Assembly (NCBI GenBank): GCA_012026655.1
Contig: JAAILG010001132.1
Coordinates: 1 to 64,000 of the forward strand
DNA length: 64,000 bases
Source of the DNA: Hydrolagus affinis
Taxonomy: Eukaryota
Reading direction: 5' to 3'
Positions 1 to 64,000 of the stretch are shown here, piece after piece (position 1 is the stretch's first letter; every line of letters starts with the position of its first letter). Position numbers and translations under genes: made by a program. The notes beneath the pieces were generated by a model, which saw only the letters and a program-made list of their open reading frames with translations, ran no database searches and was not told the origin of the DNA.

Positions 1-585
1 AAGTCCAGCATCTCCTCACAACGATCGTTTGAGGAGAGGATCTGCGAAGCGAGGCGGGGGGGGCGGAGGAGCTGGTTGGTGGTGGCGAAGAGGAGGCGGT
101 GGTTGTCCTTCGCTTCCAGGATTATCCTGGAGTAGAAGGCTGATTTGGCGGTGGCTAGGGCAGAGCGGTAAGATTTGATGCGATCCAGCCAGATTTGCCG
201 GTGGACCGTGAGGCCAGAGTTGAGCCAGGTACGTTCAGCTGCTCTCACGTGGCTTTTGAGGGAGCGGAGGTGAGTTGTGTACCACGGTGATGATCGGGAG
301 TGGGAGACGGTTTTGGAGGTGAGGGGGGCCAGGGTGTCAAGGGTAGTGGAGAGGGTGTTGTGAAGTGCGGTGGAGGCGGAGGATGGGTCGGTGCAGAAAG
401 AGTGCCAATGTGGGAGGAGGTCAGAGGTTTCTAGGGCAGAGGTGAAAGTTTGAGGGGGAATCTTTTTCCAGGGCCGGTAGAAAATGGTGGTGGGTTTGGA
501 GGTGGAGGCGGGAGGGATAGAGGTGTTGCAGGAGATGAAGAAATGGTCGGAAATGGCCTTGTCTGTGATGGTGACGCCAGAGCTG
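1..585 (-). mobile_element. L2-clade LINE ORF2 fragment (end of APE endonuclease plus linker), 5'-truncated, runs off the window start
   Basis: The minus-strand frame is open with no stop: VTITDKAISDHFFISCNT...RPWKKIPP...LDTLAPLTSKTVSHSRSSPWYTTHLRSLKSHVRAAERTW...YRSALATAKSAFYSRIILEAKDNHRLLFATTNQLL. It has the endonuclease SDH motif and the LD..AP / PWY / ER.W linker motifs typical of L2 ORF2. Confidence 0.85.
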
Positions 586-664
586 TGAGCTTTTCGGATT
601 CCGCGTTTGACCCACAAAATGGATAAGTCAATTCGCTTTGCAGTATATCCCACGAAGGTCTTTG

Positions 665-731
665 AGACAACAACAAAAACAACACCATTTCTATAGTGCC
701 TTTCACATCGGGAGGACGTCCCAAGGCGCTG
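665..731 (-). mobile_element. L2 LINE 3' tail fragment
   Basis: The reverse complement reads gcgccttgggacgtcctcccgatgtgaaaggcactatagaaat followed by a (TTG)n-like tail. The same motif recurs at about 3710, 12115, 25505, 32120, 45055, 47765, 52110, 63100 and 63900. Confidence 0.75.
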
Positions 732-2100
732 GCGCATCTCGAACACGTGATAAGGCGCTATATCAAATGCAAGGATTATTATATTCACATTTCCGTAAAG
801 GTCGTGGTTTGAAATGGGAGAGGACCAGTGAACCCATCTAACTCCCCAGAAAGTTTGTTTGGCACATCTCTTCTTATCACCTAATAACCGCAAATCCTTT
901 TAATATTCACACGGTTCACATAGAAATAAGTTGATTCTTGTCGACAGCTCTTGCCAATGTGCGGCTGGGAGAAGTGTGGAAGGTTGATAGTCAAAGCACG
1001 GCAGGGTTTGTCTTAATCTGAACTTCTCTTTCCACTAAGAAGAACATCTTTCTCAACGGGAGCTTATGGAGGAAAGTTACTAGACCTTGCCCCTGGTTTC
1101 TGCTGCTCAATCACACTGGGCTGTTGACTCGCTTTTTCCCCCAGTTTAACGAGGTGGTAGCTGAGGCAAGCCACAGCTCCTTTTGAACAGGGGAAGAAAT
1201 CGAGTCAGTTCTTGGGAACAACATTGATGCTTTATCAGCAAGACAGTTTCCTTCATTTACTTTTTCACCGTTTTCTCTCAAAACTGGCTTAAATAATAGT
1301 ATAATGTTTTTAGAATGCGCGTTAGAAATTCCTGCTAACCCTAGGATGGACTGTTTGTAAACGATTCTCGATGATTTCTGATCAGCATTTGGAGTAACAA
1401 CAACAACAACAATAACAAAATTACACTTCTAGAGTAATATCATTAAAGCACGTAAACAAGAAGGATGGAGTTGGACGTATTTGGCAACGTATCACGTAAT
1501 TACCGAACCTCTGAATAGTATGAAGTGTTAATTGTAATTTGGTTTCTGACTCAGGAGCGTTTAATCATACTGTCTTTATAATGCTGGATTAGGAAGACTG
1601 GACCCTTCCCTCTCTGGTATGTTAGTGAAACGCTTAGTCAGGCAGAAAGTAGTTTGTGTACAGCAGACTTCATTTCCTCCCTTAGATCGGTATACACTGG
1701 AGTACAAGGGGTTGGCACTGTACTCCAAAAGACAAAACCACCCCTAATATTTCAAATAAACATTATTTGAAGCCTTGCTGTATTCTAAGTTTGTACATTG
1801 CGTCTTCTGTAATGCAGAATTGAAGTGATTGGTAAGTAAGGTCAGAATGTTCAGTAAACACTGCGAGCGAACAGAGACCTTGAGAGAGAGGAGGTCTGAA
1901 GGAAAGCTATAAATCATTAAATGTTTGCAACACGGACACTTTTTTAAAAAAAAAACTATAAAAGCCAATTAATTGGTGTTCGAAGTTGCTAGAGTGATGA
2001 CTTTGGTTTTTCGTATTGCTGAATGAAACACAGTTCGCCAGATCACTGAATGTGCCATATTCTTTCCCCTCAACAGAGTCCAGAGTGACACAAGTTTACA

Positions 2101-2190
2101 ATGAAGCATCTGTCCATTTCCAAGTGGCTGGGCCAGCTGGGTCTTCCTGAATACTCCGAACTCTTTCATGAAGTGTTTGATGGAGTGGAG
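2101..2190 (+). CDS. BCAR3: BCAR3 long isoform coding exon 1: N-terminal half of a SAM domain (MKHLSISKWLGQLGLPEYSELFHEVFDGVE)
   Basis: Acceptor tctttcccctcaacag before 2077, in-frame TGA at 2086-2088, acaATG with A at -3 at 2101, and donor GAG|gtgagt at 2190/2191 (phase 0). The W-L-x-x-L-G-L-x-x-Y-x-x-x-F pattern is the SAM helix 1-2 signature. Confidence 0.85.
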
Positions 2191-3896
2191 GTGAGTAATC
2201 CTGAGTGAAGACATGTTTCCCAGTTAACCCCCAATTTGATAAGAGTATTACGTAAAATAATAGGTATTAGTAATAGCCAAAAAGGTATTTGAATGACTAT
2301 TAAAATGACAAGGTCTAGTTTACAGTACTGTATTTCATATTAGAGTTACTTAATTTTTTAACTTATAATTTTACTTAACTGCGCTTCAGACATCTTACCT
2401 CCTCCCCCCCACTCTCTTTAGTTTCCAGCAGAGTCATGATTTCTTGGCTGAGGCATTGGAAGGCTGACAAGATCCAAAGTGTAAAGATTATTATCCATTG
2501 AGCTATATCCCAGCATTAGTCACCGCATTGGAGACAGACAGGGGAAGAAGCAGACAGTACTACTGTATTTACACAGTGGGTTAATTGTTCTTATTCTGTC
2601 TGATTGCGTTCTAAAACTGTTCTTGTTGTGTGTATATAATTCTATTTGCAACGCTTGCCATCTGGATTGAATGTATGTAACAGGAATCCAATGGAATTGG
2701 CATTGAAAGGAGGAATTTTCATTTTTTTTATTTCAGAGATGGCAGATAGGCCCTGATTGCTGGCAATGAACAGCTGATCTCACATTGATAATAACACAAT
2801 ACAAACCGCAGCTCAAAATACACCTTATCTGAAATTCCACCCACTCAGCCATCAAACACTAATGTCGGGTAATAGGGTCAAGCTGTGCTCCAAGTTCAGA
2901 AGCTGTGACTCTGCGTAAATGTTTTCAGAATAAGTAAAAGAAACAATCCGTTTAAATCCGTTTAAAGCAGGGTTTATTCATAACAGCACATCATTTTAAA
3001 GCTCTGAAGTGATTGCTTGTTATTTAAAGTAGCGTATGTTTTCAGGTTCAGTTGGTACAGTTCTTGAGTTTTTATCTGTTACCACTGTGGGAAGATGCAA
3101 CAAATTATCTATAATACTAGAAACTTTGATCAGGACAAACACACCATACTAATGATCACAGTTCCTCTCAATCCGCTGGAACTATTCTCAATGTATGACT
3201 TGCTTAAATTAGAGGGAGAGAATAACTACTTTTAAAATAGATACAATTCCTGGTGGGATTTGCTGAACCACACACATTTGGCCAAGGATGACACTGCAAT
3301 ACAGAGACACTTTTATTCAGCCTCCTCCAGCACTCGCTATAGCAAAGTCTGGTCCTATGAAACGTGGGTTTCACATTCAATGTGCATGGGTGGTTTTTTT
3401 TCTTACAACATAATGCATTTGAGTGTGAAAAATGATCTGTAGGTGGGCCCTTAAAATGCTGGGTATTTTTTATTATATAGTAATTGAAACCAAACACAAT
3501 TGTGAAGTTCAGTGCTCTCACCTTGTTTAAACCATAGCCCGCCATGCGTTGGCGCATAGGTTTGCAATGTGTTTAACAGGATTACCATACCTGGCAGCAG
3601 AGGCGTAGCTTTCAATCATCAGCTGCCAGTTTGGATGGGTACCAGATGACCTCTAACGCATCCTTGCATTTCAGTATGACATCTTATCACATCAGAAGGA
3701 TGTCTCAAAGCTTTGGGACGTCCTCCTGACGTGAAAGGCGCTATCCAAGTGTAATTTTGTTGTGGTTGTTGTTGTTGTTGATGATGAACAGCCATGAAGC
3801 AAATGGCCAATTTTATTTGGGGGAGTTGTTGGCTAAGACACTGGGATAAACTCCCTTCTCTTTTCAAATACTATTGTTGGATTTTTAATCTCCACA

Positions 3897-4219
3897 GTGA
3901 GTCATGTAGTATAGTGATTAGAGCGATCACCTCGCAAGAGAGAGGACCTGGGCAATTCCTGAGCATGGCAAAACCTTAGGCAAGTTTTCTTACTCCACAT
4001 GTCTCTGTTTACCTGGCAATATGTAGAAACAGGGGGGTAATAATCCCTCCAAAAAAAATGTGGTCACTCAATCCACGACTGTTTGTGGGGAAACTGCTGT
4101 GCACAATTGGCTGCCGCATTTCACAGTCATTTTGCCTTACAATGCATTCTGTGAAGCGCATTGGGAGACATGATATGGCATTGTATCAACTGCAAGAATT
4201 ATTATTAGTATTATTATTA
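3897..4219 (+). mobile_element. tRNA-derived SINE, diverged copy with a longer central segment
   Basis: tRNA-like head, central ccttaggcaagt...ctctgtttacct...aaacaggggggtaataat, then ctgtttgtggg..ctgctgtgcacaattggctgccgcattt, an L2-like tail and (ATT)n. Boundaries are approximate. Confidence 0.8.
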
Positions 4220-4644
4220 ATAACAGGCAGGACCTCGGTTTAACATCTCATCCGAAGGACAGATGTTCTTCACATGCTCCGTTAAGAACCCATAGCAGCA
4301 ACAGCAACAACAAAATTACATTTGTATGTGCCTGTCACGTTGGGAAATGTTTTCTCCACAAGGCAAGGTAACTTTTCAAATGCGTGTCTCAAAGATGCTG
4401 ATGCTGGTTTCCTCACTGCTTGTTCACCTTCCGGTCAGAATTGCTCTGATTGATCTTTATAGTTGTTCTAAAAATATTCTAACCTTTGCAAATGTGGCAC
4501 AATGATATGTCATGTCCTTTGCTTGTACATAACTTGGTGGAGATTTAAAGCGAAATGGTCTGTAGCTGTAACAATCACAGCATCAAAGGATCGACTGAGT
4601 TCTATGCTTTCTGAGGAGACATTATAATAACAACAACAATGACT

Positions 4645-4920
4645 TAATAATAATAATCCTTGCATTTGAAATATTTCCACGTCTTCTAGAAGTCTGACAG
4701 CGCTTCACAGAATATACTCTAAAGTGAATTTGTGGGCGAAACATGGCAGACAATTGCGCACAGCAGTGTCCCACAAACAGTCGTGGATTTTTTTTTCAAG
4801 GGATTATTATTAGGCGTATGGAGGAAAGAAACTTGCCCAAGGTTTCACCCCGCTTGGAATTGAACCCGGGTCTCTCGCTTGTAAGGCGAGTACTCTAACC
4901 ACTGAGCTGCAGGACTCCAC
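4645..4920 (-). mobile_element. tRNA-derived SINE, near full length
   Basis: The reverse complement begins gtggagtcctgcagctcagtggttagagt (A box), has ggttcaattcc (B box) and ends atcaaatgcaaggattattattatt-like. Confidence 0.85.
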
Positions 4921-5986
4921 AACTTGCATTTATATGGCCTACTCCACGGTGCGATAATCCTCACATTTGACACAGAGCCTTTGACGCGAGGAAGCAGTCT
5001 CGAAATGGTTTCACAGGATTTACCGTAAAGGGTGGTGACTGTGTATTTAGTAGGCGAATCACTACTGTATAAAATCCATCCAGATACATACGTGTGTATA
5101 GATTTTGAACTGTGCCGTCAAAATTTTGTGAATCAGAGTGGCGGCTGTACAGAGGGGATCACTCAAATATCTGTGTGACCTCCTGAGTGTGGATCATTGT
5201 GCTGCAGGAATCGTACCCTAAAACCCAGTGTTAGTGTGACTCCTGCCAGCGTTAGCTGCCATCATTCTCTACGCTCAGACAGCCATTGAGAGAGGCTCTT
5301 TTGTCTGTGTACTAAGTGAGGCATGAGCTCATTTTCAAGCCTATTGCTCGGTAACTCCATTTAAGGAGATGAGATCTGACACTGGTCCCATATATACATT
5401 CAATCAGCACGTAAACCACTGAACAGCAAATCCTGACCGGAATAACAAGCAGGGCAGATATCTCTTTGTAACTGTGACTAACATTGAGAGCACAAGATTG
5501 TCCCGCACGCCTCATAACTTTTGAACACAGGATGGGGTTTCCTTACTCTTGTAGCGCGCATGTTGTGGTGGAAAGTGCGACAGTTACTACACTGACGCCC
5601 CGGGTTCATTCGCTGCAACAAAATGCAAGAGTGGGTTGGAATTATACCCACATTTGACTTCTGAAAATATGTTTCATATGCCACAAATATGCTGCGGTAA
5701 AAGGTGATTACAATTCTTGACTCAGGGTTCACTGAGTGTTTGTTGTTGGTTTGCAAACAAAAAAAATAGCCGCCTCGATTAACAAAAGCTAACCAGCTCA
5801 GCTCCTAAATGAGCCTGTTGCATCAGGCAATGAATCCAGCAGACATGGGGCTGCGTGGAAGGTCTCACTCAAGGCACATGTCAGCACTAGTATTACTGCT
5901 ATCTCCTTCTGTCAATGACTTGCCGTCTGTGAGTAGAGATTTTAGGTTTGACATAAAGCCACTCAGCAACTTTCAGCTGAAACAGC

Positions 5987-6017
<31 letters not shown>

Positions 6018-6713
6018 GTGCGCGCAGTTCAAATAATATGTAAGCAGTAGGGTTTTCTTGCCTCTGGAATAGAAGGTTCGAGCCTCGTGTACGGACTTGA
6101 GCTCATCGTCTCCAGGCTGACACTCCAGTGAATTGCCAGGGTAGAGCGGGTTATGGTATTTCAGTGCTATGAGATTGCGATAAACATCCAACTTTGGTCC
6201 AGTGGCAATGTCCAGCTCACGAGCAACGCACGCGGTGGTGGTGGTGGTGGTGGGGGGTTGGGGGGGCGGCGCTAAAAGAAGTGTACAGGACAAGAAAGTG
6301 GTAACAAGTAAAAGCTAGTCACCTCAAACAGAGCACCTGGCTTTTAGAGCTGTGGTGTTTGGTCAAAGGTCACTGCATTTCTGATCGCATGGAAAGTTCT
6401 GAAGAATTGACTTATAATATTATTTATTATTATTATTATTTCTGCTGAAGGTAATGACTTTACAACGCTGCAAACACTTAGCAAGACTGCCTTTGAAAAC
6501 GTGCGGGTGACAAGCAAGAGAGGTTCCGATACTGTGAGGCCAGTGGAAAATTACTGATGGAAATATCTTTTGATCAGCCAAATTGTGTGTGTGTGTGTGT
6601 GTGCATGAGGAAAGTGATGGATTGTGGATGAGGGGAGTATGTGTATGTTTACCAATGCCTCATGTTCACCAGGGGGGTTAATGCAATCAGGTGCAGGACT
6701 TCTGAGCTGATCA

Positions 6714-6714
<1 letters not shown>

Positions 6715-6749
<35 letters not shown>
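6715..6749. repeat. (CA)n microsatellite
   Basis: Direct reading. Further (TG)n tracts lie at about 5987-6020 and 6584-6603. Confidence 0.95.
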
Positions 6750-6750
<1 letters not shown>

Positions 6751-7909
6751 CTTTATTATACGAAAACACCTGCATAGAAAAACATTGTCAAAACACAAGC
6801 TATCAGAGCAGCAGAGACTTTTGCAAATAATGGAAAAGTGTTTGAACAGCCATAACATTTGCCGTAAGATAAGAAAGACAAAGAGCTACCAGGATACAGC
6901 TAGGATCCTAAAAGAAATGATTCCGTCCCATTCATCTTAACATAAAGTAACAATGATTAAATCACTCGGCCTCCTTTTGTTCTCTGTTCACTTACAACAA
7001 ATACGAAGCTGAACAAAGGGCTGGCCATCTGATCCCGGAGAGAGTTTACATGAGGAGCTGGGCTGTCACAGTCCAGTTGAAAATCACAGGTTACACAGTA
7101 ACTTTACTCAAATCGATGCTGGCTGGACTCAATTATTGGAGAAACACCGAAGAGCTTTAAGTATAAAACTCCTTTAAGATCAAATGATTGAATGTGAAAC
7201 TGTTTCCATGATGAGTTAGACTAAGGTCTCCGGTGGATTTAACTCCAAATAACAGAACTTGTGATGAGGGTGTTCGTTCTGTAAATTTTAAATATGTTTA
7301 AAAGCCGATTGCAGAGTTTATTGGAATGCAATTTCCTTCCTCCGCGTGCCTTGTTTCATTTCCATGCATTAGTACATTGGAAATTTACAGCTTTAACTCC
7401 AGATAAAAGAACTTCTGTGGAGGGTGCCCTGTAAAATGTGATGAGAAAAACTCATTATAACATAACTTCTTTCCGCCGAGGGCCCTTTTTCTCACTTTCA
7501 TGTGTCAGGGCTGCAGAACGATTGAGGATTTACAGGAACAATATGTGATGATTACACAGGAAGCCCAAGCATGTTTTAGCAGAATACGGATTGCTGTTCC
7601 GATTGTAAATGAATCAAAGTGATCTAATTCTCCACAAGTTTATTGTGGGAGCAAGATTAGTAGTTATGTGTCCAATTTGGCAGGGTGTGGTGATAGCCTG
7701 AGAAAATACAGCAATTACTAAATCTACCATAGAATTAATTCAACATTTCAACCTAATGCCATTTAAAAAGAGATGAAACCCAGTATTCCTTTCACCTTTG
7801 CAAGTCCTGATCAATGCATTTGTTGCGCAGGTTTCTGGTTATTCAGCTGGGTAACAGTTAAGATAGAAGGATATATACTGACTGACTGACTGTTGATGTT
7901 CTTGTGTAG

Positions 7910-8024
7910 GACTTACTCCATTTGAGAGAGGCTGATCTAATGCAGATGGGAATTAAGGACAGGATGCACAGAAATCTCATCGCATCCAACATCCTTCTGC
8001 TTCAGGAGAGAGAGAGACGAAAAG
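7910..8024 (+). CDS. BCAR3: BCAR3 long isoform coding exon 2: C-terminal half of the SAM domain (DLLHLREADLMQMGIKDRMHRNLIASNILLLQERERRK)
   Basis: Acceptor gttcttgtgtag (phase 0, matching exon 1) and donor AAAG|gtactt (phase 1, matching the exon at 14302). The LL.L.E.DL..MGI....HR..I...I..L pattern is SAM helices 3-5. Confidence 0.85.
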
Positions 8025-11000
8025 GTACTTCCAACAAAAGTGATCCAGCTTTATTTAGTTTTTTTTTCACTGGGGTGGAAACATTATCATTAACAAAAAA
8101 ACTTTGCTTTCTCCCTCCCTCTCTCTCTCTCTTTCCCTTCCCCCACTCTGGCTGAAAATTAATCCGAATTTACTCATTCAACTTTCTTTCTATCGGTGAA
8201 TATCATCAGACAATAATAGTAATGCTTGCTTTTGATATAATGCCTTGTCACGTCTTCGAGGCGTCTCAAAGCGCTTCCAGGTTTCAAGTCCATGTTGATT
8301 TGGAGCATATTTTTTTCTCAAGTTTGCTTTGATGATAGCCCAGTTAGAGTTAAAGTCTGGCATGAAAACCGTAACTTTTGAACTTGATTGGGTCAGAATC
8401 AATTAGTGCATCCAGTCAATAGCATTTCAATGACTGTTGTTTTGGACAAAGATTTTTGGGGGGGTGGGTTAGGGATGAGAGAGGTGCATTCCCAAAAACG
8501 TTTTGAGTGATTAACTGGACATAATAATAATCCTTGCATTTGATATAGTGTTTTATCACGGCTTTGAGATATTTCGAAGGGCTTGACAGGATATATAGTA
8601 CTGTTAAGTGAATTGACTGTACATGTATGTTGCGGGTGAAATTCATATGTCACATCACTCAATTGCATTTCTCACCCCTGTGTTACACTCGCTGAATTTC
8701 TGTTTGCTTACAGCTCTTGTGTGTGTGAGAGAAAGGACGGACAGAGGAAAAGTCAGGTGCTCGAATTAACATGCTTGTTCAGTTTGCGTGACAAAGCATT
8801 TTTTATTGCCTTCTGGCCCGGCGATCAACAGTTTGAGACTATGCTGCCTCAACATCATTGGGCTTTGCTGAAAAATATTTTGAGGTTATAAAAAGATGGC
8901 ACTATTAAGGATCAATTAGCTGAAATCAATCTGACTCTGTTCTGTCTGATGGCGAATATAACTAGCATTCATATGTGCACAATAGCCTACAGTGAAGCAG
9001 CCACTAGAATTTGGACAAAAGAAGATTGCGGTGGCATTCACAACAGATGCTATTTTATGAGCCCAGAGCTGAACATGTTGTTCTGTGCTGTTTGTGGTAG
9101 CTCTCGTTTAGTTGCCCAGTGGTTTGGGTCCATAAATTCAGACCCCACTTACGACGCCCCACTTATAAAAATGGCCAACGGACGGCATTTTTCTTTGGTA
9201 AACGTGTGCACATGGTTTACGTGCATAATTTGCACGCGCGCGAACTTCCAAATGGCCTGGTGTATTCCCTCGCTCTTGCCATCGGGGTGCATTTGTACTT
9301 TTAAGCGTCCGTACAACTTCTGGCGTGCTGAGAATACAGGCATTTAAAGATGTAATTCTGTTCTCCATCTCCAGTCACTCCGATCGGATGCATATTTGGT
9401 GCATAAGCAATGTTAGGGAGTTCCTCATTGTCCGGCTCCACTGTTTAATGCGACACGTGATAAACTCGCTGTAACAATGGAATGCTAATATGATACAGCC
9501 TCAAAAGCGCATCATTCAAGGGATCAGTAATTTAATCTGGGAAGAATTTGTGATTTTGTTCAATGGCAAAGTACAGTGAGCACAAAGTACTCCCAGCATT
9601 GATTTCTAACACTGCCCAGAAGGCACCTTAAATGATTTGCTGGAGTTTCGAACAAATTCTTAACCTAATCTCAGTTTACCTTTCAGGTTCTGAATCTAGT
9701 AAATCGTTGAGTCCAGTGTATATGGTGATCATTTGAAAACAGCATAAAATGCTTTGCTAGGTCTCTGCAAAGGAAGTTTACACGTATCATACATGATACA
9801 TTAGCAGAACTGAAAACAACCCTGTACAAACAACAGATTCTGAAAAACAAGCGGGTTTTGGCGTCCGCATTCCACGCAGAATTGCATTGATCCACGTCCC
9901 ACAAAAGCAAACAGAATTGTGTCTGTGTGTCGGCGAGTGGAGTGGCACACTAATGCATTTAATGGTTATTGGTCAAATGTGAAGTTCAGACTGGATGGCC
10001 AAAACAGGGGTGTGGCTGAGTTGCTGTGGATTGTCAGTGCAATGTGTAACTCAGCGAGTGGGGAGTGCTGCTCTGGAAAGTGATTAGCAGCACTTGTTGA
10101 GGCTGCAAGTGTGGGAAAGGGGTGGGGAACACAAAAAAAAAGTGAAACTTCATAAATAACTATCTGGTGCTTTGATGTGCAACTTGGCAGACAGACAGCC
10201 TTAGGCCCAGAGTATGTGAGCGTGCTTTGCATATTCAGCGTAGTTGGTGAAGGACAGTGCGATCAGTGTTTGGAGACGCCTTTTTTTAAAAAAAACTCTT
10301 ATTTATTAGAGGTAGGTAGACACTACTCTCCAAGTTTCCTCTGTGTGTGCTTTCTCCAGTATTTCTGCCTACGAAGAATCCACCTGCTTCTCTTTCAGTG
10401 ACTACTCTATTTAAGAAATTTTGTTACAGTTGATGGCTGGTGAGAGAAGATGTATTCATTCTTACTGTTTTCAGGCACAAGTGTTTTCATTTCAAGTTCA
10501 ATGTATTCTCTTTTGTTCCTCCTTGTTGGGTTTTAAATGCAAAGCCTTATCTGCAATTGAAATGGCACATGTTTCACACAAGCAGCACATCAGCCCCAGA
10601 AAGTATGTTCTTGTTTCTTTTGAATATGTGGGAGAATGAAATGTTCGAAACTAACATTGCTCTATCTGATAGAATTTTTTGTAAAAAAAACATAAGCCAC
10701 TCTATGGAAGATACGTGCCTTTGAAACTGGTGGAAATAAAGGATTCATCTTAATCTCTTGATTCCCAGTTTCTGTCATTTTATGAATGTTCAGCTGTGCA
10801 AACGGGAGTCGAAAGATTTGTTTTGGGGGAGCAAACATGTACAAGTTTTAACTCCAGTCAGTTTAGAACGGATACTTTCACCAGCATCTTTGTTTGATAA
10901 TTGCAATTGTCTGTTTCTTTGTAGTCATTGCTACATTCTGTTAGCTTGGCCTGGCTGTAATCTCTCTTGTGTGCTCAATTCATGGCCAACACAATACTGT

Positions 11001-12111
11001 GAGGATTGAAATCACCGTGAGCCAAGCAACCCTCTGCTTTGTGTCAACTTTTGTATAAAAATAATTATTTTTAAAACAAACTTTTCCCTAATACTTTTCT
11101 CTTATGGAAAATCTCTGTGAGGGTAGTAGACAGTTCCTGTAGATGGTGCAGAAGTACCCGTATTATGTTTTAGTGGTTGTGGGATTAAAATTTAAAAAAA
11201 TACTCCTTAATCACTCGACATCTTCGGAAACCTTGTGAAAAGAACTGATTTAAAAATAAAAGCGTTTGGGATGGCAAAGGTTGCGAGACATTTCAGTATG
11301 AAAGGCAGCAGTGTAGGATGCAGCGGGACACTATAGGAAACATTGTTCTTTTCAGTATTGTCCCACTCAGAATGAATTGCTTTTTTGTTAGGGTTCTTTG
11401 TGTGGGCTGCAGCGCCTGAGAATCTGAAGTTTGTCTTGAACTCACAAGATGGTGGGAATTTCTCCCCCAGTTTTATTACGTATCTGAGATTCTGTTTTTC
11501 TCTTTTAAAAAAAGATTTTTTGGGTGGATTCAGCACATTTCCCCCGGTTAAATAGCAAGTGTTTGATTTATTCAGGACGTTGCTTGCGTCTGTACTCATC
11601 GGCTGGAAATGACTTCTGTTGTGGATCAAAGCATTAGGCGGGTGATTTAAGCCACAGGTCAGTAACGTTGAAATATTTCCCTTGCACTAGGATTGGAAAG
11701 GTGTTGTTAGGAAAAAAAAAGCAAGCAATGCACTTTGAAGTGACTGTCTCTAAAATATCTTACATTAGGAACAAGTTTTTTTTGCTGTGAGGCTGTTCCA
11801 AAAGAAGTCTGTGTTTGGTGCAGGAAGCCTTTCAACTTGGATTAAAAGATGGCGAGAGATTAAAAAGAAGCCACGCTGAAATCTGCATTAGCTCATGTCA
11901 GCAAAGTGTTGAGTCTGATGGCCTTAAGACTGACAGTATTCTCTCATACTCTTACCCCTACCTCCACTAACTGGACAACATAGGCACTGGAGAAAGGGAC
12001 AAAGGATACAGATGGCAAGATACGCTTAACAGTTTTATATTGTCAGATGGACAATATTTAAATGAGTTCTTTTTAATCGTTGGTTTAAATTCCCCAGTGA
12101 GTGAGAACCAA

Positions 12112-12360
12112 CAACGAGAACAACAATATTACATTTATAGAGCGCCTTTCACGTCGGGAGGACATCCCAAGGCGCTGAATCCCGAGCACAGGGGACGGGC
12201 AGGGTAGGGGGAAGGGAGAGAGGTGGGAGAGCAGCAGAAGGCACGAAAAAGAGGTTCTTGAGACCGGCCTTGAAGGAGGCAAGGGAGGAAATGAGGCGAA
12301 GGGAGTGTGGGGTGGAGTTCCAGAGTGTGAGGGTAGAGAGGCTGAAAGCCCGGCCACGGA
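12112..12360 (-). mobile_element. L2 LINE 3' end (ORF2 terminus, 3'UTR, tail)
   Basis: The reverse complement has ccttcaaggccggtctcaagaacctc (F.A.LK.. end of the RT ORF), a C-rich UTR, and cagcgccttgggatgtcctcccgacgtgaaaggcgctctataaatgtaatattgttg. Confidence 0.8.
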
Positions 12361-12459
12361 TGCTTCATAACAATAATAACTTTATCATCTATGTTCCTTT
12401 GCTTGTTGTGTGGTGGTGGGGGGTGGGGTGGAGGGGGGGGGTAGTTTTGCTCTTGTTTG

Positions 12460-12700
12460 CTGGCCTCTTCCCCTGGAGGCATTGACTCACGTTGGGTATA
12501 TTTCTCCAGGAACTAGTTGTCCCTGATACCTGGTCCAAATGGCCATTCCTCAAGTGTGAACCTTGGCAATGAATGCTGTGCGATCGCAAGCCAATTGATT
12601 CTGTCCTGAATTAACATCCGAGCAAGTGCAGCAGTAAGCACTGGATACTAATTAGCAGCGACTGCAATGCCCAGTGGTGCTGATGTCAATTGAGGCACTG
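12460..12700 (-). mobile_element. Ancient SINE relic, AmnSINE2-like
   Basis: Colinear degenerate blocks match my recollection of the AmnSINE2-type consensus in reverse: atacctggtccaaatggccattcctcaagtgtgaacc, gattctgtcctg, cagcagtaagcactggatac, gcccagtggtgctgatgtcaattg. It shares blocks with 41690-41990. Confidence 0.5.
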
Positions 12701-14301
12701 TTTGCAATACTACTCTGGAATCCATCCAGCTGTGGATCAAGTTGGCGGAACCTTTTTGATTATTACGGGTTCATCTCTGCACTGGGTAGTTACCTTTGTC
12801 AACCTGGCAGTGGGAGAGGCACATCTTGTCTTGACGACAAGATAAGGGACTTTATCAAACGCTAGGATTATTATCACAGTTTACGTCAACGAAATCTGGA
12901 ATAACTGTAACGCAATACAAGGCTGAGATTTTCGTTTGGGGGGGGCACACAATTTAATCAGTGTTGTATTTGACCTGACGTGTGAATCAACACCAAACAA
13001 ACAAGATATTTTTGTCAACAGTTGAAGTCTTTAAGTATGTAAACGCGGATAGTGAATATGTCTCAGACAGAATATCACAGCATCACAAGAGAAGTCTGGA
13101 TGAAGAAGCTCACTGCATCCCATTTGATCTCTTTCATCTCGCAAAATAACAACCAGACTTTAATGCTTTCCCATTGAAGCATCAAGTTCTTAACCTAAAT
13201 GAGTCCAGTGTCCTATTCCAGCTGATGAATAGTCACTGCAAAAATAAATACTTCCTTCTGTCTTAAAACCAGCCCTTCACAAGCGAGAATAATAATAATA
13301 ATCCTTGCATTTGATGTAGTGCTTTTCACGTCTTCTAGCCATCTCAAAGAACCTGTGATGTCTTGTCCTTCTACCTTGGTGCTAATAATCTTCCCAGTTA
13401 AAATATGTATATTAGGGTTACTCTCATCCTGTCAATGTTAGAATTGCAATGAAAAGTTTAGCTTCCTGGTTTTGCTCTGGTTGGACAGACACAACTGGTG
13501 GCGCTCAGTCAATAACATTTTAAATACATCGGGCGCTGTGTTTTAGACTGACAGAACCATCTAGGCTTCAAATACTGGCAGCTGGCAAGAGTATAGATCT
13601 GACTCAAAATGAACATGTCTAATCAAATACTCCCTGGCAGAGCGGAGAGGCACAGAAGCTCCAGATATTGGACCAAACATTCAGAGAATAATGTTAGCTT
13701 TTTTTTGGCTGATTTTACATTAACTGTAGAGATGTCTAGCGACCCCTGCGTATATTGCAATGCCCTTACATTAAATGAATGTACCCTAACCTGTGCCTTC
13801 GTTTAGATTTAAATAACTACAATGACAAATCCCAACCTTTGACCCTTCTCGGTACACAAAACAAAACCAAGGTTTCGAGGTCCACATCAAGGTTTCTGTT
13901 GTTTAACCCTTTCCCTCCCACGCAACTTAAAAAAAAAAAGATGTTTGAATCCAGCAACCGAGCACATAAAGAAGCTTTGTATTGTGACCTGACCAGAAAG
14001 ACCAAGGCCATCGGACGTGAATGGAGCTAAGGGATGACAGGCAGCCTGGCTAGAGGCTGGTGTCAGTTGGGTTTTACAGAATCCCCTGGACGTTTGAAGA
14101 TTGTGCTGTCGAGCGAGCGGTTGCTCATTGCTGTGAACTATCGTGTGGATGAATGGATTCTGATTAACATGCAGCATGCAGTTTTAAAAGTGAGGGGGGA
14201 GGCCCTTTTGTGCAATGATTAATTGGCCTTTAAATTCTTATTTGAGTCCTTTTTCTCTCTTCCCCCCCCCCTCCCCACCCCCCACCCACCCTTGTGCATA
14301 G

Positions 14302-14635
14302 AGTTAAGGATGATGGCAGCGGGGAAGTATGCCAGCCTTCCTCGGAATATCCACATCAGTCACCAGTGCTCGCTGGCCTCCGCCATGGACCTGCACAACA
14401 GCGGCACCCCTCCTGTCAAACAGCGCTCCAGCTCCTTCCAGAGCATCTCCATCCACGGCACCCTCCCCAGGAAGAAAAATGGGAAGATCCCCCTCGTGTC
14501 ACGCGACATGTACAGTCCCCGAGGCCCCCAGGCCCAGCTCCCGCCCCAGTCTCGCTTGCGGAACGCCTCGGTGTCCCACGACATCATTGAAGAGCACCCA
14601 ATGCCACAAGGAAAGAGAGAAGACTTCCCTACCAG
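14302..14635 (+). CDS. BCAR3: BCAR3 exon with the canonical start (ELRMMAAGKYASLPRN...SIHGTLPRKK...EDFPTR)
   Basis: Matches the human BCAR3 N-terminus MAAGKFASLPR and SIHGTLPRKK. Acceptor gtgcatag follows a long pyrimidine tract; donor CAG|gtaagg (phase 2). Confidence 0.95.
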
Positions 14636-17600
14636 GTAAGGAGTTAGTCACCGTGGCTCGTGAAATCAGTGCTCACTCTACAATGTAATATTGATTCCAG
14701 TTTGGCAATGGCTTTGGGCTATCATGTTGGTCACTTATGTTCCCTTCTCCCCCTGACTGATTGAGCTGGGCACCACTCACTCTGTTACCAAACTGCTCCT
14801 TTGACTGCCTGGTAGGGGATGTAGAAAGGAATAAACAATCAACTGAGTACCTGATTGCACTCTCTGCAAGGAAAAGCCTTCGCTGTCGCTCCAGATGTCT
14901 GATACCCAGCTGAGTTCAGCAAAGCAAGCCCTCACTCACTGTGCTGCTGCCTGGCTCAGTCTGTCAATGCACCACAATACTGCACATACATATTGATCTT
15001 GATTGTAACCACTGCTCGATGATGGCTTCACAGGTCTGTTACACGAGGTTGCTGATCCCTTGACTGTATATTTTGTGGGCGAAACGCAGCAGCCAATTGC
15101 GCACAGCAGTGTCGCACTGGCAGTCGTGGATTGAAATGACCAAATTATTATTAGTAGTATTTTTTGTGATAATGAACATTCTCTTGCTCAGGGTACTGTT
15201 TGCCATATAATAACTTTGTTAAAACCTTTACCCATATAAAATACAAATTATTTCTTGCTGGTCTTCATATCTGAGATTGTCTTCACACCAGGTAAATCTG
15301 CCTGTTTACATGTGCAGAACTCGTTGACAACTTGACAACTGAGCCTTTGCTTGTTCTGGCTTTTACCTCTCGGATGTTTGCAGGTCTTTACAGGCTTGTG
15401 TTAGTCTGACAGTGCATGTTACGCAATGAGATTTTTGGAACATCTATTTGCAATTTTTTAAGCCTGAAAAGCACATTAAAGTAACCCTTGAAACAACCAG
15501 TAAAAGTTTTTGCAGCACAGTAAATATATTGCCCAACTTCTTACCTTGAGTATTCAATAGCACACTAGCTCCTATCACTTGCAAATACATTACATGTATA
15601 GCTTCAATTTAAAGGCTTATGTAATAATATTTACCTTTGATATAGTGTGTTATCACACGATTGGGATGTCTCAAAGCGCTTCACAGAATATACTGTAACG
15701 TGAATATTTTGTGTGTGAAAAACAGCAGCCAATTGCACCCAGCAGTGTCCTACAATCAGCCATGGATTGATTCTACTTTGTCTATTGGTGTATTGAGTGT
15801 TGTGGGCAAATATTGCAATTCACAATCAAAATAAATCAGTCATGTGTGTTTGTGGGCCCTCGCTGAGTGTGAATTGACTGCCAGGTTTGCCTAAAAATAC
15901 TTGGTCACTTGACAGTGATTATTTTGGAGCGCTTTTGATGTTACAGGCAGATTTTCAAATGCAAATATCATTATTGTAAAATAGTTTCAGTTTGGCCTAA
16001 AATATTTGAATGAACAGAAATTAAAATTTTCTTCACTGAGTTCTGCAGAGAGATGAATTCCCTATTGATGCTCTTGGCAGTTGAACAAGACCTTGTGCTA
16101 ACTTGCTGTCCATTTTCACACGCAACGAAGAGTGAGACAGTGTTCAGTGCAGGAATGCCGGATGCTGGTATTAACACACTGTGTCATACAACAGAAGAGA
16201 TATTCTTATGATGGCACAGTTAGTTCCCTATTCCAGTGCCCCTTCCCCACAGAAAGGGAGAGCAGATCACAATGAACTTGGCTCACAAGCTTCCTAATGT
16301 TCAGCCATATACAGTAAGTGCATTCCTAGATGTTGAACGGAGGGAAGGAAAGTTACCTGTCTGACCTCAGTTGGGAAATGGCACAAGGGGCAGAGAAGAA
16401 TATTTAATACTAAGCTTGATTGATGATTGCTTTCTTTACTGTAATAAATAACTCTTCGTGATGGTGTGGGCAAGGTTCCTTCATGGGAAGATCACAACAG
16501 AACCCGAAACATAATCGAGTGTGTCAGAAAGTGGGTTATAAACGAGGCCCGGGCTCCACGCTTGTTTTAGCCTGTTCCTGTTTGAAAAACAATTGCTGGT
16601 TGTAAAATGTTTAAGACTGTGTTTTATTCCGTGCCTTTCTGACTTGCGAGCAGTGGGTGCAGATGTTATCATGGAAGCGGAATGTTGTGGTGACTTAGGA
16701 GCGAATTGTTGCTCTGTAGATAACCCCACTACAAGGCAAGATGGATTAGCTTTCAGATGCCTGGGGCTGGAGGGGTGAGGGGTTGGTGAGGGGGGCGGGG
16801 GGCAGAACTGCTTTCTAGCAGTCTCAAGGAATGTTTTTTATTTAAAAAATATAATATACACGTACTAAATTGCCCAAGCTTATCATTTATCTGAAAAGGT
16901 TTTTACTTTGAATGAGCGCATTCTCTGAAAGACACGGTGACACATGGATGGAATCCAATCTCATCAGTTGGGAATCGATGTCCGAAGGGATCCAGCGTGC
17001 CATTTCCTTCTTCCCCTGGGAGGGACGCAGTTATTTCTGTGCTGGTGTTATGTACCTTCCAGAGGTTGGCTCAACGTGACATAAGTGAGGATCATTATTT
17101 CCCCCACTTCCCCAGCAGTCTCCGCAAGACACCTGTGCTCAGAGAGTTGTGGTATTTTCGTGGTTAGCCAGCCGGCCGGCCGGCCTACCTCAGGTTTGAC
17201 AGTAATGCCTTAATTGTTAGGAGAAGATATGTGTGGAGTTCAGATGATCGCCTCTTCCTGGACATTACATAGGACTGAACCAGTTTCTACTTACCATGAG
17301 TCACATATAACAGTAATAATTATTATTATTTGATCATTCATATCCAACTGTTTGTGCTACACTGCTGTAAGCAATTGAATTGTGTGATTCACGGATTATA
17401 GTCAGATGTTCACTCGTGCCTGTTTTTCATTAAAGACTGAGTCACTTTGTGTTTCCCTTGTGACAGGTTCTGCATTTCAAAGTTGAATGATGTTTAACTT
17501 TAACGAGTTTCCATTCTTCAGGACAGGTGTTGCCAATGCTAACTTCTGTCAGCACCTTTGGTGAATGTTGGATGAAAACCTTGTTGTCAGTTCAACATTT

Positions 17601-18067
17601 ACACAACAGATTGTTGTGTTTCTCCTATGAATTACACAAAATTACAAACAGAGAGCAGCTGGACTTAATACATTAGACCCTAATACATTTTCAGGAGTTC
17701 ATTAAACAATATTCATTCAATATACCATTGCTAGGGAGAAGACAGAGCACTTTTGACTAACTTGTAATGTAATCCAACAATACTATATGTTGATTTGGTA
17801 GTTTGGGGCAGAAGACAGTCTCAATAACATGGTTAATTACATAGACATGTACTATCAAATGCAAGGTTTATGATTATAACATAGAATGTTAAAATTTGAT
17901 CACTTCCATCATCCATGAACAGGCAAGTTAAGAGGTACAGTCTTTCCTATATCTAATGCAAACAGCCAAAGTTTTCCAGCAGAACAAAATCGGAGAAAGA
18001 ATCCGAATGCTATGGAACTCATCTAAACTAAGCTGCTCAGAAAGTTTATTCTAGAGATAAATATAAC

Positions 18068-18379
18068 AATAATAATAATAATCCTTGCACTTGATATAGC
18101 GCTTTTCACATTTTCTAGACGTCTCAAAGCGCTTCACAGAATATACTGTAAAGTGAATTGACTGTATATTTGCGGGCGAAACGCGGCGGCCAATTGCGCA
18201 CAGCAGCGTCCCCCACAAACAGCTGTGGATTGAAATGACCAATTTTTTTTTGAGGGTTGATTATTATTAGGTGTGTAGATAAGGAAACTTGCCCAGGGTT
18301 TCGTCCTGACCTGCCTGGATTCGAACACAGGTCTCGCACTTGTTAAGGCAAGTGCTGTAATCACTGAGCTACAGGACTC
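18068..18379 (-). mobile_element. tRNA-derived SINE, full length
   Basis: A box tagctcagtga, B box gttcgaatcc, and the shared body and (ATT)n tail. Confidence 0.9.
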
Positions 18380-19939
18380 AAAACTGCAAAAGCTGGAAAT
18401 CTCAAACCACAATCAAACACTGGAAATCTCTCCCACAGCAGTCGACCAGCTTCCAAAAGGTTAAAGAACAAAGACGGGTGGAGAAAAAAATATATTAATC
18501 TGATTTGAATTTCATCAACCAGCCTGTTGGAAACAGCAACTCTGCGATCAAATTCCTTTAAAAGCACTTCCCACATTATGAGCCAGATGAAAAGCCACTT
18601 TGTCGTGCAAAGCCAGCATTAGCGATTGGCAAGTTGGCAAGCCCTCAAAGCAATGCTGCGGTGCGATGTGAGGAAGGGTATTCCTGTGACTTGGTTAATT
18701 ATTGTTTGTTTATTCAGCCTGTTGTGGGAGATGAGCTCCGAGTGTAAAACTGATCACGGCGCTATACACAGAGGCATTGCCCACATTGTGATGCTAAGTG
18801 AAATGTAGACACGGAATTATTCCACATGACCTCTCCATCCCTCATTGTCGATGTAATCCACACAAAGCAAAGACCATGAGAGAGAGTGGGGGGGAGACAG
18901 ACAGACAGATGTCCCATTTGCAACAGCTGTGTGAGTTTCACTTTTTTTAAAAAAAATCTGATTTGAGTAATTGCAGTCATTTACTTAATATTAAGTTCGA
19001 CAATTATTTAACAAGGCTAAAGCTTTTAGTGTGTGTCTCAAGGGGGTAGGGGGGAGAGAGAGAGAGAGAAATGCAAGAGTTTGCCTACAGGATCCTGTGT
19101 CAAATTCAGCGGAGGCAGAAAGAAATAGACTCTTCCCCGTTCCAAGATGAAAAGTCCTCCTTTGGGACCTTCCAATGCACCTCCTACAGGTTGTTTTTAG
19201 AGCAGCATTGGAGGGGACTTAGGACAAAGTATCTCAACCAGCTCAGTCAAAGAGGGAGGTGGAGGGGAGGGGGGGAAAGCCTTACATTGATGCATTACAA
19301 TGTGGGCAAAATTAATCCCCGAATAGCAAAACACGAAGGCCAACTGAAGTCAAATCAAATTTGTTGTGGATTCATGTGTTTAAATTCCACGGGTGTGAGG
19401 CTAACATGGAAAGTCAGCTGCCGATCAGACATGTGTAAGATTGAATGAAAGAAAACTTTCTTAACGTTTGATCTCAGTTATAGAATAGGAAATAAAGGAG
19501 GACAGTCTCAGTGTAGACACCGCCTGAAGGCACTTTCAATCCCGTAGACTGGCCTTCCCTAAACCATAGTCCCACATGAAGCAGATGCAATTATCAGCCA
19601 TGCACCATTAATCACCCCAGTAACATAGAGGCTGAAAGTGTAAAGGGAAGAACCACTCTCTCAATTTCCTTTTCATCTGCTTATGAAGACTTTGAACAAC
19701 CAAATACGTGGGTTTACTTCTATTTATGGAAGAAATGTGGGTGGACGGTGTATGTTATGTGTTTTTATAGACCCAGATTTATTACAGAGGTAGTCACTTG
19801 TGCAATATTAAATGCTTTTTCTCCAGTGTCCTTTCCTCCTCCTCCTCTTCCTCCTCTCCCAAAGGCATTTCCTTCTACTGTGGAATGTTTCCGCAAGTGC
19901 TAGGCACCCTCCACTTTCACCCTCCTAAGTGTTAATACT

Positions 19940-20371
19940 TAATGTCTGCGTCTTGACGATTCCCGTCGGCTGGCTGTTCAAGCAGGTTAAGAGACCATCA
20001 GGTCGCGGCTCCGTTCCTCATCCAGTGTCCATACATATCCTCCTTCACTTAATGTCTCTCGTTAACAATGAGGTCAGGCTACCTGTATCAGTGCAAATCG
20101 AGTGATCCTCTCACTCGTTTTCATATCATCATTCCCTACTCGTCCCACATGACCTCCGTTCCACCATCAATGGCCGTGCCTTCAGCCACTACGCCCCAAA
20201 GCTCTGGAGCTCTCCCACTCAATCCCTCCCCACCTTCAAATCCCACCTAAAGACCCTCAGTTTTGATCGTACTTATGGTTACCTCTCTCCCTGGCTCTTT
20301 GTCACTGTGAAGCGGTCCAGGACGCAACCCATGAAGGACGCTATATAAATGGAAGTTGTTGTTGTTGTTGT
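19940..20371 (+). mobile_element. Degenerate L2 LINE 3' end
   Basis: ggccgtgccttcagcc...ctctgg (G.RAFS..AP.LW), ccttcaaatcccacctaaagacc (FKSHLKT), and tail gctatataaatggaagttgttgttgttgttg. Confidence 0.7.
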
Positions 20372-20547
20372 AAAGCCGGGCTATCGTATCCATTTGAAAA
20401 TGAGTTGCCCTCAGTGATGCCCTGAGGTTAAATCATGTGTCCATTCAATCACCGCGTAAACTGTGTTTCGGTTCCCTTTAAATTATCCTAACAGTAATCC
20501 AGATTAATCCAGTAAATTTACACCAACGCTTCTGTTCTTCTCCACAG

Positions 20548-20587
20548 GAACAAGCACATAATGGACTTTGCCCTGGAATATGTTAAG
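20548..20587 (+). CDS. BCAR3: BCAR3 40-nt exon (R-NKHIMDFALEYVK)
   Basis: Acceptor ttcttctccacag and donor AAG|gtaaga; phases 2 to 0 fit both neighbours. Matches human ...DPTVEYVK. Confidence 0.92.
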
Positions 20588-23500
20588 GTAAGAATTCTGT
20601 TTCTGAACCCTCCACAGTTATCTGATTTACTTTCGTTCAATACTGATTAGCTGCTTGTTGCTTAGATTTATTTGTGAATCGTTTACGTTTGGTTGTTGAG
20701 CCTATCACCATTCAGAAACCGAATCTCCCAGTGTAAATTATACACTGCACATGATGTGTTACATTTACCACTGCGCAATTCCTCATTATAAATGGGTTCT
20801 TAGAACTGACCGAACCATCTTCATGGGATAGTTTGCCTTGTAATTCACGGACCCTGGGAGTGTAACACGTGGAACTGAATTCTGTTGATCAGGCAAAATG
20901 AATGTACTAAAATAGAATGAACTTGAAGGCTGGATCACATTTGCAAGTATACCATTGGCTTCAAGCTGCACGAAGGTACTGTAAAACAGTCACTACAGTA
21001 TTCAGTAATTACAGGCAAACATTTTGAAATGTTTCAATATGATACGGAGCTATAAAAACGTAGGTTCCTTCTTAGGTTTTTCACTGACTCACACGTCCAT
21101 GACGCATAAAAACATTTAAATTAAATTGTACTTCTATCCTTGAGCCTTGGCTTTTCCTTTGGTTTGTTTTTTAAAAAATCTTTTGTGAAAATTCACTTAA
21201 CAGCAAAGAAAATGACCATTCTACACGGGATTAGTTAGGCACATTGTGAAGGATTTACGAAAACAAGGACGCTTTGTTTACCCGAGCATCATGAACTACA
21301 TACAGTGTGTAATAGACAGACAGGATGGCTTTCCACTTTGAGCCCGTTGCCATTGAATGCGCTGAACAAACACAGGCCTGCGATCTCACTGCTGTGCCAG
21401 AGTCCATGTGTGGCTGCACTGTATCACAGCTGCCTGAGCGTACCCATCACAGGGGCCTTTGTAGCTGCCAGCTCTAACTTGCCAGAAATCTGGGGAGCAA
21501 AGCTTTTCTAAGCAGTGTTTTTTTTAAAAAAAATCTCTCCAGTTACCCTTTGATGTTAGAAACTTGAGAAAAATGAACAAGAATTTGTGAGGAGTTTTAT
21601 TTATGGTGACTACTGAACATCCAACAGACAGAGTGGCCAGGCAGTCAGTCCAGCGTATTACATTGTAGCTGCTCTGAAACCACATAAAGAGGATTTTGGA
21701 GAATGTACTAAACACTGTATTAAAGGGGTCTAATTACTTGTTACAAATAAATCAGAGGACAAGGCTAAAAAAAAGTCCCTTAGAAGGTTAATCCCCAGAG
21801 CAAGCCTAAACGAGTGTGGTTATAACATTTCCATTGGCGATCCTACGTGTGATTTCTCCAGCCTGCAATGGATTTCATCTGTTCTGCCCGGACAGAACAT
21901 CACCATAAAGAGAATAAAGCATTGAGTCTAAATTTCCCACCCTAGTGCTACCTTCATTCTTTCTTCCTACCATTTCTCTTTTTATTAATTCCAGTAGATA
22001 ATAATAATAATTCCTGCATTTGATACAGCGCCTTTTCACGTCTTCTAGATGTCCCAAAGTGCTTCACAGAATATACTGTAAAGTGAATTGACTGTATATA
22101 TGTGGGCGAAACGTGGCAGCCAATTGCGCACAGCAGCGTTGTTCCCCCCCAAACAGCCGTGGATTGAAACGACTACGTTTATTTATTTATTTATTTATTT
22201 AGAGGGGTGATGTGATGATCTGTTAATAGATCAGTGTGAGGGGGGGATGCTAGCACCAGAGCGGACACAAGAATGACCCCCTTCTGTGCTGGAACTATTC
22301 CTAGATTCTAGCAATGATATACAGTACAGTACCTGATTTTCCCACTTGGTAGAATGAGTATGGATGTGTCCGTAAGCAGGGAGATGGTGCCCTCTATTGA
22401 TCATAACTGGTACACTCACTTTGAATTCGGGTTGCATTTGCGAAGTGCGTTGGCAGAATCGCGCCAATACATGTTTTGCAGCCCAATGAACAGTGTACTT
22501 CCTTACATCGCCAGACAAGCCAGGGCTTGTTATATTTATTTGAGGACCTCGGTGATATAACAGGATCGGCCTGTAGTTACTAATGTTATTAGAGAGCTGT
22601 TAGCATTCCCATCTCTTATAATAATATTAAAAGATTACCGAATGCTCTGGGCCATTCGGTGGGGCTCTTGCGTAGGTGCTTTCTTGTACATGTGCTCCTC
22701 AGTTCCCAAGTGACTTAAGATGGGATAAACATTCAGACTCGCTTCTCACCCTGGCACATGTGTCATTTGGAGCAGTGCAGCTTCACCCCACACTTTAATC
22801 GACTTTGTTCCGTATTTCAGTATAAACTATGTGCTGCTGTTTATTATCACAGCATTTCTGACTCTGGGTGAATTGCGAAACAGTGATTCATGGTTCCTAA
22901 AGGAATGCAAACATTCCTTCGGTTTGAAACACCAGAGTCTTTAAATTAGCACCAACCATGAAACAAATAGCAAATACTCTACATAATTATTATTAATATT
23001 CTATAATGGAAATACTAGCTGTTTTTATTGGTAGCATATGTTGACTTTATTGTTAGCTTCCAAATCACCATTAAAGATCTTGGGGAATCTTATTAATCTG
23101 CAGGAGTTATGACTATCAATATGTTGTCAAGATGTACGGTTCACAAGCAGTAAAATGAGTCCATTGCATTAAGGACCACAGTCAAAGTAAGGGGATGATA
23201 AAAAGCCTGACCAAAAAAGGGTGTTAGAACGATGGGTGAACGCACCAACAGATTTATCCTGGCTCTTCCACAACAGGCATTGAAAATACATGGGGAAATA
23301 TACAAGTTTTAATTTCGTATCTGCACAAGGAAGGGACTGCAAGATGCAGTGACTGCTGCTCAAAGATAGACCATGAGATGTAGTGGCGGGAATGCATTTG
23401 ATGCTGTTGTGCAGAGGGAGTGATTGTCTGCGTTTGGAGTGCTTTGCTTCTCATGTGTTCTCTTTGTTCTCCCTGATCAATGAATGAAGCAGATGGTCTG

Positions 23501-23939
23501 TTTGAGTAAATAATGACACATGTTAATTATTCATTCTACCGACAAGAGGAAAAATGGCACAAAGGCTTTTGTTATCAATTTTTAATAACAAAATATATGG
23601 TTTGACATTTCCAAAATGTTTCTCATCCTGATTTTGAGTTCCTTCCAGCCAGACATTTAGTGTTACCGATTGGAAAAGGCAGATAGGGTTGGCTTTCTGT
23701 ACCATGTACAGTGATTATTTTAAAAACTATTTTAAATTAAGGTATTTTACTTCCAGTCACAGACTAAATAGTATGGCCTCTCTGACTCCCTGGAGATATT
23801 TGAAAGGTTTGAATCATCAAAAGACGAGTTTCGTCACATATTCTCCAGATAAATTGGTCGCTCACTGCATGGCTCTTTGTGAGAACTTGCTGCGTACAAA
23901 ATGCCTGTCGCATTTGTTTACAAAATAGCCAAGTATCTC

Positions 23940-24295
23940 TTTATCGTTCTGATCTTCTCCTATCCCACTCCCCTACCACCCCCCTCCCCCCACCCCTCGC
24001 CTGCGCCCTCTCCTCACCACCATCGGTGGCAAAGCCTTTAGATTCTACTCCCCTGAAAACTGGTACTCGATCCCTCCTAACCTCTGTCCCATCCCTCTCT
24101 CTTTATCTGTGCGTGTCTTACCTTCAACCTTACTTTTTCAAGCATACCAGTGCCCATCTCCTTCTTCTCCTCGTTCAGCACCCACTTTTTCGAACATACC
24201 AGTGCCCATCTCCTTCTTCTCCTCATTCAGCACCTGACTCCACCTTTGTAAAGCTTTCCAAGGCGTTACCCTACCTGAAGGGTCCTGTGTAAATA
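23940..24295 (+). mobile_element. Degenerate L2 3' end containing a 52-bp tandem duplication (24132-24235)
   Basis: atcggtggcaaagccttt, a pyrimidine-rich UTR and tgtaaagcttt...ctgtgtaaata. Two copies of actttttc(a/g)a(g/a)cataccagtgcccatctccttcttctcctc(g/a)ttcagcacc. Confidence 0.55.
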
Positions 24296-24510
24296 CAGTA
24301 GAAGCCCGTTTATCCGGCACCCAATCAACCGTAACTTCCGTATTAAACGGCATTGCAAAAAAAAAAGGTCCGCATTCGATTAATCGGAATTTATCCAGAA
24401 AAATGCATTGAAATGTTTGGGGTTTTTTGCGTTTTCGGCCGAATATCCGGCAAGCACTTTAGCCGGCATTGGCCAGGTCCTGAGGGAGCCGGATAAACGG
24501 GTTTTTACTG
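24296..24510. mobile_element. Tc1/mariner-pogo (Tigger-like) MITE, 215 bp, TA target-site duplication
   Basis: ta|cagtagaagcccgtttatccggc ... gccggataaacgggtttttactg|ta: 23-bp terminal inverted repeats with 2 mismatches, CAGT termini, TA on both flanks and no coding capacity. Confidence 0.9.
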
Positions 24511-26448
24511 TATGTTGTTATAACTTACCGTATTTACCGGCTGGGTTTGTGTAGCGCGGTAATATTGGCACCTCCATCACATCAATAAACTCTTACCTGG
24601 GGAACGCTCACTGTTTTGCTGACTTTGGAGCTATTTCTTGCAAAAAGGTGTGTCCTTTAGTTTACCCATTATCAGACATCTGCACAGATTACGATGTGAA
24701 TGATTGAAATGAGAGATAATGTTACAGTTACAGACCAAAACAAGTCTGTTTACTGTACTGATGGGGGCCGATAACCCAGACAGGTCTTCTGAAACATTGA
24801 ACAACCGTGCACAGTTTGGACTTAATACACAGCCTGAAGCGTTCAGCGCTTTTCAGTGTTGTTTTTTGAAATCAGGTATTTAATTCAGGAGAAATATTTG
24901 GTAATCCACAGTGTGCAGTTGGCATGTCACATCATTGTGGTTTTACAGTAAAGATTACGGAGATCTAATCTACAGTCGGTGGGATATAATCTGTCTGCTG
25001 ATGCTTCACTTCTCCTTTGAGGGTATTGTATTGATTTTCTAGGATATCAAAGTGTTTTTGAGAAGGTAAGAAAGCCTTACAGTGGCTGGATTTGGTGCTG
25101 GATTGGAGTGCGTGACACTTTTTGTCTTATCCCACTGCCTGTGTTCAGTAGTGCAGTGGAGCAGAAAGCGACTGGCTCTTAGCCACTGGGCAATAGCCAC
25201 AGAGAACATTTCTGTGATATTTTCAGATAACAGCCTTCTTGAACCCAAAGCTACGTTTACATGTATTTTCCCTGTTGCTAATTGATTGCTAACTGGCACG
25301 TAAGGATAATTGCCATAATATGATTTGTTTTTGACATCCTCAGTCTGGCGCAAACATCCGTCCAGTGCCCTCTTCATGCTCAGCTTCGGTCTGAGATACG
25401 CATGATGTAAGGGAAGACTTGATCGTGCAGTCGGCCACCGTGCCACTTCCATTGCCAAACGAACGTCTTGGGGCTGAACAGGAGTGTAAAGGAAGTAAAA
25501 TAATGACAAAATCACATGTTTGTAGAGCGCCTTTCACGTCGGGAGGACGTCCCAAGGCGCTGAACAGTCAGGGGTCAGGACCCGAGCATGGGGAATGTGG
25601 TTGGGGGGCTGGGTTGCAATGAGGGAGGGCAGAGAGGGTTACACAACAAACACTGGAAAGAAGGAGGGGCAAACACACACAGGGATTGAAAGAAAACAAC
25701 ATGTGCGTGTGCCAATGTGTGATGCCCACATGCTCCACGTTGGCAGATGCACAGCTGCTTATATCTATTTTTCACTCTTTAAAAACCACAAGAAGTGAAA
25801 CCATGTGTAAATGTAGATCCTGTTGGCACCTAGTCCTGACCGACCGACACAAAGCACGAGAGACACAGACACACATCGGTGACACGTTGTCTGCGCTGGT
25901 GGTGGTTCCACGTTTAGACTTTAAAACGGAAATAACTGTATCACAGAAGTACCGGGAAGGAAGGCTGGAAAGAGGATACACAGCCTCCGAGCACAGCCTC
26001 CGAGAATATATATATTTTTAAAAACTGGCACATTGTCGGCGGAGGGTTTAATGATATTTCACAAAGAAAAAGTACGGTATTTTGGTGCAAACCAGATGAG
26101 AAAACGGTGGAGGACTTGTGGAGAGGAGATAACCAGAGGGAGGGACGGTTAGCCAAGCAGCTTGATCAAAACCATCAACTCTCTATCTGTTTCGGAGAAT
26201 CCAAATACTCTACCAATGTGCCTTCCTTACAGTTATTTCCTGTCCATAAGCACACGCTGACTTCATTGCCTCATTCTGAAGGCTGTTTGATATACTCCCA
26301 ATGTAACAACTTCCACCTCTCTACTGTTAAACCTGGGCTAGCAGGACACTTAGAGTAACTTGCTGCACAAAACACGGGCGCTAGTCTCGTAGTCAGGCAC
26401 AAACGAGTACTGGGTTTGTGATGCCTGCGCTAATACATTGCTGTGAAA

Positions 26449-26751
26449 TAATCCTTACATTTGATATACTGTGCCTTTCGCATCTGGGGGTCATTTCAAA
26501 GTGCTTCGCAGGATATACCTTGTAAATTGGAGCGATTGTTCTTGCAAACAAATGCAGCAGACAGTTTTGCACACAGGGGTGCCCCACAAACAGTCGAGGA
26601 TTGAGATGACCGACTTATTATTGGTTTTTATGAGGGATTATTATCAGGTGTGTGGAGTAAGGAAACTTTCCCAGGGTTTCGCCCTGCCAGGATCAAACCC
26701 AGGGCTCCCTTTTTGACAAGGCAAGTGCTCCAACCACTGAGTTAAAGGACT
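26449..26751 (-). mobile_element. tRNA-derived SINE, diverged full-length copy
   Basis: Same head, body and tail as the other copies, with more substitutions. Confidence 0.8.
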
Positions 26752-27462
26752 ATCTACCACATCTTCAAGGCAATATTGATGCAAATGTTGCATTGCACAC
26801 TTCAGTGGAACAGAGTTTCTTGACCCAAAAGCTTTGAGTATCTGAGAGTTATTCAGTTATAATAATGGTAATATTCCTTGCATTTGATATAGCACCTTTC
26901 CAATTGTCAAGAGGTCTCAAAATGCTTCACAGAATAGACTGAATATTTTTTGACTGTATTTTGTGAGCGAATTTGTGAGGGAAAGTGCATATTCTGTGTG
27001 TCTCCATATCCGATACATGCATTTTCCAGCATTTTAATGGTGGAGTTAGCATTGATTTGGATCAACCTCGCTGCCCCTCTGATATTTATCTCTTAACTGG
27101 GATTGAAATGTTCCTCCCAGATTAAACAGAACTACATATGTACTGAACAGAGCAGGAGGAAGCAGTGTACACAAAGAGAACGCTGCAAACTAGAGCATTG
27201 GTTGAGGGAAGAGACTGTTGCTTAATTTAGTGCTCACTTCACCAAATCTGACTCTTACTCCGTTGAAATAAACAGCAAATTCATGTAGCTGTGGCTAGCA
27301 GCAGTTACATTAGAAGCCAGTGAATGGCCTAATACGTACTCGTTGGTCAACCCTGGTCTTTTTTAATGTTCCATCAGTTCCTCTCGATACCTGGACACAA
27401 TTCAGCTGCTTTGTTTTTTGATTAGTAATTTAATTTTCCTGTCAAACCTGAGACGCAGTATT

Positions 27463-27777
27463 AATAACAATAACCTTTGCATTTGATCTAGCGCTTTTCA
27501 TGTCTTCAAGACATCTCAAAGTGCTTCACAGAATATACTGTAAAGTGAATTGACTGTATATACGTGGGCGAAACGCAGCAGCCAATTGCGCACAGCAATG
27601 TCCTACAAACAGTCGTGGATTTAAAATGACCAATTTATTATTGGGTTTTTTTCTTGAGGGATTATTATCAAACGTGTGCAGCAAGGAAACTTGCCCAAGG
27701 TTTCACCCTACCTGCTATCAAACCCAGGTCTCTTGGTTGTAAGCTAGTGCTCTAACCACTGGACTACAGGACTCCAC
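27463..27777 (-). mobile_element. tRNA-derived SINE, full length
   Basis: Runs from gtggagtcctgtag... to ...atcaaatgcaaaggttattgttatt on the minus strand. Confidence 0.9.
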
Positions 27778-29108
27778 TAATATTGCTGAAAGGGCTGCGT
27801 CAACTAACCTGGATTAACGTGAGCACAGTTCCCTCGTGAGTTAACGAGTCAGAGACGTATCCCAAGAACACTGTAATTGCAGTCAATCACTGTTACCATA
27901 TTTTTCCACTTTAAATTTATATTTAACTGGTCTCTTTTGTGCCAGTAATGAAGCAAACTGCAGTTGCATGCAGTCCTACCTCTAATCAATTGTTTACACA
28001 TTGGCTACCAGACATTAGCCATTGTGCAGGTCTCTGTGTTGGTAACTTAACTTTTGGTTAAATTAATGACACTCTCAGTACATTTTTCTTCTTTTGAAAA
28101 AAAAGCATCAAGTATTTTAGACATTGTTTGAATAAGTTAGCAAAGACTTTAGACGTTGTTGGAATAAGTTAACAAAGACCGATTGAAGGAAGAGAATTGC
28201 CCTATCCTTTAGTTCCATGAACTTCAGGAATGCCTTCCAAACAGGAGGCAGGTCTCAACGAAGACTCCCAGAGCTGGACACAAGACGGAACGAACTTCAT
28301 CATCAAAATCATCAGATTTCCTGTTACACCCGTCACGCGTGCCTGTCTAATGATAAGGGTGTGTCCCATCTATTGAGTTATCACAGTTTACTTTAGTCAC
28401 TGAAATGGAAGTGAACGAGGACTAATTATGCAAACGGCTGAGAGATCCAAGTTCAGATATTGATCTGGTCCACTTTCAAACAAACTTTTTTTTATCAACG
28501 CTCGATGAGAAGGATATAATATCATATAATAACCCTTGCATTTGATATAGCACTTTTCACGTCTTCTAGATGTCTCAAAGCGCTTCACAGAACATACTGT
28601 AAAGTGAATTACTATATATTTGTGGGCAATGATCTCCAGTGTGTTTAGGAGCAGTATAACCACCAGTTTGGAGTGTGGAATAAACATTTCGATGTTACCA
28701 TGGCAGTAAGCCACAAATTTCTGTTTTTTTTCAGGATCTCACGATACACCAGTATTTTTGTGATATTTTACTTACCGGTAAGCAGAATTAAACTGAAATC
28801 ATTCCTTGGTTCTCTGTAGCTGAATGGAGTCATCAATCTCAGATAATCAAACATTCGTGTGGTGAATTTTCAGATGGTGGGAAAATTTTCTTTAAAAAAA
28901 ACTTTTTTGTAGTTCATATCTGGTCAGAGAGCAACTGAGATGGCCGTTCCTGGTGATCCTTGATGAACAAATGGAATGAATGTTGTGTTAAATATATCGG
29001 GATTTGACATTTTGTGATAAATACTGTATATCGGAATTGACATTTCGTCAAAAAGCTAGAAAATCGGGAGGTGGCATTTCATTTGTAGTGTCTGCCTCCA
29101 ACATCTCT

Positions 29109-29431
29109 GTGGAGCTCCTGTAACTCAGTGGTTAGAGCACTCGCCTTTACAGGCATGAGACCTGTGTTCGAATCTAGGCAGATCAAAGCGAAACCTTTGG
29201 CAAGTTTCCTTACACCACACGTCTAATAATAATCCCTCAAAAAAAACAATAAAAATTGGTCATTTCAATCCACGACTGTTTGTGGGACGCTGCTGTGCAC
29301 AATTAGCTGCTGCATTTCGCCCACAAATATACAGTCAATTCACTTTCCAGTATATTCTGTGAAGCGTTTTGAGATGTTGATAAGATGTGAAAAGTGCTAT
29401 ATCAAATGCAAGGATTATTATTATTATTACT
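29109..29431 (+). mobile_element. tRNA-derived SINE, full length (reference copy)
   Basis: gtggagctcctgtaactcagtggttagagcactcgcc (A box), gttcgaatct (B box), aaacctttggcaagtttcc, an A-rich spacer with AATAAA, ctgtttgtgggacgctgctgtgcacaattagctgc, and tail gtgaagcgttttgag...gctatatcaaatgcaagg(att)n. Confidence 0.92.
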
Positions 29432-30009
29432 ATTATCCCATCAACACTTCTGTGCCCCTTTCTGATATCTATATCTCTTCCCACCATTTACTGTTGTTAA
29501 TTTAAGCCCTGCTTCATGTCCCTATGACCTGTTCTAAAGTTGTTTCAGTCAGAGCACTCTGCTCGTCAGTGCTTGCAAGAGTCAATGTCAACTCAGCAAA
29601 GTCACACCAAGATGAAAAGTTTGTCATAACAGTTGGTGCCTCCTAGGTAACAGTTCTCCTTCTCTGGTCCTGGCCAGAGCATCACAGAAATGCTTTGTCT
29701 CATACAGTATTTGTTGATCTCGGATTTTCGAGCAGACACAGTCCTTATCCATTTGCTTCTTAAAGTTATTCATCAACGTAGCATCAGTTTTGCCTGTGTT
29801 GGGGAATCTGTATGTTGTGAAGGGGCAGTAACGGAGGAGGAGGAATTATCTTATCTCGAGAGCCACTTGAAGCTTTTTATTTTTAAGTCTCTGCCCTCCA
29901 GGTCCGCACTCAAGGTCTAGGTCAAATGCACTGCATGTGGCTACCTTATCCCAGCCTCAGCCTTTGAAAGGCCTGGACAATATAGGCAGCTCAAACCCAT
30001 ATTTTACCC

Positions 30010-30480
30010 AATAATATAATAATCCTTACATTTGATGCAGTGCCTGATCGAGACATTGAAATGTCTCAAAGCGCTTCACAGGATTTTTCTGCAACTGTGT
30101 ACGGTATTTGTAGGCAAACATGACAGCCAATCTTATAGAAGGGCAGAACAGTCTCGAGGGGCTGAATGCCCTACTCCTGGTTTCTACAAAGAGCCAAGAA
30201 GCGAGTGACCAATTTTTATCTGGATGTCTGTTGACCGGGGGAGGGAAACTATTAATAATCCGTGCATTTTAGTAAAGTCACTTTGTTTTGAAAAGTTACA
30301 GGATTTTTAACATCAGTCAGGCTGACGGGATCTCAGTTCAACTTCTCATCCAAAGGTCAGCGTGTCTGATAATGAAGTGCTCCCCCTAGCATTACACTGT
30401 AGTGTCAGTTCAAAGTCCCGACATTGGTCTTGAACTAACAACCTTCTGAAGTGAGAGTGCTACCAACTTAGCCAAGCTGT
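30010..30480 (-). mobile_element. Old Deu-domain tRNA-SINE (SacSINE1/AmnSINE1-like), interrupted by a CR1 tail at about 30135-30185
   Basis: The minus strand has cagcttggctaagttggtagcactctcacttcagaaggttgttagttcaagacc (tRNA head), gctgacactacagtgtaatgctagggggagcact-like and ttggatgagaagttgaactgagatcccgtc...gatgttaaaaatcc (Deu-like), with an L2-type tail at 30010-30080. Recognised from memory of the consensus. Confidence 0.6.
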
Positions 30481-30548
30481 CTGGGGTGACCATTGACAAG
30501 TCGCAGATGTTGCCCGTCTATATCCACACATTATATATATATACATAC

Positions 30549-30579
<31 letters not shown>

Positions 30580-31640
30580 TGCTTGATCCAGTTGATATGT
30601 AAGTCTGACTCATCTGAAAATATTTCACCTAATACCTCCTCTGCAGCAATCTCTTGTCAATTGAACAATTTCCATCAACATGGCAAATTCCCTTGAAAGA
30701 TAACTTGTGCTGAGACGCATTAAAATGTGTTGTGCAAGTTTGCGTGTGTGGGGGAGGAGAGCAGTGGGGCGAGCGGGGGTGGGAGGTGGGGAAGGATCCA
30801 AGCACATCCTTTACCTGCTCGCTCAAGTACCTGAGAGATAGCTGCTTGCTTTTGGCAGGGGACATTGCATTCCACAGTGGCCTATGTAACATAGAGGGAA
30901 TAAATAGTAAGTCTTCCCTGCTGACACTATTTGGTGTAAGAAATGATCTGTGTTAGTGACCACTATCACATGAAATCCTGACATAAATATCAGCAACACA
31001 ATTCTTCTTCTTGTTTTTGCTTTATCTAATAATCCTGATACAGTAATTAGATCCTACAAATCTTATACAGGAAAATCATACCAGGAATTATTTAATTGGG
31101 GGTTTGCTATGTTGATGAAGGCGTTCTCTAAATATTTTCAGATGACTAAGGCTTTTAGAATGGTGAGGTATCTCTGTTCGCTGAATTACCTGATATAAAA
31201 ATTGGTTCCCCTTTTGCATAGAGTTTAACAGCAGGCTATCCTGGCTGGTGTAAGGATTTGTGAATAGAGAGAGAGAGAGAGAATGAAACCACCTTTAATG
31301 ATGATCTTGCAGGTAAGCTCCAACCCATCTTAAGTAAGTGAGCAAATGTGTAGCAGCTGAGACCTCTGAAACATAATTACAAGGGGCTGGACATATTCTC
31401 GTCCTGGGCTGGTCCCAGATGGTTGAGAGACTGTGTTTGTCAGAGGGTAAGATCACATGAGGGTTCCAGCTTTCCATACATGGAGTGTTTGGGATCGCAT
31501 GCCAGGATATAGTGGGAACTGACAGATTGTGCTTTAAGAGGCAGTCGAGGCGGGCATGTAGACAGAAGAGCTGAGAAGCAAATCATGAAGCACACATCTG
31601 GCCTCTATGTGTGAAACACTCTGTATTGTATCGGTCCTGC

Positions 31641-31647
31641 TATAAAA
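31641..31647 (+). promoter_or_regulatory. Candidate TATA box of an internal BCAR3 promoter
   Basis: TATAAAA starting 64 nt upstream of the alternative ATG at 31705. Confidence 0.45.
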
Positions 31648-31704
31648 CCGAGAAAAGGCTTTTTTTTTCTCCCCTTTTTACTACGGAGCTGAGTGGGTTC
31701 AAAC

Positions 31705-31785
31705 ATGGCTGAGAGATGCAGTATTTTAAGAGCCCTTTCTGCAGCTTTGTGCTGTTTTTACAGAAGTTCCTTCATTGGAGTCAAG
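31705..31785 (+). CDS. BCAR3: BCAR3 alternative first coding exon (MAERCSILRALSAALCCFYRSSFIGVK)
   Basis: aacATGg Kozak and donor AAG|gtacgt; phase 0 joins the FSKDR exon at 37568. It closely resembles the recalled short human BCAR3 N-terminus (..ALSAALCCFY..SFIGVK) and the SH2D3C equivalent. Confidence 0.88.
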
Positions 31786-31825
31786 GTACGTTATCTGTTT
31801 GAGACGCAGCCTGTGACAGTAATGC

Positions 31826-31925
31826 NNNNNNNNNNNNNNNNNNNNNNNNNNNNNNNNNNNNNNNNNNNNNNNNNNNNNNNNNNNNNNNNNNNNNNNNNNN
31901 NNNNNNNNNNNNNNNNNNNNNNNNN
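31826..31925. other. Assembly gap (100 N, size probably unknown)
   Basis: Run of exactly 100 N. Confidence 1.
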
Positions 31926-33286
31926 GTTAACAGTACTATTACAGTACAGACATGTCTCTTTTTCCTTAATACACTTAGTCGGTAGTTAACATTCAACAAT
32001 ACTTTTTTGTGTGTGTGTGGTGGTGGGGGGGGGGGAGGGGTGGGGGGTGGGGGAGGGGGAATATTTTAAAGACAGAAACATTTTTAATATCAGGAATATT
32101 TCTTGACGGTTTGCTATCCAGCAACTTGGGATGTCCTCCCGACGTGAAAGTTCCGATACAAATATAATTTGTTGTTTGATTTTTTTCTCCCCCCCAATAA
32201 ATTCTCATCTTCTCAGCGTGTACTCACTCATAGAAAATCATTGTTTTTTTTTCATCCAAATGCTTCTTTACATGTTGGGATGCTTAAAGCATGATTAAAC
32301 ATTCGATTTAATTGGCACAAACACAGCGTTTGTTGCTCTACATGTCTGGTGTCAGAGAGGCTCGGAGTTTGCTTTGCTGTGTAATATTAGGCAATGTACG
32401 ATGCTTAGTTTGGCATGAATGTTTAATACTTAAAATAACTGAGTTGTTGTCATGAGAATTTTCCATTTACTTGGAGTTAGCTGTTCTCATTGGTTGGAGC
32501 AAAGAGTATTTAGTGTTGGGAGAGGTTCTGTCTGGGATTAGTAGAGTGTTAGCTTGGGAGTGACCCTTGGTGAGTTATGAAATATCAACAACAACATAAA
32601 TAAATAACAAAACACTGACAAATACTGGCAATTCACACCACGTTTTGATTAAGAGCTGCGCTCTGGATTGGTCGATATGTTTGATCCATGCACATTGCAC
32701 CAAACCGGTCTCACACTGGAAATAAAGTTCTGTGATTTATGTGGAAAGGAATGGCCTCGAGGCTTTGAGTTGGCAGCACTTTCAGTGTATGACTTGGGAA
32801 CTAAAAGTAAATGCTAGCACATTGCTGGGGCTTTTTAAAAGGGACGAGGCAAACTGGAGAGCAAGGGACCCTTTTAAAGGAAATCAATAGTTGAACAGCA
32901 TGACCTCACTCAGCGAGGCTCGGTGCAGTTGGCATTATGGTACAGCGGCAGAAGTGGACCACATTTAAGCTTCCTGCAATCAGTGCCATCATCCGGGAGT
33001 AAGATGATCGGCGACAGCCAGTAACATGTAAAACTGCTCCCAAGTTCGGTCTTCTGACCTTGCTGCCGCTGTGGTGAGCTCAGCTCGCTTCATCCCTGTT
33101 ATCTGGGCTTCAGATGTGAAAGCCAAGTGTGTGAGAGAGCTAAAAATATTTCCCAGTCCTCAATCCCAGATGGAGCGAATTTAAAGTTGGGAAGTATTTG
33201 GATGCCGCGTGGGAGACTATTGTGTTCCCATAAGGTTATCAGAAGCAACTCTCAGACATGCGGAGAAATGGCTTGTTGCGAATATA

Positions 33287-33618
33287 TAATAATCCTTGCA
33301 TTTTGATATAGCGCTTTCCACATCTTATCAACGTCCCAAAGCGCTTCACAGAATATACTGTAAAGTGAATTGACTGTATATTTGTGGGCGAATTGCGGCA
33401 GCCAATTGTGCACAGCAGTGTCCCACACACAGTCGTGGATTGAAATGACCAATTTTATTATTGTGTTTTTTTGGAGGGATTATTATTAGGCGTGTGGAGT
33501 AAGGAAACTTGCCCAAGGTTTCGCCCTGAGCTGCCTGGATTCGAACACAGGTCTCCCCAGCTTGGTTTCCCCAGCTTGCAAGACAAGTGCTCTAACCACT
33601 GAGCCACAGGAGCTCCAC
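33287..33618 (-). mobile_element. tRNA-derived SINE, full length, with a small internal duplication (ccccagcttg x2)
   Basis: Head gtggagctcctgtggctcagtggttagagc, B box gttcgaatcc and the shared tail. Confidence 0.9.
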
Positions 33619-35528
33619 GAATGACTCTACACACGCCGACCGGAGCTGGATGACATTATACAAGAGTAGAAGAGCAGCTAGAGGAAAATCTCTGTGAAGT
33701 TAAGCTTCGTGAGCCCAGGAAGGGCGAGACCCAGAGAAACCGTCAGTGGTCAGATATAATGACAGAGTCTCAGGGTGGAACTCCCTAGCGCAGACTTTAA
33801 GCTAATCTACTTTTCTGTCTTTTTTTTATATAAGGCCCTCGGTCTCCAGGCAAGAGAATTAATTGAGGCATGTTCATTTCTTTACAGTCCTGCCAATGTT
33901 CAAATAAAGGATTTGCCCGAGGATTAAGTTGGTCTGGTACGGTGAGGGGAGTGAAGGGTGAGAGGGGCACGATTTAGAAAGTTGAGCTGTGGTTCACTTT
34001 GAAGACTGAGGTTATGTTGATAATGTTAGTTGGGCATCAAAGCCACAATGTAAGCATTGAATTGAAGCAAACATATCTTCCATGCGATGGCGTAGAAACC
34101 AAAGCTGGCATGAGGGGGTTAGGGTCAGGATGGAGAGTACTTACTGAATGCCATAAACTTGCTGACAGGGACAAGGCAAACTAAAATGTAACCTTGGCGC
34201 AGTGTGTCAGGTTAACGTACGTGCAAATGCAATGTTCAAGGAATCTTACCTTCCTTGAACACACTGCCCAGTTCAAGGTAAGATTTTTAATGGAGGTTTG
34301 AACTGGAGCATATATATACATCACGTTGGAAACATTCAACTGCTGAAGCAAGAATGCCAGACACTCGGCTCTGCGCTGCTGACTTCTATTGTGTCTGACT
34401 TTCTAGTCTGGATAGAAGCTCCACCTGTATTTGGGTATAGAAAACAGCAATTACCTGCAGCTGAACTACTATTAAAAAGCCACGTGTGGTGAGCGCGCCA
34501 CCAGCCACATGTTATAATGATTGTACAAATAGTGGGGGTGGGTGGGGGGGGGGTCGTACTGTGCCTGTGTCTGCTCAGACCCACAGCAGGCCACCTATTT
34601 TTAAATTGACTTTGATTCCCTCCAACCCTCCCCCCACCCTCTGTCCTATATTTTGAAGTCAGTGGGGCTGCCTCGATATCTTTTGATGCTCTCTGTTAGA
34701 CCAGCTCACCAGGTGTGGTGAATTTTAGTTACAACACGGTCAAGTGTTACTGTTTGCAGATGTGTTTGCTCCACAGTAGTTTAGCTGGGCTCCATACTGC
34801 GTTTGAAGGGGTGTCAGACTGACTGTACATGCCTCGAATGCCATTTTATTGATGATTTTGCTTCATTGTTTTTTCCAATGACACCGCCCCCCCACCCCCC
34901 GTGCCAACCTCACCTAATATAGAAGTTTTTTATACTTGGGTTTTAGGGCTGGAAAATGCTAAAATAAAATAAAATAAATAAATGACAGGGAGAACACACA
35001 GCGACTTTAACCTTCGCGATCGTAGTCTCGGCAAATGTTTTTCGCGCCTGTCATAGTTTAAAATGAAGACACCACATAACCGGCGGTGTTTCCACTGAGT
35101 TATTGCTGCTTTGTGACCAGGTAGTCAAGCGCCTTTAACTGTATGTCATCAAGAGGGGCACAGCTTGGTATCTCTCGCCTTCTTTACTGTGAGTGTTGAC
35201 AGTAAAGCCACCACTTGTTAGCTGTATATCCCAAGAGCAACGGAAATCACACTGGCTTTTTTTTTCACAAAAGAAAACAAATGTGAATATCGGCTCACGC
35301 CGGTTTTCGGTCCTATTAGGTGGCACCTTACCCTTTTTGATTACTTTACTAAAATTTACTAAAATTGCTTTGAAATCCTCCTTTGACGTCTCAAAGCGCT
35401 TCACAGAATGTACGGTAAAGTGAATGGTAGTCGGTGTAGAAAATAAGGTTACAGCAAGCCCATCCCACCATATATCTGAGCAAAATCATTAAAATTTAAA
35501 AAAAGCTGACTTATTTTCCAAAGTAACA

Positions 35529-35620
35529 GTGTGTGGGTGGGGGTGTGTGTGTGTGTGTGTGGGTGGGTGTGTGTGTGTGGGTGGGTGTGTGGGTGGGGGT
35601 GTGCCTAGTGGGTTGGGTTC
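35529..35620. repeat. GT/GGGT-rich low-complexity tract
   Basis: Interspersed (GT)n and GGG runs. Confidence 0.9.
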
Positions 35621-35983
35621 AAGTCTGGCACTCCAGGACCTTGTTTCCAGACTTCCAAAGATTTTATCAGGAGCGACTGAAACAATTACTGGTGAACCAC
35701 TTAATGAGCTTTCTGCTTACAAAAAATTTGTATTCGCTCCTTTACACGGCCTCACGTGCGAGGAAATAACAAGCGTGTGGTTCATCTCCGTCCCGAGCTG
35801 CTCAGCTCAGTTTACCAAACGTAATAATTGTGTTGAAAAGCAATGAATGGCATTCCTTGATTCTACGTGTTGCTTCAAAATTCAAGGTTGCTGTAAGAAT
35901 TCAATGTGAACCCCGCGTTACAAAGGGAGAGAGCTAGACGAGAGTGTATTTTTTAAAAATTGCCACCAACCGCACCCAGAACA

Positions 35984-36285
35984 TGGAGCTCCTGTAGCTC
36001 AGTGGTTAGAGCACTTGCCTCACAAACGAGAGACTTGGGTTCATTGCCAGGCAGGGCAAAATCTTGGGCAAGTTTCCTTTACTCCACATGCCTGATAATA
36101 ATCCCTCAATACTGTAATAAAATTAGTCACTTCAATCCAGGACTGTCTGTGGGACACCGCAATTGGCTGCCGTGTTTCGCCCACAAATATACAGTCAATT
36201 CACATTACAGTATGTTCCGAGAAGTGCTTTGAGATGTCTGGAAGATGTGAAAAGCGCTATATCAAACGCAAGGATTATTACCATT
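35984..36285 (+). mobile_element. tRNA-derived SINE, full length
   Basis: tggagctcctgtagctcagtggttagagcac ... gctatatcaaacgcaaggattatta. Confidence 0.9.
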
Positions 36286-36590
36286 ATTTTTATTATAATG
36301 CCTGCTCTGTGTGTGTGTGTATGAGGCAGAGGGAGAGAGTGTGTGACCACTGGAGGGTGCTACTGTACAAGAACATTTATGACATTGACTTCACTGGTCC
36401 AATGACTCTGGAAACCTGTTCCACAAGATAGGAATTTGTATATTTTGCCCTGATTGCTTTTGAAATGAAATATGATCAGAAAGAAGGTGGGGCTATAGGC
36501 AGAGGATCAGCTTTTTGACTTCTCATTATGCTTAGAAGGGAAATATCAGATGCAAAGTGCGAGGACCAATGTCACCTTTGGTCAGTCATG

Positions 36591-36889
36591 ATAATAATAA
36601 TCCTTACATTTGATATAATGCTTTTCACGTCTTCTTGAAGCGCTTAACAGAATATTCTGTAAAGTGAATTGACTGTACATATGTGGGTGAAACACGGCAG
36701 GCAATTGCGCACAACAGTGTCCCACAAACAGTCATGGATTGAAAAGACCAATTTTTTTTTGAGGGATTATTATCAGGCGTGTGGAGTAAGGAAACCCGCC
36801 CAAGGTTTCACCCTGGAATTGAACCCAGGTCTCCAGCATGCAAGGTGAGTGCTCTAAAGTGCTCTAACCACTGAGCTACAGGACTCCAC
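36591..36889 (-). mobile_element. tRNA-derived SINE, full length, inverted relative to 35984-36285
   Basis: Same family on the opposite strand, with a duplicated agtgctctaa in the head. Confidence 0.9.
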
Positions 36890-37567
36890 AATGATGATGG
36901 TGGTATTAATTGCTAATTATCACAGGGTTGGACATAAGTGATCACTGGCCTCGAGTATAATTTGCGACCATATGATAATTCTCCCCTTGAATTTTGCATC
37001 TCATAAAGAACAAAGGAACAAAACAGATGGAAATAATATATTTTACTATATATTTTTTTCAGCTAAGTAACTCAAAAGCATGGATAAATGGCTGCTAGGC
37101 AAATGACAGCAATAAATGAATGTGTGCCTACAGAATATATAGTCATTGTGCCCCAAATATGTAGTCATGGAAATAATTTTTTGACTCTGTCACCGAATTG
37201 TAACTACAGTATATATAAGTGCATCAACAAAGTCCCAATAAACCAGCCATCCGTAGCTTAGTAACAAATGTCACCCTATAGGACAACACTGAGCAGTTAC
37301 TGGCTACTTTGGTTGTGTTTGAACCCAGGGTATTTCCGACAGGTAATCATTAACAATGTCACCCAGTGCAATATCCTGTGGTTATTGATTTAAGATTAAT
37401 AAGGTGGTGAGTGGTTTAAAGGCTGCAAAGCGGGAAACTGCAGCTGAGCAGATCCTGTGGGACGTTGATCGGTAATTTCCAAAGTGGAGAGTGTGTGCTG
37501 TGCTGCGCTGTGCTGCGGGCGATGGAGCCAGAGTTTCTCTAAAAGTGTCTGCCGCCTCCTTCTTTAG

Positions 37568-37696
37568 TTTTCAAAGGACAGGTACATCATGGATTCAACG
37601 CCAGAGAAGCTGAAGAAAGAATTGGAGGAAGAGTTAAAGTCCAGCGGTGATGAGCCGCCGAGCCACGCCTGGTATCACGGACGAATCCCTGGACAG
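37568..37696 (+). CDS. BCAR3: BCAR3 exon (FSKDRYIMDSTPEKLKKELEEEL...SHAWYHGRIPGQ), start of SH2
   Basis: Acceptor ccttctttag and donor CAG|gtaggc; 129 nt, phase 0/0. Near-identical to human FSKERHIMDRTPEKLKKELEEEL. Confidence 0.97.
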
Positions 37697-38385
37697 GTAG
37701 GCGCTCTCACCCAGCACCGACTGACCATCCCACAGTCACATTCACCTCCTCATTCACGTCGGCTGTTACAACGTTCCGACTCAAATCATTGCTCTGGGCA
37801 CTGCTGAAATCAGGCAGGAATCCAGAACAGCTCTCCTTGTAGCAGCTGCCTTGGGAGTTCCTATACGGGCTTGGGTTAGCCACGACTGTAAAGATTGCTG
37901 GATCGCTTTACACAGGAGATGAGGTAATCCTCCCAGGAGACAAACCCCTCAACCCCCTCCCTCTTGCATCTTAATCATCCTTATCTTAAATTAAAAACAT
38001 GATTACGTTAAATAGCCACCCCCCCCCCCACCATCTCTCCCAGAATCTACCTGGAATTGTGGTTACCAATGAAACGCTTAAGCTTTAAAATGTCAAACAC
38101 GTGATCCCTCTTACCGTGTGTAGTGGAGGCTGAACAGAGCCTGATCACTCACAGTGTCCACCTAATTGCTCCCTGATTCCCGATTGCCGACCACATTAAT
38201 AAATTCAATGTCCATAAATTACGTGGATTATAATAATAATACTTACGATGTGATTATAGCCTTGCGATGTCTCAAAGCGCTTCACAGAATAGACTGTGAA
38301 ATGAATTGACTTGTAAGGCAGGGAAAACAAATAACAGCACAATTCTGACTTTTTTTTTCTTCTTAGCTGACCTTTATCACTGATT

Positions 38386-38445
38386 GAACGTAGGAACAGG
38401 AGTGGGCCATTCAGCCCCCCGAGCCTGTTCTGCCATTCTGTTCGA
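38386..38445 (-). mobile_element. CR1-type LINE 3' tail fragment (shark HER1/HE1-like)
   Basis: The reverse complement gaatggcagaacaggctcggggggctgaatggcccactcctgttcctacgtt matches the motif at 30139-30185 (+) and, more loosely, at about 49160-49195 (-). Confidence 0.6.
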
Positions 38446-38628
38446 TCTGTAGCTCAGCTCCCAATTATTAATGGAAAATCGTGGTTTCTCTCCCCTTACA
38501 TTTTAACATTCCGCAGTGCTTTAAGCTTGGTCGTGTTCTAAACTGCTGTGATACGAGAGCTTTGTCATCGTTATTATTAGTGTCACAAATTCCACAATGT
38601 CCCAACAATCGCACTCTCATATTTCTAG

Positions 38629-39077
38629 GTGGCAGAGAACCTTATCCAGAGAGATGGAGACTTCCTGATCCGCGACTCTTTCTCCAGCCCTGGAAACTTT
38701 GTGCTGACTTGCCAGTGGAAAAACATTCCTCACCATTTTAAAATCAACAAAGTCATCGTCAGACTGAACGAAGGTTACTCCCGAGTGCAATATCAGTTTG
38801 AGCGAGAGAGCTTTGACACTATCCCAGCGCTAGTGCGTAGCTACGTGGGGAATCGCAGAGCCCTGACGGAGCACACCGGAGCCATCATTTTTCAGCCCAT
38901 CAACCGGACTTTTCCACTGAGATGCATTGAGGAGAAACATGGAATGTCTGCTTGCGTCAGGCAGCATCAGCAAGTCTATTCATCAGAGGGAAAGCCGGAC
39001 ACGACCAAGAGACTGAGCTTGAACATGTCAAACCAGCCATCCCAGGAACGCAGTTTAGCAACTGGAAGTCTCTTAAG
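38629..39077 (+). CDS. BCAR3: BCAR3 SH2 domain exon (VAENLIQRDGDFLIRDS...GSLLR)
   Basis: GDFLIRDS phosphotyrosine-pocket motif, GNFVLTCQWKN and GAIIFQPINRT. Acceptor tttctag, donor AAG|gtaggt (phase 2). Confidence 0.98.
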
Positions 39078-39885
39078 GTAGGTTTCTCATAAGAAATAGT
39101 TCAACCAGCACAATAGATCACAGACAACATTCCATTTTAAAGGTACTTTTTTTTGACAGCAGCTTGAGGTACAGTAAAAAAAAACACTAGTTTGCCTGTA
39201 GCTTTCAAATAAAAAAACCCTGAGCCATTCGCATATTTACAGCCTCACAGCTGTTGTGGGCTGGGAACGGGTAAACTCAAAACCATTATTAATATGCTTT
39301 TTGATAGGTTCGGAGTGTGTTCCACTCTCTTTCCAGCATCTGCCAAGATTAGAGTACTTACTGTATACTATTTAGACAGTAAAACTGTGCTCTAACCCTT
39401 TAAAGCTGCCTTCTCATGTACTTGTGGCTAATTTGGCTTTGCCCTCTAAATGGCTCCAAAACCTAGCTGACGTAATGAACTCTAACCAGTTAAAAGGAAG
39501 CCACACATTGTTAATTATTGATTCCGAGCTTTTTTCCAGCTTTGCTGCATATCCATACGACCTTCGACTTTTAAGGATTAATGGTCTTGTAGTAGTTTTC
39601 AAGTGAGGTTACGGTGGCAGGTTAAATTGATTTTGTTTTTTCTACAGCCATGTTTATTTTCCATGTCATTTAAAATCCTTCCTCCGAATTCCTCAAGCCC
39701 CATCACCACTAGTCAGTGGATTTGTGTTTTAATACCCAGATTGAATGATTCAACTGCTTACATTGTAACAGCGAGGGCTGGGCAAGAACTATTTTACCAG
39801 AAGTGCTTTAAAACCAGGTTTTAAAGCACTTCTGAAGGCAAAAACCATCAAGCGTTTGAATCTTTCGTCATTACTGTTACTGTAG

Positions 39886-39986
39886 AAATAAAGACAAGAG
39901 TGGCAGCCAACCTGCGAGCCTCGACTATGTTCCAGATAAACGACGACCTTTGAAATCGCATCAGTCTGAAAGTTACCTTCCTCTGG
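39886..39986 (+). CDS. BCAR3: BCAR3 exon (R-NKDKSGSQPASLDYVPDKRRPLKSHQSESYLPL-G), absent from the ORF track
   Basis: Acceptor tactgtag and donor TGG|gtgagt; phases 2 to 1. Matches human NKEKSGSQPACLD...HQSESYLPIG. Confidence 0.95.
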
Positions 39987-40394
39987 GTGAGTGTTGCATT
40001 AGTCATAGCTTAGTTGGCACGTTCTATGTGAGATGTAAAGAACTTTTCAAAGGGTTTATTGAAGAGATGTATCGAGTTTAGATATTACGTTCAAATTTTA
40101 TTATGGAGCACTTACTAAAATTTCTTGCTGGAAACTTTAATGTAGGAATTTTTTAACTTAAAAAAAAGTCGAATTTTTTTTGGAACTTCCCTTTTGAAAC
40201 TCCACACTCCCTCCCTCCCTCCCTCCCTCCCTCCCTCCCACTCTAATAATCTTGAAGTTCTGAGTTTCATATTACATCTCCACGATTGATCTAAAACCAA
40301 AAGACTTAATACAGTACTTAACAAATGACTTGACTGAAGTTTTTTTTTATTGAATGATATCCTCTATCACTTACTTGTCTGGCATTATTCACAG

Positions 40395-41074
40395 GGTCAA
40401 AAGCTCAGCACCAGCATCAGCAGCCACCAAAGCAACAGCAAAAGCCAAGCATGGAAGGAAATGCTCACACCAAATCAACAGTGTTCAGGACCGGCAGCGA
40501 GCCCACGCTTAGCCCAACAATTGTCCGAAGGCTCACTTTGGAAACACAGGCTGGGGAAGCACTTAGAGGTTCTGACAGCCAACTCTGCCCTAAGCCACCA
40601 CCGAAACCCAGCAAAGTACCCTCTTTGAGAATGCCACACTCGCCTCTGTTAGTCAACGATCCCCAGAGAGACAATTGCTGTGAACCAGTGCCTAACACTC
40701 CCATGGATGGGCCAAAGACAGCCCAGGATTTTGGCCAACACAACGGTTATGTACAAAGACTAAAAACTGAAGAGCCAGTAAAACCCCTCTTTCAAAAATC
40801 AGACTCTATCCTCAGCATGTCTGACGGGAGCTCGCCCCAGTCCACGATTCCTGCTGAGGATGAAAACCGGGAGGAGGAGGAGAAGGAAGTTATTGTGTTC
40901 CTCAGACCAGTGTTGGAAACGGTTTCCTGTTTTAAACCTAATGACTTTAACTCAAAGATGCTTCCTCCTGACAACAAGCCCCTGGAAACATCAGTGATCA
41001 AGCACGTCAAAGAACTGTTTGCCAACGTTGACCCCAAAACTATTGCAAAGCACATCCTTAAAGTGGATAGCCAG
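40395..41074 (+). CDS. BCAR3: BCAR3 Pro/Ser-rich linker and start of the Cdc25-like domain
   Basis: VFRTGSEPTLSP, GEALRGSDSQLCPKPPPKP and PPDNKPLET. Acceptor attcacag (phase 1), donor CAG|gtacga (phase 0). Confidence 0.97.
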
Positions 41075-41689
41075 GTACGAACTGTTTGATCGAATTAGTT
41101 GTCTTCTGGTACTACACCTTGCTCAAGGGGCATTTAAAAATATATATATATATTGGATGGTGAGCATCAGCAGGCCTTGGAAGCATCTCTTTGACACAGA
41201 TCCATAAGGTCCTGTCTTACTCTAGAATTAACGTAACGATAAGATTATTTCAAGCACATTACAATCTTGTCCAGCAGCTACTATTGAATGCAGAGCCTTA
41301 TGCTGTTACAGTATTACTGTAGTCACAAATAAAATAAAGGCTTACATTTACCCATATATCATGCCTTTTTTTTGTAAAAAAAATGGTCTTGAACAAGATG
41401 AATTAGAAGTGAATGTTCTACAGGCAAGTATAGGTTTGTAGCGTGGATTAGAGCAAAAGATCCTGAGTGTAGCTAGACCCACTGAAACAATTGTTGGTAC
41501 AGTACTCCTACTCTGTGCAGTCGCGTATCGGTAAGTGTGCTCACCTCACAAGCGAGAGGACCCAGGTTCTTCAACAAGAATCAAGAAACTCGAGCCAATT
41601 TTTCTTCTGATATTCTCCTCTCATTCTTTACTAAAAGGCACTTGATTTATTTTTGCTATCGGGATACAATTCCCTTGGTTAATGGGTTG

Positions 41690-41990
41690 TCCGATACCTC
41701 TCCCAAGTCCCAGTGACCATTATCTTCTGTGTAGAAGCCTCGACAGTTGAGTGTCGGCAGGTGATTCAACTGCAGGAGGTCAACCCAAGGCAAGAATACT
41801 CGTGCCCCCCCTCATGTCACATCTGCTATTGGGGGCCTTGCCAAGTAGAAAGTTTTTTTTCACTCCCCAATCAGCAGCTTTCAGACCAATTGTAAAACCT
41901 CAACCACTGTGCTGGCCGAGATCAATTAACAGCACAGAACAGGATTTGAACCTGCGACCTTCCAAGTCTGTCTAATTCAGCACCAACCCA
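41690..41990 (-). mobile_element. Ancient SINE relic, AmnSINE2-like
   Basis: gatacctctcccaagt..., gacagttgagtgtcggcagg, ccaattgtaaaacc and gagatcaattaacagcacagaacaggatttgaacctgcgaccttcc (B box in reverse), colinear with the recalled consensus and with 12460-12700. Confidence 0.55.
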
Positions 41991-42116
41991 GACGGCCATC
42001 AAGTAAAGCTAATTAATTAATGTTTGAATGTGAAGGGACTGAAATGTTTTCAATAAGCTAAGCCAAAAACAATGTCCTGGCTGCTCATAATAAATTGGGA
42101 CTTTTGATCTTCCCAG

Positions 42117-42232
42117 GTTGCTAGGATACTTGACGTTTCTGAAGAAATGGAGGCAAAGATGGGAGTGAACTCAGGTCTGGAACTTATTACACTGTCTCAT
42201 GGGCATCAACTACGTCTGGATTTAATAGAAAG
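42117..42232 (+). CDS. BCAR3: BCAR3 exon (VARILDVSEEMEAKMGVNSGLELITLSHGHQLRLDLIER)
   Basis: Acceptor cttcccag and donor AAG|gtaaac. Matches human VARILGVSEEM...GLELITLPHGHQLRLDIIER. Confidence 0.97.
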
Positions 42233-43140
42233 GTAAACAGTATGATTGCACTGTTTATACAGTAAACTATAACAGCATTCGGTTTCCTAAAGGCTGCAAC
42301 GAAAAGATACACCAACATAGCAAACAGATTCCAGTGCGCAATAATTAGAAATCGCCTGAGCAGCTGATTAAAGTTAGACAAAATGCTTCTTGCTCTACAC
42401 CAAAGCCGGCGGATACCTCGGGCAAACCATTGTACAGCTCAGAGCTCTGTCAGAACAGACAATCAATGGCAAGTTGTGCAAAGGGAGGGCGATACAGAGA
42501 TGCTGTCGTTGTGGACAATGTTGATTAGCCAGTGATTAGTAAGGATGAGCGCTGCCTCTTTTACAATAATAATCCTTGCATTTGATATAGCGCTTTTCAC
42601 GTCTTCTAGACGTCACAAAGCACTTCACAGAATACACTGTAAAGTAAATTGATTGTACAGAATGTATATATGTGGGCGATTTTTACTGAGTTGACTTTTA
42701 CTGAGTGAATTTAGGGGTGTCTGGTTCGGGTCAAATTAAAACTGTAATTGAGATGCTGGAAGATAACATTTAATAACAATAAGAAGAAGAATAATCCACG
42801 CATTTGATATAGCGCTTTTCACACCTTCTAGACATCTTGACGCGCTTCACAGAATATACTGTGAAGTGAATTGACTGTATATTTGTGGGCGAAACGCAGC
42901 AGCACAGTAGTGCCCCCACAAACAGTTGTGGAATGAAATGTCCAATTTTATTATTGTGGTTTGTTTTCGAGGGATTTAAAAGGATGATGGCCAGCTATGA
43001 ACCTATATGTTAAATCGAAGGCAGATTTTGCTTCAGGAATGGCCACACGTGAGACCACATTCAGTCAAAGCCTAGGGCTTGCAAATTTCATGGGAGGTTT
43101 TTTTTTGTTAAAAAAAAGAAATTTTCCTGCATTTTCTCAG

Positions 43141-43312
43141 GCACAATACGCTGGCTATTGCGATTGCAGTGGATATCCTCGGCTGCACAGGAAGTTTAGC
43201 AGAAAGAGCTGAAGTGTTAAACAAGTTCATCCAACTCGCACTGGAACTGAAAAATTCCATGGGAGATCTGTACGCCTTCTCGGCTGTAATGAAAGCCTTA
43301 GACATGCCACAG
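43141..43312 (+). CDS. BCAR3: BCAR3 exon (HNTLAIAIAVDILGCTG...SMGDLYAFSAVMKALDMPQ)
   Basis: Acceptor attttctcag and donor CAG|gtaata; phases 2 to 0. Confidence 0.97.
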
Positions 43313-43379
43313 GTAATATTACTTTACTTTTACCGTATACAGTAAAACTGGATCGAGTCTCATCTTTATGAATCATATA

Positions 43380-43696
43380 TAATAATAATACTTGCATTTG
43401 ATAGAGCGCTTTTCACGCCTTCTAGACATCTCAAAGCACTTCACAGAATGTACTGTAAAGTGAATTGACTGTATATTTGTGGGCAAAATGTGGCAACCAA
43501 CTGCGCACAGCAGTGTTCCCCCAAACAGTCGTGGATTGAAATGGCAAATTGTACTACAGTATTGGTGTGTTTTTTTGGATGGATTATTATTAGGCGTGTA
43601 GAGTAAGGAAACTTACCCAAGGTTTCGCCCTGACCTGCCTGGATTCGAACACAAGTCTGACGCTTGTAGTGCTTTAACCACTGAGCTACAGGACTT
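43380..43696 (-). mobile_element. tRNA-derived SINE, full length
   Basis: A and B boxes and the shared tail. Truncated copies also lie at about 42562-42680, 42780-42975 and 45145-45290. Confidence 0.9.
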
Positions 43697-44247
43697 CGAG
43701 TCCTATAATCACCAAAGTCGTATATTCAGAATTAGTCCTAGTAGTTTATTAAAGTTAGTTGAAATGCTTCTTCCTCTACATTGAACCCAGTCAATTTTAG
43801 CTTTCATACCGAGGTAGGTGAAACCATTATGAGGCTCAGAGCTCCATCAGATCAAACTGTCAACAGGATATTTGTAAATCGGATGAATGCATGATTGAAA
43901 CTAGCCACAGCAATAGAGTGAACCAGTAACGTGTTGTCATTTTACAGTGTTAGTAAATCAGAGCCCTCGCATTCAGTGTAATCATGGTTTCTCATGTGAA
44001 AACAGGCATTTCCTGTGATTCACTACGTTGCTTGCAGAATATTACAACAGTAGGGTGATCCATATGAGAGAATTATTAATTATTCTATTATATCTGCTAA
44101 GCAAAGTGATCTTAAGAAATGAATATTTAAATAAAAGAGCAGGAACATTGAGTCTAATACTTCTCAACAAGTGCCTGTACCCTCGGCTGAGTATTATTAC
44201 AATGGGGATCTTTTCATTGCCTATCTTCACTTCTTGTTGCCCACCAG

Positions 44248-44359
44248 GTTGCACGTTTAGAACAAACCTGGACCACACTGAGGCACAAATACACCCAAAA
44301 CGCTATCCTCTATGAGAAGACTCTCAAACCATTCATAAAAGCTCTAAACGAGGGAAAAG
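44248..44359 (+). CDS. BCAR3: BCAR3 exon (VARLEQTWTTLRHKYTQNAILYEKTLKPFIKALNEGK)
   Basis: Acceptor cccaccag and donor AAG|gtgggt; phases 0 to 1. Confidence 0.97.
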
Positions 44360-44803
44360 GTGGGTATTTTGCAACATATGTCTGCTGCATATATTTGTGA
44401 TGGCTCATGATGAAACTGGCTTGAGCGGTGTTGACTCAAGGTCATGTCTCAGAGGTGTGAACAGAACGCACTCAGACTGCTGTCAGGTTAAATTCCTGCC
44501 TTTAGATTGGTTCAATGGAAGTTTCACCTTCCACACAACCCTCCCCTGCATAACTCTAGCACACATTTTATGGTCAGGCTTTTAAAATTAGTGTTAGTCT
44601 CGCTCAAAATACATATCAGTATTGCACTGCCTGATTTTCCAATCAACAAAAAAAAAGCTCAATGAATGGTTGCACAAGTTACTGAATAAACGAATGTGAG
44701 GAAAACATTGCGAGTTTTTTTGCTTTAAAAATGCTTTGTGTGTGATAATGTAGGATGCTGCGGTCGATATTTCAAGACTTGACACTTCTCTTTATGCTTC
44801 CAG

Positions 44804-45010
44804 AGGAAATTCCACTCAGCAACACAACAGTCCCGCTTATCCTGCCCCTAATCACCCTGATGGAACGTCAGACTGTCAACTCCGAAAACGTCGAATTGTG
44901 GGAAAATAATGATCAGAGCTGCGAAATAATGCTCAAACATCTGGAGAATGCTCGCTCCATCACACAGAATGCTGCTATACACAAAGCCAACACGGAAAAG
45001 ATTCTGGAAG
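44804..45010 (+). CDS. BCAR3: BCAR3 exon (EEIPLSNTTVPLILPLITLMERQ...CEIMLKHLENAR...EKILE)
   Basis: Acceptor gcttccag and donor AAG|gtaagc. Keeps the HL..AR helix used by NSP proteins to bind Cas proteins. Confidence 0.97.
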
Positions 45011-45680
45011 GTAAGCACTTTATTTATAATAACCATACTTACATTTTGGTATAACGGCAACAAAACAAAATTACATTTTATAGAACGTCTTTCATGTTGG
45101 GAGGACGTCCCAAGGCACTGAGGTCTTCTCACGTCAGGAGGACAAAATAATAATCCTTGCATTTGATATAGCGCTTTTCACATCTTATCGATGTCTCAAA
45201 GCGCTTCACAGAATATACTGTAAAGTGAATTGACTGTAAATTTGTGGGCGAAATTGGCGTCAGTCAATTGCACACAGCAGCGTCCTACAAAGTAAAGTGC
45301 ACTGATTGTTTTTTGGGTGAAGAAAATGTTTTGTGAAGGTATAAAGGACAACCAAGACAATTGCTATTTGGTACACAGTGGTGTATCTTAGCTGTGTTTC
45401 CTGATTGAAACCACACTGCCAAAATCTGCAGCTCGCACAGGTGTGAACTTCCTTCCACTCTTTCTCCTCCCTCCCTGCGAGACGCTGTTCGGCACTAGTT
45501 ATTAAACCAGTCCATATCACAGTGAAGCTTCTCGTTTGAAACCACTCTCACAGATTGTTTTACAGCCAGAACAGAAATGAAATGGTATTTCCCATGGAGA
45601 ACTGAAAGACTGGAGGGTGGTGATGGGTGTGGGTGGGGTTTCGTTATGTACTCCATTCACTCTTGTTTTTTTGTCCTTAG

Positions 45681-45856
45681 ATTTCCAATCAGATGAAGAA
45701 ATGCTCGAAGCATTTAAGACTGAATTTGCAATGAGGCTGTTGTGGGGAAGCAAAGGAGCACAAGTCAACCAAAGGGAACGATATGAAAAATTTATAATGA
45801 TCCTAACAGCTTTATCGCGGAAACTCGAACCACCGATCAGTCATTCAGCCAAGTAG
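45681..45856 (+). CDS. BCAR3: BCAR3 last coding exon (DFQSDEEM...KTEFAMRLLWGSKGAQVNQRERYEKF...LSRKLEPPISHSAK*)
   Basis: Acceptor ttttgtccttag, the NSP-family RLLWGSKGA motif and TAG at 45854-45856. The 13 long-isoform exons sum to 2721 nt (906 aa plus stop). Confidence 0.98.
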
Positions 45857-46366
45857 AAACAACCGAAAGGCCAACAGACATCAAAAAATAGTGTGTCAGA
45901 ACACAACCCATGATAAACATTGCCTAATATACTTGCTCATAATTGAAATAGCATCACTGCTTCCAACTATCAGTGTTCTAACTATCACCCCATCTGCTAT
46001 TGTATTTCATCGCCAACCTCTTGTTCAAGTTTAACTTTCAGGCAATTCTACAAGATATTGTGAAGCTGAGATATGAAGCAGGTATTCAGTCAAAACTAAG
46101 TGTGTTGAACTCTACAGCTGTGCTCACATACTAGTTTAACCAGAAGGTGCTAGATGTCCCAGTGAATATAAATGGATTGGTGAAGTTTGTATCAATGTTG
46201 GACGCTGTAAATAGTAACAGTAACATTTGGTGTGTCTTCTGCCGGAAAGCTTCATTCACTTAATATATTTTCTTACTGTAAAATCAAGGAGAACATGTAA
46301 ATACAATACTGTAAAAAAATTTACATATTTTATGCATTAGTGTCCGATGTTGTATTAATGTGATCT

Positions 46367-46372
46367 AATAAA
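46367..46372 (+). terminator. Candidate BCAR3 polyadenylation signal
   Basis: AATAAA about 510 nt after the stop, followed by GT-rich gttacttgtggtg. A second AATAAA lies at 46438-46443. Confidence 0.55.
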
Positions 46373-47399
46373 ATCACGGGACTCAGTTACTTGTGGTGCT
46401 TATCCAAGTTTTACAATCAGTGTGAATCTCCTACAAAAATAAAGATGGCCTTGCCTACTTGGTTCTCGCCAATTGATCTGTCATTACGTTTGATCTCCTA
46501 GTCTCAATCTGTCAAACTTTTTTTGAAAAAAAATGGAGTATTCCAAGCCTCCTGAATCATTTGCTTTTCAGCAAATGTTCAGCCAAATTTTGATCAATCC
46601 TCAATTTGAATTTGAAATTCACTGGGTGCGTACGGTACTTAAGATTAGTTAGTTTAGTCAGAGAGGTATCGTGAAAGTAATGGAGTGCTGATGCTGGATT
46701 TTTCCAGTGGCTTTGGGGAGGAAAATGGAGAATCAACATACTTAATTTCCCTCCTCAAAATACCTCCTCCTTCCGAAACAATAATGTTATGGCAAAATAC
46801 ACACTAATGAGGAACTACATTCCCCCAGTTAATTAAAGGTGCAAAGAGATACATCCTGGAGCTTCGCTTAAGTCAGTTTCAATCCCGATACGCAACTATT
46901 TTTAGGCATTTGTCAAATCAATGACAAGTCCCTAAGAAGCAATTATTTTTGCACCAGAACATCAGCAATTTGCCTACACTGAAAGGAATCTGGGATCAGT
47001 CGGGTTTTACACTGAGAAGTGCCTTGGAAAATCAGCAAATCTCACAAGTCTCATCAAAGGTGTATCCATTTCCTCCATTATTGAGGTCAGCTCTGAGAGA
47101 TTGATTGAGCAGCTCAGAATTCCGAGTAGCGTCTTCCAACCTGGTACGGCTCACATTCCCACCGTTGTATTGGCACTGACTGTTTTTTGTACTTTTAAGT
47201 TCCAAGTAAACCAGAAAAATCTTGTCACGCACAATCAAACATAAAAGGCTAGAAGTCCTTTCACTTGTATCTCTGCCTGCAAAGTGGTTAAAAATCAAAC
47301 TTAAATCTTCAATAAAAAGTTTGGTTTTAAAAAACATAAATCAATAAGAACCATCATTTAGCAGTTTGGAGCTCACTTTAACAACTCACGCAAACTTGT

Positions 47400-47830
47400 A
47401 TTTTCCCAACCAATGGTGTTTCGACAGTGGCCCACCCTACATCTGACCAGCAGTCGGTGGCTAACTGAACCTTTTCCATCTCTGCGTTAATTTCCCTCAG
47501 CTCAGCGGACTCCAGCCTGCTCCTTGTCCCCTGACCCCACCATCGGTGGGCGAGCCTTCAGCCACTCTGCCCCCAACCTTTGAAATTCCATCCCGCAATC
47601 CCACCTCCTTGTCCTCCCCATCCTTGGCTTCCTTCAAATCCCGCTTCATGACCCTCCTCTTCGACCATGTCATCGGTCACCTCACTTCACCCCCACCCCA
47701 CCCCACCCCCCCCTTACACTCCCTAATGCTGACCCCGGCTCGGATCGGAAACACTGACAGTCCAGTGCCTTGGGACATCCTCCCGACATGAAAGACGCTA
47801 GACAAAGGTGATTTTATTGTTGTTGTTGAT
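47400..47830 (+). mobile_element. L2 LINE 3' end, intergenic
   Basis: atcggtgggcgagccttcagccactctgcccc (IGGRAFSHSAP), ccttcaaatcccgcttcatgaccctcctcttcgac, and tail gccttgggacatcctcccgacatgaaagacgcta...ttgttgttgttg. Confidence 0.8.
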
Positions 47831-50800
47831 GTTATAACCAACAGCGGACAGAACCATACTCCCCTCTCTGAGCTTCGGACCACCTTGAGGACAGAGCTAG
47901 AATTCCTTTCGGGGAAGCGCTCGTCTACAGAGGGAGGAGCAGTACTACTTTGTTTTGCAGCACTGCTGGCAAGGATGAGGGAGATACCACAGTGATTCAC
48001 ACATTTTGCCAGCTGCAAAACCTATCTCGTGCTTGTAATCTGCTGATTTCACATAGTTGTTATGTCATGTATTTTTAAGTTCCACCAAAAACTGTTTATA
48101 CTGGGAAAGTTTTCCATTATACAGCACTTATTGTAACAGGATCCTTCAGGCAATTAGTTTACATAACTCTGGATAAATAGCATGTACACTGGCGGTAATA
48201 AATACAGATGTCAAACTGACCCAACCCGTTGAAAAATCAACAGAGAGCACACATATTTACAAAAGTGGCACATGGGTCATTAATTTACTGCACACTAAAA
48301 GAAAATGATCCTTAGTGTTGTGTTACACATTTCAGAGAACAGGCATCCGTGGAAATTAATCAGTGGACAAATCATTTGAGCTTTCAAATATAAAGGCTTC
48401 AAATAGGCAGTCCAAAAAACTGCTCCAACACGACGTGGCAAGCTTCAGATCTGGGTCATTCTATCAGGGTCAGATTCCAAAGGGAATGACCAGGCTTTGG
48501 GTACCTGTTTCCTGGTGAAAACCACCAGGACCACAAGGTTTTCACAGAGCCAGAGAGAAAACAGGAACCCAAGGGATCCAGGTGCACCCACATCCAAACC
48601 AACAGGGTGAAGAATTGTTTGTGTAAGAGAGACACACATACACACACACACCACACACACGGCAATTCTGTGCACCACACCAAAAAAAAACCTCATCTAT
48701 AATTAGATACAAAAACACAAATGAACATTACACTAAGTACAGTTTTAGGTTTTTTCACAGGCATTAGATGCGCTAAAAAAAACACACACACACTAAAGGC
48801 ATAAGTTTGTTCACTGTCTCCATCCTGTGGCCAGACTTAAGTTTCATGCAATCCGTATGTGTTCAGGCAGGTTACTCCGTACCTTGTTCCAAAACCACCA
48901 GGAGCAAAGGGTGGATGATTATAAAGAGTGATATGTCTACCATAATGCACGAATGCTCTACGGCTAGATAGCATCAATGTTTATAAGATTTGTCAGAACC
49001 ATTCCTTTTCAAAATATATTCAGACATGGGCAGTTTTCTGAATTCAGCCACAATTATTGGGCATAGTTTACATATTTTCTGTTCTTCATATGGAACTTAC
49101 ACGGTTGGCTTTCCCCCCCACTCCCTGAGATTGTACTCAAGGTTATACATGCAAATCTAGAGCAGAGAAAGAGGCCATTTGGCCCATCAAACCTACATCG
49201 ACTCAGAGAGGATTTTGCTTCAATCCCACCACCCTGCCGTATCCCTATACCCCTTCAAGACCCACTCTTTCATAAGCCCATCTGCTGCCTTCTTGGAAAC
49301 AACCTCCACCATCATTTCTAAATAAAATTCCTTATGTAATCCTATAGTTTGGAGGCAATAGGCTGGTAACATGTACTTATAGCAAAAAGCATTGGATAGC
49401 AATTCAGAATTGGAATGTTGGCTAATATTTCTCTCTCAAGCTCAGGCAGGTAGAGGTGGGATGCAACTCAACGCTGCCTTGACTAAACCTATTATGAAGC
49501 ATGCAATAAACCTGGGAACTCCCTTGGTTTACCTGGATCAGTGAAACAATCTGAGCTTTCCAAACAAATCATTTCAGCTCAAGAATTTATTTTGCTGAAA
49601 GCCTGACATTCCTAAGTATTTGAATGATTTGTAACTGTCTGATTAAAACGAAGCGTGTGTTATTTTACTTGCTAACATACACAGATCTAAGCATATCAAT
49701 TTACATCAGTGTTTAATAACAAAGGAAGCAACGGAAGGAGGTTAGAGAACTAGGGAACAGGCGAGGGGAACAGGAATATAAACTCCAGCAGAGTAATTGA
49801 ACAAAATGGCTACTCTATGTGGGAATTTCCCAACATTCACTTTCTGGTCATAAATATCAAGACCTTTCATTTGGGTTGAGTACTGGAGAGAGGCCAACAC
49901 CATAGTATCGCACCCATCTTGAGTCATTGCCTTCAGTAGAAGGTTGGTTCAGGGTGGGGTAGGAATCGCCTAATAACAAGCAGCTCCCAGATATCCAGTT
50001 TAATTACTGTACTTTACATTCAGGGCTAGATATCATGAGCATTTTAGTCAAATTGATTTTTCTTCCATTTTAGTGGTGTGATTGAGTGTTAGGACAATTT
50101 TTTTTTACATAAATAAAAGAATCCAAGAAAGATTACGATAAAGATCCTAAGGAAATGGATCTGTCACCACAAATATCAGGGTAAAATAACTTGTTAAGTC
50201 TCCGTAAATCACTTAACTCAAACCCGGACATACTTCCATGTTTAGTGTGTGTACTAGACGAAAAAGCACATTGCACAAAACGCTATTTCAGAACATGTTC
50301 TCAAAATTCAAAGTATGCTTCATCTGTGCTTCAAGACAGATTAAGGGCCCAAGAATATTACCTGATATTCATCACTTAGCCTAGTAAAAAAAAATTGCAC
50401 TTTAATTACAAAGTTGATTGGATGTGATTTTGTCGGTGCTGTGCGTTAGTGATGAACAATTTTTACTTTAAAATCTTTGCATAAAATCAAGCATGCATAA
50501 TTGCCTACTGCTATAACAAGAATATTTTATTCAGAAAAATGAATTATAGTTTTACTTATCTTGGCTGTCCAGAATACCGTATACATGATTTAAGCCACTG
50601 TCATCATCTCAAGCTTTTCATTTCTCAAGGATTTCTTCAGATGTCAGTAAGATTCACAAGGGGCCAGACACTAGACCTCTCGGCGACTACGAAATGCTGC
50701 AAAGTTTCTAGTTTGATCGGAAGTTGTTCAAATACAGGCAAGGTCAGCCTGCCATATGCTATCCTGGTTCCCAATTCACAATGCATTTTATGCAGCACCA

Positions 50801-52137
50801 CCCGGCTGAGATAAGCTAATAGCACAGAGGGTTTTTGCGGCCTTTTTGGCTGTATACCTCATCAAAATTGACTGCCGTGGAGGGAGCCCAAATTCTGAAT
50901 TTGAATACTATTTTTATTCCCCTCCTAATGGTACGCCTGGAGATTTTTAATCTCCATAATAATAAGCCTGGATTTAAATACGGAGCTTTATTGAGTCATC
51001 AAAATGTCCAAGGAGTTCCAGAGGATCTGACTGTATGTATCATGACTAACTTAGCTAAAAGTGGACGTGCATTTGTATCTGGTAATGTCCCACAAACCGA
51101 TGTGAGATGAATAACAAATTTTAGGACACTGGGAGAAACTCTTTATTTTTTGAAGTGCCATTTAACAAACAACTCAAATGAACTGTGGACTGTGGCTACC
51201 ACTGCAATTGCCACCGATAGAACACACCTTATGGACGCCAAAATCCAAAAGATTTCTTATCCCTCAATGACGACACGATGACTGTAACAAGACATTTTCG
51301 TTGATCAAATAATTGATTCAAAAGATTTAAAAGAGGCAGCATAACTAGTTCATGATTTTGAGTACAGCCTCTCGGCTAGAAGATGCCAAATGTATTCTGT
51401 GTTCACTGTGAATAGACCTTGCAAAAAATAGGAAAAGAAAAATGTAAAAATAGACAAAACATTTTTGTAACACAAGTCTGGAGCAACAGCTGGCAATAGT
51501 GCATTTATAGTAATACTTCTATTTCTGTCTGGCTGGAAGATTTAAAAATGCAACCACTCCCATTTAAAAAGACTTCAACGTGTGTTATGTGTGTGATTCC
51601 AAACAATACAGCTTTGATTCCCTGGCTAACCAATGGTCTGTATTTGTCAGTATTAGCAAACAAAGTTGTTCTTAAAATTTGCTGGAACATATCGTAAGCT
51701 GTTGCTTTCTCTGTTGGTGTCAAGTTACATACAAAGAACCCAATTAAAAGGTTAGATAAAAATTTCAAAACATTTAAACGAGGAAGCAGTGGCAGCTAGA
51801 GCGCGTGAGGCGAGGCACTTTGTGAAGGAATGGAAATTGCTAGTGCTTCTTGCACATGGTATGCAGGAAGTGACATTAACCTGTCAATTCAGGGTCAACC
51901 GTGTTTTCAAGCTTTATTTTAACCAGCCTCAGTTTACATACCAGATCACTAGGTATGAATTAGGTTGCCCTGTGAAAAGGACAGGTTGCAGGCTGCAATA
52001 GCACGGACACAATTGGCTACTTTCCTGAAATTTCTGTTTAGCTCAGGAGCCTAAGATGCATTTACTCACTTCCAAAAGAAGAATACAGGATAACATTATT
52101 CTTAATCAGCACCTTGGGATGTCCTCCTGATGTGAAA

Positions 52138-52330
52138 TAATAATAATCATCCTTGCATTTGATATAGCACTTTTCACGTCTTCTAGACGTCTCAAAGCGC
52201 TTCACAGAATATACTGTAAAGTGAATTCACTGTGGATGAAACACAGCAGCCAATTACGTACAGCAGTGTCCTATAAGTAGTTGTGGATTGAAGTGACCAG
52301 TTTTATTAGTTTTTTTCAGGGATTATTATT
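52138..52330 (-). mobile_element. 5'-truncated SINE nested inside an L2 tail
   Basis: The L2 tail is split: ttgggatgtcctcctgatgtgaa [SINE, minus] gcgaaaggtgctatacaaatgtaattttgttgttgtt. Confidence 0.75.
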
Positions 52331-52720
52331 AGCGCGAAAGGTGCTATACAAATGTAATTTTGTTGTTGTTATGCATATGGATCGAGGGTAATGCTGCGCA
52401 TGTGAGATATTGTCTCCTTAGACTACGTGGACTCAGTGAAAGAATGTACTGTATGTTTAAATTAAATGGCCTCAAATGATTCATTGCTATGAATAAAGCC
52501 AATGCGCTTTTCTGTAACATTTTAGATGTGTCTAATTTCACAAATGCAAACAGCCACAAAGCAAAGGGAACATTCATTACCACTGAATGCGTTTTACAGA
52601 ACACAGAAATCGGTGCTAACAACTTCTGTGAGTAATTATCAAAGTGGTTTAATTTCAAAGTGAAACATTAGTCAATATAACGGGTACTTAAATAGGACAA
52701 AACTCTGTGGAATACATTAA

Positions 52721-52726
52721 TTTATT
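52721..52726 (-). terminator. Candidate FNBP1L polyadenylation signal
   Basis: AATAAA on the minus strand followed by GU/U-rich ttccacagagttttgtcc. It marks the end of a SINE-free, AT-rich stretch of about 2.8 kb that looks like 3'UTR. An alternative signal lies at 53376-53381. Confidence 0.45.
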
Positions 52727-55507
52727 TAAACAATTCTCAACAGAGTAATTTAAACAGTGTTTTTAAAAACAAGTCAAAAAATCAAGGCATACATAAACAT
52801 TAATTCAAAACCTTAGCTGTTTTTCAGCCTACATTCTACTTTGCCCGACAACTTTTGAGTTACAATTTTAACCCTATCCTCACACACTGTATACAACTTG
52901 AAAAATGTTACGATGTGCAAGTACAATCTTCTGAGTTAACGTTCTCCTTTTTACTCATATCTGGTAAATATTCCTCACAAAAAGCAGCATGTCTAAAAAT
53001 TACATTACAAAGCAAAAAGCATTACATTAAGAACTAGATTCATCAGCTCCAGTTGTCTAACCGCAGATCTATAACTAAGCAAAGAACTTTTCTATTACAT
53101 TCTAGGACTTTCACAGTTAACCTCTGAAAATATCAAAAAGATCAGATCATTCATACTTAGTAGTGGCTTCTTAAAGAGATTATTTTCCATCGCATCACCA
53201 ATACTCGCATACTGGCTTGTGTCAGTGAAGCACAACAAAACAAATTGTGTGCTACACTTTGAAGTGAACTTTCAACTGCTAATTTATACTGATTACACAA
53301 TTTAAAAAAAACACATACATACTGAATATGTGGAAACATGAAGAGTTTTGCTTTGAATTTTTTTATATAAAGTTATTTATTTTAAACCAAATATTCCTAA
53401 TATGTAAAAGGATTAGTTACATGTACTTAACTGGGTGAAAAATTAAGTGTGTATCTAATCTGTCACAATACTGTAGTCGCTTAACAGGAATTCACAGTGA
53501 AACAGGCGTAAAAATGTTTTGTTGGATGCTATTCAATGAATATTTTTTTACTTAAATGTTTTCATGGTGGTTATTCATGTAGGTAATTATACAAAGTTTC
53601 CCATTAACTTCTATTTGCTTTTTACTGGATATTTGCAGAACACATATTTGGGCTAGCTTCCAAGTGTTATGTCCTTATCTGTGCCATTTCCATCTCAACT
53701 TGTCTGGTTTTAATGAAGTTATTATTTGAAACAAAACACTAATGTTTCTCTTTGTACAATACACTGTTGTTTCTTCAAATCAAAAGACCATTTAGCTTCT
53801 TTGCAAAAGATCGCACACGTTTTACAATCTCCTCGTGCTTCTATTATGGGAACGTCTCTGTCTCACGCGCATGCACGCGCACACCAACACATACGTCTAT
53901 TTGGTAAAAATCTATTTAAAGTGGACAATTCTTCAATGTAAGAAATATTTAGTTATTGGGTTTGAAAAAAGGCAGGAACAGAAATTCCCGCTTTACATAG
54001 AAACGTATTCATTGCGGCACTGAGAAAAATCTACAATTAGGATCACGGAATGAATACCGACAAGCATGTAAAAGGACAATATTTGCATTTCATGCAATTT
54101 TAAGTATTCTGAAAAAACATCTGCAATTACTGCTTAACAAGATAAAAGTGCACGTGGTTTAGGTTACGTACAATATCCACAAGAGTCAACATATCCCTAC
54201 ATCGACATTTGAGGCCACATCAGAATACAGCACCAGTATAGCTATTCTGATTAAATCATAAGGTCGTATAAACTAAAACGTTATTTTCTAAAACGTCAAA
54301 CCCGGTAAGAGAAAAAAAATTATAAAATTCTAAATTTTTTTAAAAAAACATTCATTTCGAAAACAATTTTGTTTTAACCCATACAAATCTTTAGTTTTAA
54401 AAACAATATAAATAGACTGAAATTTAGTTGCACAATTCTTCAAGTATTATAATACATTTACCTATTATATATGCCTACATCAGCAGCTGGAGTACCAAGA
54501 GAATAATACAGAAATCAATCAAACCAATGAGCTGTCATGAGCCTAAAACACAGGAAAGCCTATGAGAGACGACTAGAAATAGCCAGTCAGCAGATTCAGG
54601 CACTCTTCTGTTAAAACAGTGGATTTTAAGGCAGCAGATGTTCAGTGAAATAATGGTAAAATTATATATAGTTGGTGTTTCTTCACAGAGCCCACGGTGC
54701 ACATTTTTTATTTAAAAAAAATCTGTGGCAAGTTGTCTCTGTTTATAGTGAACTCTTTCTGCTTTCCTGAAGCCAAATGTAGTTTTTTTTTCCATTCATG
54801 CTTCCAATGACTCTTGATTTTGGTTGATTCAATATTCAAACAAAAAATTGCAGGCCAGAAGCAAGAAAGGAGGAGAATGTATATACTGTATACGGACAAC
54901 AATGAACACTAGCACTTGGGGGAGATTTTAAATGCAGACTGACAGTGGTCACACTACAATAATCATGCAGTGAACAGGGCACATACAGGTAGCAGCACAA
55001 ATGAAAATGGAATGGTACTACAGATGCTAAATGTTTCAAAGGGGTGACATTGACTAACGGTGACAACATCAGTAAAACAGGCGAAAACAGTGCAGTAGAA
55101 ATATTTCTGAAGTGAATATTTTGTCTGAAGTACTAGGGCATGCAACAGCAAATTAGGGTGAGCATGTGGGATGGCACAGAAAGACAACACTCAGTTTTAA
55201 AAATACCATCTGATGGTCAAGCCATATATTGTTATATGTGCTGTACCTTGGGACAGATTAAACTTTGGCATTGATTAGACTTATGAAATACTATATTACT
55301 GATTTACCAGAGCACATGAATTACATCGAGAATGGTGTTAATCATGTTAGTGATGAAATAAACCTCTAAGCAAACATGCAAATTCCTCCTCCCTTTTCAC
55401 CTAGTAGCCTCAATTTTTCAACTAGTGTTCTTTCCCCACCCAAAAGAGCAGCTGCATGCAACTTCCTTCAATGCCTCGCCCAATGTTTCAAGAACCCACA
55501 CACCAAT

Positions 55508-55515
55508 TCAGGAAC
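55508..55515 (-). CDS. FNBP1L: FNBP1L alternative terminal coding exon giving ...KNSKGS*
   Basis: Minus strand ctttctttttctttcctctggactgcag|GTTCCTGA. It joins the internal donor AAAG|gtgcag at 56322/56321 (phase 1): G+GT TCC TGA. Confidence 0.85.
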
Positions 55516-56301
55516 CTGCAGTCCAGAGGAAAGAAAAAGAAAGCACCATTACTAAATTCATTTGTATCAAAGGAAAAGGTAGAAACTGCAGAATTTTAAG
55601 ACAGACCCAATAACCTTTAAATTAAAGAAAGCATCAGATTGGCACCCAGGTTTTCAAATCAATTCAGCTTAAATTGGCTCAAGGTAGATTTTATGTTAGA
55701 AATGAGTAAAGTATTACTCGGGTAAAATTCTCCAGATCATTCTTAGTTAAAATGTAGGTGAAATGTCTAGCTTTTAGTGAATCATGAGCATAAATACTTC
55801 AATGAACCCCTTGTATTCAAAGGTTATTTATTGCAAACATAGTATATTTAATTATATAAATTTATCAATGAAATTGCTAAGAATCAGCATTAGATAACAT
55901 TGGAAAATAATACAAATTCTGTGGCCAAAACTTTACATCCAAAAATTGAAAAACCTATCATTAACCAATTAAAATATGTATAAAACACCAAGAACCATCA
56001 CCTGTATACGTATTCACAACATTTAATGCAACTGGAATGATAACAATTATTATTGCATCAAGCAATATTAGGATTCAACGGTTTTCAAATAGTTTTGACA
56101 TACAATAACCCAGATCTGGCATATTCCAAATATCTAAAACATTTTTTTAAATTCAGTAACAAAGTTTGGCTCACATGGTGAACAAGCAATTTAATAACAG
56201 GAACATGGGAAGGAAAAGGATTCATAGTCCTAATGTTGCAGTTAACTATTGAAATCCATCTTTCCTGCCCCTGTAAGCGTTTAACCACATGCAGGTTACA
56301 T

Positions 56302-56480
56302 TTATATATAAGTCACTGCACCTTTACTGTTCTTCTCTAGCGTAATATCTATATACGAAGTTGGCACATATCCTTCTTCTCCATTCTGTTTCCGAGCTCT
56401 TGTCCAACCGTCTCCTTTATCTTCTTCAATAACATACATTACCTCTCCCTCTTGCATCAATAATGTTCCTTCATTTTGTC
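56302..56480 (-). CDS. FNBP1L: FNBP1L SH3 exon ([59 protein letters not shown])
   Basis: SH3 motifs GDGW and GYVPTSY. The [11 protein letters not shown]-terminus distinguishes FNBP1L from FNBP1 and TRIP10. Acceptor ttcatag. Confidence 0.97.
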
Positions 56481-57248
56481 CTATGAAGATAAAAAAAATT
56501 GACATCTAACATTTGACAGGTCTTCAGACACAGCTGCAGAATTTATCTGGTGTCGGCTGCTCTACAGCAAGAATGATCAAAAATGACTGATGCGATTCTC
56601 AGTCAGCTTGCAGCCAAGCTACCCTGGTTCATGCTCTGGAAAGCACTTCAGCTTTTAGTTCAATTACAAAAAATCCACAATTGTTGGAAATCTAAAATAA
56701 AAAAATTTAAATGTTGAAATACAAGAGAAGGTTGTGCTCTCCCAAAATTTTAACGCATCTTTTTCTTTTAGATGTCAATTCTGCAAAACTGCATTTTCCA
56801 AAATTGTTCTCGTGCGCAAAGAATCTGCATTGACAATTTTTAAAAAAAAATCTTCATTAAATGTTTTTTTTTCCTGCAGCCTTGTTGTAAACATTCCAGT
56901 CAGGAGAACACATGAGCAGCTTGAATGGACCTGGAAATATTTCTGTAAAACGAACAATTCTCATTAAACAAATTGATAAGTCACATTGCTTAAACCGACA
57001 CTCCAGTTTACCACAAGTAATTGCGAAATATATTGCAGGTAAAAGAAAATCGCAAATTGTTAAAATCGATACAGAAAACTCTTTCAAGATGTTCTTTGTA
57101 ATAAACAGACTGGAGGATATGTTTTTTTGTTGCCGAATTTTCAGAAACAAAATTGAATATCAAAAGGTACTGCTAGATTGTGGAAATTTGGATAAGAAAA
57201 TACTGTGTAGCACAAAGCGTAAAGTTCAGAGCAAACTGAAAACCGTAC

Positions 57249-57403
57249 CATCAAATGGGTACAGTGATTTGCAGTGGCCAATAGCAGGGAGAGGCTCATC
57301 ATCTTCAAATTCATCCTCAAATTCCGGGGCCTGGCGTGGGTCTGGATTTCTGTGATGCCCTTTTTGTTCCTGGTTCGCATCGTCTGTGTAACTCCCTTCG
57401 GGG
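57249..57403 (-). CDS. FNBP1L: FNBP1L exon ([13 protein letters not shown]...[21 protein letters not shown])
   Basis: Matches human [13 protein letters not shown] and [19 protein letters not shown] boundaries, phases 2 to 1. Confidence 0.96.
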
Positions 57404-57817
57404 CTGATGGTAATCCAGTGATACGAAAAGGTTAATTACAATTTGCAACATTTAGCCAAGCTCTCTTTTTTTTAATATAAATGTCTAGGTTTAAATTAAC
57501 TTGTTTAATTGCATTCAGGGGCATCGATTATAAATGAGAGGGTATTTAGCTTTAATTACTCCTTGGATGTGCACCAGAAGAAATCACTCACAGAAGAATG
57601 AATTTACATTATTACGGAGTCTACCATCAAAGATTGTCAAAGTACTACTTAATAATTTTCACATGTAGTGAATTTTAAAACTAAAGGCTTCGCCTGGATT
57701 AATACAATTTACTTTAAAATTTTAAGTAAAATATTGTTTAATGGGAGGAGGTGTTGACTAGGTACACAAGTACAATCATATGTACGTTTGCTTAAAAGTT
57801 GTTAAATGCATAAATAC

Positions 57818-57930
57818 CTTTCTCTTCCTGGTGTTCCATGATGATTAGACTCAGGACGGTCAAATATGCCAGCACTTAACCTTCTATCTGTTCTTCCAGT
57901 TCCTCTGCCTTCAACTTCAGACAGCCATGA
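57818..57930 (-). CDS. FNBP1L: FNBP1L exon (SWLSEVEGRGTGRTDRRLSAGIFDRPESNHHGTPGRE)
   Basis: WLSEVEG marks the end of HR1. Acceptor ttttaaag, donor AAG|gtattt; phases 0 to 2. Confidence 0.93.
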
Positions 57931-58410
57931 CTTTAAAAGATCAATTTAGCAATAGATTAAGAACCCCCAAAAATCTATCGGTAGTACAGTATATATTAAG
58001 TCAAACGTGTCACAGTAATGTCAATAGAGCCAATGGATCCTCAAGATTCTTCCATCAACCAGTTTCATATACACATTTTGATGTTACAACTTGACTTCTT
58101 GTTTCATTTTGGCAATTAAGAATAAAGCGGTTTGCAATCATCATTGCATTGATCACCAAAATGTGCAAAATGTGAGGAGCAATATGCGAACAGATCTGGA
58201 CGTCATAAAAAAGAACCACAAACAAATTCTTGCGTTTTACTATTGCCATTACATTTTTGATAAGACTCTCCTGTTTCAGTTGTTGATAAGTACTGTATAG
58301 TTTTAGACAGAGTGAATGAGATTAGGGATGAATGTGTGTGTTGATGTTACAATTGCAGACTACTCAGTTCTCAGAGTAACTTTGTTTTAAACTATAGCAA
58401 GTCTCTTACT

Positions 58411-58721
58411 TATAATAATAATCCTTGCATTTGATAAAGCGCTTTTCACATCTTCTAGACGTCTCAAAGCACTTCACAGAATATACTGTAAAGTGAATTG
58501 ACTATATTTGTGGGTGAAATGCGGCAGCCAATTGCGCACAGCAGTGTCCCATAAAGAGTCATGGATTGAAATGACCAATTTTTATTATTGTGTTTTTTTT
58601 AAGGGATTATTATTAGATGCAAGGAAATTTGCCCACGGTTTCGCTCTGACCTGCCTGGATTCGAACACAGGTCTCACACTTGTAAGGCAAGTGCTCTAAC
58701 CACTGAGCTACAGAACTTCCA
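58411..58721 (-). mobile_element. tRNA-derived SINE, full length, starting about 8 nt after an FNBP1L donor
   Basis: Minus strand GAG|gtaataatggaagttctgtagctcagtggttagagcac...gcaaggattattattat. Confidence 0.9.
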
Positions 58722-58728
58722 TTATTAC

Positions 58729-58861
58729 CTCATTCTTCTGAACCTCCTGACGCAGTTTGTCAATGTTGCTCATGGTCTCTGCTATTCTTGGTTGCAAGCT
58801 GCTAGGATCACCCATCTGAGGATTTCGTTGATAAACATCTTTCATTTTGTTTAAGGCATCT
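58729..58861 (-). CDS. FNBP1L: FNBP1L HR1 exon ([44 protein letters not shown])
   Basis: Cdc42-binding HR1 with the MGD motif. Acceptor aaacag, donor GAG|gtaata. Confidence 0.97.
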
Positions 58862-59041
58862 CTGTTTAAGGCAAAAAAAACTGAAAACGTTTCCTTTATC
58901 CAGCAGACACAATCCATTCACATGATTATAGATAAACATGCCAGGTAACTCCACACCAAATGTTTCACCTTTGACACACCTGTTTCATTTATTATTTAGA
59001 AAATTCAAGTTGAATAATTTTGAATTGTACACTTCCTATAT

Positions 59042-59355
59042 ATAATAATAATCCTTGAATTTGATTTATTGCCTTTCACGTCCTTGAGACGTCTCAAAGC
59101 GCTTCACAGAATATACTATAAATTGAACTGACCGTGCATTTGTGGGCGAAACACGGCAGCCAATTGCACATAGCAGTGTCCCACAAACAGTCGTGGATTG
59201 AAACGACCAATTTTTTATTGTTTGTTTTCCCAAAGGGGTTATTACCAGGCATATGGAGGAAGGAAACTTGCCCAAGATTTCGCTCTGTCTGGAAATAAAT
59301 CCAGGTGTCTCGCTTGTGAGGTGAGTGCTCTACCCACTGAGCTGCAGGACTCCAC
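59042..59355 (-). mobile_element. tRNA-derived SINE, full length
   Basis: Head gtggagtcctgcagctcagtggg and the shared body and tail. Confidence 0.88.
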
Positions 59356-59403
59356 TCAGATATCTCCTATATGTGCAAAACAGTTCATTATTTGCCCTCA
59401 TAC

Positions 59404-59513
59404 CTTTGGTCTACTTCTTTCTGCAACTCCTTATTCAGCTCATCAATCCTTTGCTGCAGTTTCTTTCGCCTCTGTTCGGGTGGCAGATGACTGAAGTCTT
59501 CCAATGGAGAACC
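59404..59513 (-). CDS. FNBP1L: FNBP1L exon ([37 protein letters not shown])
   Basis: [17 protein letters not shown] is the start of HR1. Acceptor gttttag, donor AAG|gtatga. Confidence 0.97.
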
Positions 59514-61013
59514 CTAAAACGAAGATGAAATCCAATGATCACTCCAGAATACCCCCCTAATGATTATCGCACGTCTTAAAGCGTATGGATAGAAAGAACA
59601 GACTGTTCAAACCCTTATACTCATGCATTATGATCGAAAAACATTCCATTAGATATTCAATTCAAACTCACTTTTTAAGAAAATACATATTCACTTTCTA
59701 TGTCTTAGTAAAATTGTCAATGTTTTTGTTAAACAATTCCTCGAGTATTACTGCAATCAATTCACTATTAGCTTTCCACATTTGGACAGCTTTCCATTTT
59801 TTTCTCATCGAATTTATTCTCATAAACTCCTGAAAGAGACTCATACTGGGGTGTGGTTAGATAATGATTAGGTTATGCAACCCATCAGCTGCATGCCTAA
59901 ACCCATCCAGTTCTCAACCAAATTTCCACGAAAGTGCACTTTACAAAAGTGTTCACAGGATTTGTGGGACCCAAGCTAATGATGCCTTCTCTCTTTCATC
60001 AATTAGCCAAAGCTGGTTTACACACTCTTGCCGCCAGCCTACAAAATCTGCTGAGACCAGCAGATCACATCTGGAATCTTCAATTTCACAAAAAGGTAGC
60101 AAAAAGTATATCATTCATTGTACATCTTATTGGTTCAATACGTTTCTTCATAAGAGCGAACATGCAAAAAGAATATGTAAACTCATATACTGAGCCCAAC
60201 ATTATACAGTATATGCATATATATACACATACAACAAAAACCACATAAACATCGATTAGAACACACTGGGATGAAAGGAGCAGTAGGTGGATATGCAAAT
60301 ATAGATTGTGCAGCTGGGTAATTTAGCTCAACCTTTGGAAAGGAGGTGGCTAGGGGTCACCCAAGTCTACATACCTAACAACGTCAGTTCAATACTCACA
60401 TTTCTGTTAAATAAAGTTTACTTAATGGGAAAAATAAATTAAATTAATATTTTCCAAGACTAATGATATGCGGGCAGTCCTAGACTTCTAGCAGTTAATG
60501 CAAAGGGTAACCTACTTAACTTAGAATCAGGAAACTAGACTCCAGGGTTGGCCATTCTATGCAGGAAGATTGACTTCCTGAAAATGTCCTGCCCACTAGG
60601 TGGCAAGCTACATACAGACTTTGTATTGGGGGATGGTGGGGGGTGGGGAGAGGCTGAAGCCAGGAAGAGATTGGTTTAAAGTGAAACACTCATGATGCTT
60701 TTAATTTTTATTAAAAAAACATTGCGTATACAACCTGCTAAAGATGGAAAATACCAATGGATCGCACGTGTTATTTGATTTAGCAAACAATATGAGCTGC
60801 GGGGGGTGGAAATGGGAGAACAGTGCAGCAAATGCTCTAATAAAGCAAAGCAATTCAACAAGTACATTTCTTGCAAACAGTAAAAATCAGTTTCCAAGAG
60901 TTAGAAAAGGTTCAACAGCCCAGAAAGTTTTTTTTAAAAAGACAACCATAAATATTTTCAAAATAGAGTACTACAGTTTTTTAGAAGATTATTTTGTTCA
61001 ATGTGGCGCTTAC

Positions 61014-61028
61014 CAGCTTTATTGAAAG
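61014..61028 (-). CDS. FNBP1L: FNBP1L 15-nt microexon (LSIKL)
   Basis: Minus strand cctttctttttcatatgaactgagaag|CTTTCAATAAAGCTG|gtaagc, phase 0/0. It occupies the position of the recalled human FNBP1L WSVKM and FNBP1 LSLKL segments. Confidence 0.8.
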
Positions 61029-62706
61029 CTTCTCAGTTCATATGAAAAAGAAAGGAATTATTACAAACTGTCTACGCTTACACCAAATAATAGTATGCAA
61101 GCATTTAAATAGCATCAAACACATTTAAGTTGCTGCATCCCTACATACGTTCAGTTTCTAAACAATTATTAAGAGTACTGCACTGAAGTTAAGCACTATA
61201 AATTTACAAGGATGACCAGTCATTTTAGATACAAACATTATTGCATTATGGCATTCAAAATAAACTCGTTCTTTTGATTTCTCTTTTAATGCTAAAAATA
61301 ATGCTTCCAGCAAAATACTACAGCATTTTTCTTTATGACGAGATTAATGTTTTAATCAAAGAGTAACTAACGTGAACATAATATACACAATAACATTCAG
61401 ACTCAATGAATGCTGATTTTCTAATCAGAGACTATCTCAGCAGGATTGATTTCCTTGCTAAGGCACGGTGGTTTCAACATGCATCATCACCAAGTCAGAA
61501 CTCTAGTAGTAGTTTTTCCTTCATGTTCTGACATATACAAATATTGTCTTTACAATCAAAGAATATCTGAGAAATGAGAATTAAAACACTGCTTTTGTAT
61601 TTTTGTAAGATATATATACCATGTATACACACACACATAGCATGGTATTGATTGTAATATTGTCCACACAGAGCAAGTTAAAAAGGAATGCTGCAACTTC
61701 ACAAAATCACAAGATTCAACACTGCAAACATGTTTTAAAATCACACACAGACTTCAGCACAGATATTCAACATAGAAGGTTTTTTTCAAGTATTTATGCA
61801 GAACTTTCATTCAATTAATAAGTGGGTAGTTCACAATGAGGGGGTTATCTATAATCTACCGTCATAGCCATGGCCTTGATAAGAATTTTTTTTCTTGTAT
61901 TCTTAATTAAACACACATAGATCAAAATGGTTCCAGTATGTAATCCATAATATGGTCAACAAACTCAAGAAAGTGTGACCTGGTCAATTTCCCCTCTATT
62001 TACATATTAGTCTTTTACCTCAATATAAATGAAAATATGATGGTCATCTGCTATATTTCTGACATATTCTAATCTTAAAATGCTACAAGTCCTTGTAATA
62101 GCAATAGATCTGGACATCAAGCACATAGAAGTCAACACTAAGGGATTCCAAATATCTATATTCTTAAGGCTCTAAGACACTGCCCTTGCGTGGAAGGCAC
62201 AATATAAGTGAAAGTTGTTGTTGTGGTAAAAGATATTCTTTATAATATTCTGTTCTCAGCAAAACATTCTGAACAATAACATAAATTCCTTGTGTCACAA
62301 ATCATGCAACTCCATTATTGTAGCAGAAAATACAAACACACACCAAACAGCAACATTCAGAGTAGAGCAGCGCTCAACCGTTTTGAAATGAAGCCATCAA
62401 TAAAACAGGGCTTTTATGGTTAGGAGGGAAATATAAATAGTTGTAGCTGCAACTCTGTCCATTGCAAAAACAAAAAATGTATTGCAAATCTAAATAGTGT
62501 GTACAGTATTTGAATTCTAAAATATCAAGTTACATATGAGGAATATAGTTTGGATCAGTGGAGTTTAAACATTCTAAATAGGTAGTGGTAAAATAGTCAT
62601 GTTCAAAGTTTTATTTATTGATGAGCTAACCATGGAAGCCCCAATAGAAAACTCCACATCTATCAGCCACATGCTGCAATGTAAACTGTCCACGTAAACC
62701 ACTTAC

Positions 62707-62865
62707 CCCCCTTCTGAAGTTCTTGAAAGAAGGAATTCTGGGTTTCACTGTCTTTATCTCATTCACACAGTAAGACAGTGGATCCCGAGAGAACTTGGGA
62801 GACTGAAGCCCATAAGAAACAAATGATGAGCAAGAACTGGTAGGGGAAACGAAAGGGAGCGGTGG
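62707..62865 (-). CDS. FNBP1L: FNBP1L frame-preserving cassette exon (PPLPFVSPTSS...DPLSYCVNEIKTVKPRIPSFKNFRRG)
   Basis: 159 nt, phase 0/0, acceptor ttttacattag, donor GGG|gtaagt. Matches human ...YCMNEIKTGKPRIPSFRSLKRG. Confidence 0.93.
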
Positions 62866-63647
62866 CTAATGTAAAAAAAAACGTTTTAAAAATTCAATGG
62901 TTTGATATTGGCAGTCCGATCGGTGATATGTTTACATGCATTGTGCTTACAATGCAATTGTTTCTGGATTATTTTGGAGGGAAAAGAATCACTATTAAAC
63001 AATTTAGAAATTAATTAGACAAGGAACAAGATAAAAAGGCTCAAGGTAAATGGTGCTATATGTTCACGGCATTGCTGTATTTGGCTAGTTTGCCCAACAA
63101 TACAAAATTACGTTTGTACAGAGCCTTTCACGTCGGGAGGACGTCCCAAGCCTCTCAACAGTCAGGGATTATTTTACTCAACAGCAGTGAAGTTCAACCA
63201 AGTTACAACCAACCAAATTAAACTATCAAAGGACTGCATGTATGTCGGACACTGTTGCATTTTCAAGGGAAAACTGCTTAGGTTTGCTTGTACATAAATT
63301 AAAGCTATGTCCTGAAGAATCCCTGTCAGAATGGCATGCAAATCGTCACTAAATCGTTTATACTAGTAAACAAAATGAATCAATTCTTGTCCCATTGACA
63401 TAAATGAAATTCTACATAGGCTGAAACTCAAGAAAACCAGAAACAATCTACTTTCGATGAACAGGGGGGACAAATGAATGGATTAGAACTTAATTTAACT
63501 GCAGAAAACAACTGAATGAAAAGTATTCTTATTTATGAAAATCAATATTCATTTGAATTGTGGTAAGGACTTGTGGTTTTAGATGAGCCACTTCGCTATA
63601 ATTGTACAAAGAGCCGGTTCTCTTAATAAACAAACAAACCACTTTAC

Positions 63648-63848
63648 CTTGTTTTTCTTCCCAAATAGCCATAGCTTTCCCTTGGATTTCCCCACAGTGT
63701 GTTTCTGGTCGGCCTTTATTTCGTTTTTTTGTGCACTCAGACTACCATCCGATACTGTCCTATAAATGTTCTGACTGAAGTCTTCAAATGGGAAATCTCC
63801 AGGAGTTTCAAAGCCCGATTTAAAAGATTCTATCACTATCTGGCTGTC
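63648..63848 (-). CDS. FNBP1L: FNBP1L exon at the end of the F-BAR region ([26 protein letters not shown]...[12 protein letters not shown]); the gene continues beyond the window
   Basis: FKSGF.PPGD.PFED-type motif and [10 protein letters not shown]. Acceptor ttcacag, donor AAG|gtaaag. Confidence 0.97.
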
Positions 63849-64000
63849 CTGTGAAGGCAATTGTTCAAGTTAAATACATCTTAACCACCTATTGTTTCAA
63901 CAACAACAAAATTACATTTGTATAGTGCCTTTCACATCAGGAGGATGTCCCAAGGCGCTGGACAGTTACTGCTTCAGACCTGAGCTGAGGCCGGGGGGAG

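What the first reader, a model, noticed from the sequence alone, without database searches (positions are those of the whole stretch)
2101..14635. Hidden SAM domain fused in frame to BCAR3: a SAM-SH2-Cdc25-like adaptor
Seen: two short exons 5.7 kb apart (2101-2190 and 7910-8024) have canonical splice sites and matching phases (0/0, then 1/1 into 14302). Spliced, they read MKHLSISKWLGQLGLPEYSELFHEVFDGVE|DLLHLREADLMQMGIKDRMHRNLIASNILLLQERERRK-E|LRMMAAGKYASLPR. This is a full five-helix SAM pattern placed about 70 aa before the methionine that starts human BCAR3. An in-frame TGA at 2086 fixes the start. Known: mammalian NSP proteins (BCAR3, SH2D3C, SH2D3A) are described as SH2 plus Cdc25-like only. 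Inference: the SAM is ancestral and was lost or made non-coding in some lineages. It may already exist in automated gene models, but I know of no functional description.
Basis: partly seen in the sequence, partly recalled or inferred. Interest (0 to 1): 0.85.

Follow-up and report, generated by a model that had tools for sequence, protein, structure and literature searches.

The report
Conserved SAM domain heading fish BCAR3
Two small exons upstream of this animal's BCAR3 signalling-adaptor gene encode a genuine, strongly conserved SAM protein-binding domain that splices in frame onto BCAR3; published accounts of the mammalian protein do not mention such a domain, though it already sits unremarked in automated gene models.

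Summary
Exons 2101-2190 and 7910-8024 have the stated splice sites, phases and upstream stop. Each matches a complementary half of Pfam SAM_1. The same two exons, with the same edges, occur in 23 database proteins from sharks, a sturgeon, teleosts, sea turtles and alligator. Intact orthologues score 45-55 bits on SAM_1 against a cut-off of 23. One orthologue folds as a five-helix SAM.

Three of these are RefSeq models, two of them named BCAR3. The rest of the window's gene (SH2, Cdc25-like domain) is collinear, in frame, and closer to BCAR3 than to SH2D3C.

Not shown: no RNA data could be obtained. No model longer than 314 aa carries the SAM, so a complete SAM-SH2-GEF chain is inferred, not seen. 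Loss in mammals was not tested.

Three paper searches found no description of a SAM in BCAR3 or its family. The scan noted this stretch once before, on the same DNA (s1-906698). Verdict: a real, ancestral, undescribed domain of a known adaptor, of moderate interest.

The parts
2077..2100 (+). Non-coding start of exon 1, after a likely acceptor (AG at 2075-2076). Holds the in-frame TGA at 2086-2088.
   Evidence: Sequence reading only; the acceptor is inferred and no upstream exon was seen in the window.
2101..2190 (+). Coding exon 1: start codon and SAM helices 1-2 (30 codons, phase 0/0). Donor GTGAGT at 2191.
   Evidence: SAM_1 positions 6-26, 17.6 bits; 63-77% identity to 10 orthologues. Helix assignment by alignment to the model.
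7910..8024 (+). Coding exon 2: SAM helices 3-5 (38 codons plus 1 nt, phase 0 to 1). AG at 7908-7909, GT at 8025.
   Evidence: SAM_1 positions 34-60, 19.6 bits; 5 hits among 1.84 billion representatives; 46-68% identity to 11 orthologues (the lowest HSP, to the turtle protein, runs past the exon into intron sequence).
14302..14635 (+). Coding exon 3: the BCAR3 N-terminal region. Two in-frame Met codons at 14310 and 14313 could start a SAM-less form. Phase 1 in, phase 2 out.
   Evidence: 44-55% identity to 8 orthologues that carry SAM plus this exon.
20548..20587 (+). Coding exon 4 (40 nt). AG at 20546-20547, GT at 20588.
   Evidence: (HSPs of P0004 and P0013).
37568..37696 (+). Coding exon 5: linker and first part of the SH2 domain (43 codons). 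It follows a 17-kb intron that holds the N run 31826-31925.
38629..39077 (+). Coding exon 6: main part of the SH2 domain.
   Evidence: Pfam SH2, 40.7 bits, cut-off 21; for the edges.
39860..41086 (+). Middle, proline/serine-rich BCAR3 exons inside open stretches 39860-40078 and 40358-41086. Exact edges not mapped.
   Evidence: Translations only; assignment by recalled similarity to BCAR3.
43112..45856 (+). Cdc25-like (RasGEF-fold) C-terminal exons inside open stretches 43112-43342, 44191-44397, 44749-45051 and 45581-45853. The stop follows 45853. Exact edges not mapped.
   Evidence: RasGEF 22.2 bits on one exon, cut-off 23.1. BCAR3 chain 3t6a at E 5.9e-24 and 3.1e-21.

Best explanation
Exons 2101-2190 and 7910-8024 are the first two coding exons of this genome's BCAR3 gene. 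Together they encode a five-helix SAM (sterile alpha motif) domain. Transcripts that start upstream of 2077 splice exon 1 to 2 to 3. Translation then starts at 2101 and runs in frame through the SAM into the usual BCAR3 N-terminal region, and most likely on into the SH2 and Cdc25-like (p130Cas-binding) domains. The product would be a SAM-SH2-Cdc25-like adaptor about 72 residues longer at its N-terminus than the form that starts at the Met codons in exon 3.

The domain is ancestral for jawed-vertebrate BCAR3 and is kept by selection.

As in other SAM adaptors, it most likely adds a protein-protein docking or self-association surface to the Cas/BCAR3 complex. Its most conserved surface is the acidic helix 2-3 loop and the start of helix 4.

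Shown: the exons, phases, SAM identity, conservation, and the SAM-to-exon-3 junction in other species' models. Inferred: continuity to the SH2 and GEF domains in one protein, and the binding role.
For: - Exon anatomy. All six mapped exons are in one continuous frame.
- By my count from those calls, the SH2 tryptophan falls at residue 228. That is 156 counted from the second Met of exon 3. A 2024 review (PMC11083344, passages read) puts the human SH2 domain at codons 154-253.
- SAM identity: complementary half-hits in the window. Five of five orthologues tested score 44.9-55.5 bits on SAM_1 against a cut-off of 23.
- Fold: the AlphaFold model of the turtle orthologue has five helices, with pLDDT 86-95 over residues 11-70. 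All listed Foldseek matches are SAM domains, with target TM-score up to 0.88 and probability 1.00.
- Conservation: shark versus bony-fish identity averages 65% in the SAM and 42% in the adjacent accepted coding exon 3. The SAM is higher in 15 of 15 pairs. Reptile versus fish or shark SAM identity is 53-76%.
- Start: the 'MKH' start is kept in all 13 rows of alignment A1 that have a true exon 1.
- Junction: 9 of 23 database models read SAM, then (E/D)L(K/R)M, then the BCAR3 exon. They include RefSeq XP_038649354.1, XP_035377850.1 and XP_035377851.1.
- Orthology: the Cdc25-like exons are closer to BCAR3 than to SH2D3C.
Against: - No RNA evidence. The one run found (X1) is genomic DNA: it has even depth across the introns. 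Of 884 joints, the 15 listed all lie in a repeat at 3739-4648; 869 were not shown.
- None of the 23 SAM-bearing database proteins exceeds 314 aa or carries SH2 or RasGEF in the precomputed Pfam columns.
- The three RefSeq models (Electrophorus X1 and X2, S. canicula) leave exon 3 for non-conserved tails instead of the SH2 exons.
- The turtle and alligator models join the SAM to unrelated tails, not to exon 3.
- My searches could not see proteins above 550 aa. The unrestricted search used only a 38-aa query, so full-length SAM-bearing models may exist unseen.
- The sturgeon record is flagged UNVERIFIED_CONTAM by NCBI.
- dN/dS was not computed, because no orthologous DNA could be fetched.
Confidence: 0.7

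Rival explanations
1. The SAM exons mainly serve short products. Transcripts from the upstream promoter give a 200-250 aa protein (SAM plus the disordered BCAR3 N-terminal region, or SAM alone in reptiles) and end before the SH2 exons. Full-length BCAR3 would then come from another first exon and start at the Met codons in exon 3.
For: All 23 SAM-bearing models are 57-314 aa. The three RefSeq models, from 2 of 2 RefSeq species seen, end after exon 3 with other 3' exons. Turtle and alligator models have several different tails after the SAM. Exon 3 has two Met codons at 14310 and 14313 that could start a SAM-less form.
Against: - The tails after exon 3 or exon 4 are not conserved between species, while the SAM and exons 3-4 are.
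- Four ab initio models (P0004, P0009, P0010, P0013) stop right after exon 4. In the window exon 4 precedes a 17-kb intron, so this looks like gene splitting by predictors.
- The length limits of the searches hid anything above 550 aa.
Confidence: 0.2
2. The SAM exons belong to a separate small upstream gene, and gene predictors chained them onto BCAR3 exon 3 by mistake.
For: Many records are named only 'SAM domain-containing protein' or 'uncharacterized LOC'. Reptile models do not use exon 3.
Against: - Exon 2 ends in phase 1 and exon 3 opens in phase 1 in the window. The same junction residue pattern recurs in 9 models from 8 species across sharks, sturgeon and teleosts, made by different pipelines.
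- No conserved alternative last exon for a stand-alone SAM gene was seen.
- Exon 3 has its own acceptor and needs an upstream partner.
Confidence: 0.07
3. Chance open frames or decayed pseudo-exons with no function.
For: Each window exon alone is below Pfam's cut-off. There is no expression evidence.
Against: The SAM keeps 53-76% protein identity between reptiles, bony fish and sharks. It also keeps the start codon, exon edges and open frame, and it is better conserved than the neighbouring accepted coding exon in 15 of 15 pairs.
Confidence: 0.01

Closest known systems
BCAR3 / AND-34 / NSP2 as described for mammals (NSP family: BCAR3, SH2D3C/SHEP1, SH2D3A)
   Same: The window's gene has the family's SH2 domain and Cdc25-like C-terminal domain in the same order and spacing. 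The SH2 domain starts about 156 residues after the exon-3 Met, against codon 154 in the human protein.
   Different: It has two extra 5' coding exons that put a SAM domain about 72 residues ahead of that Met. The 2024 review (PMC11083344, passages read) gives only SH2 plus GEF-like domains. It also says human translation starts in exon 6 after five untranslated exons.
Automated gene models: XP_035377850.1 and XP_035377851.1 (BCAR3 isoforms X1/X2, Electrophorus electricus), KAA0714218.1 (BCAR3, Triplophysa tibetana), XP_038649354.1 (LOC119964121, Scyliorhinus canicula), GCB65317.1 (S. torazame)
   Same: Same exon 1 | exon 2 | exon 3 chain, with 63-77%, 50-68% and 44-55% identity to the window's three exons. 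Pfam SAM_1 and SAM_2 are precomputed on them.
   Different: All are truncated (199-314 aa) and lack the SH2 and GEF parts. None comes with a functional description.
SAM domains of Eph-receptor effectors and scaffold proteins: SHIP2/INPPL1, ANKS1A/B (Odin, AIDA-1), SAMD5, Caskin-1/2
   Same: These are the nearest solved sequences. For the shark orthologue SHIP2 SAM (5zrx) ranks first at E 1.2e-5. For the turtle orthologue Caskin-2 ranks first at E 1.7e-7. ANKS1B, SAMD5 and Caskin-1 are also listed. Acidic residues sit in the helix 2-3 loop and at the start of helix 4, the surface that binds the Eph SAM end-helix in PMC5993539 (section 9 and passages read).
   Different: Identity is only about 22-33%. 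In the alignment the SHIP2 Phe that stacks on the Eph SAM (Phe1226; passage read; that this is the aligned Phe is my own reading, not a numbered residue in the output) faces Asp here. No binding was tested. The domain sits in an SH2/GEF adaptor, not a phosphatase or ankyrin scaffold.

Membership tests
SAM domain (Pfam PF00536 SAM_1 / PF07647 SAM_2) | Profile match above the curated cut-off | tested here: inconclusive
   Window exons were searched apart, by rule. They score 17.6 and 19.6 bits on complementary halves (model positions 6-26 and 34-60), each below the cut-off of 23. Intact orthologues pass in 5 of 5 cases at 44.9-55.5 bits. The joined window peptide was not searched.
SAM domain (Pfam PF00536 SAM_1 / PF07647 SAM_2) | Compact five-helix bundle | tested here: met
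   Tested on the turtle orthologue P0001, which is 70% and 66% identical to window exons 1 and 2 in alignment A1. The model has helices 6-12, 16-25, 29-34, 37-42 and 48-69 with pLDDT about 90. All listed Foldseek matches are SAM domains, with target TM-score 0.80-0.88 for single-domain chains. Not run on the window's own joined peptide.
NSP family, BCAR3 orthologue | SH2 domain | tested here: met
   Exon 6 scores 40.7 bits on Pfam SH2 against a cut-off of 21.
NSP family, BCAR3 orthologue | C-terminal Cdc25-like (RasGEF-fold) domain, closer to BCAR3 than to SH2D3C | tested here: met
   Two exons match BCAR3 chain 3t6a at 86.8 and 78.4 bits, against SH2D3C chain 3t6g at 61.0 and 61.3 bits. One exon scores 22.2 bits on Pfam RasGEF, just under the 23.1 cut-off. 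SH2D3A has no solved chain to compare.
NSP family, BCAR3 orthologue | Binding of p130Cas/BCAR1 by the C-terminal domain | not testable with these tools
   Needs biochemistry.
Eph-SAM-binding effector SAMs (SHIP2 / Odin / SAMD5 type) | Negatively charged residues in the helix 2-3 loop and at the start of helix 4 (PMC5993539, section 9) | tested here: met
   In alignment A1, D27, E30, D31, E37 and D39 are at least 90% conserved. They lie in the helix 2-3 loop, helix 3 and the start of helix 4 of the model. The window has all five. Presence of charge only.
Eph-SAM-binding effector SAMs (SHIP2 / Odin / SAMD5 type) | Measured binding to an Eph receptor SAM domain | not testable with these tools
   Needs ITC, pull-down or a complex structure.

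The most novel reading that the evidence does not exclude
The ancestral BCAR3 was a two-handed receptor adaptor. Its N-terminal SAM uses a conserved acidic mid-loop to dock on the basic end-helix of Eph-receptor (or related) SAM domains, while the SH2 domain binds receptor phosphotyrosines. This would couple Eph signalling to Cas. Mammals would have lost this hand, and some of the five untranslated 5' exons of human BCAR3 would be relics of the SAM exons. The same idea was raised in scan note s1-906698.
Probability: 0.15. Interest if true: 0.7.

Novelty: new variant of a known kind. Interest (0 to 1): 0.5.

Why it matters
BCAR3 and its relatives are much-studied adaptors in integrin, receptor-tyrosine-kinase and anti-oestrogen-resistance signalling. 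They are described as SH2 plus Cdc25-like proteins with a disordered N-terminus.

A SAM domain kept from sharks to alligators, and better conserved than the neighbouring N-terminal exon, points to an ancestral interaction that work on mammalian proteins cannot have seen. Candidates are self-association or docking on another SAM protein, such as an Eph receptor.

It also gives a concrete case of a coding domain that may have turned into untranslated leader exons.

Practically, it shows that many fish, shark and reptile annotations split or truncate BCAR3 at this point.

Tried and rejected
- RNA support. The look-up of sequencing runs with exon 2 gave one run, with 0.20 of 10 sampled words and no record as RNA. 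Read laying on 2080-8060 showed genomic contigs about 98% identical: 37 differences in 1659 bases for the longest piece, with the introns covered. It neither supports nor refutes splicing. Only part of its difference table was shown (40 rows; 53 hidden), so exon-versus-intron divergence could not be counted.
- Reaching full-length models. I tried to climb the length window of the search for homologous proteins, from a 255-aa query to a 314-aa query. Nothing between 315 and 550 aa carried the SAM, so the climb stopped. The third search went to reptile fragments instead.
- The unrestricted representative search used the 38-aa exon 2. It could only detect hits above about 35 bits and returned 5.
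- ESM Atlas. The SAM part gave generic SAM clusters at 0.88 or below. The SH2 exon gave generic SH2 clusters at 0.89 or below. These are leads only and showed no BCAR3 cluster.
- Papers. 'BCAR3' with 'SAM domain' gave 2 papers. 'NSP family', 'SH2D3C' and 'sterile alpha motif' gave 5. 'BCAR3' with 'sterile alpha motif' gave 7. By their listings none concerns a SAM in BCAR3; I did not open them. Two further searches turned up nothing on the point. The BCAR3 review has no occurrence of 'sterile'; its 6 word-start matches to 'sam' were not among the passages shown and I did not check them. PMC5993539 inspected 163 mouse SAM domains and does not mention BCAR3.
- Rejected: chance ORF (conservation) and SH2D3C identity.
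- Species. I take the window for a cartilaginous fish. It has repeated SINE-like units that I recall from shark genomes, and exon 3 matches best to shark models. This was not tested.
- Not done: any look at human or other mammalian DNA.

Full report
WHAT IS IN THE SEQUENCE

- Start: the ATG is at 2101. An in-frame TGA lies at 2086-2088. A likely acceptor (pyrimidine run, AG at 2075-2076) lies upstream of that stop, so the stop is inside the exon in any case.
- Exon 1 is 2101-2190: 30 codons, donor GTGAGT.
- Exon 2 is 7910-8024: preceded by AG, 38 codons plus one base, donor GT.
- Exon 3 is 14302-14635: preceded by a long pyrimidine tract and AG. Its first two bases complete a Glu codon with the last base of exon 2.

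I then followed the frame onward.

- Exon 4 is 20548-20587.
- Exon 5 is 37568-37696. It follows a 17-kb intron that contains the N run 31826-31925.
- Exon 6 is 38629-39077.
- Further open stretches up to a stop after 45853 carry the rest of the gene.

All six mapped exons keep one frame. By operator rule I searched the spliced model exon by exon and left the joined step out. The window's spliced peptide was never built or sent to a tool.

IS IT A SAM DOMAIN?

- Exon 1 alone matches Pfam SAM_1 at model positions 6-26 (17.6 bits, E 0.005). Exon 2 alone matches positions 34-60 (19.6 bits, E 0.0012). SAM_2 gives parallel hits.
- Each half is below the 23-bit cut-off, so the window's own membership is formally inconclusive. 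The halves are complementary and in the right order.
- Intact orthologues from databases pass clearly: 5 of 5 tested score 44.9-55.5 bits.
- An AlphaFold model of the turtle orthologue P0001 was built with alignment A1, which has 15 rows and holds the two window exons as separate rows. It has five helices (6-12, 16-25, 29-34, 37-42, 48-69). Block pLDDT is 86-95 over residues 11-70.
- Foldseek against the PDB lists only SAM domains: Eph receptors, Caskin, BICC1, ANKS3/6, SARM1, p63 and SAMSN1. Target TM-score reaches 0.88 and probability is 1.00. E-values are modest (2e-3 at best), as expected for a 65-residue domain.

IS IT CONSERVED, AND WHERE?

Searches:
- A search of 1.84 billion representatives with exon 2 gave 5 hits.
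- Three word-seeded searches followed, each restricted to the SAM region. Their length windows were 140-446, 173-550 and 58-185 aa.
- Two cluster look-ups added further members.

Together these gave 23 proteins carrying all or part of this SAM. Their sources are:
- Sharks: Scyliorhinus torazame, S. canicula, Chiloscyllium punctatum.
- A sturgeon: Acipenser sinensis. NCBI flags this record UNVERIFIED_CONTAM.
- Teleosts: Synaphobranchus, Gymnothorax, Albula, Megalops, Electrophorus, Triplophysa, Tetraodon.
- Sea turtles: Eretmochelys and two Lepidochelys species.
- Alligator mississippiensis.
- Three unnamed Logan assemblies.

No bird, mammal, amphibian or squamate record appeared. Given the length limits, this is not evidence of absence.

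Measures of conservation:
- tblastn of 11 of these proteins on the window hit exon 2 with all 11 and exon 1 with 10 of 11. The protein alignments always broke at residues 30|31 and 68|69.
- Identity to the window is 63-77% for exon 1, 46-68% for exon 2 and 44-55% for exon 3.
- Between sharks and bony fish, the SAM averages 65% identity and the adjacent accepted coding exon 3 averages 42%. The SAM is higher in 15 of 15 pairs.
- The start 'MKH' is present in all 13 rows of A1 that have a true exon 1.

After so long a divergence, this is only explicable by selection on the protein.

IS IT PART OF BCAR3?

- The downstream exons carry an SH2 domain (40.7 bits).
- They also carry a Cdc25-like domain. 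Two of its exons match BCAR3 chain 3t6a at 86.8 and 78.4 bits, against SH2D3C chain 3t6g at 61.0 and 61.3.
- Counting residues from the exon tables, the SH2 tryptophan is residue 228. That is residue 156 from the second Met of exon 3. The review PMC11083344 puts the human SH2 domain at codons 154-253 of an 825-aa protein whose translation starts in exon 6 after five untranslated exons (passages read).
- The gene is therefore collinear with mammalian BCAR3 from exon 3 on. That the human start Met is the homologue of the exon-3 Met is recalled, not from a call.
- Three of these nine are RefSeq models. Two of them are named 'breast cancer anti-estrogen resistance protein 3 isoform X1/X2'.

WHAT IS NOT SHOWN

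No RNA.
- The only run found holds genomic DNA of a relative about 98% identical. Depth over the introns is even.
- Of 884 joints, the 15 listed all lie in a repeat; 869 were not shown.

No protein with SAM, SH2 and GEF together.
- All 23 models are 57-314 aa.
- The three RefSeq models (S. canicula, Electrophorus X1 and X2) leave exon 3 for non-conserved tails.
- Four ab initio models stop right after exon 4. In the window that exon precedes the 17-kb intron, a likely place for predictors to split a gene.
- Turtle and alligator models join the SAM to various unrelated tails.
- Proteins above 550 aa were invisible to the word-seeded searches. The unrestricted search had a 38-aa query, so full-length SAM-bearing models may well exist unseen.

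I put about 0.7 on the full SAM-SH2-GEF protein, 0.2 on mainly short SAM-bearing products, 0.07 on a mis-merged separate gene, and about 0.01 on chance.

HOW IT MAY WORK

- The best-conserved stretch of the domain runs from the helix 2-3 loop to the start of helix 4. There D27, E30, D31, E37 and D39 are at least 90% conserved.
- H50 and R51 at the start of helix 5 are also conserved.
- The nearest solved sequences are SAM domains of SHIP2, Caskin-1/2, ANKS1B, liprins and SAMD5.
- PMC5993539 (section 9 and passages read) shows that SHIP2, Odin and SAMD5 bind the basic end-helix of Eph-receptor SAM domains. They do so through negatively charged residues in exactly this loop and helix-4 start.
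- The alignment of the shark orthologue to SHIP2 SAM keeps several of these acidic positions. It does not keep the SHIP2 Phe used for stacking.

A docking role on a basic SAM surface is therefore plausible but untested. The partner could be an Eph receptor, another SAM protein, or BCAR3's own helix 5, which would give head-to-tail self-association. That the NSP relative SHEP1 couples Eph receptors to small GTPases is known to me only from a title in a reference list and from recall. Scan note s1-906698 proposed the Eph idea first. I reuse it as the boldest reading at about 0.15.

NOVELTY

The domain is present in automated models and in UniProt 'SAM domain-containing protein' entries, so the raw fact is not new to databases.

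Three full-text searches found no paper whose listing concerns a SAM domain in BCAR3 or the NSP family. The passages I read of the 2024 BCAR3 review list only SH2 and GEF-like domains. Supplementary files, which I could not open, might hold domain tables.

I class it as a new variant of a known kind: a known adaptor with an extra, known domain that appears ancestral and lineage-restricted.

Noticed in passing
window 3680-5080: High-copy repeat inside intron 1. In run X1 the summed contig depth rises from about 60-120 to between 1e5 and 3e6, with hundreds of joints and loose ends. Probably nested transposable elements.
   Followed up: no
window about 660-780, 12141-12200, 25526-25600, 45084-45140, 63100-63160: At least five copies of a SINE-like unit. 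Its translation repeats a '(S/R/N)(A/V)FH(V/I)GRTSQ' motif. I recall similar units from shark genomes, which suggests a cartilaginous fish. Not tested.
   Followed up: no
window 31826-31925: A 100-base N run inside the 17-kb intron 4 of BCAR3.
   Followed up: no
window 1-620: G-rich stretch with GC skew +0.20 over the first 2 kb. It has long stop-free frames of Gly/Arg-rich translation. It may be the end of a repeat or of a minus-strand element that runs off the window.
   Followed up: no
window 46000-64000: Downstream of the BCAR3 stop, GC falls to 0.34-0.38. No conserved open frame stood out in the plus-strand scan. The minus strand was not examined.
   Followed up: no
database proteins P0004, P0009, P0010, P0013: Four ab initio models from different projects all truncate BCAR3 right after the small exon 4 and read into the intron. 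This looks like a systematic annotation split at the long intron before the SH2 exons.
   Followed up: partly
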